Part shown: one piece after another, positions 1-64,000 of the stretch
Layout of the letters: every line of letters begins with the position of its first letter
How positions within the stretch are numbered: position 1 is the stretch's first letter
NCBI GenBank assembly: GCA_015062395.1
Contig: SUUS01000001.1
Coordinates: 65,429 to 129,428 of the forward strand
Source: Alphaproteobacteria bacterium
GTDB taxonomy: Bacteria; Pseudomonadota; Alphaproteobacteria; CAAHEQ01; UBA3637
Length of the DNA: 64,000 bases
Direction: 5' to 3'
Translations under genes and position numbers: made by a program
Notes under the pieces: generated by a model
Database searches by the model: none
Seen by the model: only the letters and a program-made list of their open reading frames with translations
What the model was told of the DNA's origin: nothing

Positions 1-390
1 AAACTGTTCAGGATGTACATAAAGCGTTTTTGTCTGAATATCGACTAATTGCAAAATGTTTTTCAACTTTATAATTCGTGGTGAATTGATATCTAAACAC
101 AAAGCATCTATTAAAATTTCTTTTCCAGTTTTAAAAACTCTTCGAATAATGATTTCTCTTTGTTTTAATTCCCCAGATAAAGAGGTGTACTTGACAAAAA
201 CCTGAACGGACAAGCCCCCTTCTATTAAATTTTTTCCACTTAATTTCTTTTGGACCTTTTCAAAAATAGCTTGTTTTTGAGGTGATTCAACTTTTTCTAC
301 AGCTTGAGAATTCCATTCTTTTCTGAAAGCATTAACATCAGCATCAGTAAATCGCGCAACAGCATCCATCAATTCATTACTTACAGCCAT
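1..390 (-). CDS. Hypothetical protein, N-terminal 130 codons (3' end runs off the window)
   Basis: Absent from the ORF track because it is open at the window edge. The reverse-strand ATG at 390-388 opens a frame that stays open to position 1 (MAVSNELMDAVARFTDADVNAFRKEW...). The stretch VQVFVKYTSLSGELKQREIIIRRVFKTGKEILIDALCLD loosely resembles a WYL-type beta-barrel pattern. Function unknown. Confidence 0.35.
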   Translation of the reverse strand, partial: MAVSNELMDAVARFTDADVNAFRKEWNSQAVEKVESPQKQAIFEKVQKKLSGKNLIEGGLSVQVFVKYTSLSGELKQREIIIRRVFKTGKEILIDALCLDINSPRIIKLKNILQLVDIQTKTLYVHPEQF

Positions 391-401
391 AAAAGCATCT
401 C

Positions 402-878
402 CTATATTTTCGTTTTTAAAAACATTTTGATCCATTTTTTATAATCCTGAAAAATCGAGAATCGAACCTCGTTTGATATTTCATAGCTTTTAGCATACAT
501 ACTTTTATGCAAAAGGTCTATATATTCTTTTGAAAAAATTACTTTTTGTAATAAAGAATTCATAAAATCTATCCAATCATCTTCATATAAATCAGCAACT
601 TTTTCACGACCAACGCGCGCAATAGCCAGTCTTTTAGCTAACTGATTCAGCTGATTCACGGCTGTTTTATTATCTTGTATTTTTGATATTCTTTTAAAAT
701 CCTTCCATGTTTGGTACCTTAATGAATGCAGATAAGAATATATCGAAAAATACAAAACTAAAATAAAAATAATAAAAAATATAAGGAATATCCACCATCC
801 AAATGCTAATGGAAAGACATTTGGTTCTATAGGAGTATCCAGATTTTTTAACTTACTTAAATCGATTTTAGAAATCAA
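402..878 (-). CDS. Small membrane protein, DUF4381-like (MoxR/Bat operon accessory)
   Basis: 158-aa ORF with one N-terminal TM helix (PLAFGWWIFLIFFIIFILVLYF). It overlaps the upstream DUF58 gene by 4 nt. Its position after MoxR and DUF58 is typical of DUF4381 proteins. Confidence 0.5.
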   Translation of the reverse strand: MISKIDLSKLKNLDTPIEPNVFPLAFGWWIFLIFFIIFILVLYFSIYSYLHSLRYQTWKDFKRISKIQDNKTAVNQLNQLAKRLAIARVGREKVADLYEDDWIDFMNSLLQKVIFSKEYIDLLHKSMYAKSYEISNEVRFSIFQDYKKWIKMFLKTKI

Positions 879-1807
879 AATTTTCGTCTCCTTGATTTTT
901 GCAAAGCCGTTGCAACAACATCATAATAATCATCTTCTGAAGAAACTGGAATATATCGGATATGAAATTTATTTGTAAATTCCAAAATTTGCCATAATTT
1001 TTTTTGGAAATAATATATATAAGAATCGTGAATATCCTTTTGTCTTGTATCCAATGAAATAAAAGATGAGCCATCAGATATGTTGTATAAGTTTGGACTT
1101 GGACATCTTCCTTCTAACACATCGTACACATTAATAAATGAAATCTCATTTGTTCTGGCGACAGAAGCCAAACACTTTAAAACATCGTCATTTAAGTCTG
1201 AAAAATCACTAATGATAAAGATTATATTGCCATTTCTGCAAGTTCTGCGCAATTTAAGACAGGCTTGAGCCAAAGAAATTTCTTCTTCTTTTTTTTCAAA
1301 ATGCTCTTTTTTTTCTGTTTCTTCACTGATAGCATTAAAAAAAGTCATAATTTGATTGCGTATTTTTGAAGGATTGAAAACTTGCATTTTTTTATCTGAT
1401 AAAACAAGCCCTCCTATTTTATCTCCTTTTTTATAAAAAAACCAAGATAGCATGGCTGTAATATGTGCTGCTATAACGGATTTAAAAGCTTGTTTTGTAC
1501 CAAACTTCATACTTTTGCGTAAATCCAATAAAAACCAAATATGCCTATCTCGTTCTTCGTGAAAAATTTTAGTATATGCTTTTCCTGTCTTTGCCGTCAA
1601 TCGCCAATCAACCAACCTGACATCGTCTCCAGACTGATATTCTCGAACCTCATCAAAATCCATACCTCTACCTTTAAATGCAGAAAGGTTTTCGCCTAAA
1701 TTATGCTTAACTGTTTTTTTCCCTTGAATAGAATTTAAGCGATAAGTTTGATATTGATCTTTAATCAAACTCTCAAGACTTGCAAAAACGGCTTCCGAAT
1801 TATTCAT
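875..1807 (-). CDS. DUF58 (vWA-like) protein, MoxR partner
   Basis: 310 aa. Carries the DUF58 signature DFDEVREYQSGDDVRLVDWRLTAKTGKAYTKIFHEERD and sits directly downstream of the MoxR ATPase. Confidence 0.85.
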   Translation of the reverse strand: MNNSEAVFASLESLIKDQYQTYRLNSIQGKKTVKHNLGENLSAFKGRGMDFDEVREYQSGDDVRLVDWRLTAKTGKAYTKIFHEERDRHIWFLLDLRKSMKFGTKQAFKSVIAAHITAMLSWFFYKKGDKIGGLVLSDKKMQVFNPSKIRNQIMTFFNAISEETEKKEHFEKKEEEISLAQACLKLRRTCRNGNIIFIISDFSDLNDDVLKCLASVARTNEISFINVYDVLEGRCPSPNLYNISDGSSFISLDTRQKDIHDSYIYYFQKKLWQILEFTNKFHIRYIPVSSEDDYYDVVATALQKSRRRKF

Positions 1808-1819
1808 GCAGCAATCCCT

Positions 1820-2782
1820 TTAAGGCAATGGAACTTTTTGTTTTAATATATCTATAAATGAATCTGGGGTTATTCCTTTCGCTTGTGCTTCATAAGTCAA
1901 TAATATGCGATGGCGTAAAACGTCATGTAAAATTGCATGGATATCTGAAGGCATCACATAATCCCGTCCTTCCAGCCAAGCATGGGCTTTTGAGCAAATA
2001 TCCAATGCAATAGTTCCACGTGGACTTGAACCAAATTCAATGTAGTTATTTAATGCATCGTCATATGTTGTTGGCTTTCGAGTTGCTATAATAAATTGAA
2101 CAATATAATTTTCTAAATCATCAGATAAATGAACATTTAAAACTTCATTTCTAGCTATTTTGACTTGTTTTTGTGTTATTTTTTGAAATAAAATACTTTC
2201 TTCTTTTTTAGCTTCTCCACGTACAATCTGCAAAATACGATGTTCTGCTTGAGCATCTGGATGCCCTATTTTTACATACATTAAAAAACGGTCTAGTTGT
2301 GCTTCTGGTAAAGGATATGTTCCTTCATTTTCAATAGGATTTTGAGTTGCCATAACCAAAAATAATTCAGGTAATAAGTACGTTGTTGCACCAACCGTCA
2401 CCTGACGTTCACCCATAGCCTCCAATAAAGCAGATTGTACTTTTGCAGGAGCTCTGTTAATTTCATCGGCAAGGATAAAATTATGAAAAACAGGACCTTT
2501 TTGGAAAACAAAAGTCCCATTTTCTGGTCGGTAAACATCGCTTCCAGTAATATCGGCAGGAAGTAAATCAGGTGTAAATTGAATTCTGTGCGAATCGCAT
2601 TCAATAGCTGATGCCAACTTTTTAATTGCTTTTGTTTTAGCTAATCCTGGGGCGCCTTCTACCAACAAGTGACCATCAGACAGTAAAGCTATTAACATCC
2701 TATCTATTAACCCTTTTTGTCCGATAATTTCATTGTTCATATACTCACGAAGATTTAAAAATACATTTTGAATTTCAGACAT
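1820..2782 (-). CDS. MoxR-family AAA+ ATPase
   Basis: Walker A GAPGLAKTK and Walker B FILADEINRA, with MoxR-like ends. I moved the start to the internal ATG at 2782 (MSEIQNV...), which has AAGGAG 8 nt upstream. The longer ORF-track start adds a hydrophobic, non-conserved extension. Confidence 0.9.
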   Translation of the reverse strand: MSEIQNVFLNLREYMNNEIIGQKGLIDRMLIALLSDGHLLVEGAPGLAKTKAIKKLASAIECDSHRIQFTPDLLPADITGSDVYRPENGTFVFQKGPVFHNFILADEINRAPAKVQSALLEAMGERQVTVGATTYLLPELFLVMATQNPIENEGTYPLPEAQLDRFLMYVKIGHPDAQAEHRILQIVRGEAKKEESILFQKITQKQVKIARNEVLNVHLSDDLENYIVQFIIATRKPTTYDDALNNYIEFGSSPRGTIALDICSKAHAWLEGRDYVMPSDIHAILHDVLRHRILLTYEAQAKGITPDSFIDILKQKVPLP

Positions 2783-2853
2783 ATTTTGCTCCTTATAAAA
2801 AAATGCTGTACTTTTTTTTACAATAATATAGAATAAAAGTAAAGGAAAAGCAA

Positions 2854-3618
2854 ATGAGTATTTCAATTTTAACACCTTATAAGCTTTTTTTTACCACCCA
2901 AGCAGATATTTTATATGCTTTGATGAAGGATGGGCGTATCTTAAAAATCAAGCAAATACCGTATTTTTCGAATCTTTCATCAGACAGAACAATGCTTTGT
3001 GGAATTTTCTTTGATGGAGAAAACACGCATATTATGTCGTCTTCTTTAGGAGTCGATTCGTTCGAAAAAAAAGAAATAGCATCTTTGTTTGGTTATTTTT
3101 ATTATCCTTGTCTTTCTAAAACTGGAAAAATGATGGCAATTATTGAGGCTGACTTACTGAAGCCAAAACCTCAAGGGGAACTGCAAATATACATAAAAAA
3201 GATAAAACGATGGTATTTGCAAAAATCTTTACCTGCAAAAATGAAATCGCCTTTTTTATCCTCAATAGATGAATCCGTCTTTTTTATTGATGAACAAAGT
3301 AATTTATGTAAGTTATTGGGTGATAATAAGACTGTATTAGCTATAGACGTTTTGTTTTTTGCGCTTTCTGCTTCCCAAACAAAAATAGTATATTATAATG
3401 GTTCTATTGTTTATGTGTATTCTCTTTTAAACCGAGCTGAAATAACGTCTTTTCCTGCTACGAATTTAACAGCATTATGCTTTGATGCAACAGAAAACGA
3501 AATTCTTTTTTCTGTATCTCAAGACAATCGTTATGCAATTTATAGTCAAAATTACAAAACAAATAAAACTGTTTTATTGGCTCAACCAGATGAAAGTGTT
3601 GTTTTAATATCTTCTTAA
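2854..3618 (+). CDS. Hypothetical protein
   Basis: 254-aa ORF divergent from moxR. I recognise no motif. The repetitive beta-rich pattern might indicate a propeller-like fold. Confidence 0.4.
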   Translation: MSISILTPYKLFFTTQADILYALMKDGRILKIKQIPYFSNLSSDRTMLCGIFFDGENTHIMSSSLGVDSFEKKEIASLFGYFYYPCLSKTGKMMAIIEADLLKPKPQGELQIYIKKIKRWYLQKSLPAKMKSPFLSSIDESVFFIDEQSNLCKLLGDNKTVLAIDVLFFALSASQTKIVYYNGSIVYVYSLLNRAEITSFPATNLTALCFDATENEILFSVSQDNRYAIYSQNYKTNKTVLLAQPDESVVLISS

Positions 3619-3685
3619 AAATGATTGATATTTTTATAAAACATGCTATTGTATGAATAGTTTTTTTATAAAAAAGGATAGAATA

Positions 3686-4582
3686 ATGAAGTATTTAAAA
3701 TTTTTACTGTTGAGCAGTGTATTGTTTTCAAGTGTTTCTTTTGCTCAAACACTTGATATAAAGCAAGTCACAAAAGTCATTGAACCTAAAACATTAAATG
3801 CAAATTTCAGACGAATCGGGTTAGAGTTGTCTTCTACAGATGTCAAAAACGCAATCTATTATAAAGATTCTCCTGTAAGTCAATTAAATGCTGACAGCCA
3901 GACGCTGATAAAAGGGATTTTTGATTTTGTATTGGAATACGAAACCAACTATTTCAGATGGGACAACAGTGTTTACGCAGAATATGCAGAAACAAAGTTA
4001 AAACCAGCAGATGAACCAGCAGATACAGACGAATCGGCTGATAAAATTTTATTTTCAACGAATTATACTCAAAAAATATGGGACTTAAAATATGGAAGTC
4101 TTGGACCATTTTTTGATGGCGCCTATCAAACTGAATTTACTCGAAATAATGGGGCTCCTAGGATGAGTGTTATTCGTGGTAAGGTCGGTTTAAAGCTTTT
4201 TGATGGTCTGGTATTTAAAGATTTATATTTGGCTGGTGTCACAGAATATGATGCGACATATTCTCCAAATGTCAATAAAACGGCAGGAGAAATCGGTTTT
4301 CGTATTGAAAAAGAAATCCGAGATGGTGTAAAATTTTCGACAGATGGTTATTATAGACGTTATTTTTCTTTTAGTGAATATGAAACAGAAGATTTAAGAT
4401 ATGATTTAAATTTAACAGCACGTATGGACGTTAAATTAAATGGCTATTTGTCAGTTGGACCATATTTGTCTTATAGAAGAGCTCATGCAAGAGGAACGCC
4501 AGTTGCGGCAAGTAATTTTATGGTAGGCTTGTCTTTTAGTTATAGTGACCTATTTAATTTAATAAAAAAGGATGAAAAATAA
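3686..4582 (+). CDS. Putative outer-membrane beta-barrel protein
   Basis: Start moved to MKYLKFLLLSSVLFSSVSFA, a signal peptide ending in an A-Q cleavage site. Alternating aromatic/hydrophilic beta-strand pattern, rich in Y/F/G. Confidence 0.5.
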   Translation: MKYLKFLLLSSVLFSSVSFAQTLDIKQVTKVIEPKTLNANFRRIGLELSSTDVKNAIYYKDSPVSQLNADSQTLIKGIFDFVLEYETNYFRWDNSVYAEYAETKLKPADEPADTDESADKILFSTNYTQKIWDLKYGSLGPFFDGAYQTEFTRNNGAPRMSVIRGKVGLKLFDGLVFKDLYLAGVTEYDATYSPNVNKTAGEIGFRIEKEIRDGVKFSTDGYYRRYFSFSEYETEDLRYDLNLTARMDVKLNGYLSVGPYLSYRRAHARGTPVAASNFMVGLSFSYSDLFNLIKKDEK

Positions 4583-5058
4583 TGAAAAAGGTAATTGCAG
4601 AATTTAAAAAATTTGCTATGCGTGGTAATGTTATCGATATGGCTGTCGGTATCATTATCGGTGGCGCATTTGGTAAAATAGTGGATAGCTTGGTAAAAGA
4701 TGTTTTAATGCCTCCTTTAGGTGTTTTGTTGGGTAAAATAGATTTTACAAATTTGTTTATTGTTTTAAAAGACGGAAGTGGGAGTTCATCGCCCTACCCA
4801 TCACTTGAAGCAGCAAAAGCTGCGGGAGCTATTACATTAAACGTTGGATTATTCTTAAATACCGTTATTAGTTTCATCATTGTTGCATTTGCTGTTTTTC
4901 TGCTGATTAAAGCTGTAAATAAATTGCAAGAAAAAATGGATAAAGACGATGCAGCTGAAGAAATCAAAAAGCCAACAGTAAAAAATTGTCCATATTGTTG
5001 CTCTTCAATTCCTATAGATGCTGTCAGATGCCCGAATTGTACATCAAAATTAAAATAA
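4582..5058 (+). CDS. mscL: Large-conductance mechanosensitive channel MscL with C-terminal CxxC...CxxC extension
   Basis: FKKFAMRGNVIDMAVGIIIGGAFGKIV and the rest of the N-terminus match the MscL TM1 signature. An extra tail reads CPYCCSSIPIDAVRCPNC. Confidence 0.9.
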   Translation: MKKVIAEFKKFAMRGNVIDMAVGIIIGGAFGKIVDSLVKDVLMPPLGVLLGKIDFTNLFIVLKDGSGSSSPYPSLEAAKAAGAITLNVGLFLNTVISFIIVAFAVFLLIKAVNKLQEKMDKDDAAEEIKKPTVKNCPYCCSSIPIDAVRCPNCTSKLK

Positions 5059-5075
5059 TAATATTCTTAAAAAAT

Positions 5076-5104
5076 GAAAAAGCCCTAGAAAAGGGCTTTT
5101 TTTT
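5076..5104 (+). terminator. Rho-independent terminator after mscL
   Basis: Stem AGCCCT (5081-5086) pairs with AGGGCT (5092-5097), followed by a run of 8 T. Confidence 0.7.
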
Positions 5105-5113
5105 AAATTAACC

Positions 5114-5329
5114 TTGACAATAAAAAATAATTTTTGTACCCTCTAGATTAGGACAAGTGATGTTTGTCTTGAGGGTTCAAAGCCTCTTAGAAGTTGCAAA
5201 AAATGCGTAAAACCTTTCAGTTTAACGACTGGAAGGTTGCAAAATACGTTTATTAATAAACAAATATGCACACTATTTCTTCTAAATAGCTTTGAACTTC
5301 CAGTCACCTCTCATCAAGGTGATTTTTTT
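5114..5329 (+). promoter_or_regulatory. Candidate leader or small-RNA unit: promoter, structured region and intrinsic terminator upstream of the glycosyltransferase
   Basis: TTGACA (5114-5119), 17 nt, then TACCCT (5137-5142). GACTGGAAG (5227-5235) is complementary to CTTCCAGTC (5297-5305). Terminator hairpin TCACCT (5304-5309) / AGGTGA (5317-5322) is followed by T7 (5323-5329). The CDS ATG is at 5348. Confidence 0.3.
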
Positions 5330-5347
5330 ACAAAAAAGGAAGTTTAT

Positions 5348-6349
5348 ATGAATAAAACTATTTGTGTTGTTATGCCTGTTTATAATGTAGAAAAATACAT
5401 TAAAACGGCATTGGATTCTTTAATAAATCAAACTTATAAAAACTGGATTTGTCTATGTATGGATGATGGTTCCAATGATAATACATTTGAAGTATTAAAA
5501 AAATATGCTCGATTAGATAAAAGGTTTACTGTTTTTTCACAAAATAATCAAGGGGTGACAAAAACTTTAAACACTTTATTGAATAAGGTTCAAGGCGATT
5601 ATTTGTACTACATTGATTCGGACGATTATATTCATCCACAGACATTTGAAACGTTGTTAGCTGTTATGCAAAAAACAGATGCAGATATTGTTGAGTGTGG
5701 CATACAAATCGTTCATGATGAAAAACCAGAAGAACATTTTGAAACTTTTGACATCAAAACACTTCCTGTTGAAGACATAACAGATATGAATATATTTTTA
5801 ACTAAAAAAACTCAAAAAGGATGTTGGATTAATAAAGTAAATAAACTATATAAATGGAGCAAAATAAAGGACTTACGTTTTTCTGAAAATTTATCCTATG
5901 AAGATGATTATTTTTATGCAACACAAATAAGTAGATTAATCTCTAAAAAAAGTATTGTTCCTAAAAATTTATATTTTTATCGTGTAAATCAAACATCAAT
6001 GACGCATCAAGTTAATTTTGAAAAATATCAATTTGCTGCTATCAGTCGTATTAAGCTAACCTATGATTTTTTTATAAAACAAAATAAAGTCCCTGAAATT
6101 TATTTAGAAGATTTTAAGACAGATTTAGTTAATGATGCATACAGGATGATTGTTCGCAAATCATTGAAAAAATGTAAAAATAAAAAACTGCGAAAAGAAT
6201 TATTTTATACTGGGAGTAAATTTATTTCTCAATATATTAAAGAAAGAATTATTGAACCCGAAAGATTGTCTGCTATGAAAAGGTTGTCAATGTTTTTTTA
6301 TTCAAAAAATTTATATTTTTTATCTAGACTTTTAGTTTTTATAGCTTAA
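5348..6349 (+). CDS. Family-2 glycosyltransferase
   Basis: VVMPVYNVEKYIKTALDSLINQTY, then CMDDGSNDNT, then DSDDY: the classic GT2 N-terminal motifs. Start moved to the ATG at 5348, which has AAGGAA upstream. Confidence 0.8.
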   Translation: MNKTICVVMPVYNVEKYIKTALDSLINQTYKNWICLCMDDGSNDNTFEVLKKYARLDKRFTVFSQNNQGVTKTLNTLLNKVQGDYLYYIDSDDYIHPQTFETLLAVMQKTDADIVECGIQIVHDEKPEEHFETFDIKTLPVEDITDMNIFLTKKTQKGCWINKVNKLYKWSKIKDLRFSENLSYEDDYFYATQISRLISKKSIVPKNLYFYRVNQTSMTHQVNFEKYQFAAISRIKLTYDFFIKQNKVPEIYLEDFKTDLVNDAYRMIVRKSLKKCKNKKLRKELFYTGSKFISQYIKERIIEPERLSAMKRLSMFFYSKNLYFLSRLLVFIA

Positions 6350-6374
6350 AAAAAGCCCTCAAATGAGGGCTTTT
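6350..6374. terminator. Bidirectional terminator between the glycosyltransferase and valS
   Basis: GCCCTC (6355-6360) pairs with GAGGGC (6365-6370), flanked by an A-run on one side and a T-run on the other. Confidence 0.7.
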
Positions 6375-6385
6375 ACTTTCTAAAT

Positions 6386-8998
6386 TTAAGCTTTTGGCTT
6401 TTTGGGTTCGTCTTCCCCTAAAACGCAGTTTGTTATTTCCAAATCTTCTGAATGAGCTTCAAATTCTATTTTATGCTCTTTAATATTCAAAACATTTTCA
6501 ATATCTGTTTGAGCTTGTTTCAATGCTTCAATCATATTTTGATTTGCAGAAACCGTCATAGTTAAAACCGGTGTACGCAAAGAACGTTTTTCATCGGCTT
6601 TTACCTTACGTCCCAACTCAACCATAGAAACAACTTTTCGATATAAATCTGCGTCTGTTTTTACACCAGCATAGATTTCAGATGATGGGAATGGTTGGAC
6701 GTGAACAGAACCAGTTTCTTTCCCCCAAGCTCTTGCTTGGAACACTTCTTCAGTGATAAAACTTAAGAATGGTGCAAATAATTTAGCAAATAAATCGATT
6801 GTCACCATCAAACTGGAAACAGCTGAAGTTGGATTATCGCTATACGCACGTGTCTTCACAATTTCCAAATAATTATCACAGAAATCCCAGAAAGCATGTT
6901 CTGTTGTTTCTAATGCAAATGAATAGTCATGATTTTCAAATGCTTTTCTGGAAACATCTATTGCGTCACACATACGAGCAATCCACGCCTTATCAAGAGG
7001 ATTTGTAATGTTTTTTACATAATCTGCATTGATGTCAACTCCAGAATTTTCAACGATATTAGAAACAAAACGCGAAGCGTTAAAAATCTTCATGCAAAGT
7101 TTCTTTCCTTGGTCCATAACCTGTTCTTCGAAAGCAATATCGATACCAAGTTTTGCTCTGGCTGCCCAATAGCGAACAGCATCAGAAGAATACTTTTCCA
7201 ACAAATTCATTGGTGTCACAACATTGCCTTTCGACTTACTCATTTTCTTTCTATCTGGATCCAAAACAAAACCACTGATATGAGCTTCTTTCCAAGGCAA
7301 CATATTTTCGTTCGCATATGCTTTCATAATTGTATAAAAAGCCCAAGTACGAATAATATCATGCGCTTGAGGACGAACATCAAACGGTAATGACAGATTA
7401 TGTCCTTCTGGCGCAAAAGCCATTGCTATTTGAGGCGTCACAGATGAGGTCGCCCAAGTATCCATAATATCTTTATCGCCAACAAAACCACCCGCAACGC
7501 CACGTTGTTCTGCTGTATATCCATTTGGAACATCAGTCATCGGATCTATTGGTAATTGTTCGGATGTTGGGAATATAGGGCTGTCAAAATCAGTGTTTCC
7601 GTTTTCATCAACTTTATACCAAACAGGGAATGGAACGCCAAAGAAGCGTTGACGAGAAATACACCAATCTTGGTTTAATCCATCTACCCATGTTTCATAA
7701 CGCGTTTGCATATGAGATGGATACCATTTAATTTTTCGACCTTGTTCAATTAACTGTTGTTTCAACTTTAAAATATCGATAAACCATTGACGAGAAGAGA
7801 CAAATTCCAAAGGTTGTGACCCTTTTTCATAGAATTTAACAGGGTGCATCAAAGGTTTTGGCTCGGCTAATAAATCTCCTGTTTCTTTTAAAAATTCAAC
7901 CAATTGTGCTCTAGCCTGTTTTACTTTTAAACCAGCTATTGCATCGTAGTATTTTTTTGCCTTTTCTACATTTAAAGAAACAAAATTTCCAGTACCATAT
8001 TCTTGTTTGATAATTCTACCATCTAATCCTATAATTTGTTTAATTGGCAATCCTGACTTTTTCCACCAAGCAACGTCAGCTGCGTCACCGAAAGTACAAA
8101 CCATCATAATACCTGTACCTTTATCCATTTCTGCGTGTTCGGACGGAACTATTGGAACAGGGATATCAAATAACGGAACAATTGCATTTTTTCCAAAATA
8201 CTTTTTGTAGCGTTCATCGTCTGGATGAGCCACAACTGCAATACATGCAGGTAAAAATTCTGGACGAGTTGTTGCAATAGTAAAATATGTATCAGGTTCG
8301 CCTTCTACACCAAAACGGATATCATGGAAAAAGCCTGCCGTTTCTCTGTCTTCAATTTCAGCTTGAGCAACTGCAGATTGGAAATCTATATCCCACATGG
8401 TTGGAGATTCCACACTGTGAGCCAATCCTTTTTTTACCAAATCTAAAAAAGATTCTTGAGAAACTTTAATAGCCAAAGGAGAAATTGTTGTATATTTTAA
8501 AGACCAGTCATAAGAATGTCCGATACGTCTGAAAATATCTTCAAAAGCTTTTTCATCTGTTTCAGTCAATATTTCGCAGGTTTCAACGAAGTTTTTACGT
8601 GAAACTTCTTTCAATTCTTTGGCATTTGGATTATGTTCAGCTTTAAAATCCGAATCGTATGGCAGAGCCGCATTACAAGATATCCCATAAAAATTTTGAA
8701 CACGACGTTCTGTCGGCAAGCCATTATCATCCCAACCGATGGGATAAAATATGGATTTGCCCATCATTCTTTGATAACGAACCTGAACGTCTGTTTGAGT
8801 ATAGCTCATAATATGTCCAATATGTAATGAACCAGACACTGTTGGAGGTGGTGTATCGACAACATAAGTATTTTCTCGGCTTGCTGTTTTATCATATGCA
8901 TACACTCGGTTTTCTTCCCAATAATTCATACAACGTTTTTCAATAGCCTCTGAATTAAACTTGTCATCAAGTTTCTTTATTTCTTTATATGTCGTCAT
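6386..8998 (-). CDS. valS: Valyl-tRNA synthetase
   Basis: TPPPTVSGSLHIGH (HIGH motif in ValRS context) and KMSKSKGN. Start moved to the ATG at 8998 (MTTYKEIKKLDDKFN...). Confidence 0.92.
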   Translation of the reverse strand: MTTYKEIKKLDDKFNSEAIEKRCMNYWEENRVYAYDKTASRENTYVVDTPPPTVSGSLHIGHIMSYTQTDVQVRYQRMMGKSIFYPIGWDDNGLPTERRVQNFYGISCNAALPYDSDFKAEHNPNAKELKEVSRKNFVETCEILTETDEKAFEDIFRRIGHSYDWSLKYTTISPLAIKVSQESFLDLVKKGLAHSVESPTMWDIDFQSAVAQAEIEDRETAGFFHDIRFGVEGEPDTYFTIATTRPEFLPACIAVVAHPDDERYKKYFGKNAIVPLFDIPVPIVPSEHAEMDKGTGIMMVCTFGDAADVAWWKKSGLPIKQIIGLDGRIIKQEYGTGNFVSLNVEKAKKYYDAIAGLKVKQARAQLVEFLKETGDLLAEPKPLMHPVKFYEKGSQPLEFVSSRQWFIDILKLKQQLIEQGRKIKWYPSHMQTRYETWVDGLNQDWCISRQRFFGVPFPVWYKVDENGNTDFDSPIFPTSEQLPIDPMTDVPNGYTAEQRGVAGGFVGDKDIMDTWATSSVTPQIAMAFAPEGHNLSLPFDVRPQAHDIIRTWAFYTIMKAYANENMLPWKEAHISGFVLDPDRKKMSKSKGNVVTPMNLLEKYSSDAVRYWAARAKLGIDIAFEEQVMDQGKKLCMKIFNASRFVSNIVENSGVDINADYVKNITNPLDKAWIARMCDAIDVSRKAFENHDYSFALETTEHAFWDFCDNYLEIVKTRAYSDNPTSAVSSLMVTIDLFAKLFAPFLSFITEEVFQARAWGKETGSVHVQPFPSSEIYAGVKTDADLYRKVVSMVELGRKVKADEKRSLRTPVLTMTVSANQNMIEALKQAQTDIENVLNIKEHKIEFEAHSEDLEITNCVLGEDEPKKPKA

Positions 8999-9130
8999 AA
9001 TATCCTCTTTCATTAAAAATAATACCTTTGGCATTTTACAATCTTTTATTAAAAAATCAAGTCTTTTTATAAAAAAACTATTTGACGTTGCTTGTTTTTC
9101 TGCATACAATAGTCTTAGAGAGAGGGTTTT

Positions 9131-10255
9131 ATGGATTCAATACATTTTCCAGATTATAAGCATTCGATTTTAAATATCTCTTCCACTTTGCTTAAGTACT
9201 ATGGTGTTGAAACGCCTTATGCGTCATTAGAAAAATTAGAAAAAGAGCTAAATAAAGACTATAAAAATGTTATTCTAATGATTTTTGATGGATTGGGTAT
9301 TGATATTTTAAATAAAAATTTACCAAAAGATTCTTTATTGCAAAAACATATCGTTGAAGAAATTACATCAGTATTTCCTCCTACAACAACAGCTGCAACG
9401 ACAAGTTATTATTCTGGAAAAACACCGATTGAACATGCGTGGCTTGGGTGGATGTGTTACTTTAATAAATTAAACAAAGCTATTGAATTATTTAAAAATT
9501 CTGACTTTTATACTGGTGAAAAAATTGATATTGATGTCATGAAAGAATTACCCTATTCTACAATTTATGAACAGATTACAGAAGCAACAAAAAACAAAGT
9601 TAAAACGCATAAATTGTTTCCTGATTTTATTCAAACAGATGGTTATAAAAATCTTGAAGAATTGCATCGTACAATTTGTCAACTGACAAAATCGAATGAT
9701 AGAAACTTTGTTTTATGCTACAGTCCCTTTCCTGATAAAATAATTCACAGATATGGGACGCAATCAGATGAAACCCAAAAATCTGTTTTAAAAACGGTTC
9801 GATTTATTGAAAATATCTATAAACAACTTGATGATACTTTAATCATTGTATCAGCCGATCATGGACTGATTGATATTGAAAAAGAATTTTTTATTGAAGA
9901 ATATCCTGACTTTATGGAATGTTTATCTCGTCCGTTGTCTTTAGAAGACAGAACGATTAGCATTAAGCTTAAAGATGGAAAAAAAGAACAAGTTTTAAGT
10001 GCTTTCAATCGTTATTTTGCTAAAGATTTTATTTTGTTATCAAAAGAAGAAGTTTTACAAAAACAGCTATTCGGACCAGCAAAGCCAAATCCAAAAGCCT
10101 TGGAGTTTATTGGTGATTATATCATTATTTCAAAATCACATAACTCACTACGCCAAAAAACGGCAAGTAATGAACCTTTAAAAGCGGCTCATGCAGGGAT
10201 TTTAAAAGCAGAAATGCTGGTTCCATTGATTTTGTTAAATACTCATTCAAGATAG
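9131..10255 (+). CDS. Alkaline-phosphatase-superfamily protein (phosphodiesterase/nucleotide pyrophosphatase-like)
   Basis: ILMIFDGLGID, then FPPTTTAATTS, then VSADHG: the metal and nucleophile motifs of the AlkP superfamily. Confidence 0.7.
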   Translation: MDSIHFPDYKHSILNISSTLLKYYGVETPYASLEKLEKELNKDYKNVILMIFDGLGIDILNKNLPKDSLLQKHIVEEITSVFPPTTTAATTSYYSGKTPIEHAWLGWMCYFNKLNKAIELFKNSDFYTGEKIDIDVMKELPYSTIYEQITEATKNKVKTHKLFPDFIQTDGYKNLEELHRTICQLTKSNDRNFVLCYSPFPDKIIHRYGTQSDETQKSVLKTVRFIENIYKQLDDTLIIVSADHGLIDIEKEFFIEEYPDFMECLSRPLSLEDRTISIKLKDGKKEQVLSAFNRYFAKDFILLSKEEVLQKQLFGPAKPNPKALEFIGDYIIISKSHNSLRQKTASNEPLKAAHAGILKAEMLVPLILLNTHSR

Positions 10256-10317
10256 TTCTTGACCAAAAAAACTTATTCGTTTATAATTTAGAAAATCTTG
10301 TATGAAAAGGAGTGAAA

Positions 10318-11178
10318 ATGATTGGTTTATTGATGAATTTTGTTTTAATGGGAATTGTTTTAAGTGGACTACTTAAAACTTACTATTTCTTTCCTTTATT
10401 AAGCGATAATCCAGAAATGACGGGGACAGTTGGTCTTATGATTATGTTAATCATTATCTGGATATTTCCCAAAATTATTGGATTATTTATTAAGTTTGCC
10501 ATATTTTGCGCTATTGTATTTTTTATTGGAAATTTCATGGGATTGAATATGGATATATTTAAAGATTCATCGAATGTCGTAGATAAAATTGCAGAAAAAA
10601 CAAAAGAATTAACAGATGTTGCAGATAAAATAAAACTGTCTTCTGAAGCAAATCAATCTTTTTCAGCAACTCCATCACGGGTAAATACAGGAAGAAATAT
10701 ACAATTTGGAAATGAAAGTGTACAACTTTATGGCATTGATGCTCCTGATTTAGCTCAACCCTGTAAAAATTCGGCTGGAGTTAATTATAATTGTGGTCAA
10801 GTTTCCAAAGAACAGTTAGAAAAATTAACGATTGGAAAATCTTTAAACTGTGTAAACAAGGGGAAAAACGTTTACGGTCAGCCAGTTGCGTCGTGTTCTG
10901 TTGACGGTGAAGATTTAGCATCCTTAATGGTTCGGTCGGGATGGGCTGTTGCCGATCCCAGTATCACAGATGCGTATGTAGCAGATGAAAAAATTGCTTA
11001 TCATCAAAAAACTGGATTATGGAATGGAAAATTTCATTCTCCTTGGCGTTGGAGAATGCGGCAAGTCAATTCCAATTTGTCAAAGACAAAAAAATCGAAT
11101 TTTACAAATAAAAAAAATGTAAAAAAGTCTGAATCTGCAAAAACCCCATTTCAAAAAGTAATGGATTTTTTCAAATGA
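10318..11178 (+). CDS. Membrane-anchored thermonuclease (SNase-like) protein
   Basis: About 3 TM helices at the N-terminus, then LYGIDAPDLAQPC...GQPVASCSVDGEDLASLMVRSGWAVA, which is staphylococcal-nuclease-like. ATG at 10318 is preceded by AAAGGAG. Confidence 0.7.
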   Translation: MIGLLMNFVLMGIVLSGLLKTYYFFPLLSDNPEMTGTVGLMIMLIIIWIFPKIIGLFIKFAIFCAIVFFIGNFMGLNMDIFKDSSNVVDKIAEKTKELTDVADKIKLSSEANQSFSATPSRVNTGRNIQFGNESVQLYGIDAPDLAQPCKNSAGVNYNCGQVSKEQLEKLTIGKSLNCVNKGKNVYGQPVASCSVDGEDLASLMVRSGWAVADPSITDAYVADEKIAYHQKTGLWNGKFHSPWRWRMRQVNSNLSKTKKSNFTNKKNVKKSESAKTPFQKVMDFFK

Positions 11179-11636
11179 AAACATTTCAAATTTCAACATT
11201 AGCGCAAACAGTTAGTTTGGCCGAATCTTTTGCTAAACTATTAAAAAAAACAGACATCATTGCCTTGTATGGAACATTAGGTGTTGGAAAAACGGCATTT
11301 ACTCGTGCTTTAGTACAGTCTTTTTTGCCTTCTGAAGAAGTTCCAAGTCCTACGTTTACACTTTTACAAACGTACGAAACAGAAAAATTTCCAGTTTTTC
11401 ACTTTGATTTATATCGGTTAAAAAATCCTGAAGAAGTTTTTGAACTTGGTATCGAAGACGCTTTCTATGATGGCGTTTCTTTAATTGAATGGCCTGAAAA
11501 AATGGGAAAAATAGCACCAGAAAAAAAACTGTTAAAAATAAAAATAGAATGTGATAACAATATAAGAACTTTTACATTTTCTTCGGAAAATCCTCAATGG
11601 ATTGAAAGGCTAAACTTATGGAACGTGCAGATTTAA
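11175..11636 (+). CDS. tsaE: tRNA t6A37 biosynthesis ATPase TsaE
   Basis: LYGTLGVGKTAFTRAL P-loop, SPTFTL, and HFDLYRL. ATGA overlap with the upstream gene. Confidence 0.85.
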   Translation: MKTFQISTLAQTVSLAESFAKLLKKTDIIALYGTLGVGKTAFTRALVQSFLPSEEVPSPTFTLLQTYETEKFPVFHFDLYRLKNPEEVFELGIEDAFYDGVSLIEWPEKMGKIAPEKKLLKIKIECDNNIRTFTFSSENPQWIERLNLWNVQI

Positions 11637-12610
11637 TACGTTTATTTTTAAAAAAGAATAATTTAGATAAAGCAAATTTTTCATGGCTTCCTTCGGACGC
11701 TTCATTTCGACATTACGCACGAATAAATGATGGAAAAAAAAGTTATATTTTTATGGATGCACCACCTCCAGAAATTCCAGAACAATTTGCGTTAGTTGCT
11801 CAAATTTTATGTGAAAACGGATTAAGTGCACCAGAGATTTATAGCACAGACTTTGAAAACGGTTTTATTTTGTTGGAAGATTTTGGAAACAAAGATTATT
11901 CCTCTATGTTATCAGCTGGTTTTAATGAAAAAGAATTATATAAAACTGCCGTAGATGCTTTAATTCAAGTTTCAAAAATAAAAAAAATGGATGGAATTCC
12001 TTTATATGACAGAAATTGGCTTTTTGAAGGATTGTCTGTTTTTTGTGACTGGTTTATTCCCCATGCAACGGGAGAAAAATTATCTTCAAAAGAGCTTAAA
12101 TCATTTGAAAAAATTTGGGATAATTTGTTTAATTCTATTCAAGATGCGCCTTTTGGACTGGTTCTCAATGATTTTCATATGAATAATATGATGTATTTGG
12201 AACGAAAAGAACATCAAATTTGTGGGTTATTAGATTTCCAAGATGCGCGTATTGGTCCTTTAGCATACGATATGGTTTCTTTTATCGAAGATGCCAGAAG
12301 AAGTGAATTACCAGAAGATTTAAAAGAATATCTTTTTGCAAGATATTTGGAAAATAATCCAACCTATCCTAAAGACTTGTTTATGAAGTCTTATCATATT
12401 ATGGCTGTAAAACGTCATTTGCGTGTTATCGGTGTTTTTGTCCGACTAAAAGCACGTGATGGAAAAGGAAAATACCTAAAACACATAAACCATGTTTGGA
12501 AATTATTGGAAAATCATTTAGATTTACCTTACATGAACGATTTTAAAACTTGGTTAGATATAAATGTTCCAAAAGCTTACAGAAAATGTCCTGATGGTTT
12601 AGAGGAATAA
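11618..12610 (+). CDS. Aminoglycoside-phosphotransferase-fold kinase (AmgK-like)
   Basis: APH-fold catalytic region LVLNDFHMNNMMY...GLLDFQDA. Its position between tsaE and addB is where I recall alphaproteobacteria carrying this kinase. Confidence 0.65.
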   Translation: MERADLIRLFLKKNNLDKANFSWLPSDASFRHYARINDGKKSYIFMDAPPPEIPEQFALVAQILCENGLSAPEIYSTDFENGFILLEDFGNKDYSSMLSAGFNEKELYKTAVDALIQVSKIKKMDGIPLYDRNWLFEGLSVFCDWFIPHATGEKLSSKELKSFEKIWDNLFNSIQDAPFGLVLNDFHMNNMMYLERKEHQICGLLDFQDARIGPLAYDMVSFIEDARRSELPEDLKEYLFARYLENNPTYPKDLFMKSYHIMAVKRHLRVIGVFVRLKARDGKGKYLKHINHVWKLLENHLDLPYMNDFKTWLDINVPKAYRKCPDGLEE

Positions 12611-12611
12611 T

Positions 12612-15443
12612 ATGATTTATACAATCCCCTCTTCTGTTTCATTCTGTGACGTATTGGCAAAAGAATGGATTGTTAATGCCCAAGATAAAATTTGGGGATT
12701 ATCACATATAACTTTAATAACCCCAACAAACAGAGCAGCTAAAACATTCAAAGATGCGTTTTTAAGACAGTCCGAAGGTAAAAGTTTATTATTACCTAAA
12801 ATTATATCTTTTTCTGATATGGATTTTTTAGCGACAGGGATTCTCCCTGCAATATCTCCATTAGCCAGACAAATTTTATTGTCTAAATTAATACAAAAAA
12901 AACAACCAATGGGGGAAGATAAAGCCTTTTGCTTATCTTCATCTTTAGCAGAACTAATCGATTTAATGCATCATTATGATGTTGATTTTCATAAATTAAA
13001 AGATATTGCTACTGAAAACTTTTCACTTCACTGGCAACAGACGATGTCTTTTTTAGAAATTATTCAAAATTATTGGCCCCAAATTTTAAAAGAAAGACAA
13101 CAAATAGATCCTGCTTTAAGGCAGATAAAAGTTATTGAAAATTTAATTCATCAATGGAAAGTAAAACCTCCCAAAACTCCGATTTTTGCCATTGGTTTTA
13201 CGGGGGGATTACCAATCATTGAACGTTTTTTAAAAGCAATTTATGAATTACCAAACAGCAATATCTATATCCCAAATCTCGATAAAACCTTATCTAAAGA
13301 AGATTGGGACAGCTTGGATGAAACACATTCTCAATTTTATATCAAAAAATTACTCAATTTTTTGAAGGTTAAGCCTTCTGATGTAAAAACATATGCTGAT
13401 TTTAACGATAGATTTTTATTACTATCAAAAGCCTTAAAACCTGCTGCTAGAACATCTACGTGGCAATCAGATAAAGAGCAATTAAAGAAAAGCTGTATTA
13501 ACAATGTCAGACTCATTGAATGTAAAACGCCACAAACAGAGGCTTTTGAAATTGCGTGTATTCTTCGTGAAGTACTAGAAACTCCTGCTAAAACAGCAGC
13601 ACTGGTGACGACAGACAGATTACTGGCTAGACGTGTTCGAGTACAAATGGCTCGTTGGGGAATTAATTTGGATGATTCTGCAGGAACGAGCTTGTCTAAA
13701 ACCCCTATTGGAACTTATTTAAATTTAATTGCGCAATTTGCCTTAACGGGATCGTCTAGAAATTTGTTAGCTCTGCTAAAACATCCTTTAGCTCTTGATG
13801 GAAAAGAATTTAACACATTCCGTAAAGAAATACATAAAGAAGAAAAACGCACTCGTGTAGAAAAACGAAAATTTCGCCCCATATTAAAAACAGATTTATC
13901 CGAATTTACAAATCTATTTAAGAATGGAATTTCTGTTTCTTTTGAGGAAATTTTACGTAAACATTTGGATGCAGCTCAAAAATTAGCTGAAAGTTCAGAT
14001 AAAACAGGAGCAGAACGAATGTGGGCAAATGAAGCTGGAGATGTTGCCAGTACCTTATTTACAGAAATTTTGATGCATTCTGAAAGTATTGGACTTATCG
14101 AACCAGAAAACTATCCAGCTTTTTTAGACGCTCTTTTAAGTTCGGTGACAGTTCGTTCAAAATATGGTATGCATCCAAGATTAGATATTTTAGGTCCGAT
14201 TGAAGCCAGATTACAGCAACCAGAGCTTGTCGTTATTGCAGGAATGAATGAAGGAACTTTTCCACAAACTCCTGATGCAGATGCGTGGTTAAATATAGCC
14301 ATGAAAAAAGCTTGTGGTTTGCCAATTCCAGAAGAAAAAATAGGTGTTTCAGCGCAAGATTTTTTGCATCTAATGCAAGCAAAAGAAGTCATTTTAACGC
14401 GTTCATTAAAAGCAGATGGAACGCCTACGATTCAATCTAGATGGCTTTCTCGATTAAAAGCTTTGTTAGAATGTGCTCACATGGATTGGTCAATAGAAAA
14501 TGAAAAATATGCCTTTTTATTGGAAAAAAATCAAGGTTATAAACCAACACAAAGACCAGCTCCAAATCCAGCATTAAATACGAGACCATCATCTTTTTCT
14601 ATTTCAGATATTTCAACTTTTATTTCAAATCCATACAGTATTTATGCGAAAAAAATTTTGAACTTATATAAATTGGAAGATTTAGAAAAAGAAATCGGAA
14701 ATTCTGATTTTGGAACAGCAGTCCACAATGCATTATCTTTATATTTTGATGAAGGAAAAGAAAAAATAAAATATGCCTCTCATACTGAAAATGTATTGTT
14801 TTTATTAGCTATCGGTAAAAGATGCTTTGCAGAACAAAAAATTGATATTCAAGAAAACCCATTTTTATGGGAAAAATTTAAACGAATTGCCGAATGGTTT
14901 GTTGAACAAGAAGAAAATTCACAAAACATATTGAAAGTTGATAAATTTTTAGAAAAAAATGCATTGTTAGAATTAAACATCAAAAATACATTATTTTCAA
15001 TAAAAGGACGTTCTGATCGAATCGATATATCAAAAGACAATACAGCAACCATTATCGATTATAAAACAGGATTTACACCAAGCAAATCTCAAGTTTGTGC
15101 TGGTTATGCTCCGCAACTTCCTTTGGAAGCAATTATGCTGGAAGCAGGTTCATTTGCAGATATTCCTAAAGAAAATATAGAAGTAAATCATCTATCTTAC
15201 TGGAAATTAAAAGGCAAAAATGAAACTGGTGAAATTATTGAGGTGTCTCCTGATGAGAAAAAAATGTCAATGAAAGATTTATTAACTAAAACGAAAAAAA
15301 ATCTTTACTCTCTTTTATCTTATTATTTAGATAAGGATGCAATCTATCCTGCAAAAATACAGACAGAAGAAGAACAAAAATATAATGACTATGCTCATTT
15401 AGAACGCAGAGCCGAATGGCAAGTAACGGAGGATGAAGAATGA
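12612..15443 (+). CDS. addB: Double-strand break repair protein AddB (alphaproteobacterial type)
   Basis: 943 aa. C-terminal PD-(D/E)XK nuclease region (GRSDRIDI...IIDYKTG). Translationally coupled to addA by a 4-nt overlap. Confidence 0.8.
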   Translation: MIYTIPSSVSFCDVLAKEWIVNAQDKIWGLSHITLITPTNRAAKTFKDAFLRQSEGKSLLLPKIISFSDMDFLATGILPAISPLARQILLSKLIQKKQPMGEDKAFCLSSSLAELIDLMHHYDVDFHKLKDIATENFSLHWQQTMSFLEIIQNYWPQILKERQQIDPALRQIKVIENLIHQWKVKPPKTPIFAIGFTGGLPIIERFLKAIYELPNSNIYIPNLDKTLSKEDWDSLDETHSQFYIKKLLNFLKVKPSDVKTYADFNDRFLLLSKALKPAARTSTWQSDKEQLKKSCINNVRLIECKTPQTEAFEIACILREVLETPAKTAALVTTDRLLARRVRVQMARWGINLDDSAGTSLSKTPIGTYLNLIAQFALTGSSRNLLALLKHPLALDGKEFNTFRKEIHKEEKRTRVEKRKFRPILKTDLSEFTNLFKNGISVSFEEILRKHLDAAQKLAESSDKTGAERMWANEAGDVASTLFTEILMHSESIGLIEPENYPAFLDALLSSVTVRSKYGMHPRLDILGPIEARLQQPELVVIAGMNEGTFPQTPDADAWLNIAMKKACGLPIPEEKIGVSAQDFLHLMQAKEVILTRSLKADGTPTIQSRWLSRLKALLECAHMDWSIENEKYAFLLEKNQGYKPTQRPAPNPALNTRPSSFSISDISTFISNPYSIYAKKILNLYKLEDLEKEIGNSDFGTAVHNALSLYFDEGKEKIKYASHTENVLFLLAIGKRCFAEQKIDIQENPFLWEKFKRIAEWFVEQEENSQNILKVDKFLEKNALLELNIKNTLFSIKGRSDRIDISKDNTATIIDYKTGFTPSKSQVCAGYAPQLPLEAIMLEAGSFADIPKENIEVNHLSYWKLKGKNETGEIIEVSPDEKKMSMKDLLTKTKKNLYSLLSYYLDKDAIYPAKIQTEEEQKYNDYAHLERRAEWQVTEDEE

Positions 15444-18400
15444 ATTTAAGTTTAACCGATATTGCCAATAATGCTCAACGTCAAGCTTCTGATCCATATA
15501 TCAGTGCGTGGGTTTCTGCTTCTGCAGGTTCTGGAAAAACAAAAGTTTTAACTGATCGTATATTGCAGTTATTATTGGCTAAAAACGAACCAGAAACGAT
15601 ACTTTGTTTAACTTTTACCAAAGCTGCAGCGGCAGAAATGGCGAATCGATTATCTAAAACCCTGAAAGATTGGATGCTGTTAGATAATGATAAATTGATA
15701 GAAGAACTAAAAAAGCTGACAGGACAAGACGAATGCGATTTAGTTGAAAAAATTGATTTTGCAAGAACTTTGTTTGCCAAAGTTTTGGACACCAAAGGTG
15801 GAATGAAAATAATGACAATCCACAGTTTTTGTCAAAGCATTTTAAAACGTTTTCCTTTGGAAGCAGGCATTTTACCCTCTTTTGAAATTGCAGAAGATGC
15901 TACAGCAAAAGAATTGTTAAATAATGCAATTATGCAAACGTTCAGAAATCCTGTATTTCAGAAACAAATGTATATTTTATCTGGCTATCTGGAACAAAAG
16001 GATTTATTAAAACTACTTTCTGACATTCGTTCTGATCAACTTGAATTAGAACATTTACTAGATGAAAATATGAGCTTTCAATCTTTACAAGAGAAAATAT
16101 ATACCTCTTTAGACGTTCATCCAAATCAAACAGAAAATGATTTGATAAAAACAGTCTATGAAGGCAATGATTTTGAAGCTTATAAATTGAAATTTTTGAC
16201 AAAGAAAAATGAAATTAGAGATTGCATATTAAAAAAAGGGGATGAACAAAAAGAAATAGCTCAAAAAATTTTAATAGTTCTTGAAAAAATAAATTCACTG
16301 AAGATAGCTCAAGCGACTTGCGCATTTTTAAGTGTGGCTTTTGACGTTTTACAAAATTTTGAAACGTTAAAAAATAAAGCTGGTTTATTGGATTATACAG
16401 ATTTGATATTCAAAACACGAGCTCTGCTTGAAGAAAAAGATATGACAGCTTGGGTTCTTTATAAATTAGATGGTGGTATCGACCATATCCTTTTAGATGA
16501 GGCACAAGATACCAGCCCAGATCAATGGGCTATAATCAGAGCCATTTGTGAAGAATTTTTTGCAGGAGAAGGCAGAAAAGCTGATAAAATAAGAACGCTT
16601 TTCGCTGTGGGCGATAAAAAACAATCGATTTATCGTTTTCAAGGAGCTGATGCAAATGAATTTGAAAAAATGCGAGTATTCTTTACCAATAGAATACAAG
16701 CCTCTCAAAATACCTTTAAAGATATTCCATTAAACATTTCCTTTCGTTCGACTCAAGCTGTTTTAGATTTGGTTAATTTTTTACTTAAATCAGAGCCTGC
16801 ACGCAAAGGTATTTTAGGAACGCACGAAGATGGCACGCATTTTGCTTATCGAAAAGGACATGCTGGATTGGTTGAAATATGGCCGTTGGAAGAATACCAT
16901 AAAAAAGAAAAGAAAGATGAAAATGATTGGACAATAGATAATGAAAATGATGTAAAACAATCCCCTGTTGCAAGATTATCTGCAAAAATTGCATCAAAAA
17001 TAGCTTCTATGCTCAATAACCATGAAATGCTTGTTTCACAAAATCGCCCTATTCAACCTGGCGATATAATGATTTTAGTACGTTCAAGAAAACGCCAATC
17101 AATCGTTTCTGAATTAGTCAGAGCATTAAAAAAAGAAAACATTCCATTAGCTGGAGTTGATAGATTGATTTTAAATCAACATATTGCTGTTATGGATTTA
17201 ATTTCTTTGGGTGCTTTTTTGTTATTACCAGAAGATGATTTGTCTTTGGCTGAAGTATTAAAAAGCCCTATGTTTGGCATATCTGAAGAAGAATTGTTTG
17301 ATTTGGCCTATGACAGAAACGGACAATCATTATGGTCTCAAATCGCTTTAAAACGCAGTGATATTTATGAAATGCTCAAAAATATGCTTTCAAAAGTTGA
17401 TGTATTACCTGTTTTTGAATTGTATTCTTATATTTTAGATACCCTGCATATTCGGGAAAAGTTTTTATCTAAAATGGGGGCAGAAACAAATGAAATGCTT
17501 GATGAATTTTTAAATTTAGCATTAAATTTTGAAAAAAATCACATATCTAATTTAGAAGGTTTTCTTCAATTTTTAAAGAAAGAAGATATTGAAATCAAGC
17601 GCGATTTAGATAATTCAGAAATTAATGCTGTTCGAATTATGACGGTTCATGGTTCAAAAGGATTACAGGCAGGAATAGTTTTTTTACCTGATACTTATTC
17701 AAAAACATCAAAACCACCTAAATTTATTTGGAATGGTAATTTACCTATATGGGTTCCCAAAGCAGATCTTAAAACAAAATTTACTGAACGAATTTTAAAC
17801 AAAATTGCAGAAGAAGATGATGAAGAATATAATCGTTTGCTGTATGTCGCCTTGACCAGAGCTCAAGATAGACTTTATATCTGTGGTTTTGAAACAGGGA
17901 AAAAAGTGCAGGATAATTCTTGGTATGACATGATAAAAACTGCATTACCACAAAATGTAAGCAAGATAGAATATCCTCAAACAGTCGATTTTGAAAAGAA
18001 AAAAGAAATAAAAAAATTCAAAACAGATAAGATTGAAGAACCTGAATGGTTTTATAAGGAATTGCCTGAAGAACCTGTTCCATCTCGTCCGTTATCGCCA
18101 TCAAAATTAACCCAAAATGAGCCTGAAGCGCCCTCTCCTTTAACAAAAGAACAGGAAAAAGCTATGCAAAAAGGAACTTTTATTCACAAACTGCTGCAGT
18201 TTTTACCAGATATAGAAGAAAAACAACGTGTCGATTTTATTCAAAAATTAACACCTCTCGGAATGGAACCTCCTTTAGATATATTAGATTTATTTGACAA
18301 TCCAGAAATGAAGATTTTATTTGGAAGCAATTCTATTCCTGAAATTCCAATTATTGGAGTTAATACAGAAGGAAAAGTTATTTCTGGACAAATTGATAGA

Positions 18401-18601
18401 TTAGTTGTCAGTCAAAATGAAGTTTTAATTATTGATTTTAAAACAAATCGTTATCCACCTAAAAACATAAAAGACGTTCCTTTAGCATATACGGAACAAA
18501 TGAATGCATATAAAGGCTTGCTAAAAAACATTTTTAGTGATAAAAAGATACGATGTTTTTTATTATGGACAACAACTTTAACTTTAATGGAGCTAAAATG
18601 A
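15440..18601 (+). CDS. addA: Double-strand break repair helicase-nuclease AddA
   Basis: UvrD/Rep motifs SASAGSGKTKVLT, LLDEAQDTSP, VGDKKQSIYRFQGA, TVHGSKGLQ and YVALTRA. C-terminal nuclease motif GQIDRLV...IIDFKT. Confidence 0.88.
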   Translation: MNLSLTDIANNAQRQASDPYISAWVSASAGSGKTKVLTDRILQLLLAKNEPETILCLTFTKAAAAEMANRLSKTLKDWMLLDNDKLIEELKKLTGQDECDLVEKIDFARTLFAKVLDTKGGMKIMTIHSFCQSILKRFPLEAGILPSFEIAEDATAKELLNNAIMQTFRNPVFQKQMYILSGYLEQKDLLKLLSDIRSDQLELEHLLDENMSFQSLQEKIYTSLDVHPNQTENDLIKTVYEGNDFEAYKLKFLTKKNEIRDCILKKGDEQKEIAQKILIVLEKINSLKIAQATCAFLSVAFDVLQNFETLKNKAGLLDYTDLIFKTRALLEEKDMTAWVLYKLDGGIDHILLDEAQDTSPDQWAIIRAICEEFFAGEGRKADKIRTLFAVGDKKQSIYRFQGADANEFEKMRVFFTNRIQASQNTFKDIPLNISFRSTQAVLDLVNFLLKSEPARKGILGTHEDGTHFAYRKGHAGLVEIWPLEEYHKKEKKDENDWTIDNENDVKQSPVARLSAKIASKIASMLNNHEMLVSQNRPIQPGDIMILVRSRKRQSIVSELVRALKKENIPLAGVDRLILNQHIAVMDLISLGAFLLLPEDDLSLAEVLKSPMFGISEEELFDLAYDRNGQSLWSQIALKRSDIYEMLKNMLSKVDVLPVFELYSYILDTLHIREKFLSKMGAETNEMLDEFLNLALNFEKNHISNLEGFLQFLKKEDIEIKRDLDNSEINAVRIMTVHGSKGLQAGIVFLPDTYSKTSKPPKFIWNGNLPIWVPKADLKTKFTERILNKIAEEDDEEYNRLLYVALTRAQDRLYICGFETGKKVQDNSWYDMIKTALPQNVSKIEYPQTVDFEKKKEIKKFKTDKIEEPEWFYKELPEEPVPSRPLSPSKLTQNEPEAPSPLTKEQEKAMQKGTFIHKLLQFLPDIEEKQRVDFIQKLTPLGMEPPLDILDLFDNPEMKILFGSNSIPEIPIIGVNTEGKVISGQIDRLVVSQNEVLIIDFKTNRYPPKNIKDVPLAYTEQMNAYKGLLKNIFSDKKIRCFLLWTTTLTLMELK

Positions 18602-19353
18602 AAAAAATACTATTCCTTTTTATTTGTTTATTCTTGGTTTCTTGCACATCAGGGGAACCTAAAATAAAAGGCTTTAAAAAACAAAGCTTCATTGCAAATG
18701 AAATAGAGCTTTCTGGTCAAGTAAAAGAAATTAAAGCTGGAAAAAAATTGCGTGTTTATATCGATGCTGATGCAAAAACAAAGGGATTATTCAAACCCAA
18801 GGCAACTTTGCCCAATCCTGTTGCAGCTCAATTAGCTCAAAAAGACAAATATCCGTATATCATATACTTAAACCGTCCTTGTTATTTTTCAAATAATCCT
18901 ATTTGTACACCTCAGGTTTGGGAAGATGGTAGATTTTTGCCAGAAGTTGTTGATGAAATGAAAAGCGCTCTTTTACGCATTCAAGCAAAATACCAAATTC
19001 CAGAATTTGAATTTATCGGATATGATGGTGGTGCTGCTATGGCATTGCTATTGGCCAGCAGAATAAAAGGCATACCAATAAAAGTTTATACCATTTCTGG
19101 TATATTAAATACAACTCAATATGCTTTACTGATGGATGAAGTTTTACATCAAGATAGTTTAAATCCTGCAACGGAAACATTTTCTTTGGCTCACATACCT
19201 CAAGTTCATTTTGTTGGAGGAAAAGATAAGCAAGTTCCTTTGGCTCTAACGAAAGATTTTACAAAGAAAATTTCAAAACCTTACTCGCTTCAAGTAAAAT
19301 CATACCCATCTGCAGATCATTTTAATTGGGCACAATTTAAGATGGAATACTAA
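18598..19353 (+). CDS. Lipoprotein, alpha/beta-hydrolase-like
   Basis: Start moved to MKKILFLFICLFLVSC, a lipobox L-V-S-C. The remainder is weakly hydrolase-like (IGYDGGAAMALLLA). Confidence 0.5.
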   Translation: MKKILFLFICLFLVSCTSGEPKIKGFKKQSFIANEIELSGQVKEIKAGKKLRVYIDADAKTKGLFKPKATLPNPVAAQLAQKDKYPYIIYLNRPCYFSNNPICTPQVWEDGRFLPEVVDEMKSALLRIQAKYQIPEFEFIGYDGGAAMALLLASRIKGIPIKVYTISGILNTTQYALLMDEVLHQDSLNPATETFSLAHIPQVHFVGGKDKQVPLALTKDFTKKISKPYSLQVKSYPSADHFNWAQFKMEY

Positions 19354-19832
19354 TTTATAAGCGCAGTTCCTAAATTCAAGTAGGTTGCAAAAATACACCA
19401 CAATAAATAGGGTATAAGCATATAGCTGGCCAAAACAGAAATTTTATAATAACTTTTTATCATCAAAGCGATAATGATCCAAAGAAGAAGTAAAACACCT
19501 GTCCCTGCTAAAATTTGATGTGAATAAAAGAATGTAAAACTCCAAACAATTTGTCCGATTAACTGGGAAAAAAATAAAATTTTAGATGTTGAGTTGGCTT
19601 TTTGCCAAATAAACACGCCACTTAACGCAATTAAAGCATATAAAACAGACCAAACAATGCTAAAAACATATCCTGGAGGCGTTAAAAAGGGGTGTTTTAA
19701 ATTTTCATACCAAGCCATGTTTTCTGGCGTTTGTAAAAAAGCCATAATAAAAAAGCCTGTTCCATAACAAAGTAATAAAAATAATAAAATTTTATTTTTC
19801 AACAGCTCCTTTGGCAAAGTTTTTGTTATCAT
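19350..19832 (-). CDS. tspO: TspO/MBR tryptophan-rich sensory protein
   Basis: Five TM segments. WYENLKHPFLTPPGYVFSIVWSVLYALIA is typical of TspO. Confidence 0.8.
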   Translation of the reverse strand: MITKTLPKELLKNKILLFLLLCYGTGFFIMAFLQTPENMAWYENLKHPFLTPPGYVFSIVWSVLYALIALSGVFIWQKANSTSKILFFSQLIGQIVWSFTFFYSHQILAGTGVLLLLWIIIALMIKSYYKISVLASYMLIPYLLWCIFATYLNLGTALIN

Positions 19833-20577
19833 CTTGGTTTAAAATCCCTTCTAAAGTTGTACCTAAAATACTTAAATGTTCAGGAGACGATAATGCATGA
19901 TCACCTCCTTTAATCAAGTTAATTATCAAATCTTCAGAAGTCAATACGTCTTTAATTTTAAACGCTGTTTGATATGGAACTAAAACGTCTTTATCGCCTT
20001 GTAATAAACGAACAGGTCCATTGTAAAGCAAAGGATTATCTAAAATAAAGTGTTTTTCAGCATCCTGAAACATTTGATAGGTAAAACAATATCCTTTGGT
20101 TTCTTCGGATGGTCCTAAAACAACGCCTCCTTTTAAAGCCTCTTTATGCTGTTCTGATAACAAATTATTCCATATAAATTTGGTAAAATCAGGTCCTGGA
20201 GCCAATCCAATAAATGCATGAACCTTTTGTGGAACATGCTTGCACAAAAGCAAACCAATCCACCCTCCCATACTACTTCCCACAATTATTTGTGGCGTTG
20301 AAGTATATTTTTCCAAAACCTCTAATGCATCTTGTAAACAATGGCTAATCATAAAATCAGAAGGTTCTCCCCATGATTGACCATGAGCTGAAAAGTCAAA
20401 ACACAAATAAGATACCCCTTTTTTTTGAGCAAAAGCTTTCAAATAACGCCCTTTTTTACTTGTCATATTTGATAAAAGTCCATGCAGATACACAATCCCT
20501 GGACGAGAAGTATCCCCAGCAATAAAATCGACATTTAAAAACGTTCCATTTTGTTTTGTAAAAATTTCTGTTGTCAT
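19792..20577 (-). CDS. Alpha/beta hydrolase
   Basis: HGLLSN oxyanion region, nucleophile elbow GSSMGG, and C-terminal GGDHAL. Confidence 0.75.
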   Translation of the reverse strand: MTTEIFTKQNGTFLNVDFIAGDTSRPGIVYLHGLLSNMTSKKGRYLKAFAQKKGVSYLCFDFSAHGQSWGEPSDFMISHCLQDALEVLEKYTSTPQIIVGSSMGGWIGLLLCKHVPQKVHAFIGLAPGPDFTKFIWNNLLSEQHKEALKGGVVLGPSEETKGYCFTYQMFQDAEKHFILDNPLLYNGPVRLLQGDKDVLVPYQTAFKIKDVLTSEDLIINLIKGGDHALSSPEHLSILGTTLEGILNQDDNKNFAKGAVEK

Positions 20578-20649
20578 CTTAAAACCTTATACTTGAAAAT
20601 TTAAAATAAATATAAGATAATATAAAAAAATTAATAAGAAAATAATAAA

Positions 20650-21384
20650 ATGAAAAAAATAATTAAACTGATACGTTTTATTTTTGATATTCTATTACCA
20701 CCTCGTTGTTTGATTTGTGGCGAAATTGTCTATAAAGAAAATGGGCTGTGTGCAAAATGTTTTTCAAAAATAAACTTTTTATCAAATCAAAGTTGCCCAA
20801 TTTGTGGTCGTCCATACACATTCCCAATAGAAGATGGAAACACACTAATTTGTGGAAAATGTTTATCTAAACCACCTGTTCTACGGGGATTGAAGGCTGT
20901 TTTTGCTTATGATGATTTTTCTAAAAATCTTATTTTACCATTTAAACATGCTGACAGAACTGATTTAGTTCCATACTTAAGTAAATTAATGTTTAAACGA
21001 GGCAAAGAATTTTTTGAAGAAGCAGACTGTATTATCCCAGTTCCATTACATTGGAAAAGAAAGCTAAAACGAAAATATAATCAAGCTGCTTTATTGGCTC
21101 TTAACATCGAAAAATTAAGTCAAAAACCATGCCTGCTTAGTGTATTAAGCCGTCATCGATACCTAACTTCTCAAAAGAATAAAACAAGAAAAGAAAGATT
21201 GGAAAATATCAAAAATGCATTTAAAGTTAAAGATGCAAATTTGATAAAAAACAAAAAAATTGTTTTAATCGATGATGTATATACGACTGGTGCAACATTG
21301 AATGAATGTGCTCGTGTATTGTATAAAGCAGGAGCAAAAGATGTTGTAGCTGTCGTTATTGCAAGAGTTTGTTATTTTGAATAA
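20650..21384 (+). CDS. comF: ComF-family phosphoribosyltransferase-like protein
   Basis: N-terminal CxxC x4 zinc fingers (CLICG...CAKC...CPICG...CGKC) and a C-terminal PRTase motif IVLIDDVYTTGAT. Confidence 0.8.
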   Translation: MKKIIKLIRFIFDILLPPRCLICGEIVYKENGLCAKCFSKINFLSNQSCPICGRPYTFPIEDGNTLICGKCLSKPPVLRGLKAVFAYDDFSKNLILPFKHADRTDLVPYLSKLMFKRGKEFFEEADCIIPVPLHWKRKLKRKYNQAALLALNIEKLSQKPCLLSVLSRHRYLTSQKNKTRKERLENIKNAFKVKDANLIKNKKIVLIDDVYTTGATLNECARVLYKAGAKDVVAVVIARVCYFE

Positions 21385-21437
21385 AAACAAATAGTTAAAG
21401 ATATAAGTTAAAGTTAAAGTTAAAGTTTAACTTTATG

Positions 21438-21890
21438 TTATAACGCAGATAATAAATCCAAAGCACCCTGTAAAATATAAGCTGCAGCAACTTTATCTAA
21501 TACTTCTTTTTGTCGTTTTCTGGATAAGTCAGCTTCTTGAGTTAAAACATAAGATGCCACAGACGATGAAAAACGTTCATCCCAAAACAAAACTGGTTTT
21601 TGCGTTTTTTGAGATAAAATTTCAGCCCATTCTCTGGTTAATTTTGCTTGCGAACCTTCTAGTCCATTCATTTGTTTTGGTAAACCAACAATAAATCCTG
21701 AAATTTGCCTGTCTGATAACAAGATTTCTAATTCCTTCATCGAATGAACAATCCCTAATGGAGTTGCGCTCATCCACATTAAATCTGAAACAGCTACACC
21801 GATTCGTTTAATACCATAATCAATACCAACTAACTGCGTCATTGGTTTTAATTGTTTTTTAAAATCAACAGGTATTTCAAAAACAGACAT
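21438..21890 (-). CDS. ruvX: YqgF/RuvX putative pre-16S rRNA nuclease
   Basis: VGIDYGIKRIGVAVSD...GFIVGLP...WDERFSS. Confidence 0.85.
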   Translation of the reverse strand: MSVFEIPVDFKKQLKPMTQLVGIDYGIKRIGVAVSDLMWMSATPLGIVHSMKELEILLSDRQISGFIVGLPKQMNGLEGSQAKLTREWAEILSQKTQKPVLFWDERFSSSVASYVLTQEADLSRKRQKEVLDKVAAAYILQGALDLLSAL

Positions 21891-21893
21891 TTG

Positions 21894-22748
21894 TTATCTT
21901 TCATATCCTTGACAAGCAAGAAGCTGTCTCATCCACATTTTCTTTTGAGATAAAGTCGGAAGCACCCTCAATTCATGTAAAATATGACGTCTGGTTTTAT
22001 CGTCTTTTTTAGAATGCCGTTGATGAGAAACTAAAAAACGCTGTAATTTTTCAGGATTATTTGTTCGCATTAATAAACGATTTTGATCTAAATAATCGCA
22101 ATAAGAAATACTACCATCGGTATTGAAATAGGTTTTAATAGAAACATCTTTTAAATTTTTTGGCTTAAAAACAGAATAAATTAAACGACCGTTTTGGTAT
22201 CCCTTTACTTGTTGAAAGGATACTTCTTTAAACCTTAAAGGCAAGTTTCTTGTTGAGGTTTCTTCAAGTACATTTCCTTGTTCATCATAACGAACAGCAT
22301 CGAAGTTTCCTTTACTTCTTTGCTTTTTTTCTTTTTCAAGAATGCGACCATTTACATTAAAAAAGTATGTCAAAATATAATCATCATGAAAAAAACGTTC
22401 TGATAAAATATAATTCTTGTGTTTATCTCTGTCACACAGTTGTTCTACTTCATAGATTTTCTTTCCTAATTGGTCATAAAAAACATCTAGCTGGACAAGA
22501 TTTTTATTTTGATCAACCCTTCTATAAGACCACAATCCAATTTTAGTGCATCTTTGTCCATCTGAATACTTACCTTCTTCTGCGATGTATTTTCCATCGT
22601 TTGTATAGCGTACGTACTTTACTTCTCCATTTGCTAGAGTTTCAAACGTTTTATACCTTATTTTTCGACCAACAGGAAAAATCCCCCAGCATGGCTGTAA
22701 ATAATAGGTAGTTAAATTGCCATTTTTCTCCACAAGTTTTCTTTTCAT
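21894..22748 (-). CDS. Repeat protein, MORN/YwqK-like
   Basis: Recurrent G-x-Y/W...G...G-type beta-hairpin repeats (YTNDGKYIAEEGKYSDGQRCTKIGLWSYRR and others). Start moved to the ATG at 22748, which has a GGAG upstream. Confidence 0.4.
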   Translation of the reverse strand: MKRKLVEKNGNLTTYYLQPCWGIFPVGRKIRYKTFETLANGEVKYVRYTNDGKYIAEEGKYSDGQRCTKIGLWSYRRVDQNKNLVQLDVFYDQLGKKIYEVEQLCDRDKHKNYILSERFFHDDYILTYFFNVNGRILEKEKKQRSKGNFDAVRYDEQGNVLEETSTRNLPLRFKEVSFQQVKGYQNGRLIYSVFKPKNLKDVSIKTYFNTDGSISYCDYLDQNRLLMRTNNPEKLQRFLVSHQRHSKKDDKTRRHILHELRVLPTLSQKKMWMRQLLACQGYER

Positions 22749-22877
22749 AGTATCTCCAAAATTCTCTGCTATCATACAGGAATTATTTTTTTTGTCAAGT
22801 ATTTATTCAATAAAAAGCTTGTAATTATATTTTTTTTAAATTACTATAAAACAAATCATCAAATATAAGGATTTAAA

Positions 22878-23318
22878 ATGTTAAATAAAAATATCATTAT
22901 TGCCTCTGATCACGCTGGTTTTTTACTAAAAAATCAACTGGTTGCTTATTTAAAAGAAAATGCTTATAAAGTCTTGGATTTAGGAACAAACGACTCTCAA
23001 AACAGCGTTGACTATCCAGTGAAGGCTCAAGAGTTGGCTCATGAACTGGAAAAAAGCACAGAAAACATTGGGATTTTGGTTTGTGGTTCTGGAATTGGTA
23101 TGTGCATAGCAATTAACCGTTTTCCTTTTGCCAGAGGTGCTTTAGTATATGAGGTAGAAGCTGCTAAATTAGCAAGACAACACAATAATGCAAATGTTTT
23201 ATGTTTAGGTGGCAGAATGACAGATTTTGAAACAGCTAAACAATTAGTTGACACTTTTTTAACGACCCCTTTTGAAGGTGGTCGCCACGAACGTAGAGTT
23301 TCACAATTAGGAGGTTAA
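22878..23318 (+). CDS. rpiB: Ribose-5-phosphate isomerase B
   Basis: [10 protein letters not shown]...[17 protein letters not shown]...[12 protein letters not shown]. Confidence 0.88.
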
Positions 23319-23319
23319 A

Positions 23320-24621
23320 ATGACTTGCAACTGCACACATCACTGCGATACAAAAGATTTCTTTTATGAAACACTAAAGGAAAGGGATCCACAAATAGCG
23401 CGTTTAATTCAAAAAGAACTTTGGCGTCAACAAGATCACATAGAACTCATTGCTTCTGAAAATATTGTTTCGGAAGCTGTTTTACAAGCTCAAGGTTCAA
23501 TTTTAACAAATAAATATGCTGAAGGATATTCTGCACATCGTTATTATCATGGTTGCGAATTTATCGATGAAATAGAAACTTTAGCAATAGAACGAGCAAA
23601 AAAATTATTTAACTGTGAATTTGCAAATGTTCAACCCAATTCGGGTTCTCAAGCAAATCAGGCTGTTTATTTAGCTTTACTGCAACCAGGCGACACTTTA
23701 ATGGGAATGAGTTTAGATGCAGGTGGTCATTTAACTCATGGTGCAAGAGTTTCAAGTTCTGGTAAATTTTATAATGCAGTTCAATATGGTGTCAATGAAA
23801 AAGGGTTAATTGACTATGATGAAGTTGAAAAATTAGCTATCGAAAACAAACCCAAATTAATTATTGCAGGAGGTTCTGCGTACGCAAGGATTATTGATTT
23901 TAAACGTTTCAGAACTATTGCAGATAAAGTTGGTGCAAAATTAATGGTTGATATGGCTCATTTTGCTGGATTGGTTGCAGGTAATCAATACCCTTCCCCA
24001 TTGCCTTATGCTGATGTTGTGACAACGACGACCCATAAAACATTAAGAGGACCTAGAGGGGGGATGATTTTAACAAACGATGCAGATATTGCAAAAAAAA
24101 TTAATTCTGCTGTATTTCCAGGTTTACAAGGTGGTCCATTAGAACACGTTATCGCGGGAAAAGCTGTTGCTTTTGGAGAAGCTCTAAAACCAGATTTTGC
24201 AGAATATGCAGAGCAAATTATCCAAAATGCAAAAAGTTTAGAAAAAACACTCGCAGAACGTGAAATTGATATGGTCACAGGTGGGACTGATACGCATTTA
24301 ATTTTAATTGATTTGCGTTCCAAAGGTTTAAAAGGAAATGAAGTTTGCGATTCCTTAGCAAGAGCGCACATCGTTTGCAATAAAAATGCTGTACCTAACG
24401 ACCCACAAAAACCAAGCATAACATCAGGATTAAGAATTGGCACACCTGCTGGAACAACACGTGGTTTTGGAATTTATGAATTTGAGGATATTGCCGAAAT
24501 GATAGCAGACATTATTGATGGAATGAAATTGTCTCCTGAAGATAATTCTGTTATGGAAGCAATCGTTCGACAAAAAGCTTCAGAATTATGCTCTACTTTT
24601 CCAATTTATCCAAATAAATAG
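23320..24621 (+). CDS. glyA: Serine hydroxymethyltransferase
   Basis: [10 protein letters not shown]...[15 protein letters not shown] (PLP lysine motif). Confidence 0.93.
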
Positions 24622-24629
24622 GAGTATTC

Positions 24630-25088
24630 ATGCGTTGCCCTTTTTGTCACAGTGAAGATAGTCAAGTAAAAGACAGCCGAACAGCTGAAGATGGTTCAGC
24701 AATTCGAAGAAGACGTGTCTGTACAGTATGTAATGCCAGATTTACAACTTTTGAACGCGTTCAATTAAGAGAGTTAACAGTTGTCAAAAAAAACAACTTT
24801 AAAGTTCCTTTTGATCGGGATAAGCTTTCTAAATCTTTGCATATTGCGACCAGAAAGCGCCCAGTTGAAATGAAACAAGTTGAAAATTTAGTAAATCAAA
24901 TACAACGTCAGTTGGAAGAACTTGGTGAAACAGAAATAACATCAACTCAAATCGGTACGCTTGCTATGTCTGGACTTTTAAAACTTGACAAAGTTGCTTA
25001 TATTCGGTATGCTTCTGTTTATCGAAATTTTAGCGAAACAAAAGATTTTGAAGAATTTATTAGACCTTTATTAGAAGAAGAAAATTAA
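24630..25088 (+). CDS. nrdR: Transcriptional repressor NrdR
   Basis: [17 protein letters not shown]...[17 protein letters not shown] zinc ribbon plus an ATP-cone. Confidence 0.92.
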
Positions 25089-25089
25089 A

Positions 25090-25575
25090 ATGACACAAAT
25101 ATCAAAAACACAAAAATTTACAAATGCTCGATTAAACGCAATTCAAGCGCTATACGCCTCTGAATTTTCCGATAAACCAATAGCAAAAATTATTTTTCAA
25201 TTTTTAAATGGAGAAATTGGAAAAAATATTCTTTATGAAAATGAAAAAGGGAAGGAAGAGTTCCTTCCTTTGACTGATATGGATAATGAATTGTTTGCAC
25301 AAATTGTCCAAGAAGCTACATCAAGAAAAGAGGATTTGGATAAGATAATTTTAGAAGCTGTTTCTACAGGCTGGAAAAATGACAGATTAGAAGTTTTACT
25401 ACAATCCATTTTACGAGCAGGATTGGCTGAATTTTTCGTAAATACGAATTTAGATGCACCGATTATTATTAATGAATATACAGATATTACACGCTCTTTT
25501 TATGAGGGAGCCGAAATTAATTTAGTAAATGCGATTTTAAATAAATTCGCTAATATAATTAAAGGGAAAGAATAA
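25090..25575 (+). CDS. nusB: Transcription antitermination factor NusB
   Basis: ARLNAIQALY...NDRLEVLLQSILRAGLAEF. Conserved position after nrdR. Confidence 0.8.
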   Translation: MTQISKTQKFTNARLNAIQALYASEFSDKPIAKIIFQFLNGEIGKNILYENEKGKEEFLPLTDMDNELFAQIVQEATSRKEDLDKIILEAVSTGWKNDRLEVLLQSILRAGLAEFFVNTNLDAPIIINEYTDITRSFYEGAEINLVNAILNKFANIIKGKE

Positions 25576-25842
25576 CACTTTCTACAAATAGGTTGAAAAA
25601 TATGTTTCTATTTTGGTAGGAACATATTTTTTTGTGCTTTATCAAAATATACATCAGTTTTGCTTTAAATTAAATTCATTATTAAATTAAAATATCTAAA
25701 AAAGTACTTGCAAAGGGAAAAAAAACGTGCTAATAATTCCTTGTTTTAAAAGAATTCATGTTCCGAAAGTTTTAGGAATTTTATTTCATACATTTCGGAA
25801 ATGTTTTTTTGTTTGTTTAATTTAAAGAAAGGATAATTATCC

Positions 25843-28500
25843 ATGACAAAATGGGTTTATACGTTTGGTGACGGCATTGCTGAAGGCCGTGCTGATATGA
25901 AAAACCTGTTGGGCGGTAAAGGTGCTAACTTGGCAGAAATGTCAAGTATTGGTGTTCCAGTTCCTCCAGGTTTCACAATTACAACAGAAGTTTGTACATA
26001 CTTTTATGATAACAACAAAACTTATCCAACAGAATTAAAAGATCAAGTTAATGCTGCTTTGGCTGGTATTGAAGCTAAAATGGGCAAAAAATTTGGAGAT
26101 GCTGAAAATCCTTTGTTGTTCTCTGTTCGTTCAGGCGCTCGTGTTTCAATGCCTGGTATGATGGACACAGTTTTAAACTTGGGTTTAAATGATGAAACAG
26201 TTAAAGGTTTAGCTAAAGTTTCTGGTAATGAAAAATTTGCTTACGACTCTTACCGTCGTTTCATCCAAATGTATGGTGATGTTGTTATGGGCGTTCATTC
26301 CGACAATTTCGAACATGTTTTGGATAAAGTTCGTGAAGAAAACGGATATAAATTTGACAACCAAATGACAGTTGAACAATTAAAAGATGTAATTGCTCAG
26401 TTCAAAAAAATCTGTGATGACGCAGGTAAGCCATTGCCACAAGACCCTCAAACTCAATTATGGGGTGCTATTGGGGCTGTTTTTGGTTCTTGGATGATCG
26501 ATCGCGCTATCACATATCGTAAATTAAACAACATTCCAGGAAACTGGGGTACAGCTGTTAACGTTCAAACGATGGTTTTCGGTAACAGTGGCGACAATTC
26601 AGCTACAGGTGTTTGCTTCTCTCGCGACCCAGCAACTGGTGAAAATTATTTCTATGGTGAATACTTGAAGAACGCTCAAGGTGAAGACGTTGTTGCAGGT
26701 ATTCGTACACCACAACCAATGACAAAATTGGTTAAAGAACGTTCTGGTACAGATATGCCTTGCATGGAAGAAGAATTCCCAGAATTGTTCAAAGAATTAT
26801 CTGATATTCGTGCAAAATTAGAAGCTCATTACAAAGACATGCAAGATATGGAATTTACTATTCAAGATGGTAAATTGTGGATGTTGCAAACACGTAATGG
26901 TAAACGCACAGGTACAGCTGCTTTACGCATTGCTGTTGAAATGGTTAAAGAAGGTTTAATCGACAAGAAAACAGCTATTATGCGTGTTGAAGCTGGTCAA
27001 GTTGATCAATTATTACATCCAATGTTTGATAAAGGGGCAAAGAAAAACGTTGTTGCTCGTGGTTTGCCTGCATCTCCAGGTGCTGCTGTTGGTCAAATCG
27101 TTTTCTCTGCTGCCGATGCAGAAACATGGGCTGAACAAGGTAAAAAAGTTGTTTTGGTTCGTATTGAAACATCTCCAGAAGATATTTCTGGTATGCACGT
27201 TGCTCAAGGTATCTTGACAGCTCGTGGTGGCATGACATCTCACGCAGCCGTTGTTGCTCGTGGTATGGGTAAACCATGTGTTTCTGGAGTTCCAGAATTG
27301 CGCATCGACTATGCTGGCAAATTCTTGAAAATCGGTGACTTGATTATGAAAGAAGGCGACATGATTTCCATCGATGGTTCTACTGGTGAAGTTATGGAAG
27401 GCGCTTTGAATTTAGTTTTACCAGAAATGACAGGAAATTTCGGTGAATTTATGGGATGGGTTGATGAAATTCGTAAATTGCGCGTTCGTGCAAATGCTGA
27501 AACTCCAAAAGATGCTCAAACAGCTCGTCAATTTGGTGCTGAAGGTATTGGTTTGTGCCGTACAGAACATATGTTCTTTGACCCAAGCCGTATTAACCAC
27601 ATGCGTGAAATGATTTTGGCAAAAACAGAAGCAGACCGTCGTGTTGCTTTAGATAAATTGTTGCCATATCAACGCAATGACTTTGTTGAATTATTCAAAA
27701 TTATGGAAGGTTTACCTGTCACAATTCGCTTGTTAGACCCACCTTTGCATGAATTCTTGCCTCATAAGCATGAAGAACAAGTAGAAATTGCTCAAGAATT
27801 GGGTGTATCTGTTGAAGAAATTCAAGCACGTACAGCTCAATTACACGAAGCAAACCCAATGTTAGGTTTACGTGGTTGCCGTTTAGCTGTTGTATTCCCA
27901 GAAATTTGTGAAATGCAAACACGCGCAATCATTGAAGCTGCTTTAGAAGTTTCTGCACAAGGCATGAAAGTAATTCCTGAAATCGAAGTTCCTTTGATTT
28001 CTTCAAAGAAAGAATTGGAAATCTGCAAAAAGATTATCGACGATACTGCTGAAAAAGTTTTTGCTGAAAAAGGCGCTAAAGTTGAATACTTCGTTGGTAC
28101 AATGATTGAATTGCCTCGTGCAGCTTTATTGGCTGATGAAATCGCTGAAATCGCAGACTTCTTCGAATTTGGTACAAACGACTTAACTCAAACAACTTTG
28201 GGTATGAGCCGTGACGATGCTGGTGCATTCTTACCAAAATATGTAGAAAAAACAATTTACGAACGCGATCCTTTCCAATCTTTGGATACAACTGGTGTTG
28301 GTAAATTAGTTGCAATGGCTTGCCAAGATGGACGCAGCACAAATAAAGAATTATATTTGAGTATTTGTGGCGAACATGGTGGTGACCCAGCTTCTATCAT
28401 GTATTTGAATAAGTATTTAGACGGTGTTTCTTGTTCTCCATATCGTGTTCCTATTGCACGTTTGGCAGCAGCTCAAGCAGCCGTTAAAGATGAACAATAA
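25843..28500 (+). CDS. ppdK: Pyruvate, phosphate dikinase
   Basis: 885 aa. GGKGANLAEM, phospho-histidine motif GGMTSHAAVVARG, and GLCRTEHMF. Confidence 0.95.
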   Translation: MTKWVYTFGDGIAEGRADMKNLLGGKGANLAEMSSIGVPVPPGFTITTEVCTYFYDNNKTYPTELKDQVNAALAGIEAKMGKKFGDAENPLLFSVRSGARVSMPGMMDTVLNLGLNDETVKGLAKVSGNEKFAYDSYRRFIQMYGDVVMGVHSDNFEHVLDKVREENGYKFDNQMTVEQLKDVIAQFKKICDDAGKPLPQDPQTQLWGAIGAVFGSWMIDRAITYRKLNNIPGNWGTAVNVQTMVFGNSGDNSATGVCFSRDPATGENYFYGEYLKNAQGEDVVAGIRTPQPMTKLVKERSGTDMPCMEEEFPELFKELSDIRAKLEAHYKDMQDMEFTIQDGKLWMLQTRNGKRTGTAALRIAVEMVKEGLIDKKTAIMRVEAGQVDQLLHPMFDKGAKKNVVARGLPASPGAAVGQIVFSAADAETWAEQGKKVVLVRIETSPEDISGMHVAQGILTARGGMTSHAAVVARGMGKPCVSGVPELRIDYAGKFLKIGDLIMKEGDMISIDGSTGEVMEGALNLVLPEMTGNFGEFMGWVDEIRKLRVRANAETPKDAQTARQFGAEGIGLCRTEHMFFDPSRINHMREMILAKTEADRRVALDKLLPYQRNDFVELFKIMEGLPVTIRLLDPPLHEFLPHKHEEQVEIAQELGVSVEEIQARTAQLHEANPMLGLRGCRLAVVFPEICEMQTRAIIEAALEVSAQGMKVIPEIEVPLISSKKELEICKKIIDDTAEKVFAEKGAKVEYFVGTMIELPRAALLADEIAEIADFFEFGTNDLTQTTLGMSRDDAGAFLPKYVEKTIYERDPFQSLDTTGVGKLVAMACQDGRSTNKELYLSICGEHGGDPASIMYLNKYLDGVSCSPYRVPIARLAAAQAAVKDEQ

Positions 28501-28519
28501 TAAATTTGTTTAGCTGAAA

Positions 28520-28550
28520 ATATCCCGATCCACGATCGGGATATTTTTTT
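28520..28550 (+). terminator. Rho-independent terminator after ppdK
   Basis: ATATCCCGATC (28520-28530) pairs with GATCGGGATAT (28534-28544), then T7. Confidence 0.75.
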
Positions 28551-28642
28551 ATGAAGAAAAAAAAATAAAAACGCTTGACAAATTTTATTTTTTATTATAG
28601 TATAAAGTTTTTTAAGATAACTCGATGAAAGGAAACTGAAAA

Positions 28643-29019
28643 ATGGCTATTGCAGATGCAATCGAAACAAAAGGTGTTTTATGGGTAGTACATGAAGATG
28701 GATACATTACCCGTAAAACAGGTAATTATACAGAAGAAAAAGCTCCAGAATTGTTTTCGTATCCTAAAAGACCAGAGATAAAGCCCGAAGAAATGATAGC
28801 CCATACTTTAAATGGTGAGGTTGTTTGCCGAGATACTGAAGATGGAAAATTGCCATCTGGTTATCTGCGTGCGAAGATATTGAACAACAAAACGCTTTAT
28901 ATGCTGCTCAATGGAATAAATTAAGAAAACAAAAACTGCGTAGAATAGTTTCTTCTTATAGAAGACAACAAATAAAAGAATTTATTTCTCGCGTTTTTAG
29001 AAAAGAAAACACTAGATAA
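28643..29019 (+). pseudogene. Hypothetical small gene split by an apparent 1-nt frameshift
   Basis: The ORF 28643-28924 stops at 28924. A second frame with no start codon is open from 28840 to the TAA at 29017-29019 (…EDIEQQNALYAAQWNKLRKQKLRRIVSSYRRQQIKEFISRVFRKENTR). That frame ends just before the terminator at 29025-29052. Confidence 0.3.
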
Positions 29020-29024
29020 AATTA

Positions 29025-29052
29025 AAAACTCTGCATTTAGCAGAGTTTTTTT
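29025..29052 (+). terminator. Rho-independent terminator
   Basis: CTCTGC (29029-29034) pairs with GCAGAG (29040-29045), then T7. Confidence 0.65.
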
Positions 29053-29077
29053 ATAATTAATCAGAATAGATTATAAG

Positions 29078-29099
29078 GAAAAAGCCCTCTTTCGAGGGC
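29078..29099 (-). terminator. Rho-independent terminator for the DUF465 gene
   Basis: GCCCTC (29084-29089) pairs with GAGGGC (29094-29099). A T-run follows on the minus strand (complement of A5 at 29079-29083). Confidence 0.6.
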
Positions 29100-29106
29100 T
29101 TTAAAA

Positions 29107-29280
29107 TTATTTTTCTAAAGCTGTAATTTCTTCTTTCAATTTAAGCTTTTGTTTTTTCCATTCTTGAATAGATATTTCATTTGGTGCAGGACGAGCCATT
29201 TCTTCTTCAATCATAACATCCAAAGCATGATGTTTTTCTTTTAATGCTTGTAAGTGTTTATCTTGTTTTTCTGTATTCAT
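29107..29280 (-). CDS. DUF465 (YdcH-like) small protein, 57 aa, below the ORF-track cutoff
   Basis: My own translation is MNTEKQDKHLQALKEKHHALDVMIEEEMARPAPNEISIQEWKKQKLKLKEEITALEK. This fits the DUF465 pattern (H..LD..I......D..I...KK.KL.LKDEI). It has its own terminator. Confidence 0.6.
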   Translation of the reverse strand: MNTEKQDKHLQALKEKHHALDVMIEEEMARPAPNEISIQEWKKQKLKLKEEITALEK

Positions 29281-29354
29281 TTTGTACTCCTTTATCTTTT
29301 AAACCATAATATAGTATAGATAAGCATTTTTAAAAATGCAATACCTTTTTAAAT

Positions 29355-30449
29355 TTATTCACCGACATACATACCTAAACCACGAGCGACACGAACCATC
29401 TCGCCATTAGGATCAACAGGTGTATTTGCGATTTTCAACACATTGTTTAATGCCATATCTGATACCTTTCCATCGCGACAGACAACGACTCGATTAGTTA
29501 ATCCTTGTTCCAATAAATTTACAGCATGAACACCAAAAGAAGACGCCAAAATTCTATCTTGCGCATCTGGAGAACCTCCTCGTTGAACATGACCTAAAAT
29601 AGTTGCACGAACATTGAATTTATCTGGTTCAGTTGCTAAACGTTCTGCAAAATAAGCTGAAACACCAGCAAAAGTTCTGCCATTTGAAGAATATACAAGT
29701 TTTCCTTCTGGATTCTTAATCCCTTCGGCAACAACCATCAAAGCATGTCTTCGTCCAGCTTTGCGTAATGCACGCAATTTTTCTACAACACCTTCATATG
29801 TATAGGGAACTTCTGGTATCAAACAAATATCTGCCATTCCTGCGATTGCGCCTTCCAAAGCTAAATGACCTGCTCCACGTCCCATAACTTCCAAAATCAT
29901 AATACGTTCGTGAGAATGGGCTGTTGTATCTACTTCATCTAACGCCTTCATTACAATATCACGCGCTGTTGAAAAACCAATAGCTTCTTCTGTTGCTGGA
30001 GCGTCATTATCAATCGTTTTAGGAATACCAACCATTTTAACGCCTGCTTGCTTACAATAGTTGCTAACAATAGCCATACTGCCATCTCCACCAATAACAA
30101 CCAAAGCATCCAAGCCCAATTCCTTAACCCCATCATGGAAACGTTGAATAATTTGCTCATTAGTCAATTCTTCAATAGTTCCATCTGCACGACGCAAGAT
30201 GTTTGGATTTCCAGAATTATTTGTTCCCAACATTGTTCCTCCAATTTTGGCATAAGGAAAATTAAAATCTGCCATAGTCAATTTTCTATAACGCATTGGA
30301 CGAACAATTAAACCATCTGTTGCATTTTCGATTGCAAAAACTTCCCAACCTTTTGAAATTGCCGAAGATGTCACAGCCCAAATAGCCGTGTTTAAACCAG
30401 AACAATCGCCTCCACTTGTCAAGACGCCGATTCTTTTTATTGTTTCCAT
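29355..30449 (-). CDS. pfkA: 6-phosphofructokinase (PfkA family; ATP versus PPi donor unresolved)
   Basis: GVLTSGGDCSGLNTAI, VIGGDGS and GIPKTIDND. Confidence 0.88.
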   Translation of the reverse strand: METIKRIGVLTSGGDCSGLNTAIWAVTSSAISKGWEVFAIENATDGLIVRPMRYRKLTMADFNFPYAKIGGTMLGTNNSGNPNILRRADGTIEELTNEQIIQRFHDGVKELGLDALVVIGGDGSMAIVSNYCKQAGVKMVGIPKTIDNDAPATEEAIGFSTARDIVMKALDEVDTTAHSHERIMILEVMGRGAGHLALEGAIAGMADICLIPEVPYTYEGVVEKLRALRKAGRRHALMVVAEGIKNPEGKLVYSSNGRTFAGVSAYFAERLATEPDKFNVRATILGHVQRGGSPDAQDRILASSFGVHAVNLLEQGLTNRVVVCRDGKVSDMALNNVLKIANTPVDPNGEMVRVARGLGMYVGE

Positions 30450-30532
30450 AATATCCTCTCTTTTATTAAATTATTGAATAGCAATTTTATACCTGCTTTT
30501 TTATTTTTTTTCCAGTAAAATTTTATAATTTT

Positions 30533-33019
30533 CTACTTTTTATTTTTTTCTTTAATCAAATCAACAGCTTGTTGTAAAGTCGGTTTAATATCTAAACCTT
30601 TCAATTCTTTAGGTAAAGCTATATTCAGTTTTTCCCACTTTAAGTAAGGTCCATACTTTCCAACAATCCATAAGATGGGTTTTCCCTCATAATCGCCTAA
30701 AGAAATTCCTTCATCCTTTGCTTTATTTTTTCCATTTTCTAATAAAATTAATGCTCTTTGCAAGTCAATTTTTAACACATCATCTGCTGTCGTCAAAGAT
30801 TGAAATACTTTTCCAGATTTTACATAAGGACCAAATCGTCCGATAGAAGTTTCTACATCTTCTTGAGTTTGAGGATTCTTTCCAAGTAATCTTGGTAAAG
30901 ATAACAATCCTTTTGCTTGTTCTAATGTCAAATCATCTGAAGACAGATTTTTAGGGACGGAAATACGTTTAGCCTCTTTTCCCTCACCTAATTGGACATA
31001 CCAACCATATGGTCCTTTTTTTACAAAAACATTCAATCCTGTTTTTTCATCGATACCTAATATGCGATTATTATCTTGAACTTCTACTGTGGTATTTTCC
31101 TCTCCGTCTTCATCTGTTGAAGAAGTTGAAAATTGACGGGTATATTTACATTCTGGATAGTTTGAACAGCCAATAAATGCTCCAAAACGCCCTACTTTTA
31201 AAGATAAAGTACCTTTTTGACATTCAGGACAAATTCGACTTTCTTCTGTTGGAAACAAATGTTTTTCCAACGCTGCATCAACCTTTTGTAATACATCAGC
31301 CGTTTTAAATGGAGAAACCTGCTGAACTGTAGCATAAAAGTTTTTCCAAAATTCAGATAATACATTTTTCCATTGTGCATCGCCAGAAGTAATATCGTCA
31401 AGCAAGCTTTCTAACTTTGCCGTAAAGTCATATTGAACATATTGATTAAAATAATTTTCCAAAAAAGCTGTGACAACTCGTCCTCTGTCTTCTGGAATAA
31501 ATCGTTTTTTATTTAAAACGACATAAGCTCTGTCCTGAAGAACTGACAAAATGGATGCATACGTTGAAGGTCTTCCAATCCCCAATTCTTCCATTTTTTT
31601 GACCAAACTTGCTTCTGAATATCTAGGTGGTGGTTCGGTAAAATGTTGCTCTGTCGTTGCTTCTAATAAAGCAAGAGCATCTCCTTTATTCATCAGTGGC
31701 AACAACGCAGAATCTTCTTCTTTTTCATCATCAACATCTTCTTTATACACCTTAATAAATCCTGCAAAAGCGATTGTTTGTCCCGTTGCATGCAACATTA
31801 AAGAAGAATCTGAACTTGGAATATCTACAGAAACCTTATCTAGCAAAGCACTTTCCATTTGACAAGCCAAAGCACGTTTCCAAATCAGTTCATATAAACG
31901 CAATTGATCTTTGTCCAAAAACGCTGAAACAGATTGAGGTGTCCTGTTTATATTAGTTGGTCGGATAGCCTCATGCGCTTCTTGCGCATTTTTTACCTTA
32001 TTTTTATAAATCCGTGGTTTTTCAGGTAAAAAATCCTTTCCATATTCTTTTTCAATAAAAACACGCATTGCATCCACTGCTTCCTGAGCCAAAGTAACAC
32101 CATCTGTTCGCATATAAGTAATTAAACCAACGCGTTCGCCATTTATTTCAACACCTTCATAAAGTTCTTGAGCTGTTTTCATTGTTTTTTTAGCTGCAAA
32201 ATTCAATTTACGAGATGCTTCTTGCTGTAATGTTGAAGTTGTAAAAGCTGGAGCTGGATTTCGTTTTACTTGTTTTTTTTCAATTTCACCAACCGAAAAA
32301 ACAGAAGACAAAACTTTGGCCTTCATTGCTGATGCTTGTTCTTCATTTACAATAGCAAACTTATCTAACTTTTTGCCATCGACATGCGTCAAGGAAGTCT
32401 TAAAAACATCTTTATTTAGTGTTTCCATTTGTGCAGATAAAGACCAATACTCTTGCTTTTTAAAGGCTTCTATTTCACTTTCTCGCTCACAAACTAAACG
32501 CAAAGCAACGGATTGAACTCGACCTGCTGATTTACTGCCTGGAAGTTTTCGCCACAAAACAGGTGATAAAGTAAAACCAACCAAATAATCCAATGCGCGT
32601 CTAGCTAAATAAGCATTAACTAAATTCATGTCTATTTCGCGAGGATTTTTCATAGCCTCTAAAACTGCTGTTTTTGTAATTTCATTAAAAACGACCCGAT
32701 GAACAGGAACTTTTAATTTTTTTCTACGAGTTAATTCTTGTACGATATGCCATGAAATAGCCTCTCCTTCTCTATCTGGGTCAGATGCAAGATAAACTTC
32801 TTCAGCCTTTTGTAAAGCATTTACAATATCTTTTACGTGTTTTTCTGATTTGCTTTCAACAGCCCACGTCATTTCAAAATCTTTGTCAGGTAAAACAGAA
32901 CCATCTTTAGCTGGTAAATCTCGAATATGACCAAAACTGGCCAACACCTGATAATCTTTTCCCAAATACTTATTAATTGTTTTTGCTTTTGCTGGAGATT
33001 CCACAATAACTAACTTCAA
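30533..33019 (-). CDS. topA: DNA topoisomerase I
   Basis: Toprim MKLVIVESPAKAKTI, catalytic-Tyr region ITYMRTD, and C-terminal zinc ribbons (CPECQKG...CSNYPEC). Confidence 0.95.
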   Translation of the reverse strand: MKLVIVESPAKAKTINKYLGKDYQVLASFGHIRDLPAKDGSVLPDKDFEMTWAVESKSEKHVKDIVNALQKAEEVYLASDPDREGEAISWHIVQELTRRKKLKVPVHRVVFNEITKTAVLEAMKNPREIDMNLVNAYLARRALDYLVGFTLSPVLWRKLPGSKSAGRVQSVALRLVCERESEIEAFKKQEYWSLSAQMETLNKDVFKTSLTHVDGKKLDKFAIVNEEQASAMKAKVLSSVFSVGEIEKKQVKRNPAPAFTTSTLQQEASRKLNFAAKKTMKTAQELYEGVEINGERVGLITYMRTDGVTLAQEAVDAMRVFIEKEYGKDFLPEKPRIYKNKVKNAQEAHEAIRPTNINRTPQSVSAFLDKDQLRLYELIWKRALACQMESALLDKVSVDIPSSDSSLMLHATGQTIAFAGFIKVYKEDVDDEKEEDSALLPLMNKGDALALLEATTEQHFTEPPPRYSEASLVKKMEELGIGRPSTYASILSVLQDRAYVVLNKKRFIPEDRGRVVTAFLENYFNQYVQYDFTAKLESLLDDITSGDAQWKNVLSEFWKNFYATVQQVSPFKTADVLQKVDAALEKHLFPTEESRICPECQKGTLSLKVGRFGAFIGCSNYPECKYTRQFSTSSTDEDGEENTTVEVQDNNRILGIDEKTGLNVFVKKGPYGWYVQLGEGKEAKRISVPKNLSSDDLTLEQAKGLLSLPRLLGKNPQTQEDVETSIGRFGPYVKSGKVFQSLTTADDVLKIDLQRALILLENGKNKAKDEGISLGDYEGKPILWIVGKYGPYLKWEKLNIALPKELKGLDIKPTLQQAVDLIKEKNKK

Positions 33020-33029
33020 TTTTTCACCC

Positions 33030-34214
33030 CTAATCTTCCATCCAATCTAAATTTTCACTTAATACATGAGACGTTCCATCATAAACTAAAGAAACTCTTC
33101 CATTTGCATGCCTTTGCAGTCGTCCTGATAACTCTAATTCTAACAAAACAGCGCCAACAATCATTACAGGCATATCTAATTGACGACTTAATTCATCTTC
33201 TGATACAGGATTTGCAGACAATTCGCGTTCAATTAATTGTCTGGCAGATTTTATTTGTTCTTCATCTGGCAAACAATACGTAGTCCTTTCTTCAACCTGT
33301 TCACATAAAGAAAAATCGTTTTTATTTGCATTTAAATCAGAAATTGCATTTAAAATATCCTTTGAACTTTCTATAAATACAGCACCTGATTTCAATAATG
33401 CATTTGGAACAGCGCTTCTGTCATCTAATGGAGAGCCTGGAACTGCCATAACCAAACGACCTTGTTCTTTTGCAAATTCGGCTGTAATTAAAGAACCCGA
33501 CTTTTCTTTTGCCTCCACTACCAGTGTAGCCAAAGACAAACCAGAAATCAAGCGATTTCGTCTGGGAAAATTCGATGCAGATGGACGTGTTTGTAAAGAA
33601 AATTCACTAACCAGCAATCCATTTTCTTTTATTTGATTATAAATATCCTGATTTTCAACAGGATAAACAACATCGATTCCACATCCTAAAACTGCAATAG
33701 TTCCAGCATTTAAACTTTTAGCAGATAAAGCGCCTTCATGCGCAGCCCCATCGATTCCCAAAGCCATTCCAGAAATAACATTTATATTTGCTTGAACACA
33801 ATCAAAAGCAAGTCTTCTTGTTAAATTTTTACCATTTAACGAAGCATTTCTTGCTCCGACAAAAGCAACTCCATCTGTTTGTAATAATCTTTTATTTCCT
33901 AAAATAGTTAAAACAGGGGGGGCACTTTTTATTCTTCGAAGCTGTTCTGGATAATCTTCTTCACAAGAAAAAATTATCCGAGCGCCCAGCTTTTCTGTAT
34001 TTTCTATTTCCTCCAAAGCCATTTTTTCAGAACAGATTTTAATCGTTTTTTTTGAATTGTTTTTATTCAACCAATGAGGTAAGTCATTTAACACATCAGA
34101 TGGTTTTTCATAAAAACGCATCAATGCTTCAAAAGTTGCAGGTCCGATATTTTCACTTCGTATCAAACGCAACCAAGCTAATTTTTCTTGTTCTGAAAGC
34201 TTTGTTAAATTCAT
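33030..34214 (-). CDS. dprA: DNA-processing protein DprA
   Basis: VGARNAS...ISGMALGIDGAAHEGAL...SPLDDRS. Confidence 0.88.
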   Translation of the reverse strand: MNLTKLSEQEKLAWLRLIRSENIGPATFEALMRFYEKPSDVLNDLPHWLNKNNSKKTIKICSEKMALEEIENTEKLGARIIFSCEEDYPEQLRRIKSAPPVLTILGNKRLLQTDGVAFVGARNASLNGKNLTRRLAFDCVQANINVISGMALGIDGAAHEGALSAKSLNAGTIAVLGCGIDVVYPVENQDIYNQIKENGLLVSEFSLQTRPSASNFPRRNRLISGLSLATLVVEAKEKSGSLITAEFAKEQGRLVMAVPGSPLDDRSAVPNALLKSGAVFIESSKDILNAISDLNANKNDFSLCEQVEERTTYCLPDEEQIKSARQLIERELSANPVSEDELSRQLDMPVMIVGAVLLELELSGRLQRHANGRVSLVYDGTSHVLSENLDWMED

Positions 34215-34816
34215 TATTTTTTCTTCTTAAAATTAATTTTTGTTTCTTCCCCACGCAATAATCTTTCGATATTTGCACGATGTCTAACGATAGAAAGAAT
34301 CGCTAAAAACGCATAAGCCAAAACATAAGCTTCTTTATTTGCATCAACCAAAAAATATGCATAAAAAGGCGATAACGTCAATGCCGTTAATGCAGATAAG
34401 GAAGAATATCTAAAAACAAAAGCCATAAAAAGCCACGTTAAGCAAGATAAAAGACCGACCAAAGGATTTGTCGCTAACATCATACCTAATGTTGAAGCAA
34501 CGCCCTTTCCCCCTTTGAAATTCAACCAAATTGGAAAGTTATGACCTATAACACCAGCTAAACCGGCAAATAATCCAGCCATAGGATTAAAAATCCATGA
34601 AGCTAACAAAGCCGCAAAACCAGCTTTACCAGCATCTAAAATCAGTGTCAATATGGTTAAATCCTTACGTTTTGTTATTCGCAAAACATTTGTTGTTCCG
34701 ATATTTCCAGAACCTTGTTTTCTAATATCCCCAAAACCAGCTAAATAAGCTATAACCAAGCCAAAAGGAATTGAACCTAAAAAATAACCACATAAAAGAC
34801 TTATCAGATAAGACAT
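34214..34816 (-). CDS. plsY: Glycerol-3-phosphate acyltransferase PlsY
   Basis: GYFLGSIPFG...GSGNIGTTNVLR...HNFPIWLNFKGGKGVAS. Confidence 0.9.
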   Translation of the reverse strand: MSYLISLLCGYFLGSIPFGLVIAYLAGFGDIRKQGSGNIGTTNVLRITKRKDLTILTLILDAGKAGFAALLASWIFNPMAGLFAGLAGVIGHNFPIWLNFKGGKGVASTLGMMLATNPLVGLLSCLTWLFMAFVFRYSSLSALTALTLSPFYAYFLVDANKEAYVLAYAFLAILSIVRHRANIERLLRGEETKINFKKKK

Positions 34817-34884
34817 ATTAAAACTCCTCTATAAATTTCATCATTATTGAAGGTTATACATAACTTTCAAATCAAATTCAAGTA

Positions 34885-34914
34885 AAAAATTAAAGGGGAG
34901 AAAAAACTCCCCCC
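34885..34914 (-). terminator. Rho-independent terminator after proS
   Basis: GGGGAG (34895-34900) pairs with CTCCCC (34907-34912). On the minus strand it is followed by a T-rich tract. Confidence 0.6.
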
Positions 34915-34918
34915 TTTT

Positions 34919-36637
34919 TTATTGATATTTTTTCATTTCTTCTTCAATCCATTTTTGGGTAAAAGATACAACTTGCTCTAATGGAAGCGTTCCTTTTTCA
35001 TCCGTACCACGAATTTTATATTCGACCATTCCGTTTGCCAAGGCTTTTGGTGCAACAATCAAACGTAAAGGAATTCCCATCAAATCAGCTTCTGCAAATT
35101 GAGGACCTGCACCCAAATTACGATCGTCGTATAAAACTTCAATGCCCAGATTTTCCAATTCAGAATAAAGTTTTTCTGCAGTTTCCCGAACGCCTTCTTT
35201 ATCCATTTGAAGAGCATTTATTTGAACTTGCCATGGGGAAATTGACAAAGGCCATATTGGACCATAATCATCGTGACTAGCTTCAATAACTGATGCCAAC
35301 GTTCTGCCAACACCGATACCATAACATCCCATAATCGGTGTTTGTTCATCGCCATTTTCATCGGTATAGGTCAAGTTCATTGCTTTACTGTAGCGAACAC
35401 CTAACTGGAAAATGTTTCCAACTTCAATACCTCGAACCATTTTTAAAGGAGCACCACATTTAGGGCATTTTTCCCCTTCTTGAACACAGGCGATATCTGC
35501 TATAATAGCGTTTGGAACATCTCTTGATAAATTAAAGTTGTACATATGATAATCAGTTTTATTTGCTCCACACAACAAATTTGCAGTATTGGCAACAGAA
35601 TTATCTACGACTTGGATACAATCGTGCAAACCGATACCACTTGCAAAACCAGGAACAGCCCCTATAGATTCGATTTGCTCATCATTTGCAAATTGGAATG
35701 TTTCTTTTAAAACTTTTGCTAATTTACATTCGTTTACTTCTATATCGCCACGGATAGTCACTGCAACCATTTTTCCACTATCTGTGATATAAAATACCAT
35801 TTTGGCAGTTTGTTCTGGGTGTAAATTAAGTAAAGCACAAACATCTTCAATTGTTTTTACATTTGGCGTATGAACTTCTTGCAAAGGTTTAGGCTCTTCA
35901 TTATTGTATTTGAGCTGACCAGAAGATGCAACTTCTTCGTTTGCAACATAATCGCATTTAGAACACTTTGCGATTTTATCTTCACCAGCGTCACAAATTA
36001 AATCGTATTCATGTGAAACCTTTCCCCCCATCATGCCATTATCTCCTTCAATAGCGACAACTTGAGGGATACCACAACGGGCATAAATACGCGCATAAGC
36101 ATCTGCACAACGGGCATAGTATTGATTTAAATCTTCTTGCGTTCTGTGGAAAGAATAAGCATCCTTCATTGTAAATTCACGAACACGAACCAATCCACCA
36201 CGAGAACGAGCCTCATCACGGAACTTTGTCTGAATTTGATACAGCATAAACGGATATTCTTTATATGAAGTAATCTCACTTCTAGCAATAGCAACACACG
36301 CTTCTTCATGCGTCATTGCTAACAACATTCCATGTTTATTTCTGTCTTGAAAACGCAACAATTCAGATTGAACAGAATCATATCGACCCGTTTCGTCCCA
36401 TAATTCCCTGGGCAAAACAACAGGCATTTTGATTTCTTGTCCTTCAATCGCGTCCATTTCTTGACGAACAATGTTTTCAATTTTTTGAGAAATACGAAAA
36501 GCTGGTGGCAACATCGAATATATACCGTTCGCGACGGGTCGGATATATGCACCACGTAATAAATAAATGTGGCTGATAAGTTGCGCTTCTGTCGGTTTTT
36601 CCTTATAGCGACGACCAATTAATTTGCTATTTCTCAT
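34919..36637 (-). CDS. proS: Prolyl-tRNA synthetase, bacterial type with full INS (YbaK-like) editing domain
   Basis: 572 aa. Class II motifs (FRDEARSRGGLVRVREFTMKDAYSF; GCYGIGVGR). An inserted domain of about 180 aa lies between motifs 2 and 3 (…VFYITDSGKMVAVTIRGDIEVNECKL…). Confidence 0.93.
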   Translation of the reverse strand: MRNSKLIGRRYKEKPTEAQLISHIYLLRGAYIRPVANGIYSMLPPAFRISQKIENIVRQEMDAIEGQEIKMPVVLPRELWDETGRYDSVQSELLRFQDRNKHGMLLAMTHEEACVAIARSEITSYKEYPFMLYQIQTKFRDEARSRGGLVRVREFTMKDAYSFHRTQEDLNQYYARCADAYARIYARCGIPQVVAIEGDNGMMGGKVSHEYDLICDAGEDKIAKCSKCDYVANEEVASSGQLKYNNEEPKPLQEVHTPNVKTIEDVCALLNLHPEQTAKMVFYITDSGKMVAVTIRGDIEVNECKLAKVLKETFQFANDEQIESIGAVPGFASGIGLHDCIQVVDNSVANTANLLCGANKTDYHMYNFNLSRDVPNAIIADIACVQEGEKCPKCGAPLKMVRGIEVGNIFQLGVRYSKAMNLTYTDENGDEQTPIMGCYGIGVGRTLASVIEASHDDYGPIWPLSISPWQVQINALQMDKEGVRETAEKLYSELENLGIEVLYDDRNLGAGPQFAEADLMGIPLRLIVAPKALANGMVEYKIRGTDEKGTLPLEQVVSFTQKWIEEEMKKYQ

Positions 36638-36756
36638 ATTAAAATCCTTTCATAAATGTTTTAGGTGTGCAGAATACATAAAACTTAATAAGATTTCAAG
36701 AGAAAAGTTATTGATTTTTTAATAAATATCGTTTATCGTACAAAACGGAGTTAGAA

Positions 36757-36948
36757 ATGGAAGAACGTTTAAACGATATTGAAATAGCACTAACGAATTT
36801 AGAAAAGACTGTCGATGAAATGAATACCGAATTGATTCGTCAAGCAAAGATTATTGAAAAACTAGAACGTGAAAATAAAGCTTTAAAAGAAACTATCGGA
36901 GGGAATGTTAAACCTTTATCAGAAGAAACACCTCCTCCACATTACTAA
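36757..36948 (+). CDS. slyX: SlyX-family coiled-coil protein
   Basis: 63 aa. RLNDIEIALTNLEKTVDEMNTELIRQAKIIEKLERENKAL ending …PPPHY is a typical SlyX layout. Confidence 0.6.
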   Translation: MEERLNDIEIALTNLEKTVDEMNTELIRQAKIIEKLERENKALKETIGGNVKPLSEETPPPHY

Positions 36949-36963
36949 TAAGGAGAAACACAT

Positions 36964-37950
36964 ATGATTATCGTCACTGGTGGCGCTGGATTTATCGGTT
37001 CAAACATTGTTGCTGGATTAGAAGAAAAAGGATACAAAGACATTGTTGTTGTTGATTGGCTTGGAAATGAAGATAAATGGAAAAACATCGCCAAAAGAAA
37101 CTTATCAGCTATTGTTTCTCCTGAAGATTTAGACGTTTTTTTGGAAAATAACCACAATCAAATTTCAGCAATTATTCATATGGGAGCTATCTCTACAACC
37201 ACCGAAAAAGACGTCGATTTAATTAAAGCGTCAAACATAGATTTAACTTGGAAACTTTGGTGTTTTTGCCGAGATTTTAAAAAGCAATTTATATTTGCAT
37301 CTTCTGCAGCAACTTATGGAAGTGGAGAAAACGGCTTTAATGACAATGACGGCTTGGAATATCTTAATTCATTGCGACCATTGAACCCATATGGTTGGAG
37401 TAAAGCTTTTATTGACAGAAAAATTGCTTTTGAATTATCTGAAAAACGCCCTACGCCACCTCAATTTGTCGGTTTAAAGTTTTTCAACGTTTATGGACCA
37501 AACGAATACCATAAAGGAGGACAAAAAAGCGTTGTCGCACATATTTTTCCTCTTGTTCAAAAAAATGAAGAAGTCTTGCTGTTTAAATCATATCATCCAG
37601 ATTATAAAGATGGTTGGCAATTACGGGACTTTGTGTGGATAGAAGACATTGTCAATGTTATCATTTGGATGCTAGAACACAAATCTGTCAGTGGCTTATT
37701 CAACGTTGGTTCTGGGGAAGCGCGTTCTTTCTATGATTTAGCAGCATCTACTTGGATTGCTATGGGAAAAGAGCCTAAAATTGGTTTTAAAGACATGCCT
37801 GAAGAGTTAAAAGGTAAATACCAATACTACACAAAAGCAAATATAGATAAATTAAGAAGTATAGGCTATACAGCGCCTATGACAAAATTGGAAGATGGCA
37901 TTCGTCAATACGTACAAAATTACTTAAACAAGGAAGATTCATACAGATGA
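36964..37950 (+). CDS. hldD: ADP-L-glycero-D-manno-heptose 6-epimerase
   Basis: MIIVTGGAGFIGSN, ASSAATYG and YGWSK: an SDR epimerase with an HldD-like N-terminus. Confidence 0.85.
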   Translation: MIIVTGGAGFIGSNIVAGLEEKGYKDIVVVDWLGNEDKWKNIAKRNLSAIVSPEDLDVFLENNHNQISAIIHMGAISTTTEKDVDLIKASNIDLTWKLWCFCRDFKKQFIFASSAATYGSGENGFNDNDGLEYLNSLRPLNPYGWSKAFIDRKIAFELSEKRPTPPQFVGLKFFNVYGPNEYHKGGQKSVVAHIFPLVQKNEEVLLFKSYHPDYKDGWQLRDFVWIEDIVNVIIWMLEHKSVSGLFNVGSGEARSFYDLAASTWIAMGKEPKIGFKDMPEELKGKYQYYTKANIDKLRSIGYTAPMTKLEDGIRQYVQNYLNKEDSYR

Positions 37951-39713
37951 TATTTAAAAAAATTAAAGAAAAATTTAAATCGCTTAATTTTATTCAAAAC
38001 TATCGAAAAATATATCCGTATGTGAAACCGTATAAGACGCGTGCGATCCTTGCATTACTGATAACTTTGCCCATTGGATCTATGGATGCAGTTATTGCAT
38101 GGGTTTTAAAACCTTACATGGATACTGTTATGATAGAAAAAAGCGTTCAAGCAACATCTTTAATCCCGATACTAATTATTTTATTTAGCTTGCTACAAAG
38201 TTTACTAAATTACGGAGCGACATATTTAAATACTTGGGTTGGAAATCGTATTACGATGGATTTAAAGATGACGCTTTTTAAAAAGATGATGCGTAAAGAT
38301 CCTGCCTTTTTTGACAAAACAAATTCTGGAGAAATTTTATTTCGTTTCAACAACGACGCAGATACGGCTTGTTCTGGTTTATTAAGTAATTTAAAATTAT
38401 TTTCTACTCGTTTATTTTCTTCAATATCTTTAATTTTTGTCTTGTTTTATAACTCTTGGCAACTAGCTATAATTGCTTTAATCGTTTTATTTGGAGCCTT
38501 ATATCCCCTATCAACGGTAAGAAAAAGAATCAAAGATTTAATGAGTAAAAACGTTGTTTCTGCGTCTGCTATATTAACGCATTATAACGAAGCTTTTTCA
38601 GGAAATAGAGTAGTTGCTTCCTTTAATTTATACGATTATCAAAATAAAAGATTCAAAGAAACGCTACGTCAAATGTTTAAAATTGTTATGAAAATGACAA
38701 AAAAAACAGGGTTATTAACGCCTATGATGCATTTTATTATCTCTATCGGAATTGCAGGCGTTATTTGGTTGGGAAGTTATCTTATTATGAATAATCAATT
38801 ATCGCCAGGTGGTTTTGTTTCATTTATAACAGCTTTATTGATGTTGTATCATCCTATCAAATCGATTGGAACAAACTTTACAAATGTACAATTTTCATTC
38901 ATGGCAATGGAAAGAATTTTTGCTATATTAGAACAAAAAACAACATTAACGACACCTCCGAATGCAAAAATTTTAACATCGGTTGAAAATGTTATTGAAT
39001 TTAAAAATGTCACATTTGGGTACACACCGAATAAACCAGTATTAAAAGATATAAACATAACAGTAAACAAAGGACAAACCATTGCATTAGTTGGTAATTC
39101 TGGAGGTGGAAAATCGACTTTGGTCAGTTTATTGACACGTTTCTATGATATTCAAAATGGTTCGATTGAAATAGATGGAACAAATATTCGAAATTTGAAT
39201 TTAGATTCACTGCGTTCGCAAATAGCTTTTGTTTTCCAAGACAACATTTTATTTGCAGGAACGATTCGAGAAAATATATTGCTTGGAAACAAAAACGCCA
39301 GCGAAACAGAATTAAAAGAAGCAGTAAAAAATGCCTGTTTAGATGAATTTATTGCCTCTTTGCCTTTGGGACTGGATACACGCATTGGAGAAAGGGGAAC
39401 GACTTTATCAGGAGGTCAACGTCAACGCATTGCTATTGCAAGAGCTTTTATAAAAAACGCACCTATTGTAGTTTTGGATGAAGCAACGTCTGCGTTAGAT
39501 AACAAGTCCGAAGGAATCGTACAACAGGCAATCTATAATTTAATGAACGATAGAACAGTATTTATCATAGCACACAGACTATCAACTGTCAGAAATGCAG
39601 ATAAAATAGCCGTTATCAATCATGGCGTTTTAGCCGAAATTGGAACTCATGATGAATTAATTGCTAAAGAAAATTCAATTTATGCATCGTTATATCAAAC
39701 TCAACTTAAATAA
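37947..39713 (+). CDS. msbA: ABC transporter permease/ATPase, MsbA-like lipid exporter
   Basis: Six-TM N-terminal half. Walker A GNSGGGKST, signature LSGGQRQR, Walker B VVLDEATSALD. 4-nt overlap with hldD. Confidence 0.75.
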   Translation: MIFKKIKEKFKSLNFIQNYRKIYPYVKPYKTRAILALLITLPIGSMDAVIAWVLKPYMDTVMIEKSVQATSLIPILIILFSLLQSLLNYGATYLNTWVGNRITMDLKMTLFKKMMRKDPAFFDKTNSGEILFRFNNDADTACSGLLSNLKLFSTRLFSSISLIFVLFYNSWQLAIIALIVLFGALYPLSTVRKRIKDLMSKNVVSASAILTHYNEAFSGNRVVASFNLYDYQNKRFKETLRQMFKIVMKMTKKTGLLTPMMHFIISIGIAGVIWLGSYLIMNNQLSPGGFVSFITALLMLYHPIKSIGTNFTNVQFSFMAMERIFAILEQKTTLTTPPNAKILTSVENVIEFKNVTFGYTPNKPVLKDINITVNKGQTIALVGNSGGGKSTLVSLLTRFYDIQNGSIEIDGTNIRNLNLDSLRSQIAFVFQDNILFAGTIRENILLGNKNASETELKEAVKNACLDEFIASLPLGLDTRIGERGTTLSGGQRQRIAIARAFIKNAPIVVLDEATSALDNKSEGIVQQAIYNLMNDRTVFIIAHRLSTVRNADKIAVINHGVLAEIGTHDELIAKENSIYASLYQTQLK

Positions 39714-39808
39714 TTTTTTTTATAGTTGACAAACTGTTTTAAAATAGTATTCTAACATTATACAGATTTAGGTATGAATCTGCATTGAACAACAAAAAGG
39801 AGATTATA

Positions 39809-42213
39809 ATGAAATTAAGTCAAACAGCGATTAGAGAATTATCTTCTTAATATCGAAGTGTTTTGAAAAAATGCTTCATTTTAAATGCCATCGTATTAAT
39901 GGCAGTTGCCCCTGCAATGGCAGCAGATTATGGCGTAGATGTGACGGAAACCAAAACATACACAGAAACATCTTTTGATGGAACTGTTGCTGGTATTTAT
40001 TCTGGTACTGGAAAAACAGGTACTTTTACAGCTGAAGACATCGTAATTAAAGACACCGAAAGAGGAATTTATGCTGTAGGCACTGACTCTAAAGTGATTA
40101 TTGGTAGCGAATCGGAATTTACCGACAGTTTAACTATATCGAACGTATCTAACAGAGGTATCAGAGCAGAAAAAGGTGCTGAAGTAGATATTTATACTGA
40201 CGATGTCTCGATAAGTGCTGGTGATGACGTATATGCATTACATGTTCGGGGAACGACAAGTACAAATCAAAAAGACGAATCAGACATTGTCACATTGATT
40301 TCCATTAATGCAGAAGATGTAAATTTAACCAGTAAAAATGTTGCTGCTGTTATTGTAAATAATGCAAGTATAAAACAAGATAAAAACAATTCTCCTACGT
40401 CAAAAATTAGTATTGTAGCAGATAATATCAATATTTCATCAGATTCCATAGCACTTTCAACAATGAGTGAAGGAATTATTGAATTAACAGGAAATACTGT
40501 TTTAAACGCACCAGATGTAATTTCTGCTCGTGGAGAATCTACAATTAACATAAATACAACAGACGCAACAAAAACATTAAAAATGGATGGAAACATCAAC
40601 TTTAGTTATAACAATGCGACATCAAAAAGTGGTATTGACGCAAATGTTAACGTAGCGTTAAACGGTACTGAGTCTTATTGGTCTGGAAATACAACAGTTA
40701 ACTGGGATGTTAAACCAGAAAACGAAAAATTGATTGTCTCTAATGCGACTGTTTCATTGAATGAAGGCGCTACTTGGAATGTTGCAAAGATTGAAGAAAC
40801 GGATACACTAAGACAAAACGCATTGAATAACTTAATTGTAAACAAGGGAACTATTTCTGTTGGCACAGGCGCAAAAGCTTGGGTTGAAAATATGCAAGTT
40901 AATGGTAATTTAACCTTAAACGGTTCTGTTACAGCAGATTCCGTTGTTTTTGCGAATAATTCATCCTTAACAACAACATTATTAAAAGATACTGCCATTA
41001 TTACAGCAAATACTGTAGAAGTTGGTGAAAATTCTATTTAAATATCTCGAACGGTACAGGAACATACGCATTCATCGATGCTCAATTAACTGGAGATTTT
41101 TTAAATACTTTATATAACTTAGATGCAACAACAGAACAAGGAAAACTTATTGTATCTGAAAAATCTGCAGAAGATATTGCAAGTAATACAGGTATTTCCA
41201 CTGATGCGGCGGCCACAATTTCTGGATTAGCTGGTTCAGATAATGAAAAAGCTCAATCTATTGCAACCTATATTGAAAGCGAAATTAACTCCGGAAATAC
41301 TGATATCGTAGAAAAGATTACCAACAACATTAATCCGACTTCAAATCCTGTTGTTCAATCTGTATCAACAGAAGTTAATGGGCAAATTATGAATTTAGTT
41401 GGCGCTCGTTTAGCTCCTGCAACAGGACGTTCTGCAGGTGACTTTACAGGTGAATTTGGTGGTTTATGGGCTAAAGGCTTATACAACCGTTCAAAACAAG
41501 ACGGTCAATTCCACAGATACACAAAGGGCGTCGCAATGGGTGCTGATGTTATCTTTGACGAAACATTCACGTTAGGGGTTGGTTATGCTTACAATACAAC
41601 AGACGTCAAAGCCGATGCAAGAAAGACTGACATTAAAGGTCATAACTTCTTTGCTTACGCAGAATATCAACCAAACAACTGGTTCATGAATGCTGCAGTA
41701 AGTTATAGCAAAGCCGATTATACAGAACATAAAGAATTAGTCGGAGAAGAAGCTAACTACAATGTTGAAACTTACGGAGCTCAAGCAATGACTGGATACG
41801 ATTTTGCAGTTGGTTTAACACCTCAAGTTGGATTAAGATACTTGCATGTAAGACAAGATTCTTATAATGATGGTCTAACTTCTGTAAAAACAGAAGATAC
41901 TGACTTATTAACGGCTGTTGCAGGCATCAATTTTGCGAAAGATATGAAAGCATCAATCTTTACATTTACGCCAGAACTTCGTTTGGCTGCAACTTATGAT
42001 GTTGTTTCAGATGGAACAGAAGCCAATGTTATATTAGGAAATGCATCTTATACTGTTAAAGGTCAACGCTTACCTCGTTTTGGTGTCGAAACAGGTGTCG
42101 GTGTTCAAATGAATGTTGCCGATCGTCTTAACGTTAACGTTGATTATGATTTAGGTGTTCGCAGAGATTATATGAGCCATACAGGTACTGTATCTTTGAA
42201 ATACAACTTCTAA
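39809..42213 (+). pseudogene. Autotransporter adhesin-like gene disrupted by an in-frame TAA and a frameshift
   Basis: ATG at 39809 has a strong AAAGGAG and is followed by an in-frame TAA at 39848-39850, just before a perfect signal peptide (KKCFILNAIVLMAVAPAMA). The passenger has repetitive beta-helix-like N/T/S/G-rich repeats. Its frame ends at 41041 while the downstream frame is open from 41029. The C-terminal beta-barrel domain (41389-42213) ends ...SLKYNF. Confidence 0.7.
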
Positions 42214-42414
42214 TCATTGTTATAAAAAAGAAAAGTCTATGGTTGTGAAATCTGGCTCGAAGGCCAAAATTTAATAGTTCGTGGAAAAATAGCCTTTTTA
42301 GGAAGAAATCAAAAATAGCTCGCAAATAAAGATTTTAAATCAGAAGAAAATATAGACTTGATACCAAAGAAACCAAAAATAAAATAAAAAAAATGAAAAA
42401 AATAAAAAAAGGTA

Positions 42415-42443
42415 TTGACAAGCATTTTTTTATTGTCTATAAT
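42415..42443 (+). promoter_or_regulatory. Consensus sigma-70 promoter of tRNA-Pro(UGG)
   Basis: TTGACA (42415-42420), 17 nt, then TATAAT (42438-42443). The tRNA starts 10 nt downstream. Confidence 0.6.
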
Positions 42444-42453
42444 GCCTTTTATT

Positions 42454-42530
42454 CGGAGCGTAGCTCAGTCTGGTAGAGTACTTGGTTTGGGACCAAGGTG
42501 CCGTAGGTTCAAATCCTATCGCTCCGACCA
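42454..42530 (+). tRNA. tRNA-Pro (anticodon UGG), CCA encoded
   Basis: CGGAGCGTAGCTCAGTCTGGTAGAGTACTTGGTTTGGGACCAAGGTGCCGTAGGTTCAAATCCTATCGCTCCGACCA. Cloverleaf folded by hand: acceptor CGGAGCG/CGCTCCG, anticodon stem CTTGG/CCAAG with loop TT-TGG-GA, T-arm GTAGG-TTCAAAT-CCTAT. Confidence 0.93.
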
Positions 42531-42534
42531 ATAT

Positions 42535-42567
42535 AAAAAAGCGGAAGTTTATACTTTCGCTTTTTTT
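42535..42567 (+). terminator. Rho-independent terminator after tRNA-Pro(UGG)
   Basis: GCGGAAGT (42541-42548) pairs with ACTTTCGC (42553-42560) with one G-U pair, then T7. Confidence 0.7.
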
Positions 42568-43058
42568 GTTGTCCAATTCCCCTGCAAAGCCCTAGGACAG
42601 CCAACTGCTGAAAAGTGATTTTATACCAAAATCGATGTGGTTGCCGAGATTTTTCCAAATTGATATATACTTTTGCCCGAATATATATACCTTGTGCAAT
42701 GTGATTTTTTCGCCAGAGCCACTTGACCGTAAGTTATTGTTTTTGAATAATTGATTATAATGGTATGACATTAACTTTCCGAATCTTGCCAAGCAGTGGT
42801 TGGTTTAGAAACCCAAAAACTGATACCACAATTTGCACACACCTCTAAAAGCCTTATTTTATAAGGAGTTTAAATTTTTTATAACTTATACACATGGTGT
42901 TTGGGGCATATAAAGAGATTTTCATTTTTTTTGAAAAAAATGACTATTTTCTTGCAATTTTAGGTAGAAGTCGTTAAAATGTGACGGATTATAATTTTAT
43001 GCTGATAAATGAGGTGTTTTCATGGCAGACGATATTCAAATTCAAAAAATGGACGGCA

Positions 43059-43178
43059 TCACCTTTTTTTCAAGCTTTTTGTGATTGCTTCAATACCCGC
43101 TTTTACAGCGCGGTCAGCATCGGCCTTGGTTAATCCTGCTGTTTTAGCAATAGCTTCAACTAATTCTGTTTTATTCAT
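43059..43178 (-). pseudogene. Truncated HU/IHF-family DNA-binding protein gene (5' fragment only)
   Basis: Reverse-strand ATG at 43178 has an AAGGAA upstream. It reads MNKTELVEAIAKTAGLTKADADRAVKAGIEAITKSLKK, the canonical HU N-terminus, then hits TGA right after an A7 run. Even with the frame corrected, only GDAV follows before all HU similarity is lost. Confidence 0.6.
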
Positions 43179-43322
43179 TGTATTTTCCTTTCTTTATATA
43201 TAAAGTTAAATGAAGGCTCATGATACCTTCATTTAGTATTAGAGAGAATTTAGATGGGTATGTCAAGAGGAAAATTAATTATACCAATAATCTGCATTAA
43301 GAGTGGCCAGTAATCTTTTTTC

Positions 43323-43351
43323 TTGACAAAAAAACAAAAAAGTGATATAAT
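43323..43351 (+). promoter_or_regulatory. Consensus sigma-70 promoter of the ProRS2-PPTase-ATP-grasp operon
   Basis: TTGACA (43323-43328), exactly 17 nt, then TATAAT (43346-43351). The ATG at 43394 is preceded by AGAGAGAGG. Confidence 0.6.
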
Positions 43352-43393
43352 ACGACATCGTGTTTTAAACATAAAAAGAGAGAGGCTATAAAA

Positions 43394-44908
43394 ATGACTT
43401 TAAAAAATACAAGAGCGAGCAACTATCCTGAGTGGTATCAGAATGTCATAACTGCAGCTGATATGGCAGAAGTATCTTCTTCGCCAGGATGCATGGTTAT
43501 TAAGCCTTGGGGGTATGGGATATGGGAACGTATTCAACGGGTTCTAGATGATAAGATCAAAGAAACAGGTCATGAGAATTGTTACTTTCCTCTATTTATT
43601 CCTTTAAGCTATTTTCAAAAAGAAGCAGAGCATGTTGAAGGTTTTGCTAAAGAAATGGCAATTGTTACTCATAGTCGCTTAACTATGCAAGATGGCAAAT
43701 TGACACCTGATGGAAAATTGGAAGAACCTCTTATTGTTCGTCCTACCTCTGAAACAATTATTGCGGATTCGTTCTCAAAATGGGTCAAATCATACAGAGA
43801 TTTGCCAATTATGATAAATCAATGGGCAAATGTTGTCCGTTGGGAGATGAGACCAAGAATCTTTTTACGAACAAGAGAGTTTTTATGGCAAGAAGGTCAC
43901 ACTGCACATGCTAGTTATGAGGAAGCGGAACAAGAAGCAAAAACCATGTTGAATGTGTATTCTGATGTGGCACGAGATGCTTTGGCTATGCCTGTTATAA
44001 AAGGACGCAAGCCCGAGCATGAAAAATTCCCAGGCGCTGTTGATACATATTGTATAGAAGCAATGATGCAGGATGGTAGAGCTTTACAAGCTGGTACCTC
44101 GCACTTTTTAGGCCAAAATTTTGCCAAATCAGCTGATATTAAGTTTCTAGGTAAGGATGGGAAACAACAATATGCATACACAACCTCTTGGGGTGTAACG
44201 ACACGTCTAATTGGTAGCTTAATTATGACGCACGCTGATGATGAAGGAATGGTCGTTCCTCCAAAGATTGCACCACATCAAATTGTTATCGTCCCTATCA
44301 TCAAAGATAAAGCTCAAAGAGAGGAAGTAATGTCCTACGTGATGCGCTTGTATTCTGCTTTATCTAAACAGAGCTATGATGGCGAAAAAATTCGTGTAAA
44401 AGTTGATACAAGAGACAAGGAATCTGTAGACAAAATGTGGGAGTGGACACGAAAAGGTGCCCCCATTGTATGTGAGGTTGGACCTCGTGACGTAAAAAAC
44501 AATGGTTTAATGGTCAGAACAAGAAATAAGATCAACACCCCAGAATGGAAACAAGTTGTTCAGTTTGATGATTTTGTTTCATCAGCTTCTAAGAGGTTGG
44601 AAGATTTCCATATGGATTTATATAACGCTGCGAATACTCGTTTACAACAAAATCAAAGAACAGATATTACAACGGCAGAGGAAATGCAAGCATATTTTGC
44701 GCAACAAAACTCTTGGGTAAACGGTCAAGGGCAAAAGGTAGCTTTTGTCCGTGGCAAATGGTCTGAAGATCCAGAAAGCGTTGATAAAATGAAGGAAATG
44801 AAAATTTCAATTCGCTGTATTCCTGAGGATCAATCTCAGAAGGAAGGAAATTGCCTTTTGACTAATAAAAAAGCGAAACTTGATGTTATTTATGCAAGAT
44901 CTTATTAG
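43394..44908 (+). CDS. proS: Prolyl-tRNA synthetase, archaeal/eukaryote-like type (no INS domain, ProRS-C1-type C-terminal domain)
   Basis: 504 aa. YPEWYQNVITAADMAEVSSSPGCMVIKPWGYGIWE and the following N-terminus are typical of type-II (archaeal/eukaryote-like) ProRS. Class II motifs RPTSET, FLRTREFLWQEGHTAH and TSWGVTTR. The C-terminus ends ...VIYARSY, with the conserved terminal Tyr of this subtype. Confidence 0.9.
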   Translation: MTLKNTRASNYPEWYQNVITAADMAEVSSSPGCMVIKPWGYGIWERIQRVLDDKIKETGHENCYFPLFIPLSYFQKEAEHVEGFAKEMAIVTHSRLTMQDGKLTPDGKLEEPLIVRPTSETIIADSFSKWVKSYRDLPIMINQWANVVRWEMRPRIFLRTREFLWQEGHTAHASYEEAEQEAKTMLNVYSDVARDALAMPVIKGRKPEHEKFPGAVDTYCIEAMMQDGRALQAGTSHFLGQNFAKSADIKFLGKDGKQQYAYTTSWGVTTRLIGSLIMTHADDEGMVVPPKIAPHQIVIVPIIKDKAQREEVMSYVMRLYSALSKQSYDGEKIRVKVDTRDKESVDKMWEWTRKGAPIVCEVGPRDVKNNGLMVRTRNKINTPEWKQVVQFDDFVSSASKRLEDFHMDLYNAANTRLQQNQRTDITTAEEMQAYFAQQNSWVNGQGQKVAFVRGKWSEDPESVDKMKEMKISIRCIPEDQSQKEGNCLLTNKKAKLDVIYARSY

Positions 44909-44913
44909 AAAAA

Positions 44914-45573
44914 ATGAGCAAAATTTTTCTTTATCATGTAGATAAATCAAAAATTGATGAGTCTCAGCTTTCTGTTCTGGAGTCTATTTTGTCAGCAACA
45001 GAAAACAAAAGATTTAAAAAGATAAAAATGATAGATGCGAGAAAGAATTTTATTCTTTCTCGTTTTCTGATTAATAAGGCATTAATGAATTTCAATTGTG
45101 CGCAAAGATTTCATATTGGTAGAACTATATATGGGAAACCATATTTATCTCCAAATCCTAAAAATTTAAAAATATCAATAAGTCATACGAGAGATATTAT
45201 TTGCCTTTTAATTGCAAAAAATATAGAGTTTATAGGTGTTGATATAGAGGAAAAAAACAGAAAAATAAATAAAAAAGGTATTATAAATTTTCTGTACTCT
45301 CCTGATGAAAAATTGTATCTTAAAACAAAAGATTTGTATAAAAATTTTTTTAAATATTGGACCTTTAAGGAGGCATTTACGAAAGCTCTTGGAAAAGGAC
45401 TTTTAATTCCATTTAATCAAATATCCTTTTCCAAAAAATACCAAAAGTATTATGTTACCTCTGTGCCTATTGATATAAACTCTAATACAACAGGGTTCAT
45501 AGTATGTTTAGATAAAAATGAAAGATCAGCCGATATTAACATAAATAATGTTATTATAGGAGGGATAAAATGA
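44914..45573 (+). CDS. Sfp-type 4'-phosphopantetheinyl transferase
   Basis: GKPYL, SISHT, IGVDIEE and YWTFKEAFTKALGKG (the W/KEA motif). It starts 5 nt after the ProRS2 stop. Confidence 0.85.
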   Translation: MSKIFLYHVDKSKIDESQLSVLESILSATENKRFKKIKMIDARKNFILSRFLINKALMNFNCAQRFHIGRTIYGKPYLSPNPKNLKISISHTRDIICLLIAKNIEFIGVDIEEKNRKINKKGIINFLYSPDEKLYLKTKDLYKNFFKYWTFKEAFTKALGKGLLIPFNQISFSKKYQKYYVTSVPIDINSNTTGFIVCLDKNERSADININNVIIGGIK

Positions 45574-46409
45574 AAAGAATTTGTATTGCGACAGATGAAG
45601 ATAATATCAATGATCCTGAGAATTTACTAATTAGTAAAATTCTTAATGACATGGGAGCTAAAGCAGAATTGACTATTTGGGATAAACAAGAAAGTCTTTT
45701 CAAAGATTGCGACTATGTTTTAATTCGTTCTTGTTGGAATTATCACAAATACCCAGATAAATTTATTCAATGGATAAATTCTCTCAATATTCCAACAATC
45801 AACGCTAAGAGTTTAATCCAATGGAATATTCATAAAAAATATCTTCTTGAGTTAGAAAAACACAATATTGAAATTCCAAAAACATATGTTATTCAAAAAG
45901 AAAATGTAAAAGATTTTAATTTTAATATATTTGATGAATTTGTAATAAAACCAGCAATATCAGCAAGTGGCTATTTGACATATAAATATAATAAAAATGA
46001 TAGTGAAAAGGTAAATTCTTTACTTCCATTGTATTCTTCAGATGTTTTAATACAAGAATTCATTCCGGAAGTAATACAAGAAGGTGAAATATCCTTTGTA
46101 TTTTTCAACAATAGCTTTTCACATGCTGTAAAAAAAATACCTTCACTATCTGATTTCAGAAGTCAAGCAAGATATGGAGGAACTGTTAAAAATTTTATTC
46201 CAAATCAAGCTTTAAAAAATAAGGCAGTAGAAATAGTACAAAAAATCATGGATATCACTAACGAATGCCCTTTCTATATGAGATTAGATGCGGTTTTGAG
46301 AAAAAATAATTTAGTTATAATGGAAATTGAGGCAATTGAACCCAGGCTTTTTTTATCGAATTCAAATTGTGATATCTTTAAAAAAGCTTGGCAATCTATT
46401 CTTCCTTAA
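45570..46409 (+). CDS. ATP-grasp ligase, RimK/GshB-like
   Basis: VIKPAISASG, VLIQEFIP, DFRSQARYGGT (compare the RimK EFRSN..GG motif) and LVIMEIEAIEP. ATGA overlap with the PPTase gene and a GGAGG RBS. Confidence 0.75.
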   Translation: MKRICIATDEDNINDPENLLISKILNDMGAKAELTIWDKQESLFKDCDYVLIRSCWNYHKYPDKFIQWINSLNIPTINAKSLIQWNIHKKYLLELEKHNIEIPKTYVIQKENVKDFNFNIFDEFVIKPAISASGYLTYKYNKNDSEKVNSLLPLYSSDVLIQEFIPEVIQEGEISFVFFNNSFSHAVKKIPSLSDFRSQARYGGTVKNFIPNQALKNKAVEIVQKIMDITNECPFYMRLDAVLRKNNLVIMEIEAIEPRLFLSNSNCDIFKKAWQSILP

Positions 46410-49400
46410 CTGTATCTTCTAAAAGGGATATATACAAAGAAGCCCAGTCTTTAATGGTATTTATATCAAAACGATGAACATGATACCAAAAATTAAAACG
46501 AAGATTGCTTTTCTGCATGTCGACTATCAGAAATAATCCCGCTAATTCTCTTAAGGTTGAATAGTTTAATGTATTCAACAATGGTTCTGAAATGGTTCCA
46601 AGTGTTTCTAAAACTTCTACTTTAGGCCAGACATTGTCTTTTTCTTTGTGATAATTATTCAGCATGATATAGGCATCTGTGAAATAACTTGATCGAGAGA
46701 AATTCAAAAACTTTTCGACATACTTAGGTAAAAGATTCACTGGGTAGTAAGACCTTTCATTCACAAGAGATACAATACTATTAATTTGGGTTATTTGTGT
46801 CATATTAGAAAGAGTTTCATCTAAAGAAATCGGAAGTGGGAATTGTTTAACGAATGGGCCTATTGTTTCTTTAAAATTATCCTCTGTTCGTCCATTGAAA
46901 ACAGTTCCTATTAATAAATTATGTTGTCTTGTTAATTTTACCAATAACTTCGAATAAACAAACAACAATACTGAAAAAACGGATACATGCGCTTTATGAG
47001 CAAATTTATTTAAGGATTCATATACTTTTTCTGAAGAAAAAATGGTATAGCAACTTGACGGATAACACTGTTCAAAAAATTCATCTCCGGTTTTATTTGG
47101 CAAAATTACAGGACGTGCAATACCAGCATATAACCCACCAAAGAAGGCTTCATTTTCCTTTTCTGTCTCCAGTAAAAATTTATGTTGCCAATCTACATAT
47201 TGATCATAGAGAACTGGATTTGGGAGTCTCAAATGTGATTTTTGAAGAAAAGAGGCATAAAATTTTCTTAATTCTTCAACAAATACCGTCACAGATGTTC
47301 CATCGAATGGCAAATGATGCGTAAAAAGAAGACATATAAACTGATTATTATTTAACTTTAAAATTTTTAAAATCCAAGGTGGGGTTTTTGTAATATCAGG
47401 AAAAGAAGATGTTAACGTACATGCTAAATTTTTTATATATTCAGCAACATTTTCTACACCCTTCATATTCACAAAAATACTTTCACTAGAAATGAAATCT
47501 TTTATATTACAAGTTTCATAATGATTATCAACATAACAATGTGTCAAAATTGGATGTCTTGAAATAACCTCTTTTAAGGCGTTCAAAAATGAATTCTTTT
47601 TTAGTTCGCAATGGAAAAGTATTGGTATCAATAAATATCCATATTTAATTCTTTCTAATGCCACCCACCTTTGTTCTTCATATGATAACTTGTTTTCACT
47701 ATTGTTCTTATCCAAGACAATCTCTGTTTTTTCACATAGTTTTTTATCCAATGATTTACTGGAACAATTTTTGATACAAAAGGCTGTTAAATTTCTTAAA
47801 GTTCTTTCTTTAAATACAACACTAACAGGGAATGAAATATTTAACAAATGTCTAATAGCGTTACGTAATTCTATTGCGCTTAAAGAATCAAGTCCCAAAT
47901 CAAAAAGATCATCATCTTTTTCAATATGGCAATTATGTGTATATTTGTCTAAAACTCGAGCAACTTCGGATGAGACAATACTAGGAATGTCTTGAATGCT
48001 GTATTGAGTTAATGTATCCGTGTTCTTTTCCTCAACAGGCAAATAATCTTTTGCTAACAATCTAAAGAACGGGCTATTTTCGAGTTTATATTTTCTTAAA
48101 AAGATATTCCAATTCATAGGTAATAAAATTACCTGTTCTTGTAAACTAAGTATTGATGACATTATCTCATCGAAATCGTTTTTTTTAAGATAAGAATATC
48201 CCTTTTCTTCTAATTTCTGCTGTAGATTCTTGTTTATATCAATAGTTCCTAAGTCCCCCCATGCTCCCCAATTAATACTTAATGCTGGTAATCCCAAAGA
48301 TATCCTATATTTACACACAGAATCCAAGAATGCGTTTGCTGTTGTATAATTAGATTGTCCAGGATTTCCTATTACGGATACAGCGGAAGAAAAGACTACA
48401 AAAAAATCTAACTGTGTATTTAAAGAGAGTTTATGTAAATTCCATACTCCAAGAACCTTTGCCTTTGCAATTTTCTTAAAGTCCTCCATAGTCGTATTTG
48501 TAAAGGATTTATCCTCAATACAACCAGCCGCATGCACAATTCCACCGATATTTTTTATATCAAGTTTTGAAGACAATGCAAAAAACTTGCTCTCATCGGA
48601 AATATCCATACTTATATATTCTAGGTCTAATGTGTCATCAAGCAGCTTTAAAGTTCTTATTTGTTCTATCACCTCATTCTTTTCCCGACGGCCAACTATC
48701 ACAATTCGTTTTGCACCATTTTTAATGAGCCACTTACTGGTTAAAAGTCCTAATGCACCTACCCCCCCTGTCACTAAATATTGTTTTTTAGGAACTATAG
48801 TGAGTTTCCGTTCTGATGATAAAGAAATGGGGGCTAAAGTTGCTTCAAAGACACTTTTCCCGCCTGGATCAATTTGAAAAAAACTAAACGACTTTTGCTG
48901 ACGTATACACGAAGCAATCTTTGAAATAGAATTTTCTGTCAATGCCTTTGCAAAAAAACAAGAGCATTTGATTTCTGAATTTTCAAGACAAATTGTTTTT
49001 AAAAGAGAAACTAGAGATTCATTTAAAAAGTCATTACCAACAAAAATAAACGAAATATTTTCTATTTTCCCCATTAAAAAGGCTTCTTTTAAGGAATAAA
49101 AAACGTTTTTGATCTTATTTAAATAAAGCCTTAAGATATCAGATGAGGTGTAATTCTGCACATCATCGGAAATACTGTCTATAACATATACAATACGTTC
49201 TATTTTCTTCTTAAAAGAATCAAGTTTTTCTTTTAAGAAGAATGAGTTATTTGAAATATCTGTACTTACAAGGAGATTCTTTTCTGATGAGAAGTGTGCT
49301 ATTTGACTTTTATCTCCTATAATTAACGAATTCTCTATATAAGATTTAGAAAAATTAGAAAGCGAAACTGATTCCCATTGAATTTTGTATAAATCGTTTC

Positions 49401-52400
49401 TCCAACTTGCCTTTTGTAATAAATCAACCGGCTCAAGATAATATTTTTTTAAATCAAAAGGATAAGTTGGTAGTTCAATTAATAAACAATTATCTTTCGG
49501 TAGGATATGGTCAAAATTAACGGATATTCCTTTCGAAAATAATTTTCCAAATGCTGAAAGTAATTGTTCTGTATCATCAGTAGTTTTTCTCATCATAGGT
49601 ATATATGTTGCGTTCTGCTCATCATAACATTCTGCAACCATATTAAGAAGCACAGAATTTGGACCTATTTCCAAGAAAATATCAACATCCTTATTTTTTA
49701 AATTATGGATCATATTTTCAAAATTGACAGGTTGAATCATGTGGTTACACCAATAGTCTGAAGATATTTCTCCTGTTTGAATAAAATCCCCCGTTACATT
49801 TGAAAGTAATTTTATAAAAGGATCCTTAAATGAAAATTTGGAAAGATATTTTTTATATACCGCCACAAGGGGATTAGCAACACTTGAATGGCCAAAACTG
49901 CTGTTATCTAATTTTTGTGCTTCAATCTTCTGATCATGTAAAGCTTTAAAAAGTGATAGTATTCTCTCTGTTGGACCAGATACAACCACTAAATTAGGTG
50001 TATTGATAGATGCTATAGATATCTCATTATAGTTTTCCAACAGTTTTTCGACAGTATTTTTATTAGCTCTGATTGCTAACATTTTTGCATGAATTTTTAA
50101 TGAAGTTAACAAAACAGCTCTATGATAAACTATTTGAAGTAATTCATTTAATTTTAGTATACCAGCACAGTAAGCTGCAACGTATTCTCCCAAACTATGT
50201 CCTAATACAAATTTAGGCAAAATTGCCATTTGTTTTAAAATTTCTAGAATAGATACTTCTATGGCTACAATTGCCAGTTGATTTAAAATAACATCTTGTT
50301 CTGAATATTTTTCCTGTTTCCATATTATATCGATTAGATCAAAATCCGTAAATTTCTTTATAATTTTATTACATTCCTGAATCTTTTTCTTAAAAATAGC
50401 ATTTTTCTCATACAGCCTCTTTCCCATCCCAAAATATTGAGATGTATAACCAGAAAAAATAAAGGCAAGCTGTTGTTTTTGTGAGACCTTAAAATCATCT
50501 TTTGTAACAGATGGGAGTTTTAATCGTTTTTCAGTATTTGACAGTTCGTATATCAAACGATCCATTGTATTCGCAACAAAAGAGACCCTATAATCAAAAT
50601 GATATTTCCTCTTTAAAAGTGAATAAGAGATATCCTGTAGACGTAAATCACGATGATTTTCGAAGAAAATTCTATGATTGTGTATTATTTTAACTAAATC
50701 CTCGAATTTCTTTCCAGAAAAAACAAACAAATAAAAATTATTCTTTTGTTTTGTTTGGTTGTTTTTTTTGTGTGAATAACTTTCTAAAATGACATTAGCG
50801 TTAGTACCACCAAGACCAAAGGAATTCACTAAGCAATAATGTTTCTTTGATTTCCAAGGGATCGTTTTATTATTTACATAAAAGGGAGAATCATCCAACT
50901 CCAATAAGGGGTTATTTTTTTTAAAATGAAGTGTAGCAGGTATTTGTTTATGCTGAATACATAAAATTGCTTTTATTATCCCTGCCATGCCAGAAGCCCA
51001 ACCGAGATGACCTATATTAGTTTTTACGCTCCCAATAACGCAATCCCTTTTCCTATTATTACCGAAAACATTTTTTAATGCTTGGATTTCAACTGCATCT
51101 CCAACGACAGTTCCAGTTCCATGTGTTTCAATAAAAGAAATTTTATCTGGCAGTATGTTTGCATCTTTTAAAGCTTGCTGTAATGATCGTGTTTGTCCAT
51201 CAATTGTTGGTGCTAGAAAATTAGATTTCCCATTATTTCCATCATTACTAACACCACTTCCTGAAATAATGGCTAAAATATTATCTTTATCTTTTATGGC
51301 TTTTGATAGTGGTTTTAATAAAACTACTCCTAATCCTTGGGCCATCATCATACCTTCTGATCTTTCATCGAAAGTACGTGTATGGCCATCTGGTGACCAA
51401 GGCATGTCTTTTTGGAAAGTATATTTATGTTTTGATGGGGACATAATGTTTACAGCACCAACTAGTGCCATTTCACATTCTCCATTCAAAAGAGCTTGTT
51501 TTGCCAAGTGAATTGCAACCAACGATGAAGAACATGCAGATTGTACATTAATACTTGGTCCTTCTAACCCCAATTTAAAGGAAACTTTTGTTGGTAAGTA
51601 ATCCTTATCCCCGCCCATCATAACTTGCAAATCCGAAAAACGTTCGAAGAAATACCTATTAGAACGATAATCTAAGTTTGGGTTAAGGTTATTAACAAGA
51701 TAGCTACTAAATCCTTGGGAAGCAAAGACTCCTATCTTTTTAGTCGTATTATTGTTAAGATATCCTGTTTTTTCTAGTAGTTCCCAAGATAATTCCAAAA
51801 ACTTTCGTTGTTGTGGATCCATCATTTCTGCTTCAGTCTTTGAATATCCAAAGAATTCAGCATCAAACAAATTTGCATCATCAATTGTAGATGAACAAAA
51901 TACATCATGCTCAAAGGGATCCAGCATTGACAAATCCTGTGATGGGCCAAAAGATTCGATACTTTCTTTACCAGTTGAAAGAAAATTCCAAAATTCGTCA
52001 GGAGTATGGCACTTAGGAAAATTGCATGCCATTCCTATTACAGCGATTTTTTCTTTTACAGGTTTTCCAAAATCTTGAATAACTGCTTCTTTCCCCTGTA
52101 TTATATTTCCTTTTAAGAGATCAGATACAGCATTAAATGTACTATTTTTTAGTAGCATAGCAACTGGTATTTTTTGCTTGAATGTTTCGAAAATTTTCGT
52201 GTATAGCTGAAGCAAGAGTAATGAGGTTCCACCTAGCTCAAAGAATGTCTTATTTTTGTCAAAGTCGGTTATGTGCAAAAGATCTCGCCAGATTTCTTCC
52301 AACTTAGTCAATTCTGAATGGGTTGTTGTTTCTTTTTTTTCTATATACGTTTGAATTAATACTTTTCTATCCAGTTTCCCTGACGGGGTTCTCGGTAATT

Positions 52401-53811
52401 TGTCAATTACGACAAAATCTTTAGGAGTCATATAATTAGGCACCAGAGTACCAATGGATTGCTTTATATCCAAAATCTCAGTTTTTTCGTTTTTCAAGAC
52501 AATAAAAGCGACAAGGAAAGTGGGCCGATTTTCAGCCATTATCGGACAAACAGCACATTCAAGAACATTTTTATCTTTTGATAATAGGTACTCTATTTCT
52601 GCAAGTTCTATTCTATACCCACTTATTTTTACTTGGTCATCTTTTCGCCCAACGAATTCAAGTTGCTTTTTCTTGTTTAGCTTGACAATATCGCCTGTTG
52701 CATATAGAAGATTTTTTGTGTTTTGAGGATCTGGGATGAAAGATTTATTTGTATCCTTTGGATTATTTACATACCCTTTAGCAATAAACGGAGCACAGAT
52801 AAACAATTCACCCTCCGTAGTAGCTGTAAGTTTTTCATTTAGAATTTTTAACTGTATATTGGATATAGGCTTTCCTATGGGAGGGAGTTTCCCCCACTGA
52901 TTAACATTCTTTGGTAATGTAAACGAAGTGACAACATGGGTCTCACTCGGACCATACTGATTGATTAGACGGCAATGCTTTAGAATTTTAAAAAAAGAAC
53001 GAATTACTGGCGTTATAATCAACTGTTCACCGGCTGTGATTACTTCTTTAAGAGAGGTAGGAAAGGTTTTATTAAGATCTGCGATTTGCGCTATGTAATT
53101 TAACATTACTGCGGGGAGAAAAATCCGTTCAATCTTGAACTTGTCAATTAAGTACAGCAGTTTTTCAGGATCTTTTCTTTCATTTTCTTCAATCAGTACT
53201 AATGAAGCACCCGTACATAAAGTAGAAAAAATTTCTTGAAAAGAAACATCGAAGCTAATTGGGGCAAATTGTAATGTTCTTTTTATCGCAGATTCTTTAA
53301 TTTGCCATGTAATAAGATTTTCAAGAACTGATGTTGGCATAACAACACCCTTTGGAGCTCCCGTAGAACCAGAAGTAAATATAATATAGGCCAATTTACC
53401 AAAACCGTTATTGTTTACGGTTTTATTTCCCCTTGAATTTTTAATTATCTTTTCAAAAAAAACAAACTTTTTATTTCTTTTGTCAATGGTTACATCATCT
53501 GTGATAATTAAATTTGTACCGGATTTTTCCTGCATAAAATTCAAACGCTCGACAGGATAACTCTTATCAAGTGGAACATAAGGGTTTCCAGACTTTAGAA
53601 TTCCTAAAATAGAGATAATTAACTCTATTGATCTGTCAAATAGTACTCCTACTGGTTTCTTATAATTTAATGATTTTATATAACCTGCAACTAAATCTGA
53701 TTTGAAATCTAATTCTCCATAAGTTAGCTCTATACCATCCTTAATAATGGCTACCTTATCGGGAGTCTCGACACAAATCTTCTTAAAATTGTTATATAAA
53801 CTACTTTGCAT
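46396..53811 (-). CDS. Hybrid NRPS-PKS megasynthase, A-T-KS-AT-KR-ACP-C (2471 aa)
   Basis: All core motifs are found in order; see the domain sub-features. There is no TE or reductase release domain. The protein ends in a condensation domain with an intact HHxxxDG. Confidence 0.95.
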   Translation of the reverse strand: MQSSLYNNFKKICVETPDKVAIIKDGIELTYGELDFKSDLVAGYIKSLNYKKPVGVLFDRSIELIISILGILKSGNPYVPLDKSYPVERLNFMQEKSGTNLIITDDVTIDKRNKKFVFFEKIIKNSRGNKTVNNNGFGKLAYIIFTSGSTGAPKGVVMPTSVLENLITWQIKESAIKRTLQFAPISFDVSFQEIFSTLCTGASLVLIEENERKDPEKLLYLIDKFKIERIFLPAVMLNYIAQIADLNKTFPTSLKEVITAGEQLIITPVIRSFFKILKHCRLINQYGPSETHVVTSFTLPKNVNQWGKLPPIGKPISNIQLKILNEKLTATTEGELFICAPFIAKGYVNNPKDTNKSFIPDPQNTKNLLYATGDIVKLNKKKQLEFVGRKDDQVKISGYRIELAEIEYLLSKDKNVLECAVCPIMAENRPTFLVAFIVLKNEKTEILDIKQSIGTLVPNYMTPKDFVVIDKLPRTPSGKLDRKVLIQTYIEKKETTTHSELTKLEEIWRDLLHITDFDKNKTFFELGGTSLLLLQLYTKIFETFKQKIPVAMLLKNSTFNAVSDLLKGNIIQGKEAVIQDFGKPVKEKIAVIGMACNFPKCHTPDEFWNFLSTGKESIESFGPSQDLSMLDPFEHDVFCSSTIDDANLFDAEFFGYSKTEAEMMDPQQRKFLELSWELLEKTGYLNNNTTKKIGVFASQGFSSYLVNNLNPNLDYRSNRYFFERFSDLQVMMGGDKDYLPTKVSFKLGLEGPSINVQSACSSSLVAIHLAKQALLNGECEMALVGAVNIMSPSKHKYTFQKDMPWSPDGHTRTFDERSEGMMMAQGLGVVLLKPLSKAIKDKDNILAIISGSGVSNDGNNGKSNFLAPTIDGQTRSLQQALKDANILPDKISFIETHGTGTVVGDAVEIQALKNVFGNNRKRDCVIGSVKTNIGHLGWASGMAGIIKAILCIQHKQIPATLHFKKNNPLLELDDSPFYVNNKTIPWKSKKHYCLVNSFGLGGTNANVILESYSHKKNNQTKQKNNFYLFVFSGKKFEDLVKIIHNHRIFFENHRDLRLQDISYSLLKRKYHFDYRVSFVANTMDRLIYELSNTEKRLKLPSVTKDDFKVSQKQQLAFIFSGYTSQYFGMGKRLYEKNAIFKKKIQECNKIIKKFTDFDLIDIIWKQEKYSEQDVILNQLAIVAIEVSILEILKQMAILPKFVLGHSLGEYVAAYCAGILKLNELLQIVYHRAVLLTSLKIHAKMLAIRANKNTVEKLLENYNEISIASINTPNLVVVSGPTERILSLFKALHDQKIEAQKLDNSSFGHSSVANPLVAVYKKYLSKFSFKDPFIKLLSNVTGDFIQTGEISSDYWCNHMIQPVNFENMIHNLKNKDVDIFLEIGPNSVLLNMVAECYDEQNATYIPMMRKTTDDTEQLLSAFGKLFSKGISVNFDHILPKDNCLLIELPTYPFDLKKYYLEPVDLLQKASWRNDLYKIQWESVSLSNFSKSYIENSLIIGDKSQIAHFSSEKNLLVSTDISNNSFFLKEKLDSFKKKIERIVYVIDSISDDVQNYTSSDILRLYLNKIKNVFYSLKEAFLMGKIENISFIFVGNDFLNESLVSLLKTICLENSEIKCSCFFAKALTENSISKIASCIRQQKSFSFFQIDPGGKSVFEATLAPISLSSERKLTIVPKKQYLVTGGVGALGLLTSKWLIKNGAKRIVIVGRREKNEVIEQIRTLKLLDDTLDLEYISMDISDESKFFALSSKLDIKNIGGIVHAAGCIEDKSFTNTTMEDFKKIAKAKVLGVWNLHKLSLNTQLDFFVVFSSAVSVIGNPGQSNYTTANAFLDSVCKYRISLGLPALSINWGAWGDLGTIDINKNLQQKLEEKGYSYLKKNDFDEIMSSILSLQEQVILLPMNWNIFLRKYKLENSPFFRLLAKDYLPVEEKNTDTLTQYSIQDIPSIVSSEVARVLDKYTHNCHIEKDDDLFDLGLDSLSAIELRNAIRHLLNISFPVSVVFKERTLRNLTAFCIKNCSSKSLDKKLCEKTEIVLDKNNSENKLSYEEQRWVALERIKYGYLLIPILFHCELKKNSFLNALKEVISRHPILTHCYVDNHYETCNIKDFISSESIFVNMKGVENVAEYIKNLACTLTSSFPDITKTPPWILKILKLNNNQFICLLFTHHLPFDGTSVTVFVEELRKFYASFLQKSHLRLPNPVLYDQYVDWQHKFLLETEKENEAFFGGLYAGIARPVILPNKTGDEFFEQCYPSSCYTIFSSEKVYESLNKFAHKAHVSVFSVLLFVYSKLLVKLTRQHNLLIGTVFNGRTEDNFKETIGPFVKQFPLPISLDETLSNMTQITQINSIVSLVNERSYYPVNLLPKYVEKFLNFSRSSYFTDAYIMLNNYHKEKDNVWPKVEVLETLGTISEPLLNTLNYSTLRELAGLFLIVDMQKSNLRFNFWYHVHRFDINTIKDWASLYISLLEDTVKEE
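46399..47694 (-). other. C-terminal condensation domain (aa ~2040-2471)
   Basis: LLFTHHLPFDGTSVTVF (HHxxxDG, His2165/His2166/Asp2170). About 430 aa, the typical C-domain length. Confidence 0.8.
47767..47979 (-). other. ACP domain (aa ~1945-2015)
   Basis: LFDLGLDSLSAIELRNAI (Ser1976). Confidence 0.85.
48232..48786 (-). other. Ketoreductase catalytic subdomain (aa ~1676-1860)
   Basis: YLVTGGVGALGLLTSKWL, HAAGCIEDK (LDD-like, hinting at B-type), SSAVSVIGNPGQSNYTTANAFLD (Tyr1822). The preceding aa ~1450-1675 look like the structural psi-KR half, with no DH HxxxGxxxxP motif. Confidence 0.85.
49552..50475 (-). other. Acyltransferase domain (aa ~1113-1420), non-canonical specificity motifs
   Basis: FIFSGYTSQYFGMG appears in place of the usual GQGSQ. 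The active site is GHSLGEY (Ser1206). SFGHS sits where HAFH or YASH normally does. Confidence 0.85.
50782..52050 (-). other. Ketosynthase domain (aa ~588-1010)
   Basis: IAVIGMACNFP, DPQQRKFLE, VQSACSSSLVAIHLA (Cys760), ETHGTGT (His897), KTNIGHLGWASG (His935). Confidence 0.92.
52102..52314 (-). other. Thiolation (PCP) domain (aa ~500-570)
   Basis: FFELGGTSLLLLQL, with Ser530 as the phosphopantetheine site. Confidence 0.8.
52357..53811 (-). other. Adenylation domain (aa ~1-485), proline-like specificity code
   Basis: A3 YIIFTSGSTGAPKGV, A4 FDVSFQEIF, A5 NQYGPSETHV, A6 GELFICAPFIAKGY, A7 YATGDIV, A8 GRKDDQVKISGYRIELAEIE, A10 PRTPSGKLDRK. Boundaries are approximate. Confidence 0.9.
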
Positions 53812-54043
53812 GATTCTGAATGAAACTCACAACATCCCCTATCGCTTTCATTTTGGCTATTTCTTCATTTGGAAAAGAAATATTAAATTTTTCTTCCAAC
53901 CGAAAAAATAAATCCATTTTATCTAAGGAATCCACTTCCATTTCTTTAAAAGACATATCACTGGTCAATATCTTATCATGTAAAGCGAACTTTACCTCTT
54001 TTAACGTTTCTTGAACTATTTGAAAAATATCGTTATCACTCAT
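53801..54043 (-). CDS. Discrete acyl carrier protein
   Basis: 80 aa. MEVDSLDKMDLFFRLEE (DSL serine motif). AGGAGG RBS. Overlaps the megasynthase start by 11 nt. Confidence 0.8.
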   Translation of the reverse strand: MSDNDIFQIVQETLKEVKFALHDKILTSDMSFKEMEVDSLDKMDLFFRLEEKFNISFPNEEIAKMKAIGDVVSFIQNHAK

Positions 54044-55004
54044 TTTTGCCTCCTGTCAATGTTAATAAACAATTACACCAAGAAAAACCCGTTCCAAATC
54101 CAGATAATACAAGGTAATTAGCATCTTTTTGTTTCAGATGTGGCTCTAGGATTAATGGGATTGATGATGAACTCGTATTACCATAATTAGCCGCTTTGAA
54201 TTTTAACTGATTTTCTTTTAGATTCAGGGTCGAAGATAATCTTTCCAGTAGATATCTTGATGGTTGATGACACAAAAACTCAGAAATATCACAAGTATCC
54301 AGTCCGTTTTTTAACAATAAGTTTTTAATTGATGCTGGAATTTCTTTCAACACATTATTAAAGACCATACGACCATCCATTCTTAAAAAATTTTTTTCTA
54401 TTATGGTCTCATAAGAATTTGGCAATGTTCCAAAATCCCAATCTTTTAAAATATATCCTGTTGAAACATCTTTTGTTATATAAGTCACTGTTGCTGCGTC
54501 GCCAAAGAGTAATACTGTATTTTTATCTTTTGGGTCTAGAATCCTCGATAACTGGTCACATGTGAAGAAGAGAGCGTTTTTCAAATGAAGGGTTTTCATC
54601 ATAGATAAAACGGTTAGTAAAGCATGGCAAAAACCAGCACATCCTTGACCGATATCAAAAGTAATACATTTTTTTGATAAACCTATTTTATTATGTAAAA
54701 TCGCGGACATATATGGAGCCTTATGATCTGGTGTTTGTGTTACCGTACATACTAAATCAATATTTTCAATGTCAATTTTGATTTTTTTCTCTAAATCATG
54801 CCATGCAGATAAACACATATCAGCCAAAGTCTGATGTTCTTTTATTTTAGACCTCCTAATTATTCCCAATTTATTTTCTATGAAATCTGGACTTACCTCA
54901 AAAGTTGTTAATAAATCCATATTATTTACATAGTTATCTGGAATATAAGTGCCAATACATTTTATTTTAAAGTTTTGCAAGCTCATCCCTCCTATTGATT
55001 TCAT
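54036..55004 (-). CDS. KASIII (FabH-like) beta-ketoacyl-ACP synthase
   Basis: DIGQGCAGFCHAL (Cys), FLCHQPS (His), ANYGNTSSSSIPLIL (Asn): a complete Cys-His-Asn triad. The start is uncertain (55004 or 54986). Overlaps the ACP gene by 8 nt. Confidence 0.85.
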   Translation of the reverse strand: MKSIGGMSLQNFKIKCIGTYIPDNYVNNMDLLTTFEVSPDFIENKLGIIRRSKIKEHQTLADMCLSAWHDLEKKIKIDIENIDLVCTVTQTPDHKAPYMSAILHNKIGLSKKCITFDIGQGCAGFCHALLTVLSMMKTLHLKNALFFTCDQLSRILDPKDKNTVLLFGDAATVTYITKDVSTGYILKDWDFGTLPNSYETIIEKNFLRMDGRMVFNNVLKEIPASIKNLLLKNGLDTCDISEFLCHQPSRYLLERLSSTLNLKENQLKFKAANYGNTSSSSIPLILEPHLKQKDANYLVLSGFGTGFSWCNCLLTLTGGKNE

Positions 55005-56067
55005 ATATTGGGAAATATGTTGGAATTTCAGAATTTTGATAATCTAGTATTAGTTGTGGAATATCTTCCCAACAATAGGTATACACGTCATCTATTATAG
55101 GCATCCAATTGTGCGAAATTGCATAGTTCATCGCATCTAAAGCTTCCTGACGATTTGCATAATGAGTATTTACATGTATGTGTCGATTAATGCATTCAAC
55201 CGTTCTTGAAATAGGAAGTAAGGATCCTGTCTTCCAACCACATGATGAAATTACGGCGTTCCTTCCCAATCCTTTTAGTGCTATTTTTGTGAATGTTCCT
55301 CCTAAATTATCTATAAATATTGATGCTCCCTCATTATGTGTTTCTCTTGAAATATACGACAAAAAATCTTTTTCAAAATCCTTAAATGTGGTTCGATTTA
55401 TGGGGATTATCCCTGAAGAACGAGCATATCTCTCTCTGTACTCATTTGATACCGTCATATAAACACTAAACCCCACTTTTTTTGCGAGAAGAAGTTCAGC
55501 ATATGAAACTCCACCACCATAAGCAAAAACGGACAATCCCTTTGGCTTTCGTTTCGAAAAGGTTTGTATTTTCCAACAGCCATACGCTTGCCGCCAATTT
55601 GAATAAGCAGAAATGAAGCGACCAGAGAATGCGGCCCATTGTTTCAAGGAAAATTGTGAATTTGGGGGTATCTTAATAACCTGTTCCTCTTTCAATTTGA
55701 TTTTTTTTGCTAAATTTCCCATAATTCCTTTTGCATCATAACCCGCTATCTTTATCGGATAACCTTGGGCGTCAGAGATACCATTCCCAAAATAAATGGC
55801 AAAATCACCAATTTCCACTGAGGAAACCTTCTTTCCTCTATTTTGAATATAAAGAACACCAGTATTACCCAAAATTATTTCTTCTTCTGCTCTATCTTCA
55901 TTAATGTTTGTGGGAACTTTTTGTACAGCATGTAAGATGTTTGCTTCAAAACAACCATAAACAGGTAAAGCCAATACCTCATCATCCTCAATATCCGGAA
56001 AATGAATTATTTTTCGTTCTAAAATAGATGAATCCTTCTGTAAAACATACGCCTCTGTTTCAATCAT
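54967..56067 (-). CDS. MDR-superfamily NAD(P)-dependent oxidoreductase (enoyl-reductase or CCR-like candidate)
   Basis: 366 aa. Rossmann segment VFAYGGGVSYAELLLAKKVGFSVYMTVSNEYRERYARSSGIIPINR fits the MDR pattern GxGGVGxxAxQLAKxxGAxVxxT. GroES-like N-terminal half. Confidence 0.65.
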   Translation of the reverse strand: MIETEAYVLQKDSSILERKIIHFPDIEDDEVLALPVYGCFEANILHAVQKVPTNINEDRAEEEIILGNTGVLYIQNRGKKVSSVEIGDFAIYFGNGISDAQGYPIKIAGYDAKGIMGNLAKKIKLKEEQVIKIPPNSQFSLKQWAAFSGRFISAYSNWRQAYGCWKIQTFSKRKPKGLSVFAYGGGVSYAELLLAKKVGFSVYMTVSNEYRERYARSSGIIPINRTTFKDFEKDFLSYISRETHNEGASIFIDNLGGTFTKIALKGLGRNAVISSCGWKTGSLLPISRTVECINRHIHVNTHYANRQEALDAMNYAISHNWMPIIDDVYTYCWEDIPQLILDYQNSEIPTYFPIYEINRRDELAKL

Positions 56068-56840
56068 TTTTTGCTCCGAAGTAAATACGTTTTACTCAAA
56101 GTACTTGGCTGTATTTTGGATATTATACTAAAACCAATTTGTTTAATCTCATCCTCTGATACATCTTCGTATAAAAGAGTTGCAGCTTTTTGTGGTAAAC
56201 GTAACAGAATATTAACATTAGTTTTGGCGGTATCTTTAATTTTTAATAATGTTTTTTTCTTATTAGATAGTCCATTTGCTAAAAGTACGATATTTTCATC
56301 CTTATACGAGAAATCAAAGGATCTCTTTTTTATAAACGTGAAATCTTTTGAAATATCTTTGGAGCACGTCTGTTTGATATACGCTTCAGAGGCTTTAAGA
56401 GCTTGTGTATCATAATCCAAACAAACTGGTATAATCCTCTGATAATTTTGTTTAAGTTCAATTAATGTTTCAGGGTGGTATCCACTACCAGCCATAAGAC
56501 AACGTTTCTGGCTGGATAGATCCTTAATAAGATTAAATTCGCAAAGAACTCCAGCATATCCTTCTTTTTCAAGAATGGATATGCTATTTACCTTTTCACC
56601 ATTCAAAAAATCCTTAACCTTGTTCCTTTCTAATTCTTTTATATACTTATTCCATTTTAAAGAAATTTCCTTTTTATCATCAGAAGATAAAGAAGTAAGC
56701 AAGTCAGAGATTTCATTTTCAGATAAACCAATTAAAATCTTCCAAAAATCCTGAAAGACTAATAAGTCAGGTTCAGTGTAATAAGCCTTTAAAGGTATAG
56801 ATAAAACCTTTTGCGTAATTTGTAATATGGACACTCTCAT
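56064..56840 (-). CDS. Nicotianamine-synthase-like (CntL-like) SAM-dependent transferase candidate
   Basis: 258 aa. RCLMAGSGYHPETLIEL versus NAS VAFVGSGPLPLTSIVLA. VCLDYDTQALKASEAYI versus NAS xNxDxDxxANxxA. VLLANGLSNKKKTLLKI...ILLRLPQKAATLLYEDVSEDEIKQIGFSIISKIQPS...TYLLRSKK versus NAS VFLAALVGM..EEK.KVI...LVVRSAHGARAFLYPVVD..DI..GFEVLSVFHP...NSVIIARK. The comparison is from memory of the family consensus. Confidence 0.5.
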   Translation of the reverse strand: MRVSILQITQKVLSIPLKAYYTEPDLLVFQDFWKILIGLSENEISDLLTSLSSDDKKEISLKWNKYIKELERNKVKDFLNGEKVNSISILEKEGYAGVLCEFNLIKDLSSQKRCLMAGSGYHPETLIELKQNYQRIIPVCLDYDTQALKASEAYIKQTCSKDISKDFTFIKKRSFDFSYKDENIVLLANGLSNKKKTLLKIKDTAKTNVNILLRLPQKAATLLYEDVSEDEIKQIGFSIISKIQPSTLSKTYLLRSKK

Positions 56841-56875
56841 AATTCATACATCAAATCATTCAAACATTTTCGTTT

Positions 56876-56905
56876 AGTATACTTTAAAATACACCCTAGA
56901 GTCAA
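56876..56905 (-). promoter_or_regulatory. Candidate promoter for the NAS-like/MDR/KASIII/ACP/megasynthase operon
   Basis: Minus strand: TTGACT (56905-56900), 18 nt, then TATACT (56881-56876). It lies about 35 nt upstream of the ATG at 56840. Confidence 0.45.
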
Positions 56906-56912
56906 CAAAAAA

Positions 56913-57353
56913 TTACTCACTGACAGCAGTTGAAGAAAAAATAGCTTCTGCAACAATTCTATTGTTGATTCTAATTGTTCCTTCAAACTTATAAGCATTA
57001 CCGATAGAGTGTTTTTTTATAGCCTCAATGTAAAGAGTATCTCCAGGGCGAGCTTGCCCTCTAAATTTTGCACTTTCAATAGTCATAAAAAGAAAAATTA
57101 AATTATGACATTTTCTTTCTTTAAGGTCAAAATACATCAGTATATTCGACAATTGGGACATTGCTTCAACAAAGAAAGTTCCAGGAAAAATGGGGTTATT
57201 TGGGAAATGTCCTTTTAAGAAGAATTCATCTGATGAAATTTCTTTTATGCCCGAAATTTTATCACTGGTATAGTCCAACACAGCGTCAACCATCAACATA
57301 GGATAACGATGCGGAAGAATTGTTTTTATTTTTTCTAAATCTAAACTTGGCAT
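56913..57353 (-). CDS. fabZ: FabZ-like 3-hydroxyacyl-ACP dehydratase
   Basis: LPHRYPMLMVDAVLDY and GHFPNNPIFPGTFFVEAMSQ (catalytic His and Glu context). It is not in the usual lpxD-fabZ-lpxA context. Confidence 0.85.
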   Translation of the reverse strand: MPSLDLEKIKTILPHRYPMLMVDAVLDYTSDKISGIKEISSDEFFLKGHFPNNPIFPGTFFVEAMSQLSNILMYFDLKERKCHNLIFLFMTIESAKFRGQARPGDTLYIEAIKKHSIGNAYKFEGTIRINNRIVAEAIFSSTAVSE

Positions 57354-57386
57354 AAAAACTCCACTGGCTAGTTAGTATGGAAAATT

Positions 57387-57450
57387 TGTGATAAGAACAA
57401 CTTTTTAGACAGGGACAAAAGAATGTGTCTAAAAAGTTGTTCTTATCACA
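57387..57450. repeat. Perfect 25-bp inverted repeat with a 14-nt spacer
   Basis: TGTGATAAGAACAACTTTTTAGACA (57387-57411) and its exact reverse complement TGTCTAAAAAGTTGTTCTTATCACA (57426-57450). It lies 2 nt from the 3' end of tRNA-Pro(CGG) and 33 nt from the fabZ-like ATG. Confidence 0.9.
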
Positions 57451-57452
57451 TT

Positions 57453-57529
57453 TGGTCGGAGTGGCGGGATTTGAACCCACGACCCCTACGTCCCGAACGT
57501 AGTGCTCTACCAAACTGAGCTACACTCCG
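57453..57529 (-). tRNA. tRNA-Pro (anticodon CGG), CCA encoded
   Basis: Reverse complement is CGGAGTGTAGCTCAGTTTGGTAGAGCACTACGTTCGGGACGTAGGGGTCGTGGGTTCAAATCCCGCCACTCCGACCA. Acceptor CGGAGTG/CACTCCG, anticodon stem CTACG/CGTAG with loop TT-CGG-GA. Confidence 0.93.
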
Positions 57530-57653
57530 ATTTTTTATTTATCTTTTTTTGAAGTTATATCAAAAGAACCATAAAACATCAAGTATTTTTTAAAATTTTC
57601 TTGCCTTTTTTGCTATTTTCCAATATCATCAAATTAAAAAGTTGGAGTAAAAT

Positions 57654-58073
57654 ATGACAAAGTACGAAGAAAAAGTAAAACAATTTCACAAAGTAATGAA
57701 CTTACCTGTAAATAGTCAATTTAACGTTGAATTATTACAGTTAAGAAAAAAACTTATTTTAGAAGAAACTCAAGAACTTATTGCAGAGTTGGATTATGCG
57801 ATTAACCAACTTCAGACAAAAGATAAGTCCGTTTTACGCCCTACTTTCGAAAATATGTGTAAAGAAATGGCCGATGTACAATATGCTTTATCAGGACTGG
57901 CTATTTCTTTTGGTTTACCGATAGAAGAAGCTTTTGATGCTACACACAACAGCAATATGTCTAAATTAGGTAATGATGGGAAACCCGTTTACAGAGAAGA
58001 TGGAAAGATTACCAAAGGTCCAAATTATCATAAGCCAGATTTATCAAATCTTATTCAGAAAGTAGAAGAATAA
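57654..58073 (+). CDS. MazG-like nucleotide pyrophosphohydrolase domain protein
   Basis: 139 aa all-alpha protein. LILEETQELIAELD...EMADVQYALSGLAISFGLP has the EExxE/D metal-binding pattern of the MazG/dimeric-dUTPase superfamily. Confidence 0.6.
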   Translation: MTKYEEKVKQFHKVMNLPVNSQFNVELLQLRKKLILEETQELIAELDYAINQLQTKDKSVLRPTFENMCKEMADVQYALSGLAISFGLPIEEAFDATHNSNMSKLGNDGKPVYREDGKITKGPNYHKPDLSNLIQKVEE

Positions 58074-58074
58074 A

Positions 58075-58809
58075 ATGGAAAAATTCATTCAAAATCATCA
58101 CATATACAGCTATGAATGTGACAAAGAAGGAAAATTAAGGTTATTAACATTATTCAATCTTTTGCAACACATGGCCGATTCGCATGCAGATTTATTAAAT
58201 CTTGGATATAAAAATTTTTCCACTCGAAATATAACTTGGGTTGGTTCGCATTATGCACTTCACATAAATAAACGTCCAAAATGGAATGAAAACGTTATTA
58301 TTGAAACATGGCCATCTGGTTTGGGACCTGTTTCTGCGATTCGAGACTTTAGGGTTCTATCCCCCAAAAATGAACCTTTATTTACTGCATCGAGTCAATG
58401 GGTCATAATTGATTTAAGTTCTGGTCGGCCTCAACCGACAAAAAAATATGTTAATAATTTAGAATCGCTTGAAGAAAGAGCTCTTGATACAAAGTTTCCT
58501 ACCATACCAACTGTTCAAAGACAGGATTTTCAGAAAGATTTTTATGTTCGTTACGATGATATAGACATCAATCAACATGTGAATAATGCTATTTATCCTG
58601 TTTGGGCTAGCGAGTCGGTCCCTAATGACTTTAGAGAATCGAACGAAATCGAAGATTTAGAAATTTCATTCAAAAAACCAGCATTTTATGGACAAAAAAT
58701 AAAAGTTTCAACTCAAATTGATGAAAATACATCGCTTCATCAAATTTTTTCAGATGATAAAAGCATTGAATTTGCTCGCATTCGTATAAAATGGCGTAAA
58801 AAAAGTTAA
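58075..58809 (+). CDS. Acyl-ACP thioesterase (FatA/B-type, PF01643-like)
   Basis: YSYECDKEGKLRLLTLFNLLQHMADSHADLLNLG...ITWVGSHYALHINKRPKWNENVIIETWPSG...RDFRV...DIDINQHVNNAIY: the double hot-dog acyl-ACP TE pattern. Confidence 0.8.
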   Translation: MEKFIQNHHIYSYECDKEGKLRLLTLFNLLQHMADSHADLLNLGYKNFSTRNITWVGSHYALHINKRPKWNENVIIETWPSGLGPVSAIRDFRVLSPKNEPLFTASSQWVIIDLSSGRPQPTKKYVNNLESLEERALDTKFPTIPTVQRQDFQKDFYVRYDDIDINQHVNNAIYPVWASESVPNDFRESNEIEDLEISFKKPAFYGQKIKVSTQIDENTSLHQIFSDDKSIEFARIRIKWRKKS

Positions 58810-58899
58810 AAAAATACAAAATACACGTAATAATATATTGCATTATTATATTTTCTATTGTATATATACATTATCTTATATACAAAAGGAGTAAAAAAA

Positions 58900-59082
58900 A
58901 TGTATGATGCAGTAGATAATTTTATAATGTGTGAAACAAATAAAGTCGATAAAATCACAGTAGCAATTTTAGCTAGCGCCCTCATTTATCAAAAGAAAGA
59001 CGCTACGCCAGAAGATGTTGCTGATATTTTTAGCATGGTCTATATGAAGTTAAAGGAACGGAAACTAATTACATTCCCATAA
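58900..59082 (+). CDS. Hypothetical small protein
   Basis: Start moved to the ATG at 58900, which has AAAGGAG 8 nt upstream. 60 aa, no recognisable motif. Confidence 0.3.
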   Translation: MYDAVDNFIMCETNKVDKITVAILASALIYQKKDATPEDVADIFSMVYMKLKERKLITFP

Positions 59083-59167
59083 ACTTTATACCATTTCACA
59101 AAGAGCAGCTCTGTTTATTTTGACAGGGCTGTCTTTTGTGTATCGAATATATTAAATAAAAACGATC

Positions 59168-60940
59168 TTACGCTAATGCTATATCATGAATAATCATTTG
59201 GACCTTTTTTTGAGTATTCCAAGTATCTATACGCAACTGACCTGCAATATGATAATACTGTCCGACACGATTTTCTAAAAGAGTTTGACCTATTTGTGTT
59301 TTTTCTGCCCTAAAGCATACAGCGTCTAAATATCCACCACTTTTACCTGTAAACTTACAAACAACATGTCCGTTTTTGGTTAAAATAGTTCTGGATAATA
59401 AAACATCATGAACAGCAAAAACAGGTTCTTCATTTCCTTCCCCATATGGTTCAAGCAAACTGATTTTATCCAATAAATCTAAATTAACTGCATGAATATC
59501 TAATACACCATCGATTATTAGCTCTTTAGGTTTATCTACCTCAAGATTGCATTGAGTATTAATATATTCTTTTAAAAAGGCTCTAAAATCGTTAATCCTA
59601 TTGGTATCTAATGAAAAACCAGCAGCCATAGGATGTCCCCCTCCTCGAGATAAAATCCCTTTTTGCATTGCTGTAATAACCAATGTACCTAAATCAACTC
59701 CAGGAACAGAACGACTAGATCCTTTAGCATCAGAACCTTCGACACTTAAAACAAAGGAAGGTAAATTAAATCGTTCTTTTAATCGACCAGCAACAATTCC
59801 AACTACTCCTTGATGCCAATTTTCCCCTTGTACCAAAATAAAAGGATGACCTGCTTGAATATCATCCATAGCCTGTTTAGTTGCCTGTTCTAAAACATCG
59901 CTTTCAATAGAACGTCTTAATAAATTTAATTCTTCCAATTCATTTGCAATCATGGCCGCTTCGACTTCATCAAATGTAGAAAGAAGACGCATCCCTAAAT
60001 CAGACTTACCAACGCGCCCACCAGCATTAATTCTTGGCCCTAAAATATAGCCCAAATGATAAGAAGTTATTTGTTCATGAATTTTCGAAATATGAGATAA
60101 AGCCTTAATCCCCACATTTTTATTGGCTAAAATTTGCTTTAATCCACTTTTTACCAGCAAACGATTAACACCTTTTAATGGAACAACATCGCAAACCGTA
60201 CCAAAAGCAACCAAATCCAACCATTGACGTAAATCGGGTTCTGGTATCTTATCGTCATAAAAACCACGTTGACGTAAAATTTTATTAATCGCAACAACAA
60301 CCAAAAAAACGACTCCAACGGCAGCCATAGAATGACAAGGATGTTTAATATCTTCATCCAACCTTTTAGGATTTACCACAGAATAAGCATTAGGAAGCAT
60401 CCTTTCTGGTTCATGATGATCAATAATAACGATATCCAAACCTAACTTTGTACCAAAATCAATAGGCTCAAAAGCCGTCATACCACAATCGACTGTTGCG
60501 ACTAAACGAATTCCTTCGTCATAAAATTCTTGCATTTTTTGTGCATTTGGACCATAACCATCATCTCTGTCAGGAATGAATGTTTTCGTTTTTGTCCCTG
60601 TACTTTGCAAAAAAAGCTTTAATAAAGCGCTGGACGTTGCACCATCGACATCATAATCCCCCATGATACCGATTGTTTCGCCTCGTTCAACAGAATCAGC
60701 AATTCGTTCGGCTGTTTTTGTGACATCCTTTAGTGTTTCTGGATTGGGTAAATTTTTACGTAAAGTTGGATATAAAAAGTTTTCTAAAACATCTACATCA
60801 AGATTTTTTACCACTAAAATACGTGCTAAAATTTCTGGAATATCGAATTTTTGAATAATGTGCGCAATTAATTTTTCATCTGCAAAATGCTGAACCCACT
60901 TTTTTTTCGATAAAGACTCTTCTACACCTAATACTAACAT
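59168..60940 (-). CDS. recJ: Single-stranded-DNA-specific exonuclease RecJ
   Basis: DHH motifs IGIMGDYDVDGATS, VIIDHHEP and GGGHPMAAG. Confidence 0.92.
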   Translation of the reverse strand: MLVLGVEESLSKKKWVQHFADEKLIAHIIQKFDIPEILARILVVKNLDVDVLENFLYPTLRKNLPNPETLKDVTKTAERIADSVERGETIGIMGDYDVDGATSSALLKLFLQSTGTKTKTFIPDRDDGYGPNAQKMQEFYDEGIRLVATVDCGMTAFEPIDFGTKLGLDIVIIDHHEPERMLPNAYSVVNPKRLDEDIKHPCHSMAAVGVVFLVVVAINKILRQRGFYDDKIPEPDLRQWLDLVAFGTVCDVVPLKGVNRLLVKSGLKQILANKNVGIKALSHISKIHEQITSYHLGYILGPRINAGGRVGKSDLGMRLLSTFDEVEAAMIANELEELNLLRRSIESDVLEQATKQAMDDIQAGHPFILVQGENWHQGVVGIVAGRLKERFNLPSFVLSVEGSDAKGSSRSVPGVDLGTLVITAMQKGILSRGGGHPMAAGFSLDTNRINDFRAFLKEYINTQCNLEVDKPKELIIDGVLDIHAVNLDLLDKISLLEPYGEGNEEPVFAVHDVLLSRTILTKNGHVVCKFTGKSGGYLDAVCFRAEKTQIGQTLLENRVGQYYHIAGQLRIDTWNTQKKVQMIIHDIALA

Positions 60941-61006
60941 TTTTTACTTCCTTTTGTACTGACATTTATATATTAAACGAAAAAAGGATTAAAATGCAAG
61001 CTTTTT

Positions 61007-61831
61007 TTAATCTTTTATCTTTTGAGTTTCGTTTGCTTGAGTGCATAAGGATTTGTATCTTCCAACAATGAACATCGAATGAGATGTAATAATCCTTGGC
61101 AAAGTAATCATTTTATCCATACATTCTGTAAAAGTACTTTCCATTTGAGATAGCATAAAAGAATGATATGTTTCTCTATCCTCTTTAACACTTAAAGCTT
61201 CTAAACTATCTAAATAATCAGATCTTTGGTGTGGATGAATCACAACAGGAAAATAAGCATGCTTTAATAAATGAAAATTCATTAACAAACGCCCTGTTCT
61301 GCCATTTCCATCTGCAAAAGGATGAATAGAAACAAACTGATGATGCATATTAAATGCCTGTAAAACTATTTCAGAAGATGTTTTTTCATAATCACGAACT
61401 AACCGTTCCATTAAACCTGGTACTTTTGTAGCCGAAGGTAAAATTGTCGAAGAATTTAATAGTCTTACCCTATCTCTTCGGTAAAAACCAGCTTCATAAT
61501 CATTAATTTTTTTTAAAACTTCTCTGTGTAATGAAAAAATCAACATTTCAGAAAGAGGGATATTCATCGCGACAGCTTCAACCATTAAATTAAATGCATC
61601 AAAATGATTGCTGTCTTCCAACTCATAAACTCGCTGTATATCTTCATCTTTGACACCCATTTGCTTTGCCATCCGAGTAATTGTTTGGCAACGCTCCAAA
61701 GCTGAAGAAGTTGATACCATTTGTTTTTGCAGCCAATTAAAGTAAGTATTTCTATCTTTCAAACTTTCATATAAAACTTTATATTCTTCTTTATTTTCTT
61801 TTATACGCGCAATTCGTTCTTCTTTAGTCAT
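61007..61831 (-). CDS. fic: Fic-domain protein (AMPylase family)
   Basis: The canonical HPFADGNGRTGR motif (HxFx[D/E]GNGRxxR). Confidence 0.85.
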   Translation of the reverse strand: MTKEERIARIKENKEEYKVLYESLKDRNTYFNWLQKQMVSTSSALERCQTITRMAKQMGVKDEDIQRVYELEDSNHFDAFNLMVEAVAMNIPLSEMLIFSLHREVLKKINDYEAGFYRRDRVRLLNSSTILPSATKVPGLMERLVRDYEKTSSEIVLQAFNMHHQFVSIHPFADGNGRTGRLLMNFHLLKHAYFPVVIHPHQRSDYLDSLEALSVKEDRETYHSFMLSQMESTFTECMDKMITLPRIITSHSMFIVGRYKSLCTQANETQKIKD

Positions 61832-61948
61832 ATCTTTACCTATCTTATGTAAATTTCATAGCACAAAATATCGCATTTGTGAAGACTTTTGATAAAAAAA
61901 ATCTCCAGTTTTTTACAACTGGAGATTTAATTTTCATTTACTGTATAG

Positions 61949-62485
61949 TTATTCTTTTACATCTGCAGCAACCTGCATTTTTACAATGATATCTGGATTG
62001 TTCATCAAACCACTTTGAGGATGTCCTTTTTTAATCATATCAACATATTCCATACCACTGACAACTTTTCCCCAAGCTGTATATTGTCTGTCCAAAAAAC
62101 GAGCATCATCAAAGCAAATAAAGAATTGACTATCTGCAGAATCTGGGTCACTTGCACGAGCCATAGAAACCGTTCCACGAACGTGTGGCACATTATTAAA
62201 TTCAGCATTTAATTTCTTACCACTTCCCCCTGTTCCATTTCCAAGAGGATCTCCTGTTTGAGCCATAAAACCATCAATAACACGATGGAACTTCAGTCCA
62301 TTATAGAAACCTTGACGTGTCAACTCTTTAATTCTAGCAACATGATTTGGCGCTTCATTTGGTAATAATTCAATTACGACACGACCATAATCTAAATCTA
62401 AATATAAAGTATTTTCTTTATCCATAGCTTTTACTCCACTTGCAATTAAACATAAACCTAAAATTAAACTAACTATTTTCTTCAT
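61949..62485 (-). CDS. ppiA: Periplasmic cyclophilin-type peptidyl-prolyl cis-trans isomerase
   Basis: Signal peptide MKKIVSLILGLCLIASGVKA. FHRVIDGFMAQTGDP...SQFFI. Confidence 0.9.
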   Translation of the reverse strand: MKKIVSLILGLCLIASGVKAMDKENTLYLDLDYGRVVIELLPNEAPNHVARIKELTRQGFYNGLKFHRVIDGFMAQTGDPLGNGTGGSGKKLNAEFNNVPHVRGTVSMARASDPDSADSQFFICFDDARFLDRQYTAWGKVVSGMEYVDMIKKGHPQSGLMNNPDIIVKMQVAADVKE

Positions 62486-64000
62486 TTATTTCCTCCCCTC
62501 GAGATAAATCTTGTTGTACATTATCACTTTCATTTTGCTGTTCAACAGACGCATCCGTTTCATCAGTAGCATAATCTTTTACAACCGAAACAGAAACAAC
62601 TTTTTCATTGTTTCCTAAACGGAACAAAATCACACCTTTAGAATTTCGACTGACGATTCTGATATCCGAAGCACGCATTCTGATTAATTTACCAGCATCC
62701 GTCACCAACATTACATGTTCATCTTCTGTCACAGGCATTGATGCAACCACTTCAGCTGGAGCTTTTGTAATATCGATATTTGTCACACCTTGAGCCCCTC
62801 TGGATGTAATACGATAAAGATATGCAGAAGAACGCTTACCCAATCCTGCAGAAGTCACAGTCAAAATAAACTGTTCTTCTTTTTGCATTTTTTCAAATTC
62901 TTCGTCAGACAAAACAACATCTGTTGAAGTTTCTGATACTTCATCATCTAATGTTTCTTCTATATCGTCAACACTTCCAGCTGCTACACGTCTAGCATTT
63001 GCCATCTTCAAATAAACATCACGCTTTTCGACTTCTGTTTCAACATGTTCCAAAACGCTCATAGATATAACTCGGTCATTATTTAACAACCTGATACCAC
63101 GAACGCCAGTAGAAGCTCTAGATTCGAAAATACGAACGGCAGTCACTGGACAACGAACACAACGACCACCAGCTGTTGCAATTAAAATATCTTGATTTTC
63201 TTTGCATATACGAACATCGACCAGTTTATCGCCCTCATCCAACTTCATAGCAATTTTACCATTGCTATTTACTCGATAAAAGTCATCCAAACGATTACGA
63301 CGGATACTACCAGACATTGTAGCAAAAACAACAGACAAACCTTCGCATTCTTCTTGTTTTTCAGGCAAAGTCATCACTGTTGATATTGTTTCACCTTGTT
63401 CCAAAGGCAATAAGTTAATCAACGCTTTGCCCAAACTGTTTGGTCCACCTTCAGGTAAACGATAAACCTTTACCTTGTAAACCATCCCCTTTGAAGAGAA
63501 GAATAAAACAGGATCATGAGTAGATGCTACAAATAATTTACAAACAGCATCTTCTTCACGAGTTGTCATACTGTTCCGTCCTTTTCCTCCTCGATGTTGC
63601 GCTTGGTAAGTATTTAAAGGAACTCTTTTAATGTATCCTGTATTTGTGACTGTCACTACCATTTCTTCACGAGGAATCAAGTCTTCCAAATCTTGTTCAA
63701 ACTCACTATCTTCGATAGTTGTTTTTCTTGGAGTTGCAAAATCACCTTTAACTTGTAAAAACTCTTCGCGCATAATTTCATACAGTTTTTCACGAGAAGA
63801 CAAAATAAACAATAACGCTTTTATCTGTTCGCTTAAATCACCAACTTCGCCATGAATTTTATCGCGTTCCAAGCCTGTTAAACGGTGCAATTTTAAATCC
63901 AAAATCCCTTTAGCTTGAGCTTCGGACAACATATAGCAACCATCCACAATTTTTCGGTCTGGTTCATCGATTAAATCTATTAAAGCTGTCACATCAGCAG
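62469..64000 (-). CDS. gyrA: DNA gyrase subunit A, C-terminal portion (5' end outside the window)
   Basis: The coiled-coil/tower end (ILDLKLHRLTGLERDKI) is followed by GyrA C-terminal beta-pinwheel repeats and an acidic tail. The frame stays open to the window edge. Confidence 0.93.
   Translation of the reverse strand, partial: ADVTALIDLIDEPDRKIVDGCYMLSEAQAKGILDLKLHRLTGLERDKIHGEVGDLSEQIKALLFILSSREKLYEIMREEFLQVKGDFATPRKTTIEDSEFEQDLEDLIPREEMVVTVTNTGYIKRVPLNTYQAQHRGGKGRNSMTTREEDAVCKLFVASTHDPVLFFSSKGMVYKVKVYRLPEGGPNSLGKALINLLPLEQGETISTVMTLPEKQEECEGLSVVFATMSGSIRRNRLDDFYRVNSNGKIAMKLDEGDKLVDVRICKENQDILIATAGGRCVRCPVTAVRIFESRASTGVRGIRLLNNDRVISMSVLEHVETEVEKRDVYLKMANARRVAAGSVDDIEETLDDEVSETSTDVVLSDEEFEKMQKEEQFILTVTSAGLGKRSSAYLYRITSRGAQGVTNIDITKAPAEVVASMPVTEDEHVMLVTDAGKLIRMRASDIRIVSRNSKGVILFRLGNNEKVVSVSVVKDYATDETDASVEQQNESDNVQQDLSRGEEINEENS

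Follow-up and report, generated by a model that had tools for sequence, protein, structure and literature searches.

Terminal condensation domains of one-amino-acid, one-ketide assembly lines: a distinct clade and its tentative role in lactam-forming release

The fungal swainsonine enzyme SwnK is a hybrid NRPS-PKS with the domain order A-T-KS-AT-KR-T-R, and cyclisation in this system proceeds through the ring nitrogen (PMC5473758). In the detoxin/rimosamide-like NRPS-PKS systems (PipC) and in the dolaproine module of dolastatin 10, proline gains one ketide, and reduction makes this a beta-hydroxy acid unit (PMC12828459). With respect to release, terminal condensation (C) domains are rare off-loading devices in bacteria (PMC5640695), and the C-like protein JamQ has been proposed to close the pyrrolinone (gamma-lactam) ring of jamaicamide (PMC2799420, PMC13643306). 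In the present study, we analysed a 64,000-nucleotide stretch of an alphaproteobacterial contig (SUUS01000001.1, positions 65,429 to 129,428; hereafter the window) that encodes a hybrid NRPS-PKS with a C domain as its last domain (Table 1). Judging from sequence, this C domain most likely releases the product of a one-amino-acid, one-ketide line, and we tentatively propose, at a probability of about 0.4, that it might be a cyclising release catalyst that turns the free starter amine into a gamma-lactam, here 1-hydroxypyrrolizidin-3-one. The new element is the comparison of the terminal-C clade across phyla, including the genome-reduced Patescibacteria.

Table 1. Features of the locus (nucleotide positions in the window; aa, residues of the megasynthase)
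Feature	Position	Strand	Detail	Basis
Hybrid NRPS-PKS gene	46396..53811	-	single ORF, 2,471 aa, A-T-KS-AT-KR-ACP-C	ORF list, translation, Pfam, NCBIfam
A domain (aa 11-479)	52375..53781	-	code DVQFIAQVVK; AMP-binding 11-347, AMP-binding_C 405-479	Pfam, code extraction, motif
T domain	directly after A domain (52375..53781)	-	Ser in LGGTSL 526-531	motif
KS domain (aa 587-963)	50923..52053	-	Cys and both His present	Pfam, motif
AT domain (aa 1117-1429)	49525..50463	-	GHSLGE and Arg present, SFGHS non-canonical	Pfam, motif
KR domain (aa 1678-1852)	48256..48780	-	IED at LDD position, catalytic Tyr	Pfam, motif
PKS-module ACP (aa 1962-2011)	47779..47928	-	Ser in LGLDSL	Pfam, motif
Terminal condensation domain (aa 2040-2471)	46396..47694	-	match at aa 2066-2469	Pfam
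HHLPFDG motif (aa 2165-2171)	47299..47319	-	His2166	motif position
Prolyl-tRNA synthetase, archaeal/eukaryote-like	43394..44908	+	ProRS-C_1; adjoins cluster	Pfam
tRNA-Pro(UGG)	42454..42530	+	left cluster flank	
tRNA-Pro(CGG)	57453..57529	-	right cluster flank	
Sfp-type phosphopantetheinyl transferase	44914..45573	+	homologues in L004-L007	Pfam
DcsG-like ATP-grasp	45570..46409	+	convergent with megasynthase	Pfam; DcsG_N match (precomputed)
Discrete carrier protein	53801..54043	-	80 aa	ORF; weak PP-binding match on identical locus L024
KASIII (FabH-like)	54036..55004	-	intact Cys/His/Asn triad	Pfam; PDB FabH E=1e-37
MDR/ADH_zinc_N-like oxidoreductase	54967..56067	-		Pfam; weak PDB matches
CntL/nicotianamine-synthase-like SAM enzyme	56064..56840	-	258 aa	9-member family profile vs PDB
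FabA/FabZ-like dehydratase	56913..57353	-		Pfam
Fat-type acyl-ACP thioesterase	58075-58809	opposite to megasynthase	hot-dog fold	Pfam

The domain order that the preliminary description had given, with the C domain last, is upheld by the Pfam and NCBIfam domains, including two PP-binding matches, and the active sites of KS, AT, KR and both carrier domains were intact upon motif inspection. Its statement that the gene ends at 46396 with neither a thioesterase (TE) nor a reductase was also borne out: this end and that of the convergent ATP-grasp gene overlap by 14 nt, so that neither domain could follow the C domain. Moreover, no second SDR or NAD_binding_4 match was observed in the megasynthase after the ACP, and a SwnK-type terminal reductase (SDR e1) is thus absent. 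The Stachelhaus code matches the canonical Pro code DVQ[FL]IAHVVK at nine of ten positions, and the canonical code is present in the A domain of one relative (L009); as a control for code extraction, a GrsA reference returned the published DAWTIAAICK. By this code the A domain is of the Pro type, a class within which close analogues, e.g. azetidine-2-carboxylate, are not separable. The loading of Pro claimed earlier is therefore backed by the code, while the nicotianamine synthase (NAS)-like partner leaves room for an azetidine-2-carboxylate starter. Similarly, the claimed single KS-AT extension stands by domain order, and the extender is less firm: malonyl is an assumption, because the AT specificity motif is S-F-G-H-S instead of the malonyl-specific HAFH. 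The family consensus at this site is R-A-G-H-S, and HAFHS occurred only in L004 among the family ATs compared; GHSLGE and the carboxylate-binding Arg are retained in the window. In the KR, C-I-E-D occupies residues 1764-1767 (IED, 1765-1767) and the Tyr lies in a canonical GQSNY (1818-1822). The final Asp of IED and the catalytic Tyr support the earlier hint of a B-type KR, a stereochemical prediction taken purely from the motif rule.

The last 430 or so residues, previously described as a C domain with an intact HHLPFDG, matched PF00668 with E=1.1e-43 and 150 bits (cut-off 30.6) over profile positions 35-435 of 456, and His2166, the second His of the motif, occupies the catalytic position. 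The best matches in a PDB sequence search were elongation C domains (E about 1e-11), and the nearest solved structures in the sequence-profile search were ordinary elongation C domains using aminoacyl acceptors; by sequence, the similarity to SgcC5 was weak (E=1.7e-5). With an AF2 model of moderate quality (pLDDT 71, pTM 0.73), Foldseek retrieved C, E, Cy and X structures at TM 0.7-0.78 and E about 1e-22, and SgcC5 was the top match by a negligible margin, the four kinds scoring alike whatever the subtype. Thus, in its profile, HHxxxDG motif and two-lobed chloramphenicol-acetyltransferase-like fold, the terminal domain is a genuine member of the C superfamily. It is also apparently catalytically active: there is no sign of the inactive or structural domain that the preliminary description had considered, since the catalytic residues are kept and the sequence does not look degenerate.

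An exact-match query with the whole megasynthase came back empty, and the identical locus was retrieved through its ProRS. Queried with the C domain, a word-indexed homology search returned 3 matches and its profile version 7; the list from an exhaustive profile search was dominated by giant NRPSs through their summed scores, and family members were chosen by single full-length matches. In a neighbour-joining tree (capped distances, 50 bootstraps) with 40 sampled NRPS C domains without subtype labels as the comparison, the window domain fell within a monophyletic clade of 44 sequences on a long stem (50/50 bootstraps). Identity was 24-40% within this clade and 17-23% to the other C domains. 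The hosts comprise Patescibacteria, a gammaproteobacterial MAG, Actinomycetota including Streptomyces and Kitasatospora, and gut-type Alphaproteobacteria, and the same one-extension line ends in a C domain of this clade in Patescibacteria, Gammaproteobacteria, Actinomycetota and the alphaproteobacterial MAG; one locus (L024) is identical to that of the window, L024-L028 are near-identical, and L015 is a 76% relative. All 44 sequences share the second His, the Asp and the Gly of the motif without exception (consensus QHLEFDG), which argues that catalysis is retained, and about 50 further positions are also invariant; the first His is replaced by Gln or Arg in 43 of the 44. In every family member (40+ relatives) the C domain lies at the extreme C-terminus with no A-T after it, and this absence of an acceptor module, together with the separation from the 40 sampled C domains, sets the clade apart from LCL elongation domains. 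The loaders are A-T only, either stand-alone A-T proteins of 618-640 aa, as in most relatives, or fused forms beginning with A, and there is never more or less than one KS module per line; this also holds for L018, in which the A code is not of the Pro type. The exception is the L013 subclade, with C-A(Ser) plus T-C and an N-acylated donor; some relatives carry an additional C-methyltransferase. In the minimal clusters of Patescibacteria and the gammaproteobacterial MAG, a TE, a reductase, an extra carrier and a downstream A domain are all absent, leaving the C domain as the sole candidate for the release function there. Taken together, the clade is distinct from the sampled C domains, uncharacterised, and appears to be dedicated to ending one-amino-acid plus one-ketide lines; to our knowledge, no product has been reported for any member.

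Herein, we propose a course of release based on these predictions. The Pro-S-T would undergo a single extension, presumably by malonyl, after which the B-type KR would reduce the beta-keto group, giving (3R)-3-hydroxy-3-(pyrrolidin-2-yl)propanoyl-S-ACP as the tethered intermediate. As no starter C domain precedes the A-T loader, the pyrrolidine nitrogen would be free and four atoms from the thioester. The C domain might then orient this ring amine onto the thioester, with His2166 as the base or an orienting residue, and the attack would free the bicyclic 1-hydroxypyrrolizidin-3-one; the CntL/NAS-like enzyme, the DcsG-like ATP-grasp and the KASIII/ACP/FabZ/ADH set may act before or after this step. 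Between the two options of the preliminary description, intermolecular release and an intramolecular lactam, the family-wide architecture favours the latter, because the lines combine an A-T loader without a starter C domain, exactly one extension and a terminal C domain; in other words, A-T loading and a single KS module would give a gamma-amino thioester with the geometry for a five-membered lactam, except in L013. Several observations weaken the lactam reading. A gamma-amino thioester closes readily by itself to a five-membered lactam, and a conserved 430-aa catalyst may instead serve an intermolecular reaction. The nearest solved structures, by sequence profile, use aminoacyl acceptors. 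Once the nitrogen sits in a lactam, the strictly co-conserved CntL/NAS-like enzyme has no obvious substrate, and if the adjacent prolyl-tRNA synthetase (ProRS) signals a ProRS-directed product, one would expect the ring nitrogen to stay free and basic. In addition, the N-acylated donor of the L013 subclade cannot use a ring or starter amine as the nucleophile.

The neighbouring genes bear on these options. Among the four acceptor suppliers suggested in the preliminary description, the NAS-like enzyme is conserved, accompanying Pro-type lines in nine loci; the others are more restricted, the KASIII to a subset of loci (next to a family C domain in L018, and near P0001), the discrete ACP to a single other place (beside P0001), and the ATP-grasp to L024-L028 and, in the same arrangement, L015. 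Both KASIII and ACP come after P0001, a T-C protein, and ADH-like homologues, which like the KASIII recur in a subset of related loci only, lie downstream of the terminal C domain in L017 and L018; FabZ was missing from all related loci examined. The sole PDB match of the ATP-grasp was DcsG (E=9.5e-10). The CntL-like family profile matched CntL over its full length (E=6.4e-13) and archaeal thermoNAS (E=3.8e-7); the proteins keep the glycine-rich SAM motif region, and Pfam NAS matches four of the nine members, the window protein itself being unmatched. The CntL-like gene was not found in the available flanks of L018, L017 and L013 despite the same C clade, and this gene and ProRS follow the Pro-type A code, not the C clade. 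A VanX-like M15 dipeptidase is present in the clusters of Patescibacteria, L014 and L016, and a fused glutamate mutase with AstE-like and beta-lactamase-like hydrolases in those of actinomycetes; a second A domain is absent from these clusters. Metallophore transporter genes, a CntK racemase and a CntM opine dehydrogenase were not seen near the window cluster. The Fat-type TE, which had been named as a possible sole release enzyme, lies beyond the right-hand tRNA-Pro, outside the cluster flank, and has no counterpart in any related locus examined, ruling it out as a conserved release enzyme.

Two types of ProRS are encoded in the window, and a ProRS of the same type as that adjoining the cluster adjoins family clusters in eight loci of at least four lineages (L005-L010 and L014 among the loci named), with translational coupling to the cluster in L009. 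The window ProRS2 has thousands of homologues at 70-89% identity, among them one whose surroundings are simply housekeeping genes. Its co-transfer with the cluster was rejected, since these identities, to non-cluster alphaproteobacterial ProRS, contrast with 36-57% to the cluster-linked enzymes, and the gene appears to be native to the lineage. The flanking tRNA-Pro genes were also rejected as a part of the system, as a credible tRNA-Pro occurred in none of 11 related loci. The tRNA-Pro call in L008 falls inside the A-domain coding region.

Other modes of release have to be weighed against lactam formation. The C domain might pass the beta-hydroxy-gamma-amino acyl chain to a soluble amine, giving a linear pseudo-peptide with a free pyrrolidine NH, and the likeliest acceptor would be the product of the CntL/NAS-like enzyme, an amino acid with a SAM-derived 3-amino-3-carboxypropyl group, which would be acylated at its free alpha-amine. 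The nine loci with this gene, the acylation of alpha-amines by the related elongation C domains, the dipeptidase or glutamate mutase/hydrolases as possible sources or processing enzymes of a soluble amino acid, and a free ring NH suited to a ProRS-directed product speak for such a transfer; we nevertheless regard it as somewhat unlikely, considering that the CntL-like gene tracks the A code and is missing from the available flanks of three loci with the same clade, that soluble acceptors are unusual among C domains, and that cyclisation by the gamma-amine would compete. Enzymes of the NAS/CntL family act on free amino acids, whose amines they alkylate, and this chemistry would also suit hydrolytic release, in which the C domain, like that of crocacin CroK, would free 3-hydroxy-3-(pyrrolidin-2-yl)propanoic acid, and the DcsG-like ATP-grasp (cyclising or ligating the acid) and/or the CntL-like enzyme (N-alkylating it) would lead to a nicotianamine- or mugineic-acid-like molecule. 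A C-like hydrolytic release domain is cited as a precedent in PMC5640695, and DcsG, the one solved relative of the ATP-grasp, is an ATP-dependent five-ring cyclase whose homologue is kept in the 76% relative. The restricted occurrence of this gene in the family and the lack of metallophore transporter genes in the cluster, however, make hydrolysis quite improbable.

It is very unlikely that the line continues past the C domain onto a carrier-bound acceptor, either the discrete ACP loaded via KASIII/FabZ/ADH or a second Pro-S-T. Such an acceptor would account for the ACP and KASIII directly upstream of the megasynthase, their counterparts after P0001 and the KASIII and/or ADH-like genes flanking L017 and L018, and the separate A-T protein of most relatives could serve twice; yet the minimal clusters have no extra carrier, a product moved to a second carrier would in turn have to be freed by a release enzyme, and there is none, and the FAS-like set alone offers neither an amine nor a hydroxyl nucleophile. 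Even more doubtful is a non-catalytic remnant, with release occurring spontaneously or through an unlinked enzyme such as the Fat-type TE. Lactamisation could be spontaneous and the first His of the motif is nearly always replaced, but the invariant residues are shared by 44 sequences from several phyla, and that TE lies past the tRNA, on the opposite strand, and is missing from all related loci. A further alternative concerns the identity of the product and would fit any release mode. Plant NAS makes an azetidine ring from SAM, and the NAS-like enzyme might likewise cyclise SAM. Loading of the resulting azetidine-2-carboxylate by the Pro-type A domain would give an azetidinyl instead of a pyrrolidinyl unit, with the neighbouring ProRS as protection from this mimic of proline. 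A single idea would thereby cover the co-varying Pro-type A code, NAS-family enzyme and ProRS. This starter is unlikely all the same: CntL and archaeal thermoNAS, its nearest relatives of solved structure, form no azetidine rings, the PDB profile search (E<=10) did not pick up the known bacterial AZE synthases as relatives, mischarging by the first ProRS would not be prevented by a second one, and the window ProRS2 appears native.

In the Pro-type loci, the NAS-like enzyme and ProRS point to chemistry of the azetidine or aminocarboxypropyl kind, or else to a proline antimetabolite. It is conceivable, albeit improbable, that the Pro-loading lines across phyla make a proline-mimicking "prolyl-statine" (gamma-amino-beta-hydroxy) or pyrrolizidinone that hits ProRS, the neighbouring ProRS conferring immunity; if true, this would be the first class of bacterial natural products to target ProRS, built with the terminal-C clade and a NAS-like enzyme. 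Nothing relevant was found in the literature on a ProRS-linked cluster, a NAS-PKS cluster or an azetidine/ProRS cluster. Whichever product is made, C-domain release is poorly understood in bacterial assembly lines, and here a whole clade appears to be specialised for it. The one-amino-acid, one-ketide line is the simplest hybrid and a tractable in vitro system for the choice of a C domain between an intramolecular nucleophile, a soluble nucleophile and water.

In comparison with known systems, the partner family of the window resembles CntL (staphylopine) and NAS in its full-length CntL profile match and its thermoNAS match, but the window protein alone has no Pfam NAS match, and CntK, CntM and a metallophore transporter are not nearby. 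As in CroK-C2 (hydrolytic), FkbP/RapP, SgcC5 and JamQ, a C-superfamily domain would off-load the product instead of a TE; SgcC5, however, is only weakly similar in sequence, and CroK, FkbP and JamQ are compared by description only. The detoxin/rimosamide and dolaproine systems share the same predicted tethered chemistry, and the C-methyltransferase of some relatives is what dolaproine-type units need; in those systems, an upstream module acylates the proline nitrogen, and the chain either moves to the next module or leaves through a TE, whereas in the window the line would start from proline with its NH free and has a C domain at its end. SwnK, likened here by its described domain order, has the same first six domains, a cyclic imino-acid starter without N-acylation, one malonate extension with beta-keto reduction, and a bicycle formed by attack of the ring nitrogen, as proposed here for the window. 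In contrast to the window line, the enzyme is fungal, loads pipecolate, and ends in a thioester reductase that leads through an aldehyde/iminium to an indolizidine; the line in the window has a Pro-type starter and a C domain as its last domain, and a lactam, not an amine, is predicted. By this analogy, we tentatively view the line as a possible bacterial counterpart of SwnK in its logic, in which lactamisation by a C domain would replace reductive release.

The megasynthase is encoded by one open reading frame in the window, which has a G+C content of ~32%, and the hybrid NRPS/PKS assignment made from its Pfam domains is also given by NCBIfam. The KS has its active-site Cys in SACSSS (aa 758-763) and both His residues, the AT has GHSLGE and the Arg, and the carrier serines are present in both carrier domains. 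In the C domain, HHLPFDG spans aa 2165-2171, with His2166 as the catalytic-position His. The stop of the gene overlaps the end of the convergent ATP-grasp gene by 14 nt, and thus nothing can come after the C domain. The Pfam domains and this overlap confirm the preliminary description of an assembly line ending in a C domain without a thioesterase or reductase.

Features of the megasynthase and of its surroundings (nucleotide positions in the window unless marked aa)
Feature	Position	Strand	Remarks
Megasynthase	46396-53811	-	7,416 nt; 2,471 aa
AMP-binding	aa 11-347		Pfam
AMP-binding_C	aa 405-479		Pfam
PP-binding, two stretches			Pfam; listed between AMP-binding_C and KS
KS	aa 587-963		Pfam
AT	aa 1117-1429		Pfam
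KR	aa 1678-1852		Pfam
PP-binding	aa 1962-2011		Pfam
Condensation	aa 2066-2469		Pfam, E=1.1e-43
Terminal interval	46396-47694	-	aa 2040-2471 of the megasynthase
FabA/FabZ-like dehydratase		-	upstream of megasynthase
258-aa protein		-	upstream of megasynthase; no Pfam match
ADH_zinc_N oxidoreductase		-	upstream of megasynthase
KASIII		-	upstream of megasynthase
80-aa carrier protein		-	upstream of megasynthase
ProRS2	43394-44908	+	prolyl-tRNA synthetase, archaeal/eukaryote-like type, ProRS-C_1 domain; convergent with megasynthase
Sfp-type PPTase		+	convergent with megasynthase
ATP-grasp	45570-46409	+	convergent with megasynthase
tRNA-Pro(UGG)	42454-42530	+	one edge of gene set
tRNA-Pro(CGG)	57453-57529	-	other edge of gene set
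Fat-type acyl-ACP thioesterase	58075-58809	other	past tRNA-Pro(CGG)
ProRS1	34919-36637	-	bacterial type with editing domain, amid housekeeping genes
Passenger-like ORF	39863-41041	+	392 aa, no Pfam match
Beta-barrel ORF	41389-42213	+	274 aa

Alignment to GrsA-PheA, with a reference sequence that reproduced the published code DAWTIAAICK, gave the A-domain code DVQFIAQVVK in the window and its Patescibacteria relatives, and the canonical Pro code DVQFIAHVVK was observed in the Kitasatospora locus L009 (L numbers denote loci compared with the window). These codes predict proline, or an analogue very close to it, as the starter. The B-type motif previously hinted at is present in the KR (IED at 1765-1767), as is the catalytic Tyr within GQSNY. 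The AT specificity motif is SFGHS (aa 1304-1310, nt about 49882-49902), as against HAFH or YASH; the family consensus is RAGHS, and HAFHS is found in L004 only. Because this motif is non-canonical, malonyl is an assumption, and an extender unit other than plain malonyl may be used. With the extender assumed and the starter possibly a close proline analogue, colinearity predicts the tethered 3-hydroxy-3-(pyrrolidin-2-yl)propanoyl-S-ACP proposed earlier; detoxin/rimosamide-like products are known examples of such Pro, ketide and KR chemistry (PMC12828459). Some relatives have no recognisable AT and a C-methyltransferase instead (L005), and L004 carries a C-methyltransferase in addition. The KR Tyr is retained in the window (aa 1818-1822), in L008 and in the protein relative P0086, and is replaced by His (GQANHAAAN) in most family members (L003-L007, L009-L012 and most other protein hits). 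The His-bearing KRs would be either an unusual variant or inactive, and in the latter case tetramate-type (beta-keto) products would be expected from those lines.

The terminal C domain matched the elongation C domains TycC6, LgrA and BacC only weakly in a PDB sequence search (E about 1e-11; SgcC5, E=1.7e-5), and the best matches of the family profile were BacC, PvdL, Txo1/2 and TycC6. The AlphaFold model (pLDDT 71) showed the C-superfamily fold, which does not distinguish the subtype. A word-indexed search of 5.8 billion proteins returned three relatives only, at 30-35% identity; ~40 more were obtained by exhaustive and second profile searches and scans of GTDB representative genomes and metagenomes. 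In all of them the C domain is the extreme C-terminus, preceded by KS-(AT)-(cMT)-KR-ACP with A-T as a separate protein of 618-640 aa, by a fused A-T-KS-AT-KR-ACP as in the window, or by a single carrier domain (T-C proteins). The 44 terminal C sequences formed a single clade apart from 40 NRPS C domains sampled at random (neighbour joining, 50/50 bootstraps), on a stem of ~0.9 substitutions per site, and the window domain shares 24-40% identity inside the clade and 17-23% outside. In L013 (JGI contig Ga0586918_0001225), a subclade occurs as a T-C protein in an unrelated cluster, whose other genes encode a C-A protein of Ser code, a P450, an Asp/Arg hydroxylase, PNPOx and an ornithine-cyclodeaminase-like protein; the clade thus extends beyond proline lines.

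To examine the conservation of the neighbours, every protein of the window cluster was compared with the related loci by tblastn, and their other genes were annotated with Pfam. The 258-aa protein accompanies Pro-type lines in 9 loci; at the profile level its family is related to CntL (E=6e-13) and thermonicotianamine synthase (E=4e-7), which bears out the NAS-like label proposed earlier. A VanX-like M15 dipeptidase recurs in L004-L007, L014 and L016. The actinomycete loci (L008-L011; Actinomycetota, Kitasatospora, Streptomyces) lack a second A domain and have further genes for a fused glutamate mutase, for TauD, for arginase-family, AstE-like, beta-lactamase-like and formyltransferase-like proteins, and for two FemAB-like (aminoacyl-tRNA-dependent) proteins. 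In Patescibacteria/CPR MAGs (L005, L006 and L007, with L004 listed alongside), the genes for ProRS, a VanX-like dipeptidase, PPTase, the CntL-like protein, A-T and KS-cMT-KR-ACP-C form a complete operon, an unexpected biosynthetic capacity for this genome-reduced group. At the cluster edge in the window, an autotransporter is apparently split into a passenger-like and a beta-barrel ORF, which may represent a pseudogene or frameshift.

Two ProRS types lie <10 kb apart in the window. A ProRS2-type gene adjoins the line in Patescibacteria (L005-L007), in L014 and in actinomycete loci (L008-L010), the link is kept in 8 loci, and in L009 the ProRS start overlaps the preceding arginase-family gene. 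Such adjacency recurs in four or more distant lineages and is limited to Pro-code lines, which speaks for a functional connection with proline; this could be resistance, Pro-tRNA supply (the actinomycete loci have FemAB-like genes) or co-regulation. ProRS2 is 100% identical to an Alphaproteobacteria MAG protein, and its homologues at 70-89% identity number in the thousands; a 70% relative neighbours Fur, rubrerythrin, ribosomal protein and RNase J genes, and an 81% relative adjoins a transposase and a radical-SAM gene set. Judging by these homologues and contexts, ProRS2 seems to be native to its lineage and not to have been imported with the cluster. In a related alphaproteobacterium (L030-L032, 81%-identical ProRS), the order is transposase, ProRS, radical-SAM/SPASM, ScmC, nucleotidyltransferase, nucleoside-phosphorylase, two more radical-SAM genes and AlaRS, possibly another small biosynthetic set next to the same ProRS type. 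In contigs identical to the window, the called genes include a 39-aa HU-like remnant immediately upstream of ProRS2. The Pro-specific cluster is bracketed by two tRNA-Pro genes in the window; these were not conserved with the family in the related loci.

Herein, we propose that the C domain would release the chain by cyclisation to 1-hydroxypyrrolizidin-3-one, the intramolecular one of the two options raised previously. By gene content, the minimal clusters have no possible release function other than the C domain; in the Patescibacteria loci and a gammaproteobacterial MAG, only unrelated genes (TrmB regulator, aminotransferase, ClpB) follow the line. The loader across the clade is A-T without a starter C and each line has exactly one extension module, irrespective of the A-domain code; thus every member, apart from the loader exception L013, would yield a gamma-amino thioester, whose geometry would suit a five-membered lactam. 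The sole release candidate, this geometry and the SwnK and JamQ parallels favour cyclising release, at a probability of about 0.4. Against it, the cyclisation is chemically easy and perhaps needs no dedicated catalyst, no evident substrate would remain for the conserved CntL-like enzyme, and a ProRS-directed product should retain its basic nitrogen. Alternatively, the chain might be passed to a soluble amine, which could be the CntL product; this is a doubtful possibility. Whatever the mode of release, the actual starter might be azetidine-2-carboxylate made by the NAS-like enzyme, which seems unlikely.

Hydrolytic release with subsequent ATP-grasp or CntL chemistry is quite unlikely. The Fat-type thioesterase was found in no related locus when the window proteins were compared. 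The ATP-grasp gene recurs in L024-L028, near-identical to the window, and in L015, a 76%-identical relative. The only structurally solved protein related to the ATP-grasp is DcsG (E=9.5e-10; precomputed Pfam DcsG_N match), the ATP-dependent cyclase that closes the ring in D-cycloserine biosynthesis; the VanX-like D-Ala-D-Ala dipeptidases and arginase-family genes of sister clusters also parallel cycloserine logic. A carrier-bound acceptor supplied in trans might involve the discrete carrier protein and KASIII, and is improbable. KASIII and the ADH-like gene recur in L017 and L018 only (KASIII and ACP also adjoin the relative P0001), and L018 has the non-Pro code DVLFMGIVVK with no CntL or ProRS gene in the flank examined. 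That the domain is non-catalytic is very improbable. The clade motif is [Q/H/R]-H-[L/I]-x-[F/M]-D-G, in which all 44 sequences keep the second His, the Asp and the Gly, and HH is found in the window only; such conservation marks a catalytic domain and not a relic.

Terminal C release and a SwnK-like layout are known kinds; Johnston et al. (PMC5640695) noted that Legionella clusters often have C-terminal C domains, which are rare in other clusters. In the literature searched, no description was found of the dedicated clade, its spread across phyla or its companion genes, all of which appear to be new. Fungal SwnK is organised as A-T-KS-AT-KR-T-R, whereas the window line is A-T-KS-AT-KR-ACP-C, and the chain released from SwnK cyclises via the ring nitrogen (PMC5473758). 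The C-like protein JamQ has been proposed to close the jamaicamide pyrrolinone (PMC2799420, PMC13643306), similar to the ring closure proposed here for the terminal C domain.

Follow-up and report, generated by a model that had tools for sequence, protein, structure and literature searches.

Gene content of the locus

The window (the whole stretch of 64,000 nucleotides that was analysed) contains a compact biosynthetic gene cluster of about 14 kb (43394-57353), which includes a hybrid NRPS-PKS synthase encoded as one 2471-aa polypeptide on the minus strand (ORF 46396-53811) with the domain order A-T-KS-AT-KR-ACP-C. The segment that the original prediction described as a loading adenylation domain, 52357-53811, corresponds to aa 1-485 of this protein; the span was right, but the strand is minus, and the plus-strand translation is riddled with stops. 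The adenylation (A) domain covers aa 1-490 (52342-53811, minus strand), matches Pfam AMP-binding (1.8e-57) and AMP-binding_C, and scores 325.9 bits against the 317.4-bit cut-off of TIGR01733 (amino-acid adenylation domain), which identifies it as an NRPS A domain of the ANL superfamily. Its cognate carrier serine is present as Ser530 (52222-52224) in the GGTSL motif of the peptidyl carrier (T) domain (aa 497-570; 52102-52323), which Pfam PP-binding matches in two stretches. Domain and motif searches located, on the same strand, the ketosynthase (KS; aa 587-1064; 50620-52053; Cys760, HGTGT, and NIGH intact), the acyltransferase (AT; aa 1117-1429; 49525-50463; GHSLG with Ser1206), the ketoreductase (KR; aa 1678-1852; 48256-48780; catalytic Tyr in SNYTTAN), the acyl carrier protein (ACP) domain (aa ~1940-2020; 47752-47994; GLDSL with Ser1976), and a C-terminal condensation (C) domain (aa 2066-2469; 46405-47616; HHLPFDG). 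Every domain downstream of the A domain thus has its active-site or carrier motif intact, and the AT specificity motif is FGHS, neither HAFH nor YASH. Because the ORF cannot be extended in the 5' direction and the gene immediately upstream encodes an 80-aa ACP, the synthase has no upstream C domain.

The minus-strand operon opens with a gene for a FabZ-type dehydratase (56913-57353), assigned by domain search, and a gene for a 258-aa nicotianamine synthase (NAS)/CntL-like SAM-dependent enzyme (56064-56840). An MDR-type oxidoreductase (54967-56067), a KS-III/FabH-like protein (54036-55004), and the free-standing ACP (53801-54043) follow; their genes overlap their neighbours and form an operon with the synthase gene. 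On the plus strand, a type-I (archaeal/eukaryote-like) prolyl-tRNA synthetase gene (ProRS-I, 504 aa; 43394-44908) was assigned with TIGR00408 at 490 bits against a cut-off of 437, and the best solved relative of its product is T. thermophilus ProRS (1H4Q). This gene opens a three-gene block: it is separated by 6 bp from a gene for an Sfp-type 4'-phosphopantetheinyl transferase (PPTase, 219 aa; 44914-45573) with homologues in related clusters, which itself overlaps a gene for a DcsG-like ATP-grasp ligase (279 aa; 45570-46409) seen in none of the other versions of the cluster.

The cluster is flanked by a tRNA-Pro(UGG) gene (42454-42530, plus strand) and a tRNA-Pro(CGG) gene (57453-57529, minus strand), the latter with a perfect hairpin of 25 nt downstream of it, at 57387-57450. 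A second ProRS gene (34919-36637, minus strand; 572 aa; NF006625, 675 bits against a cut-off of 558) lies approximately 7 kb from the cluster and encodes a bacterial-type enzyme that has an editing insertion; the genome thus encodes two ProRS types.

Specificity code of the starter adenylation domain

The ten-residue specificity code was extracted by three alignment routes, which agree on DVQFIAQVVK: a pairwise alignment of the A domain to GrsA, phmmer alignments to GrsB1 and TycB1 (without gaps at every code position), and hmmalign to a profile of 121 A domains. The GrsA reference matches PDB 1AMU chain A over residues 185-526 with 100% identity and has D at position 235; as a positive control in the profile route it returned DAWTIAAICK. 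An extraction with mafft --add --keeplength was dropped for hmmalign, since its GrsA control came out as DAWTIAAIVQ. The code that had been derived by hand is therefore reproduced, also by the profile-based extraction. All five core motifs used in that derivation are present: FDVSFQEIF (aa 187), IERIFLPAV (227), EVITAGEQL (256), INQYGPSETHVVTS (283), and PSGKLDRK (476).

The code residues lie at the following minus-strand codons: D188 (53248-53250), V189 (53245-53247), Q192 (53236-53238), F231 (53119-53121), I258 (53038-53040), A260 (53032-53034), Q285 (52957-52959), V293 (52933-52935), V294 (52930-52932), and K479 (52375-52377). D188 and K479 are the equivalents of Asp235 and Lys517, which bind the alpha-amino and carboxylate groups, and V189 and Q192 are the equivalents of Val236 and Gln239. 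Positions 278, 299, 301, 330, and 331 (F231, I258, A260, V293, and V294) fit the modular Pro pattern of aromatic/Leu, Ile/Val, Ala, Val, and Val. Position 278, regarded in the original prediction as the least certain, is F231 in all three routes. An assignment of this position to L232, by analogy with the classical codes of GrsB1 and TycB1, was rejected: every alignment sets 278 on F231, and GrsB/TycB are tabulated as DVQSIAHVVK (PMC12283262 Table S11), in keeping with the Ser that GrsB1 and TycB1 have there under a strict GrsA alignment, where the window domain has F. Position 322 is Gln285 and not the His of the modular Pro code D-VQ(Y/F)IAHVV-K.

The reported match to DVQLIAHVVK at eight of ten positions is arithmetically sound, and the assignment to the proline type stands; "near-canonical", however, understates the case. 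The code shares nine of ten positions with DVQFIAHVVK, the commonest Pro signature (15 subunits), and all ten with the catalogued signature Pro(16), which covers LeuE (leupyrrin) and a Chitinophaga eiseniae NRPS whose product is His-Ile-Val-Pro-Phe (PMC12283262 Table S11). Val236 together with Gln239 marks 25 Pro signatures, representing 59 domains (PMC12283262), and the modular consensus for Pro and methylproline is VQ(Y/F)IAHVV (PMC3874040). Gln322 is a common natural variant: among 34 published Pro-type signatures, 8 have it (PMC12283262 Table S11), related Q322 codes in the telomycin synthetase are assigned to Pro (PMC9113097), and it is present in 68 of the window domain's 120 nearest homologues in the database. 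A DVQ-type code is found in all 120 of these homologues and the identical DVQFIAQVVK in 35. Overall identity of the A domain to any database homologue is just 38-46%.

Solved structures lead to the same class, with a resemblance beyond chance. Over the pocket region (aa 175-345), the window domain scores 112 bits to GrsB1 (8p5o) and 111 bits to TycB1 (9bfd_B), and 67 bits to the next solved structure. LgrA was considered as the nearest structure and rejected, its 442 bits for the whole A-T being the sum of two A domains; per domain, TycB1 is best. GrsB1, TycB1, LeuE, and the Pro module of the Chitinophaga eiseniae NRPS (SAMN04488128_1011792) have the fold and core motifs of the window domain and, in common with it, the Val236/Gln239/Ile299/Ala301/Val330/Val331 pocket. 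The window domain differs from these modular Pro domains in having Gln at 322, where the majority has His, and in being an N-terminal starter that feeds a KS, whereas theirs are part of internal C-A-T modules. Stand-alone type-II Pro A domains (PltF, AnaC, and CcbC) also provide a proline starter for polyketide-type extension, but they have the code L(L/F)YLALVC and a separate carrier, whereas the window domain has another code and a fused T domain; PltF (7thn) scores 52 bits over the pocket region, against 112 for GrsB1. The window domain is therefore a genuine amino-acid adenylation domain and belongs to the modular proline type. A proline-type starter code by itself is an already-known signature and a matter of routine annotation; the less ordinary part is the recurrence of the assembly line beside its own ProRS gene in unrelated bacterial lineages.

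Related loci and the prolyl-tRNA synthetase gene

Five other loci encode the same A-domain code together with a type-I ProRS, a PPTase, an NAS/CntL-like SAM enzyme, and a KS…ACP-C synthase. These are L017, L018, L019 (GCA_043814645.1), L024 (Ca. Moraniibacteriota; JAVEXR01), and L025 (WS2; GCA_018725485.1), and they come from Moraniibacteriota, WS2, and an unclassified MAG. With the window included, the trio of NAS-like enzyme, Q322 Pro-type A-T, and ProRS is found in six of six loci. Among the A-T loci inspected besides the window, the five ProRS-linked A-T proteins all have Q322, one unlinked A-T has Q322, and two unlinked ones have H322; the clusters of the two H322 proteins contain neither a ProRS gene nor an NAS-like gene. 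At L020, a Q322 A-T lies in another NRPS context, viewed over just 1.2 kb upstream. Scans of genomes and metagenome contigs for fused 2471-aa orthologues returned just one 38-aa fragment from the same species, and since the homologue search gave no protein above 892 aa and missed the query's own protein, long fused orthologues may escape its detection. The A domain thus belongs to a conserved, uncharacterised cluster family, the core of which, as predicted from sequence, is a type-I ProRS, a PPTase, an NAS/CntL-like SAM enzyme, a Pro-type A-T, and a KS…KR-ACP-C synthase.

A neighbourhood of this kind could arise by chance, with ProRS-I being an ordinary chromosomal gene of the clade beside which the cluster happened to land. 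Relatives of ProRS-I at 89%, 81%, 74%, and 70% identity do occur in unrelated contexts from which the cluster is absent, close relatives of the two ProRS types form parallel sets within a single MAG clade, so that the whole clade seems to keep both, and the cluster does not differ from its flanks in base composition. However, the ProRS-I gene is tightly packed against the PPTase gene, as described above, and the type-I ProRS gene recurs within the operon-like block at the five other loci, in at least three other lineages. The ProRSs of those loci are 48-55% identical to those of the window and of L019, and the identity matrices of ProRS, NAS-like protein, and A-T are congruent over the six loci, which indicates that the ProRS co-diverges with the cluster. 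In addition, a rearrangement junction, recognisable by a truncated HU gene at 43059-43178, lies outside ProRS-I and so leaves ProRS-I on the cluster side. Coincidence is therefore an improbable account of the locus as a whole and an unlikely one for the ProRS gene, and the proposed tie between the synthase and its ProRS is borne out by the related loci.

For the tRNA genes, coincidence is likely to be the true explanation. The original prediction had tied the synthase to them as well, but both are of the ordinary bacterial type, with C1:G72 and A73, and no tRNA-Pro gene is present at any of the related cluster loci; they are probably outside the cluster proper. The same C1:G72 and A73 identity led to rejection of a eukaryote/archaeal-type tRNA-Pro dedicated to the type-I ProRS. 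An integrative island at a tRNA gene was likewise rejected, as att-like repeats, an integrase, and a shift in composition are all absent. The overall interpretation offered earlier thus keeps its Pro-type A domain, its code, and its link to ProRS, and loses its link to the tRNA-Pro genes.

From this context, we infer that the cluster ProRS most likely shields the producer's proline charging from the product or from a toxic Pro analogue made by the pathway. Self-protection by aminoacyl-tRNA synthetases (aaRSs) is established for mupirocin (IleRS), borrelidin and obafluorin (ThrRS), and albomycin (SerRS). Reviewed examples also include AcmD/AlaRS (ascamycin) and SbzA/IleRS (SB-203208). Such clusters have a full-length canonical aaRS within the biosynthetic operon, its specificity being a building block of the product, and it is a second copy of an aaRS that the cell already has; similarly, the window ProRS lies within its cluster, and the genome has a bacterial-type ProRS besides ProRS-I. 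Unlike in those clusters, a search for resistance-type substitutions was negative: among 79 columns conserved across 54 diverse type-I ProRSs, none has an unusual substitution common to the cluster ProRSs. Nor was mutual kinship of the cluster ProRSs seen against a diverse background, generic representatives being about as close. The self-protection reading is weakened by the missing shared substitution, by the ProRS-I relatives outside the cluster, and by the clade-wide retention of both types. Literature searches found no example of ProRS as a cluster-borne resistance gene.

Candidate substrates and products

The reading preferred here, to which we give a probability of roughly 0.7, is that L-proline or a close ring analogue would be the starter unit, activated by a Pro-type A domain in a ProRS-linked cluster family whose ProRS probably confers self-protection. 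The phrase "close ring analogue" is needed because Q322 occurs in characterised Pro-, pipecolate-, and azetidine-carboxylate-activating domains, so that ring size is unreadable from the code. All tabulated Pro-like domains listed for pipecolate (VioC, CmxB, and TubB) have Gln322, as does AzeB, which is listed for azetidine-2-carboxylate (AZE, also AZC), and the Pro-like domains with dual assignments (VioC and CmxB for Pro/Pip; AzeB and VioB for Pro/AZC) have Q or E at 322 (PMC12283262). PxaA, a Q322 Pro domain, accepts AZE (PMC11794875). AzeB, VioB, VioC, CmxB, TubB (N-Me-Pip), and PxaA have therefore, like the window domain, lost His322 (Gln or Glu instead) in a Pro-like pocket. As Gln322 is common in Pro-like pockets and the choice of ring size is relaxed in characterised cases, "Pro" calls for domains of this type are best read as "Pro, AZE or Pip".

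Pipecolate or a substituted (hydroxy-, methyl-, or dehydro-) proline, as originally proposed from the change at 322, could claim some resemblance to known domains. TubB (DIQYIAQVVK), VioC, and CmxB activate pipecolate with Q322 (PMC12283262), CmxB (DVQFVAQVVK) being one position off the window code, and 4-methylproline domains have the Pro consensus (PMC3874040). TubB and VioC, however, have Ile236, where the window domain has the Pro-typical Val236, and the two characterised assembly lines that have the exact window code are listed for plain Pro (PMC12283262). Moreover, the cluster and its approximately 8-kb flanks contain no lysine cyclodeaminase, no proline hydroxylase, and no NosE/NosF-type pair, and the cluster has no P5C-reductase gene. 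A 4-methylproline route, with the MDR protein and the 258-aa protein as a NosE/NosF-like pair, was rejected once the latter, a candidate P5C reductase, proved to be NAS/CntL-like. A substrate of this group is accordingly very improbable.

Among proline analogues, the context most suggests AZE, which was absent from the earlier list. Pfam found no match to the 258-aa SAM protein alone, but a profile of four family members matched CntL (7c7m) almost end to end at E=4e-10 and an archaeal NAS at E=4e-4, and Pfam NAS matches two members of the family. The NAS/CntL-like enzyme, conserved at all six cluster loci, might then make AZE from SAM for loading by the Gln322 A domain, with the cluster ProRS as an AZE-discriminating copy that would keep AZE out of the producer's proteins. 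Several observations are in line with such a pathway: the trio of NAS-like enzyme, Q322 Pro-type A-T, and ProRS at each of the six loci; the building of an azetidine ring from SAM by plant NAS and the misincorporation of AZE by ProRS (PMC11794875); and the absence of His322 from the known AZE-accepting A domains AzeB (DMQLVSQQVK) and VioB (DVQCLSEVTK) (PMC12283262). AzeJ-type loci are also reported with aaRS, ATP-grasp, and stand-alone A genes, in CPR bacteria among others (PMC11794875), and the window cluster has an ATP-grasp gene.

Known AZE pathways, in contrast, use an AzeJ/VioH-type synthase, and the window cluster is without one: the profile search with the SAM-enzyme family gave no match to the solved AzeJ/VioH structures, and the AzeJ motifs FY, PFNxxGN, and RxxYYxxC (PMC11794875) are absent, by reading, from the four-sequence alignment of the family. 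No active-site change common to the cluster ProRSs was seen. We know of no NAS-family enzyme that releases free AZE. CntL and ThermoNicotianamine synthase, the solved bacterial and archaeal members matched by the profile, are described as doing simpler aminobutanoyl transfers (PMC10248798). The window code matches those of AzeB and VioB at just five of ten positions, whereas the two systems with the exact code are assigned to Pro. AZE as the substrate is therefore unlikely, less so than pipecolate or a substituted proline.

With L-proline or a close ring analogue as the starter, the domain order suggests a short route. The A domain would adenylate L-proline, or an analogue of different ring size indistinguishable by sequence, and the amino acid would be loaded on Ser530 of the T domain. 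The KS would condense this starter with one AT-delivered C2 or C3 extender on the ACP, the identity of the extender being a guess, and the KR would reduce the beta-keto group to give a 3-hydroxy-3-(pyrrolidin-2-yl)propanoyl thioester. As a further guess, the terminal C domain may release the chain as an amide, with an amine or the chain's own ring nitrogen as the partner. A comparable arrangement makes the dolaproine unit of dolastatin 10, in which a Pro-type A-T is followed by KS-AT-(cMT)-KR-ACP; one-module extension of this type yields a gamma-amino acid that is oxygenated at the beta position and contains a pyrrolidine ring. The window synthase differs in being a whole assembly line that terminates in a C domain, with a ProRS and an NAS-like enzyme encoded alongside it.

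The proline-family building block, the conserved SAM enzyme, and the conserved ProRS all point to proline charging. It is possible, if somewhat short of an even chance, that a widely scattered and previously undescribed family (found in Ca. Moraniibacteriota of the candidate phyla radiation, in candidate division WS2, in an unclassified MAG, and in a clade of Alphaproteobacteria MAGs) makes a small compound that acts on ProRS, with its own ProRS as immunity. Such a compound might be a Pro- or azetidine-derived beta-keto or beta-hydroxy acyl product, acting as a mimic of prolyl-adenylate or at the proline site, or through a toxic Pro analogue. ProRS is a validated drug target, as exemplified by halofuginone and its antimalarial successors. 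If the proposal is true, a bacterial gene cluster would for the first time be linked to ProRS as its target; an immunity role of the ProRS would make the family a target-predicted lead for a natural inhibitor of this enzyme; and production of AZE by the NAS-like enzyme, should it occur, would represent a second, unrelated enzymatic route to this amino acid. To our knowledge, biosynthetic clusters have rarely been reported from the candidate phyla radiation and like lineages. The version of the cluster in WS2 (L025) spans 968-14512, or 13.5 kb, and the size of the cluster permits direct heterologous expression.

The proline-type A domain of the hybrid synthase

The original prediction assigned a near-canonical proline code, DVQFIAQVVK, to a loading adenylation (A) domain at positions 52357-53811. 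Translation shows that the plus strand is closed in that frame; the interval corresponds to aa 1-485 of a 2471-aa synthase encoded on the minus strand (46396-53811). Pfam and NCBIfam place the A domain at aa 11-479, and it scores above the cut-off of the curated amino-acid adenylation model TIGR01733. On the same strand, Pfam/NCBIfam matches and motif checks identify a T domain between A and KS (carrier Ser530), a KS (aa 587-1064; Cys760, HGTGT, and NIGH intact), an AT (aa 1117-1429, window 49525-50463; GHSLG intact), a KR (aa 1678-1852; catalytic Tyr present), an ACP (aa about 1962-2011; Ser1976), and a C domain (aa 2066-2469; HHLPFDG). Because the ORF cannot be extended upstream, where an 80-aa ACP gene directly adjoins and overlaps the synthase start codon, the A domain is N-terminal and has no preceding C domain, and its description as a loading domain is therefore fair.

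The five motifs from which the code had been read were all found, at aa 187, 227, 256, 283, and 476 of the synthase. The code was then extracted by pairwise alignment to the GrsA reference (100% identical to PDB 1AMU, with D at chain position 235), by HMMER alignments to GrsB1 and TycB1, the proline modules with solved structures (gap-free through all code positions), and by hmmalign to a profile of 121 A domains, in which the GrsA control returned the textbook DAWTIAAICK. All three routes reproduced DVQFIAQVVK, so that profile-based extraction gave no different code, and position 278 (GrsA-PheA numbering throughout), previously considered the least certain, is F231, the F already proposed. 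Aligned strictly to GrsA, GrsB1 and TycB1 carry Ser at this position (VLSFP and ILSLP; PDB 8p5o_A and 9bfd_B versus window aa 178-338). The F or L at 278 in classical Pro codes is the residue after this Ser, and comparisons of position 278 across sources can be off by one. A recent compilation gives the GrsB1/TycB1 code as DVQSIAHVVK (PMC12283262).

Over the pocket region (aa 175-345), the best solved structures were GrsB1 (8p5o, 112 bits) and TycB1 (9bfd_B, 111 bits), followed by a next-best structure at 67 bits, with PltF, a stand-alone proline ligase, at 52 bits and PheA at 50 bits. LgrA was rejected as the top structure match for the whole adenylation-carrier (A-T) pair, as its score sums two A domains. 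Modular Pro and 4-methyl-Pro domains have the consensus VQ(Y/F)IAHVV (PMC3874040). Among the 34 Pro-type signatures in Table S11 of PMC12283262, the commonest is DVQFIAHVVK (15 subunits), and DVQFIAQVVK is itself entry Pro(16), which covers LeuE (leupyrrin pathway) and the Pro module from an NRPS of Chitinophaga eiseniae, the product of which is His-Ile-Val-Pro-Phe. Since the exact code is already tabulated, it is a catalogued proline signature; proline-family specificity is supported, "near-canonical" understated the match, and the window A domain joins a well-known kind.

Gln322 and the choice of imino acid

A DVQ-type code is present in all 120 of the closest database homologues of the A domain (38-46% identity), with Gln at position 322 in 68 and His in 51; DVQFIAQVVK is the commonest single code (35 occurrences). 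In a nearest-neighbour analysis, 25 of 118 Q/H pairs crossed type; the two types are partly clustered, with frequent interconversion.

Gln322 also occurs in 8 of the 34 Pro-type signatures of characterised systems (PMC12283262). Five are assigned Pro, namely DVQFAAQVVK (DidC, DidI), DVQFIAQVVK, DVQFLAQVVK (Var6, VarI), DVQHIAQVVK (PppB), and DVQYISQVIK (PxaA); two are assigned proline or pipecolate (Pro/Pip), DVQFVAQVVK (CmxB) and DIQYYAQVVK (VioC), and one, DMQLVSQQVK (AzeB), proline or azetidine-2-carboxylate (Pro/AZC, also AZE). In the Lys/Pip table that accompanies it, TubB (N-methyl-pipecolate) appears as DIQYIAQVVK, and VioB (AZC/Pro) has Glu at 322 (PMC12283262). All dual ring-size Pro-like domains in the Pro table have Gln or Glu at this position, and no His322 domain there has a dual assignment. 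Elsewhere, the telomycin terminal module (DVQFVSQVMK) and its S. formicae homologue (DVQFVAQVVK) are both assigned Pro (PMC9113097), and PxaA accepts AZE once an AZE synthase is supplied (PMC11794875). Cautiously, the code is read as "proline family", with AZE or Pip also compatible by sequence; L-Pro is the most likely substrate, because the exact code has so far been seen only with Pro. Gln322 had been proposed to indicate a hydroxy-, methyl-, or dehydro-proline, or pipecolate, but neither the cluster nor the roughly 8 kb around it contains a gene for a lysine cyclodeaminase, a proline hydroxylase, or a P5C-reductase-type enzyme, and these analogues are thus without supporting genes.

Gene context and the link to ProRS

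The host is an uncultured MAG (NCBI label Alphaproteobacteria; about 32% G+C), and no G+C shift relative to the flanks was found over the cluster. The cluster consists of two units that converge. In the plus-strand unit, a type-I (archaeal/eukaryote-like) ProRS gene (ProRS-I; 43394-44908) is followed 6 bp downstream by an Sfp-type PPTase gene and then, with a 4-bp overlap, by a DcsG-like ATP-grasp gene. The minus-strand unit encodes FabZ, a 258-aa protein (56064-56840), an MDR oxidoreductase, KS-III, ACP, and the synthase, with neighbour overlaps throughout from the 258-aa protein gene onward. A second ProRS, of bacterial type with the editing insertion, is encoded at 34919-36637 (minus strand).

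Two tRNA-Pro genes bracket the 14-kb cluster with their 3' ends inward: tRNA-Pro(UGG) (42454-42530, plus strand), about 0.9 kb from one cluster end, and tRNA-Pro(CGG) (57453-57529, minus strand), about 0.1 kb from the other. This double flanking is striking and seems unlikely to be due to chance. The two genes are 81% alike and so are not integration duplicates, and no att-like repeats were found. Each carries the bacterial identity elements (C1:G72, A73) and encodes its CCA, and related loci have no tRNA-Pro, their tRNAs being Ala, His, and Asn; nothing therefore supports the functional tie between tRNA-Pro and synthase that had been proposed. Immediately after tRNA-Pro(CGG), and before FabZ, comes a perfect inverted repeat of 25 nt with a loop of 14 nt (57387-57450); its simplest reading is a terminator insulating the tRNA gene from the cluster operon. 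Between tRNA-Pro(UGG) and ProRS-I, a truncated HU (Bac_DNA_binding) gene (39 aa; 43059-43178, minus strand), found in all same-species contigs, marks the left cluster edge as a rearrangement or insertion junction, with ProRS-I on the cluster side.

The proposed tie to ProRS fared differently, although some evidence speaks against it. Relatives of ProRS-I at 89, 81, 74, and 70% identity lie in unrelated contexts without the cluster, and for each of the two ProRS types a parallel series of relatives, at 63-92% identity, occurs in MAGs labelled Alphaproteobacteria, a clade that seems to keep two ProRSs with or without the cluster. However, among the seven stand-alone A-T proteins from the closest A-domain homologues whose context was inspected (long fused synthase orthologues were apparently invisible to the homologue search), and one further locus added by scanning with the family of the 258-aa protein, the same arrangement was found at five loci: L017, L018, L019, and L025 (A-T proteins P0028, P0014, P0008, and P0027, respectively; L025 from a candidate division WS2 MAG) and L024, a Ca. 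Moraniibacteriota MAG locus from the 258-aa family scan, which also recovered L019 again (as L023). In four of the five, the order is malonyl-CoA synthetase (absent in L019), type-I ProRS, M15/VanX-like peptidase, PPTase, 258-aa protein homologue, A-T (DVQFIAQVVK), and a KS-(AT)-cMT-KR-ACP-C synthase. The window version differs in that the A-T is fused to the synthase, cMT is lacking, and ATP-grasp and KS-III/ACP/MDR/FabZ genes stand in place of those for the malonyl-CoA synthetase and the peptidase.

Across the six loci, pairwise identities rank in the same order for ProRS, the 258-aa family, and A-T (respectively, 96, 93, and 94% for L018-L024; 80, 58, and 68% for L017-L025; 73, 52, and 54% for L017-L018; 55, 43, and 49% for L019-L017; and 49, 33, and 42% for window-L017), which indicates that ProRS and cluster diverge together. 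Two His322 A-T proteins (L021, L022) and one with Gln322 (L020, with little upstream sequence visible) lie in different NRPS or PKS surroundings that lack ProRS. From these comparisons, ProRS belongs to the cluster family as a genuine and conserved part. Neither a ProRS-bearing biosynthetic cluster nor a description of this family was found in the open-access literature; an AZE-synthase survey that reported aaRS-linked loci concerns an unrelated enzyme family (PMC11794875).

In L021 (3887-9820), from a high-GC organism, the genes ahead of the His322 A-T homologue encode KS-III, a small ACP-like protein, a FabA-like dehydratase, and an SDR, a set resembling the KS-III/ACP/FabZ/MDR genes of the window, without ProRS or an NAS-like gene. 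The stand-alone "adenylation" gene heading the CPR/WS2-type clusters is the malonyl-CoA synthetase (L018 4649-6169, with 772 bits on NF005702; L024 4544-6064; L025 1183-2688; L017 46-885, cut), and this cluster type appears to carry its own extender supply.

Members of the 258-aa family, with the motif MxGCGPxPETL, are present in every locus of the cluster family (L017 3931-4776; L018 9163-10008; L019 9144-9986; L024 9073-9900; L025 5729-6571). The window protein alone has no Pfam or NCBIfam match, and the Pfam model for nicotianamine synthase (NAS) matches two family members. A four-member profile matched CntL, the solved staphylopine enzyme (SAM:D-histidine aminobutanoyltransferase), over nearly its full length (E=4e-10) and archaeal NAS (E=4e-4), and did not match the AZE synthases AzeJ and VioH, the signature motifs of which (as quoted in PMC11794875) are absent from the family alignment, read by eye. 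The 258-aa protein is thus an NAS/CntL-family enzyme using the aminobutyrate part of SAM. It may N-aminocarboxypropylate a product amine or, more speculatively, may form an azetidine ring as plant NAS does, supplying AZE.

Putative product and possible role of ProRS

Sequence comparison shows a Pro-type A domain in an intact one-module hybrid line, in conserved partnership with ProRS, PPTase, and an NAS-like enzyme. In the proposed pathway, the imino acid would be adenylated and loaded onto Ser530, and the KS would join it to one extender. This extender is possibly not plain malonate, since the AT specificity motif (synthase aa ~1295-1300) is FGHS, neither HAFH (malonyl) nor YASH (methylmalonyl). 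The neighbouring KS-III, ACP, MDR reductase, and FabZ genes could supply an unusual unit and, combined with this motif, are a hint that the extender or acyl unit is non-standard. In the window version, the KR would then give a beta-hydroxy product. In the synthases of L017 (6622-12735), L019 (11901-18953), and L024 (11728-17841), by contrast, the KR Tyr is replaced by His (SNHASAN), a cMT is inserted, and the C motif is QHLEFDG, whereas the window synthase has the KR Tyr, HHLPFDG, and no cMT. A 2-methyl-3-oxo product is thus predicted for the CPR/WS2-type loci, and the two products should differ in oxidation state and methylation. Finally, the terminal C domain, with HHxxxDG in the window and QHxxxDG in the other loci (catalytic His kept), would free the chain by amide formation.

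A proline-ring gamma-amino-beta-oxo or beta-hydroxy acyl amide could plausibly mimic prolyl-adenylate or a ligand of the ProRS proline site, and, if so, the cluster ProRS would be an immunity gene. The cluster-linked ProRSs share no substitutions at 79 columns with at least 85% conservation across 54 diverse type-I ProRSs, and they are not mutual closest relatives against this background; both results caution against over-reading immunity. Overall, the original interpretation is supported in part, for proline-family specificity and the ProRS link, and not for the tRNA link; its interest is moderate and rests on the cluster family, not on the code itself. In another MAG (L007/L008, 10001-21515), a ProRS-I relative (81% identical) directly follows a transposase and precedes three radical-SAM enzymes, a ScmC-family protein, a nucleotidyltransferase, a PNP_UDP_1 (nucleoside phosphorylase family) protein, and an AlaRS-like gene, and this may be another aaRS-linked small-molecule locus.

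What the first reader, a model, noticed from the sequence alone, without database searches (positions are those of the whole stretch)
54036..56840. Nicotianamine-synthase-like enzyme translationally coupled to an MDR reductase, a KASIII and an ACP inside a PKS-NRPS operon
Seen in sequence:
- The 258-aa protein aligns along its length with my recollection of the NAS/CntL family consensus. The matching blocks are the GSGxxPxT SAM loop, xDxDxxAxxxA, VxLAxxxxxxxKxxxxxx, LLR…LLYE…D/E-I…GF.I.S…P and a terminal ...RSKK.
- Its stop overlaps the start of the MDR-fold reductase (ATGA). That gene overlaps the KASIII, which overlaps the ACP, which overlaps the megasynthase. This implies stoichiometric co-expression.

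Established: bacterial NAS-like enzymes such as CntL transfer the 3-amino-3-carboxypropyl group of SAM onto an amine. They normally pair with an opine dehydrogenase in metallophore operons (staphylopine, pseudopaline), not with PKS/FAS parts.

Inference: a SAM-derived aminobutyrate unit may be attached to the pyrrolidine nitrogen or to an ACP-bound intermediate. That combination would be new. It could alternatively be a divergent methyltransferase.
Basis: partly seen in the sequence, partly recalled or inferred. Interest (0 to 1): 0.7.

Follow-up and report, generated by a model that had tools for sequence, protein, structure and literature searches.

The report
NAS-like enzyme in proline-mimic gene cluster
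The 258-residue protein really is a very divergent relative of nicotianamine synthase, and it marks a widespread, undescribed antibiotic-type gene cluster that loads a proline-like building block and carries its own spare prolyl-tRNA synthetase, so the product probably mimics proline or poisons proline decoding.

Summary
Observation confirmed. On the minus strand, NAS-like (56064-56840), MDR reductase, KASIII, ACP and a 2471-aa A-T-KS-AT-KR-ACP-C megasynthase overlap by 4, 38, 8 and 11 nt.

New context:
- Relatives in Streptomyces, a Moraniibacteriota MAG and metagenomes sit next to an A domain with a proline-type code (DVQF[IVN]A[QH]V[VA]K). A KS-AT/MT-KR-ACP-C synthase follows.
- Seven loci also carry an E-type ProRS.
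- The window has two ProRS genes. One is the housekeeping P-type. The extra E-type is in an operon with a PPTase and an ATP-grasp.
- Two tRNA-Pro genes bracket the cluster.

Best reading (about 0.45): the enzyme cyclises SAM to azetidine-2-carboxylate for the proline-type A domain.
Main rival (about 0.33): canonical aminocarboxypropyl transfer to an amine.

New variant of a known kind. Interest 0.72.

The parts
56064..56840 (-). NAS/CntL-superfamily enzyme (258 aa), divergent subfamily. N-terminal helical domain of about 110 aa, followed by a Rossmann SAM-binding domain.
54967..56067 (-). Divergent MDR-superfamily (enoyl-reductase-type) oxidoreductase, 366 aa. Its start overlaps the NAS-like stop (ATGA).
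   Evidence: PF00107 scores E 2.1e-7, just under the gathering score. There are weak hits to PIG3, YhdH and CCR families. PDB gives only 3gaz at E 7e-5. It is conserved at 80% identity in L001. It is not a conserved partner of the family elsewhere: the MDR in L024 is only 21% identical.
54036..55004 (-). KASIII (FabH-like) condensing enzyme, 322 aa, with an intact Cys/His/Asn triad.
   Evidence: PF08545 and PF08541, NF006829 E 9.2e-62. The triad motifs are read from the translation.
53801..54043 (-). Stand-alone acyl carrier protein, 80 aa (DSL motif).
   Evidence: PF00550 and NF002150. It overlaps KASIII by 8 nt and the megasynthase by 11 nt.
46396..53811 (-). Hybrid NRPS-PKS, 2471 aa. Domains: A (aa 11-479), T, KS (587-963), AT (1117-1429), KR (1678-1852), ACP (1962-2011), terminal C (2066-2469, HHLPFDG).
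   Evidence: Domains from Pfam. The A-domain Stachelhaus code is DVQFIAQVVK, a proline type, with a GrsA control giving DAWTIAAICK. The same architecture occurs in L013, L017, L018 and L024.
43394..44908 (+). Extra E-type (family I) prolyl-tRNA synthetase, 504 aa, first gene of an operon with the PPTase and the ATP-grasp. Proposed self-protection copy.
   Evidence: TIGR00408 scores 490 bits against a cut-off of 437. Pfam hits are tRNA-synt_2b, HGTP_anticodon and ProRS-C_1. Its best PDB match is T. thermophilus ProRS. E-type ProRS lies next to NAS-like genes in L011, L013, L014, L017, L020 and L022.
44914..45573 (+). Sfp-type 4'-phosphopantetheinyl transferase, 219 aa.
   Evidence: PF01648 and PF22624. 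A PPTase also lies next to the NAS-like gene in L009, L017 and L022.
45570..46409 (+). DcsG-like ATP-grasp enzyme, 279 aa, convergent with the megasynthase.
   Evidence: Pfam ATP-grasp hits. NCBIfam DcsG scores 99 bits, below its cut-off. A homologue at 27% identity (E 1e-24) lies two genes from the NAS-like gene in L010.
34919..36637 (-). Housekeeping P-type prolyl-tRNA synthetase with editing domain, 572 aa. It shows that the E-type copy is a second ProRS.
   Evidence: Pfam hits are tRNA-synt_2b, tRNA_edit and HGTP_anticodon. NF006625 scores 675 bits against a cut-off of 558.
56913..57353 (-). FabZ-type 3-hydroxyacyl-ACP dehydratase, 146 aa, 72 nt upstream of the NAS-like gene. Its membership of the operon is uncertain.
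   Evidence: PF07977; NF000582 scores 131.5 bits against a cut-off of 113. The same position is kept in L001. A promoter-like site, TTGACT-18-TATACT, lies in the gap at 56905-56876.
57453..57529 (-). tRNA-Pro(CGG) at the head of the minus-strand gene block.
   Evidence: ARAGORN. A 24-bp hairpin follows it.
42454..42530 (+). tRNA-Pro(UGG), about 860 nt upstream of the E-type ProRS.
   Evidence: ARAGORN. Its own TTGACA-17-TATAAT promoter and terminator hairpin are read.

Best explanation
The 258-aa protein is a SAM-binding enzyme of the nicotianamine-synthase/CntL superfamily. It belongs to a distinct subfamily that Pfam PF03059 does not capture. It is the signature enzyme of a conserved biosynthetic cluster: NAS-like enzyme, proline-type adenylation-thiolation unit, one PKS module (KS-AT or MT-KR-ACP) and a terminal condensation domain. 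The cluster is often accompanied by an additional E-type prolyl-tRNA synthetase.

Shown here:
- family and fold
- the conserved Glu/Tyr catalytic pair and SAM motifs
- translational coupling
- the proline-type A-domain code
- recurrence of the cluster in unrelated bacteria
- two ProRS genes in this window

Inferred (most likely mechanism, about 0.45):
1. The enzyme uses the aminocarboxypropyl group of SAM intramolecularly. E71 and Y95 deprotonate the SAM alpha-amine, which attacks C-gamma and releases MTA. This gives azetidine-2-carboxylate (AZE), the ring-closure chemistry that plant NAS performs on its last unit.
2. The proline-type A domain loads AZE.
3. The PKS module adds one malonate unit and reduces it to the beta-hydroxy acyl chain.
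4. The terminal C domain releases the chain by amide formation, either lactamisation or coupling to an amine.
5. The extra ProRS protects the producer's proline decoding from the proline mimic or from the final product.
6. In this lineage KASIII, ACP, MDR and FabZ add a short fatty-acyl or extender-unit branch.
For: Family membership:
- The profile of the 17 closest relatives hits CntL at E 2.8e-15 and MtNAS at 6.4e-10 over residues 6-259. The next hits are methyltransferases at E >= 0.07.
- 44 of 74 relatives hit PF03059. The closest outside relative, P0004, passes its gathering score.
- E71 aligns with MtNAS E81 and CntL E84. Y95 aligns with MtNAS Y107. The roles of those residues are given in PMC10491745.

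Context:
- The NAS-like gene lies directly upstream of A-T plus KS-AT/MT-KR-ACP-C in L013, L014, L015, L009, L017 (Moraniibacteriota), L018 (Streptomyces) and L024.
- All nine linked A domains carry DVQF[IVN]A[QH]V[VA]K. That code is listed as Pro in PMC9113097.
- Proline-specific NRPS modules accept AZE when an AZE synthase is co-expressed (PMC11794875; bioRxiv 2026.07.12.738029).
- Plant NAS forms an azetidine ring from SAM (PMC10491745 and PMC11794875).
- AZE is activated by ProRS and inserted at Pro codons (PMC5741666).

ProRS link:
- An E-type ProRS lies next to the NAS-like gene in the window, L011, L013, L014, L017, L022 and Streptomyces L020.
- The window also holds a canonical P-type ProRS, so the E-type is an extra copy.
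- L020 has ProRS and NAS-like with ATP-grasp amino-acid ligases and no PKS. This ties ProRS to the NAS-like product rather than to the ketide part.
Against: - No biochemical data exist. The AZE assignment rests on context alone.
- Every characterised prokaryotic NAS-like enzyme (CntL, MtNAS) transfers the group to another molecule's amine.
- The conserved Glu/Tyr pair fits both intramolecular and intermolecular chemistry.
- The A-domain code is also that of plain proline, so the A domain may simply load Pro.
- An added discriminating ProRS cannot stop the resident P-type ProRS from mischarging AZE. An extra ProRS fits a ProRS inhibitor better than a misincorporated analogue.
- The Pro-pocket motifs RPTSE, VVRWE, EFLWQEGHT, TSH.LG and TSWG of the cluster-linked ProRS are unchanged, and I saw no shared substitution.
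- The window's ProRS is no closer to the other cluster-linked ProRS (43-50%) than to T. thermophilus ProRS (52%). The five ProRS-M15 loci may share ancestry, so the independent associations number about three, not seven.
- L009, L010, L018, L019 and L021 show no ProRS nearby.
Confidence: 0.45

Rival explanations
1. Canonical NAS-like chemistry. The enzyme transfers the 3-amino-3-carboxypropyl group of SAM to the amine of another molecule. Candidate acceptors are free proline or Pro-S-T (giving N-(3-amino-3-carboxypropyl)proline, the first reader's idea), another amino acid that the terminal C domain or the ATP-grasp then couples, or the finished product as a tailoring step. The final compound is a ProRS inhibitor, and the extra E-type ProRS is the resistant target copy.
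For: - All characterised bacterial and archaeal homologues do intermolecular transfer using the same Glu/Tyr pair, which is conserved here.
- The A-domain code is a bona fide Pro code.
- An added resistant aaRS is the classical immunity device against aaRS inhibitors (own knowledge, e.g. mupirocin MupM).
- SAM-derived aminocarboxypropyl decoration of an aaRS inhibitor has a precedent in microcin C, through MccD.
- ATP-grasp enzymes lie next to NAS-like genes in the window, L010, L020 and L021. This would suit a product with a new free carboxylate or amine.
Against: - No acceptor can be named.
- A Pro-type A pocket would have to accept an N-alkylated proline, or the enzyme would have to act on a carrier-bound substrate. 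Neither is known for this family.
- Two separate explanations are needed for the NAS-like/A-domain adjacency and for the NAS-like/ProRS link in the PKS-free locus L020.
Confidence: 0.33
2. It is a divergent ordinary class I methyltransferase that methylates the NRPS-PKS product.
For: - It has the Rossmann SAM fold with a GxG loop and an acidic residue at the end of beta-2.
- Several relatives also give weak hits to Methyltransf_25 and Methyltransf_31.
- The first, low-confidence model matched methyltransferases best.
Against: - With a confident model, MtNAS and CntL lead by 4.5 to 7.4 Z units and align over about 60 more residues, including the N-terminal helical domain.
- The sequence profile finds only CntL and MtNAS significantly.
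- The NAS catalytic Glu and Tyr are invariant or nearly so.
Confidence: 0.04
3. It makes a nicotianamine- or opine-type metallophore and merely neighbours the NRPS-PKS genes.
For: Most known bacterial NAS-like enzymes make metallophores.
Against: - No CntM-type opine dehydrogenase, CntK or metallophore transporter was found in any scanned gene of the operon or in the two flanking blocks examined (36964-46409 and 57654-58809).
- The gene overlaps its neighbours by 4 to 38 nt.
- The NRPS-PKS partnership recurs in at least nine loci from unrelated bacteria.
Confidence: 0.05
4. The ProRS and tRNA-Pro neighbourhood is coincidental (housekeeping genes, an island inserted beside a tRNA gene) and says nothing about the product.
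For: - The tRNA-Pro genes have their own promoter and terminator signals and are absent from the related loci.
- The window's ProRS is not specifically related to the other cluster-linked ProRS.
- Five of the ProRS-linked loci may be one lineage.
Against: - The window has a second, canonical ProRS 6.8 kb away.
- The E-type gene is packed with the cluster's PPTase and ATP-grasp, with a 5-nt gap and a 4-nt overlap.
- An E-type ProRS also lies beside the NAS-like gene in a Streptomyces. By my own knowledge, the native enzyme of that genus is the P-type.
- Both tRNA genes in 64 kb are tRNA-Pro.
Confidence: 0.1

Closest known systems
CntL (D-histidine 2-aminobutanoyltransferase, staphylopine pathway; PDB 7C7M, 7C9K, 7C9M)
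   Same: - Best sequence-profile match (E 2.8e-15, full length).
- Glycine-rich SAM loop present.
- Catalytic Glu84 aligns with E71.
   Different: - Only about 16% identity.
- The subfamily has its own invariant residues: GxGPyPETL, ANG..K, R.P...LLYE.
- There is no CntM, CntK or metallophore transporter.
- The partners are a proline-type NRPS-PKS and a ProRS.
MtNAS (thermonicotianamine synthase, PDB 3FPE) and plant/fungal nicotianamine synthase (PF03059)
   Same: - Both catalytic residues, E81 and Y107, are conserved as E71 and Y95.
- Plant NAS provides the precedent for azetidine ring closure from SAM within this fold.
   Different: - The window protein does not reach PF03059 on its own.
- Nothing suggests iterative three-unit synthesis or a role in metal handling.
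AzeJ / VioH bacterial AZE synthases
   Same: The proposed reaction is the same (SAM to AZE plus MTA). The proposed role is the same: supplying a proline mimic to a proline-type NRPS module (PMC11794875).
SwnK (fungal swainsonine synthase, A-T-KS-AT-KR-T-TR)
   Same: Same assembly logic. A cyclic imino acid is adenylated and extended by one malonate, and the beta-keto group is reduced to a hydroxyl before release (PMC5473758). The domain order matches the window's A-T-KS-AT-KR-ACP.
   Different: - SwnK is fungal and loads pipecolate.
- It releases the chain through a thioester reductase, not a condensation domain.
- It has no SAM-utilising partner and no ProRS.
aaRS self-resistance genes in antibiotic clusters, and MccD in microcin C
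   Same: - A second, divergent synthetase copy is encoded with the cluster.
- MccD shows that SAM-derived aminocarboxypropyl transfer is used on an aaRS-targeting natural product (PMC10491745).
   Different: - The searchable literature yielded no ProRS-based example.

Membership tests
NAS/CntL superfamily (Pfam PF03059) | Significant match of the protein itself to the PF03059 model | tested here: not met
   There is no Pfam family at E <= 1 for the window protein. However, 44 of 74 relatives match PF03059, and the closest outside relative, P0004, passes the gathering score at 36.9 bits against 27.1.
NAS/CntL superfamily (Pfam PF03059) | Profile-level homology to experimentally characterised members over the full length | tested here: met
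   The A3 profile hits CntL at E 2.8e-15 (residues 6-252) and MtNAS at 6.4e-10 (12-259). Nothing else scores below E 0.02.
NAS/CntL superfamily (Pfam PF03059) | Two-domain fold: N-terminal helical domain plus C-terminal Rossmann SAM domain | tested here: met
   [not shown]
NAS/CntL superfamily (Pfam PF03059) | Catalytic Glu and Tyr that deprotonate the attacking amine (MtNAS E81 and Y107) | tested here: met
   E71 aligns with E81 and with CntL E84. Y95 aligns with Y107. E71 is invariant and Y95 nearly invariant among the 17 closest relatives.
NAS/CntL superfamily (Pfam PF03059) | Glycine-rich SAM loop and an acidic residue after beta-2 | tested here: met
   G118 is nearly invariant, G120 invariant and D142 nearly invariant. 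They align with GSGAYP/IDID of CntL.
NAS/CntL superfamily (Pfam PF03059) | Aminocarboxypropyl transfer from SAM with release of MTA | not testable with these tools
   This needs an enzyme assay.
Opine-type metallophore system (CntKLM-like) | Adjacent CntM-type opine dehydrogenase and metallophore export/import genes | tested here: not met
   The operon neighbours are FabZ, MDR, KASIII, ACP and an NRPS-PKS. The flanks hold a PPTase, an ATP-grasp, a ProRS, a MazG-like gene and an acyl-ACP thioesterase. None is an opine dehydrogenase.
AzeJ/VioH AZE synthases | Homology to the AzeJ/VioH class I methyltransferase-like family | tested here: not met
   [not shown]
AzeJ/VioH AZE synthases | Gene adjacent to an NRPS module that incorporates AZE in place of proline | tested here: inconclusive
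   The linked A domains carry proline-type codes. The code cannot tell Pro from AZE.
aaRS self-resistance gene | A second synthetase of the same specificity, encoded with the cluster in addition to the housekeeping copy | tested here: met
   The P-type ProRS lies at 34919-36637 and the E-type ProRS at 43394-44908. Both are above NCBIfam cut-offs. The E-type is in an operon with the PPTase and the ATP-grasp.
aaRS self-resistance gene | The extra copy is insensitive to the product, or discriminates against the analogue | not testable with these tools
   The pocket motifs are unchanged. Kinetic measurements are needed.

The most novel reading that the evidence does not exclude
This NAS-like subfamily is a second, independently evolved family of bacterial azetidine-2-carboxylate synthases. 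It defines a widespread cluster type, found in Streptomyces, candidate-phyla-radiation bacteria and this low-GC Gram-negative bacterium. The products of that cluster type target proline decoding, and a cluster-borne E-type ProRS serves as the immunity gene. That would be the first ProRS-based self-resistance system, and a ready handle for resistance-guided discovery of ProRS-directed antibiotics.
Probability: 0.35. Interest if true: 0.85.

Novelty: new variant of a known kind. Interest (0 to 1): 0.72.

Why it matters
- **Reach of the family.** NAS-like enzymes are known from metal-chelator pathways. Here a distinct subfamily, invisible to Pfam, is the constant partner of a proline-type NRPS-PKS in very different bacteria.
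- **A testable prediction about the product.** A spare prolyl-tRNA synthetase travels with the cluster. This predicts that the cluster makes a proline mimic or a ProRS inhibitor. ProRS is a validated drug target, for example of halofuginone-type inhibitors.
- **A possible new enzyme origin.** If the enzyme makes azetidine-2-carboxylate, it would show that this strained ring arose twice in bacteria. It would also give a bacterial model for the unresolved ring-closing step of plant nicotianamine synthase.
- **Experimental access.** Two cultivable Streptomyces strains carry related clusters, so the question can be addressed in the laboratory.

Tried and rejected
- **Single-sequence searches.** Pfam, NCBIfam and PDB searches with the 258-aa protein or a 3-sequence profile gave nothing.
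- **Word-indexed homologue searches.** They found only 3 to 5 clusters. The exhaustive HMMER search was needed.
- **Collection scans.**
  - The genome scan with the closest four sequences found nothing.
  - The metagenome scan returned two 14-residue matches that I regard as spurious.
- **139-aa protein.** I tested whether the 139-aa gene upstream of the NAS-like gene in L011 matches the window's 139-aa MazG-like protein. It does not.
- **MDR orthology.** I tested whether the MDR beside the NAS-like gene in L024 is the orthologue of the window's MDR. Identity is only 21% over 205 aa, so this is not established.
- **ProRS pocket.** I looked for a shared active-site substitution in the cluster-linked ProRS. 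None was seen.
- **tRNA-Pro in related loci.** None was found.
- **M15 dipeptidase.** It is common in related loci but absent from the window.
- **Literature.** Searches for a ProRS self-resistance cluster, for NAS-like enzymes in NRPS/PKS clusters and for the exact A-domain codes gave no precedent. The exception is DVQFVAQVVK, listed as Pro.
- **Organism.** It could not be identified. The protein is known only from JGI, ENA and Logan metagenome contigs.

Full report
**1. What is in the sequence.**

On the minus strand the window carries a tightly packed block:

| Gene | Coordinates | Size |
|---|---|---|
| FabZ-type dehydratase | 56913-57353 | 146 aa |
| ORF of the finding | 56064-56840 | 258 aa |
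| MDR-type oxidoreductase | 54967-56067 | 366 aa |
| KASIII | 54036-55004 | 322 aa |
| ACP | 53801-54043 | 80 aa |
| Megasynthase | 46396-53811 | 2471 aa |

I read the junctions directly:
- The 258-aa ORF ends and the MDR gene starts in ATGA.
- The KASIII stop overlaps the ACP start by 8 nt, behind an AGGAGG.
- The ACP stop overlaps the megasynthase start by 11 nt.
- MDR and KASIII overlap by 38 nt, or 20 nt with the next ATG.

A 72-nt gap with a promoter-like TTGACT-18-TATACT separates FabZ from the 258-aa ORF. The same gene order and the same overlaps occur in a relative whose protein is 65% identical (L001 and L002).

Pfam and NCBIfam support KASIII, ACP and FabZ clearly. For the MDR protein the support is weak: ADH_zinc_N at 31.4 bits against a cut-off of 31.8, with faint PIG3, YhdH and CCR-family similarity. 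The megasynthase is A-T-KS-AT-KR-ACP-C with an intact HHLPFDG motif.

**2. Is the 258-aa protein NAS-like?**

Alone it matches nothing:
- Pfam has no family at E <= 1.
- NCBIfam has none.
- The PDB has no significant hit, even with a 3-sequence profile.
- Word-indexed searching finds only three clusters, at 100, 90 and 65% identity.

The exhaustive profile search found 87 relatives at E <= 1e-3. Of 74 aligned relatives, 44 hit PF03059 with a best E of 1.8e-51. The nearest outside relative, P0004 (E 1.7e-32 to the profile), passes the NAS gathering score.

A profile of the 17 closest sequences hits the solved CntL structures at E 2.8e-15 and MtNAS at 6.4e-10 over essentially the whole length. 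The best methyltransferase scores E 0.07.

In those alignments the invariant E71 falls on MtNAS E81. It also falls on the residue mutated in the CntL E84Q structure. The nearly invariant Y95 falls on MtNAS Y107. These two residues are described as deprotonating the attacking amine (PMC10491745).

- The top 12 Foldseek matches are all MtNAS or CntL.

The protein is therefore a member of the NAS/CntL superfamily and not an ordinary methyltransferase. It belongs to a subfamily with its own invariant motifs: GxGPyPETL, ANG..K and R.P...LLYE.

**3. What travels with it.**

The MDR, KASIII, ACP and FabZ genes are found only in the window's lineage.

| Locus | Source | Gene order around the NAS-like gene |
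|---|---|---|
| L013 | metagenome | ProRS, M15 dipeptidase, NAS-like, A-T, KS-AT-cMT-KR-ACP-C |
| L014 | metagenome | ProRS, M15 dipeptidase, NAS-like, A-T, PKS (contig ends within it) |
| L017 | Moraniibacteriota MAG | acyl ligase, ProRS, M15, PPTase, NAS-like, A-T, KS-MT-KR-ACP-C |
| L022 | metagenome | same head as L017 |
| L009 | metagenome | PPTase, NAS-like, A, T-KS |
| L015 | metagenome | NAS-like, megasynthase |
| L018 | Streptomyces sp. HK10 | NAS-like, A-T, KS-AT-KR-ACP-C, B12 mutase |
| L024 | metagenome | MDR, NAS-like, A-T, KS-AT-KR-ACP-C, M15, MFS |

The terminal C domains of these synthases are 33-49% identical to one another and keep the catalytic His and Asp.

I extracted the Stachelhaus codes with a GrsA control, which returned the expected DAWTIAAICK. 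All nine NAS-linked A domains read DVQF[IVN]A[QH]V[VA]K. This is the proline type. DVQFVAQVVK itself is tabulated as Pro (PMC9113097).

The conserved unit is therefore the NAS-like enzyme, a proline-type A-T, one reducing PKS module and a terminal C domain. This is the assembly logic of fungal SwnK, which extends pipecolate by one malonate and reduces it (PMC5473758). The release domain differs.

**4. The proline-decoding link.**

An E-type ProRS lies beside the NAS-like gene in L011, L013, L014, L017 and L022. It also does so in Streptomyces sp. NPDC126499 (L020). There the NAS-like gene is followed by a B12 mutase, a TauD oxygenase, four ATP-grasp amino-acid ligases and an MFS pump, with no PKS at all.

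In the window the E-type ProRS (43394-44908) scores 490 bits against a TIGR00408 cut-off of 437. It heads a compact operon with the Sfp-type PPTase and a DcsG-like ATP-grasp, and that operon converges on the megasynthase.

The window also holds a canonical P-type ProRS with an editing domain at 34919-36637 (NF006625, 675 bits against 558). The E-type enzyme is therefore a second ProRS.

The only two tRNA genes in the 64 kb are both tRNA-Pro. They bracket the cluster at 42454-42530 and 57453-57529. Each appears to be its own transcription unit, and related loci lack them.

Caveats:
- The ProRS proteins of the five ProRS-M15 loci are 56-78% identical to each other. They may reflect one lineage.
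- The window's ProRS is no closer to them than to T. thermophilus ProRS.
- I saw no shared pocket substitution.

I count about three independent associations: the window, the ProRS-M15 group and Streptomyces. Chance adjacency of one particular housekeeping gene three times is very unlikely.

**5. Mechanism.**

Shown: a SAM-binding NAS-fold enzyme with the family's catalytic pair, coupled to a proline-type NRPS-PKS and linked to an extra ProRS.

Inferred: what it does with SAM. Two readings fit.

*(a) Intramolecular attack of the SAM amine on C-gamma, giving azetidine-2-carboxylate and MTA.*
- Plant NAS performs such a ring closure (PMC10491745 and PMC11794875).
- Proline-specific NRPS modules take AZE when it is supplied.
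- AZE is charged by ProRS and inserted at proline codons (PMC5741666).
- One idea thus explains three things: the gene's position next to the A domain, the proline-type code, and the ProRS link, including the PKS-free Streptomyces locus.

- This is what every characterised prokaryotic homologue does.
- Microcin C gives a precedent for this decoration on an aaRS inhibitor.

An added ProRS protects well against an inhibitor. It protects only partly against a misincorporated analogue while the P-type enzyme remains. This point favours a ProRS-inhibiting end product under either reading.

I weigh (a) at about 0.45 and (b) at about 0.33. A plain methyltransferase gets about 0.04 and an unrelated metallophore enzyme about 0.05.

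Downstream, the chain would be a 3-hydroxy-3-(azetidin- or pyrrolidin-2-yl)propanoyl thioester. The C domain would release it by amide formation. KASIII, ACP, MDR and FabZ in this lineage, and an acyl ligase in L017 and L022, probably supply an acyl or extender branch. That part is guesswork.

**6. Comparison and novelty.**

The closest known proteins are CntL and MtNAS, with the same fold and catalytic residues at about 16% identity. Functionally, the closest analogues are:
- AzeJ and VioH, a different family;
- SwnK, for the assembly line;
- aaRS immunity genes, for the ProRS.

No CntM-type dehydrogenase or metallophore transporter is present. The searchable literature gave no NAS-like enzyme in an NRPS/PKS cluster and no ProRS self-resistance cluster. 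I rate this a new variant of a known kind.

**7. Limits.**
- There is no biochemistry, and the organism is unknown (metagenome contigs only).
- I examined a small number of loci, because the contig look-ups were exhausted and two collection scans failed.
- The acceptor question cannot be settled from sequence.

Noticed in passing
window 42454-42530 (+) and 57453-57529 (-): The only two tRNA genes in the 64-kb window are both tRNA-Pro (UGG and CGG). They bracket exactly the two convergent operons of the cluster and both point inward. Each has its own promoter-like and hairpin signals. Related loci have no tRNA-Pro.
   Followed up: partly
window 34919-36637 (-) and 43394-44908 (+): Two prolyl-tRNA synthetase genes of different types lie about 6.8 kb apart. 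One is the P-type with an editing domain and the other is the E-type. Both score above NCBIfam equivalog cut-offs.
   Followed up: yes
window 42531-43393, including 43059-43178 (-): About 860 nt of mostly non-coding DNA lie between tRNA-Pro(UGG) and the E-type ProRS. The stretch contains a 39-codon remnant that looks like the N-terminus of an HU/IHF-type DNA-binding protein (MNKTELVEAIAKTAGLTKADADRAV...) cut short by a stop. This may be a scar of insertion or gene decay at the edge of the cluster.
   Followed up: partly
window 57385-57445 (-): A perfect 24-bp AT-rich inverted repeat (TGTGATAAGAACAACTTTTTAGAC ... GTCTAAAAAGTTGTTCTTATCACA) lies between tRNA-Pro(CGG) and the FabZ-type gene. It could be a terminator, a processing site or a recombination site.
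   Followed up: no
L003 4661-12076: On another metagenome contig of the same organism (NAS-like protein 100% identical), the megasynthase is called as two genes of 203 aa and 2236 aa, not one of 2471 aa. This is either a frameshifted variant or an assembly error.
   Followed up: no
L017 4544-17841 (Candidatus Moraniibacteriota MAG): A candidate-phyla-radiation bacterium carries a full acyl ligase, ProRS, M15, PPTase, NAS-like, A-T, KS-MT-KR-ACP-C cluster. That is unexpected for such small genomes.
   Followed up: partly
L018 18521-20473 and L020 10898-12829: Both Streptomyces loci encode a fused B12-binding/methylaspartate-mutase-E protein next to the NAS-like system. In L020 it lies immediately after the NAS-like gene. 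Its role is unexplained.
   Followed up: no
L011, L013, L014, L017, L022, L024: A VanX-type M15 D-Ala-D-Ala dipeptidase homologue recurs in the related clusters, with 47-52% identity among them. It is absent from the window. It may be an immunity or processing peptidase.
   Followed up: partly
window 39863-42213 (+): A 392-aa repeat-rich ORF with no Pfam hit lies about 350 nt before a separate 274-aa autotransporter beta-domain ORF. Together they look like a split or decaying autotransporter gene.
   Followed up: no
window 57654-58809 (+): A MazG/PRA-PH-like pyrophosphohydrolase (139 aa) and a FatA/B-type acyl-ACP thioesterase (244 aa) are transcribed divergently from the cluster head. The thioesterase could belong to the KASIII/ACP branch.
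   Followed up: no
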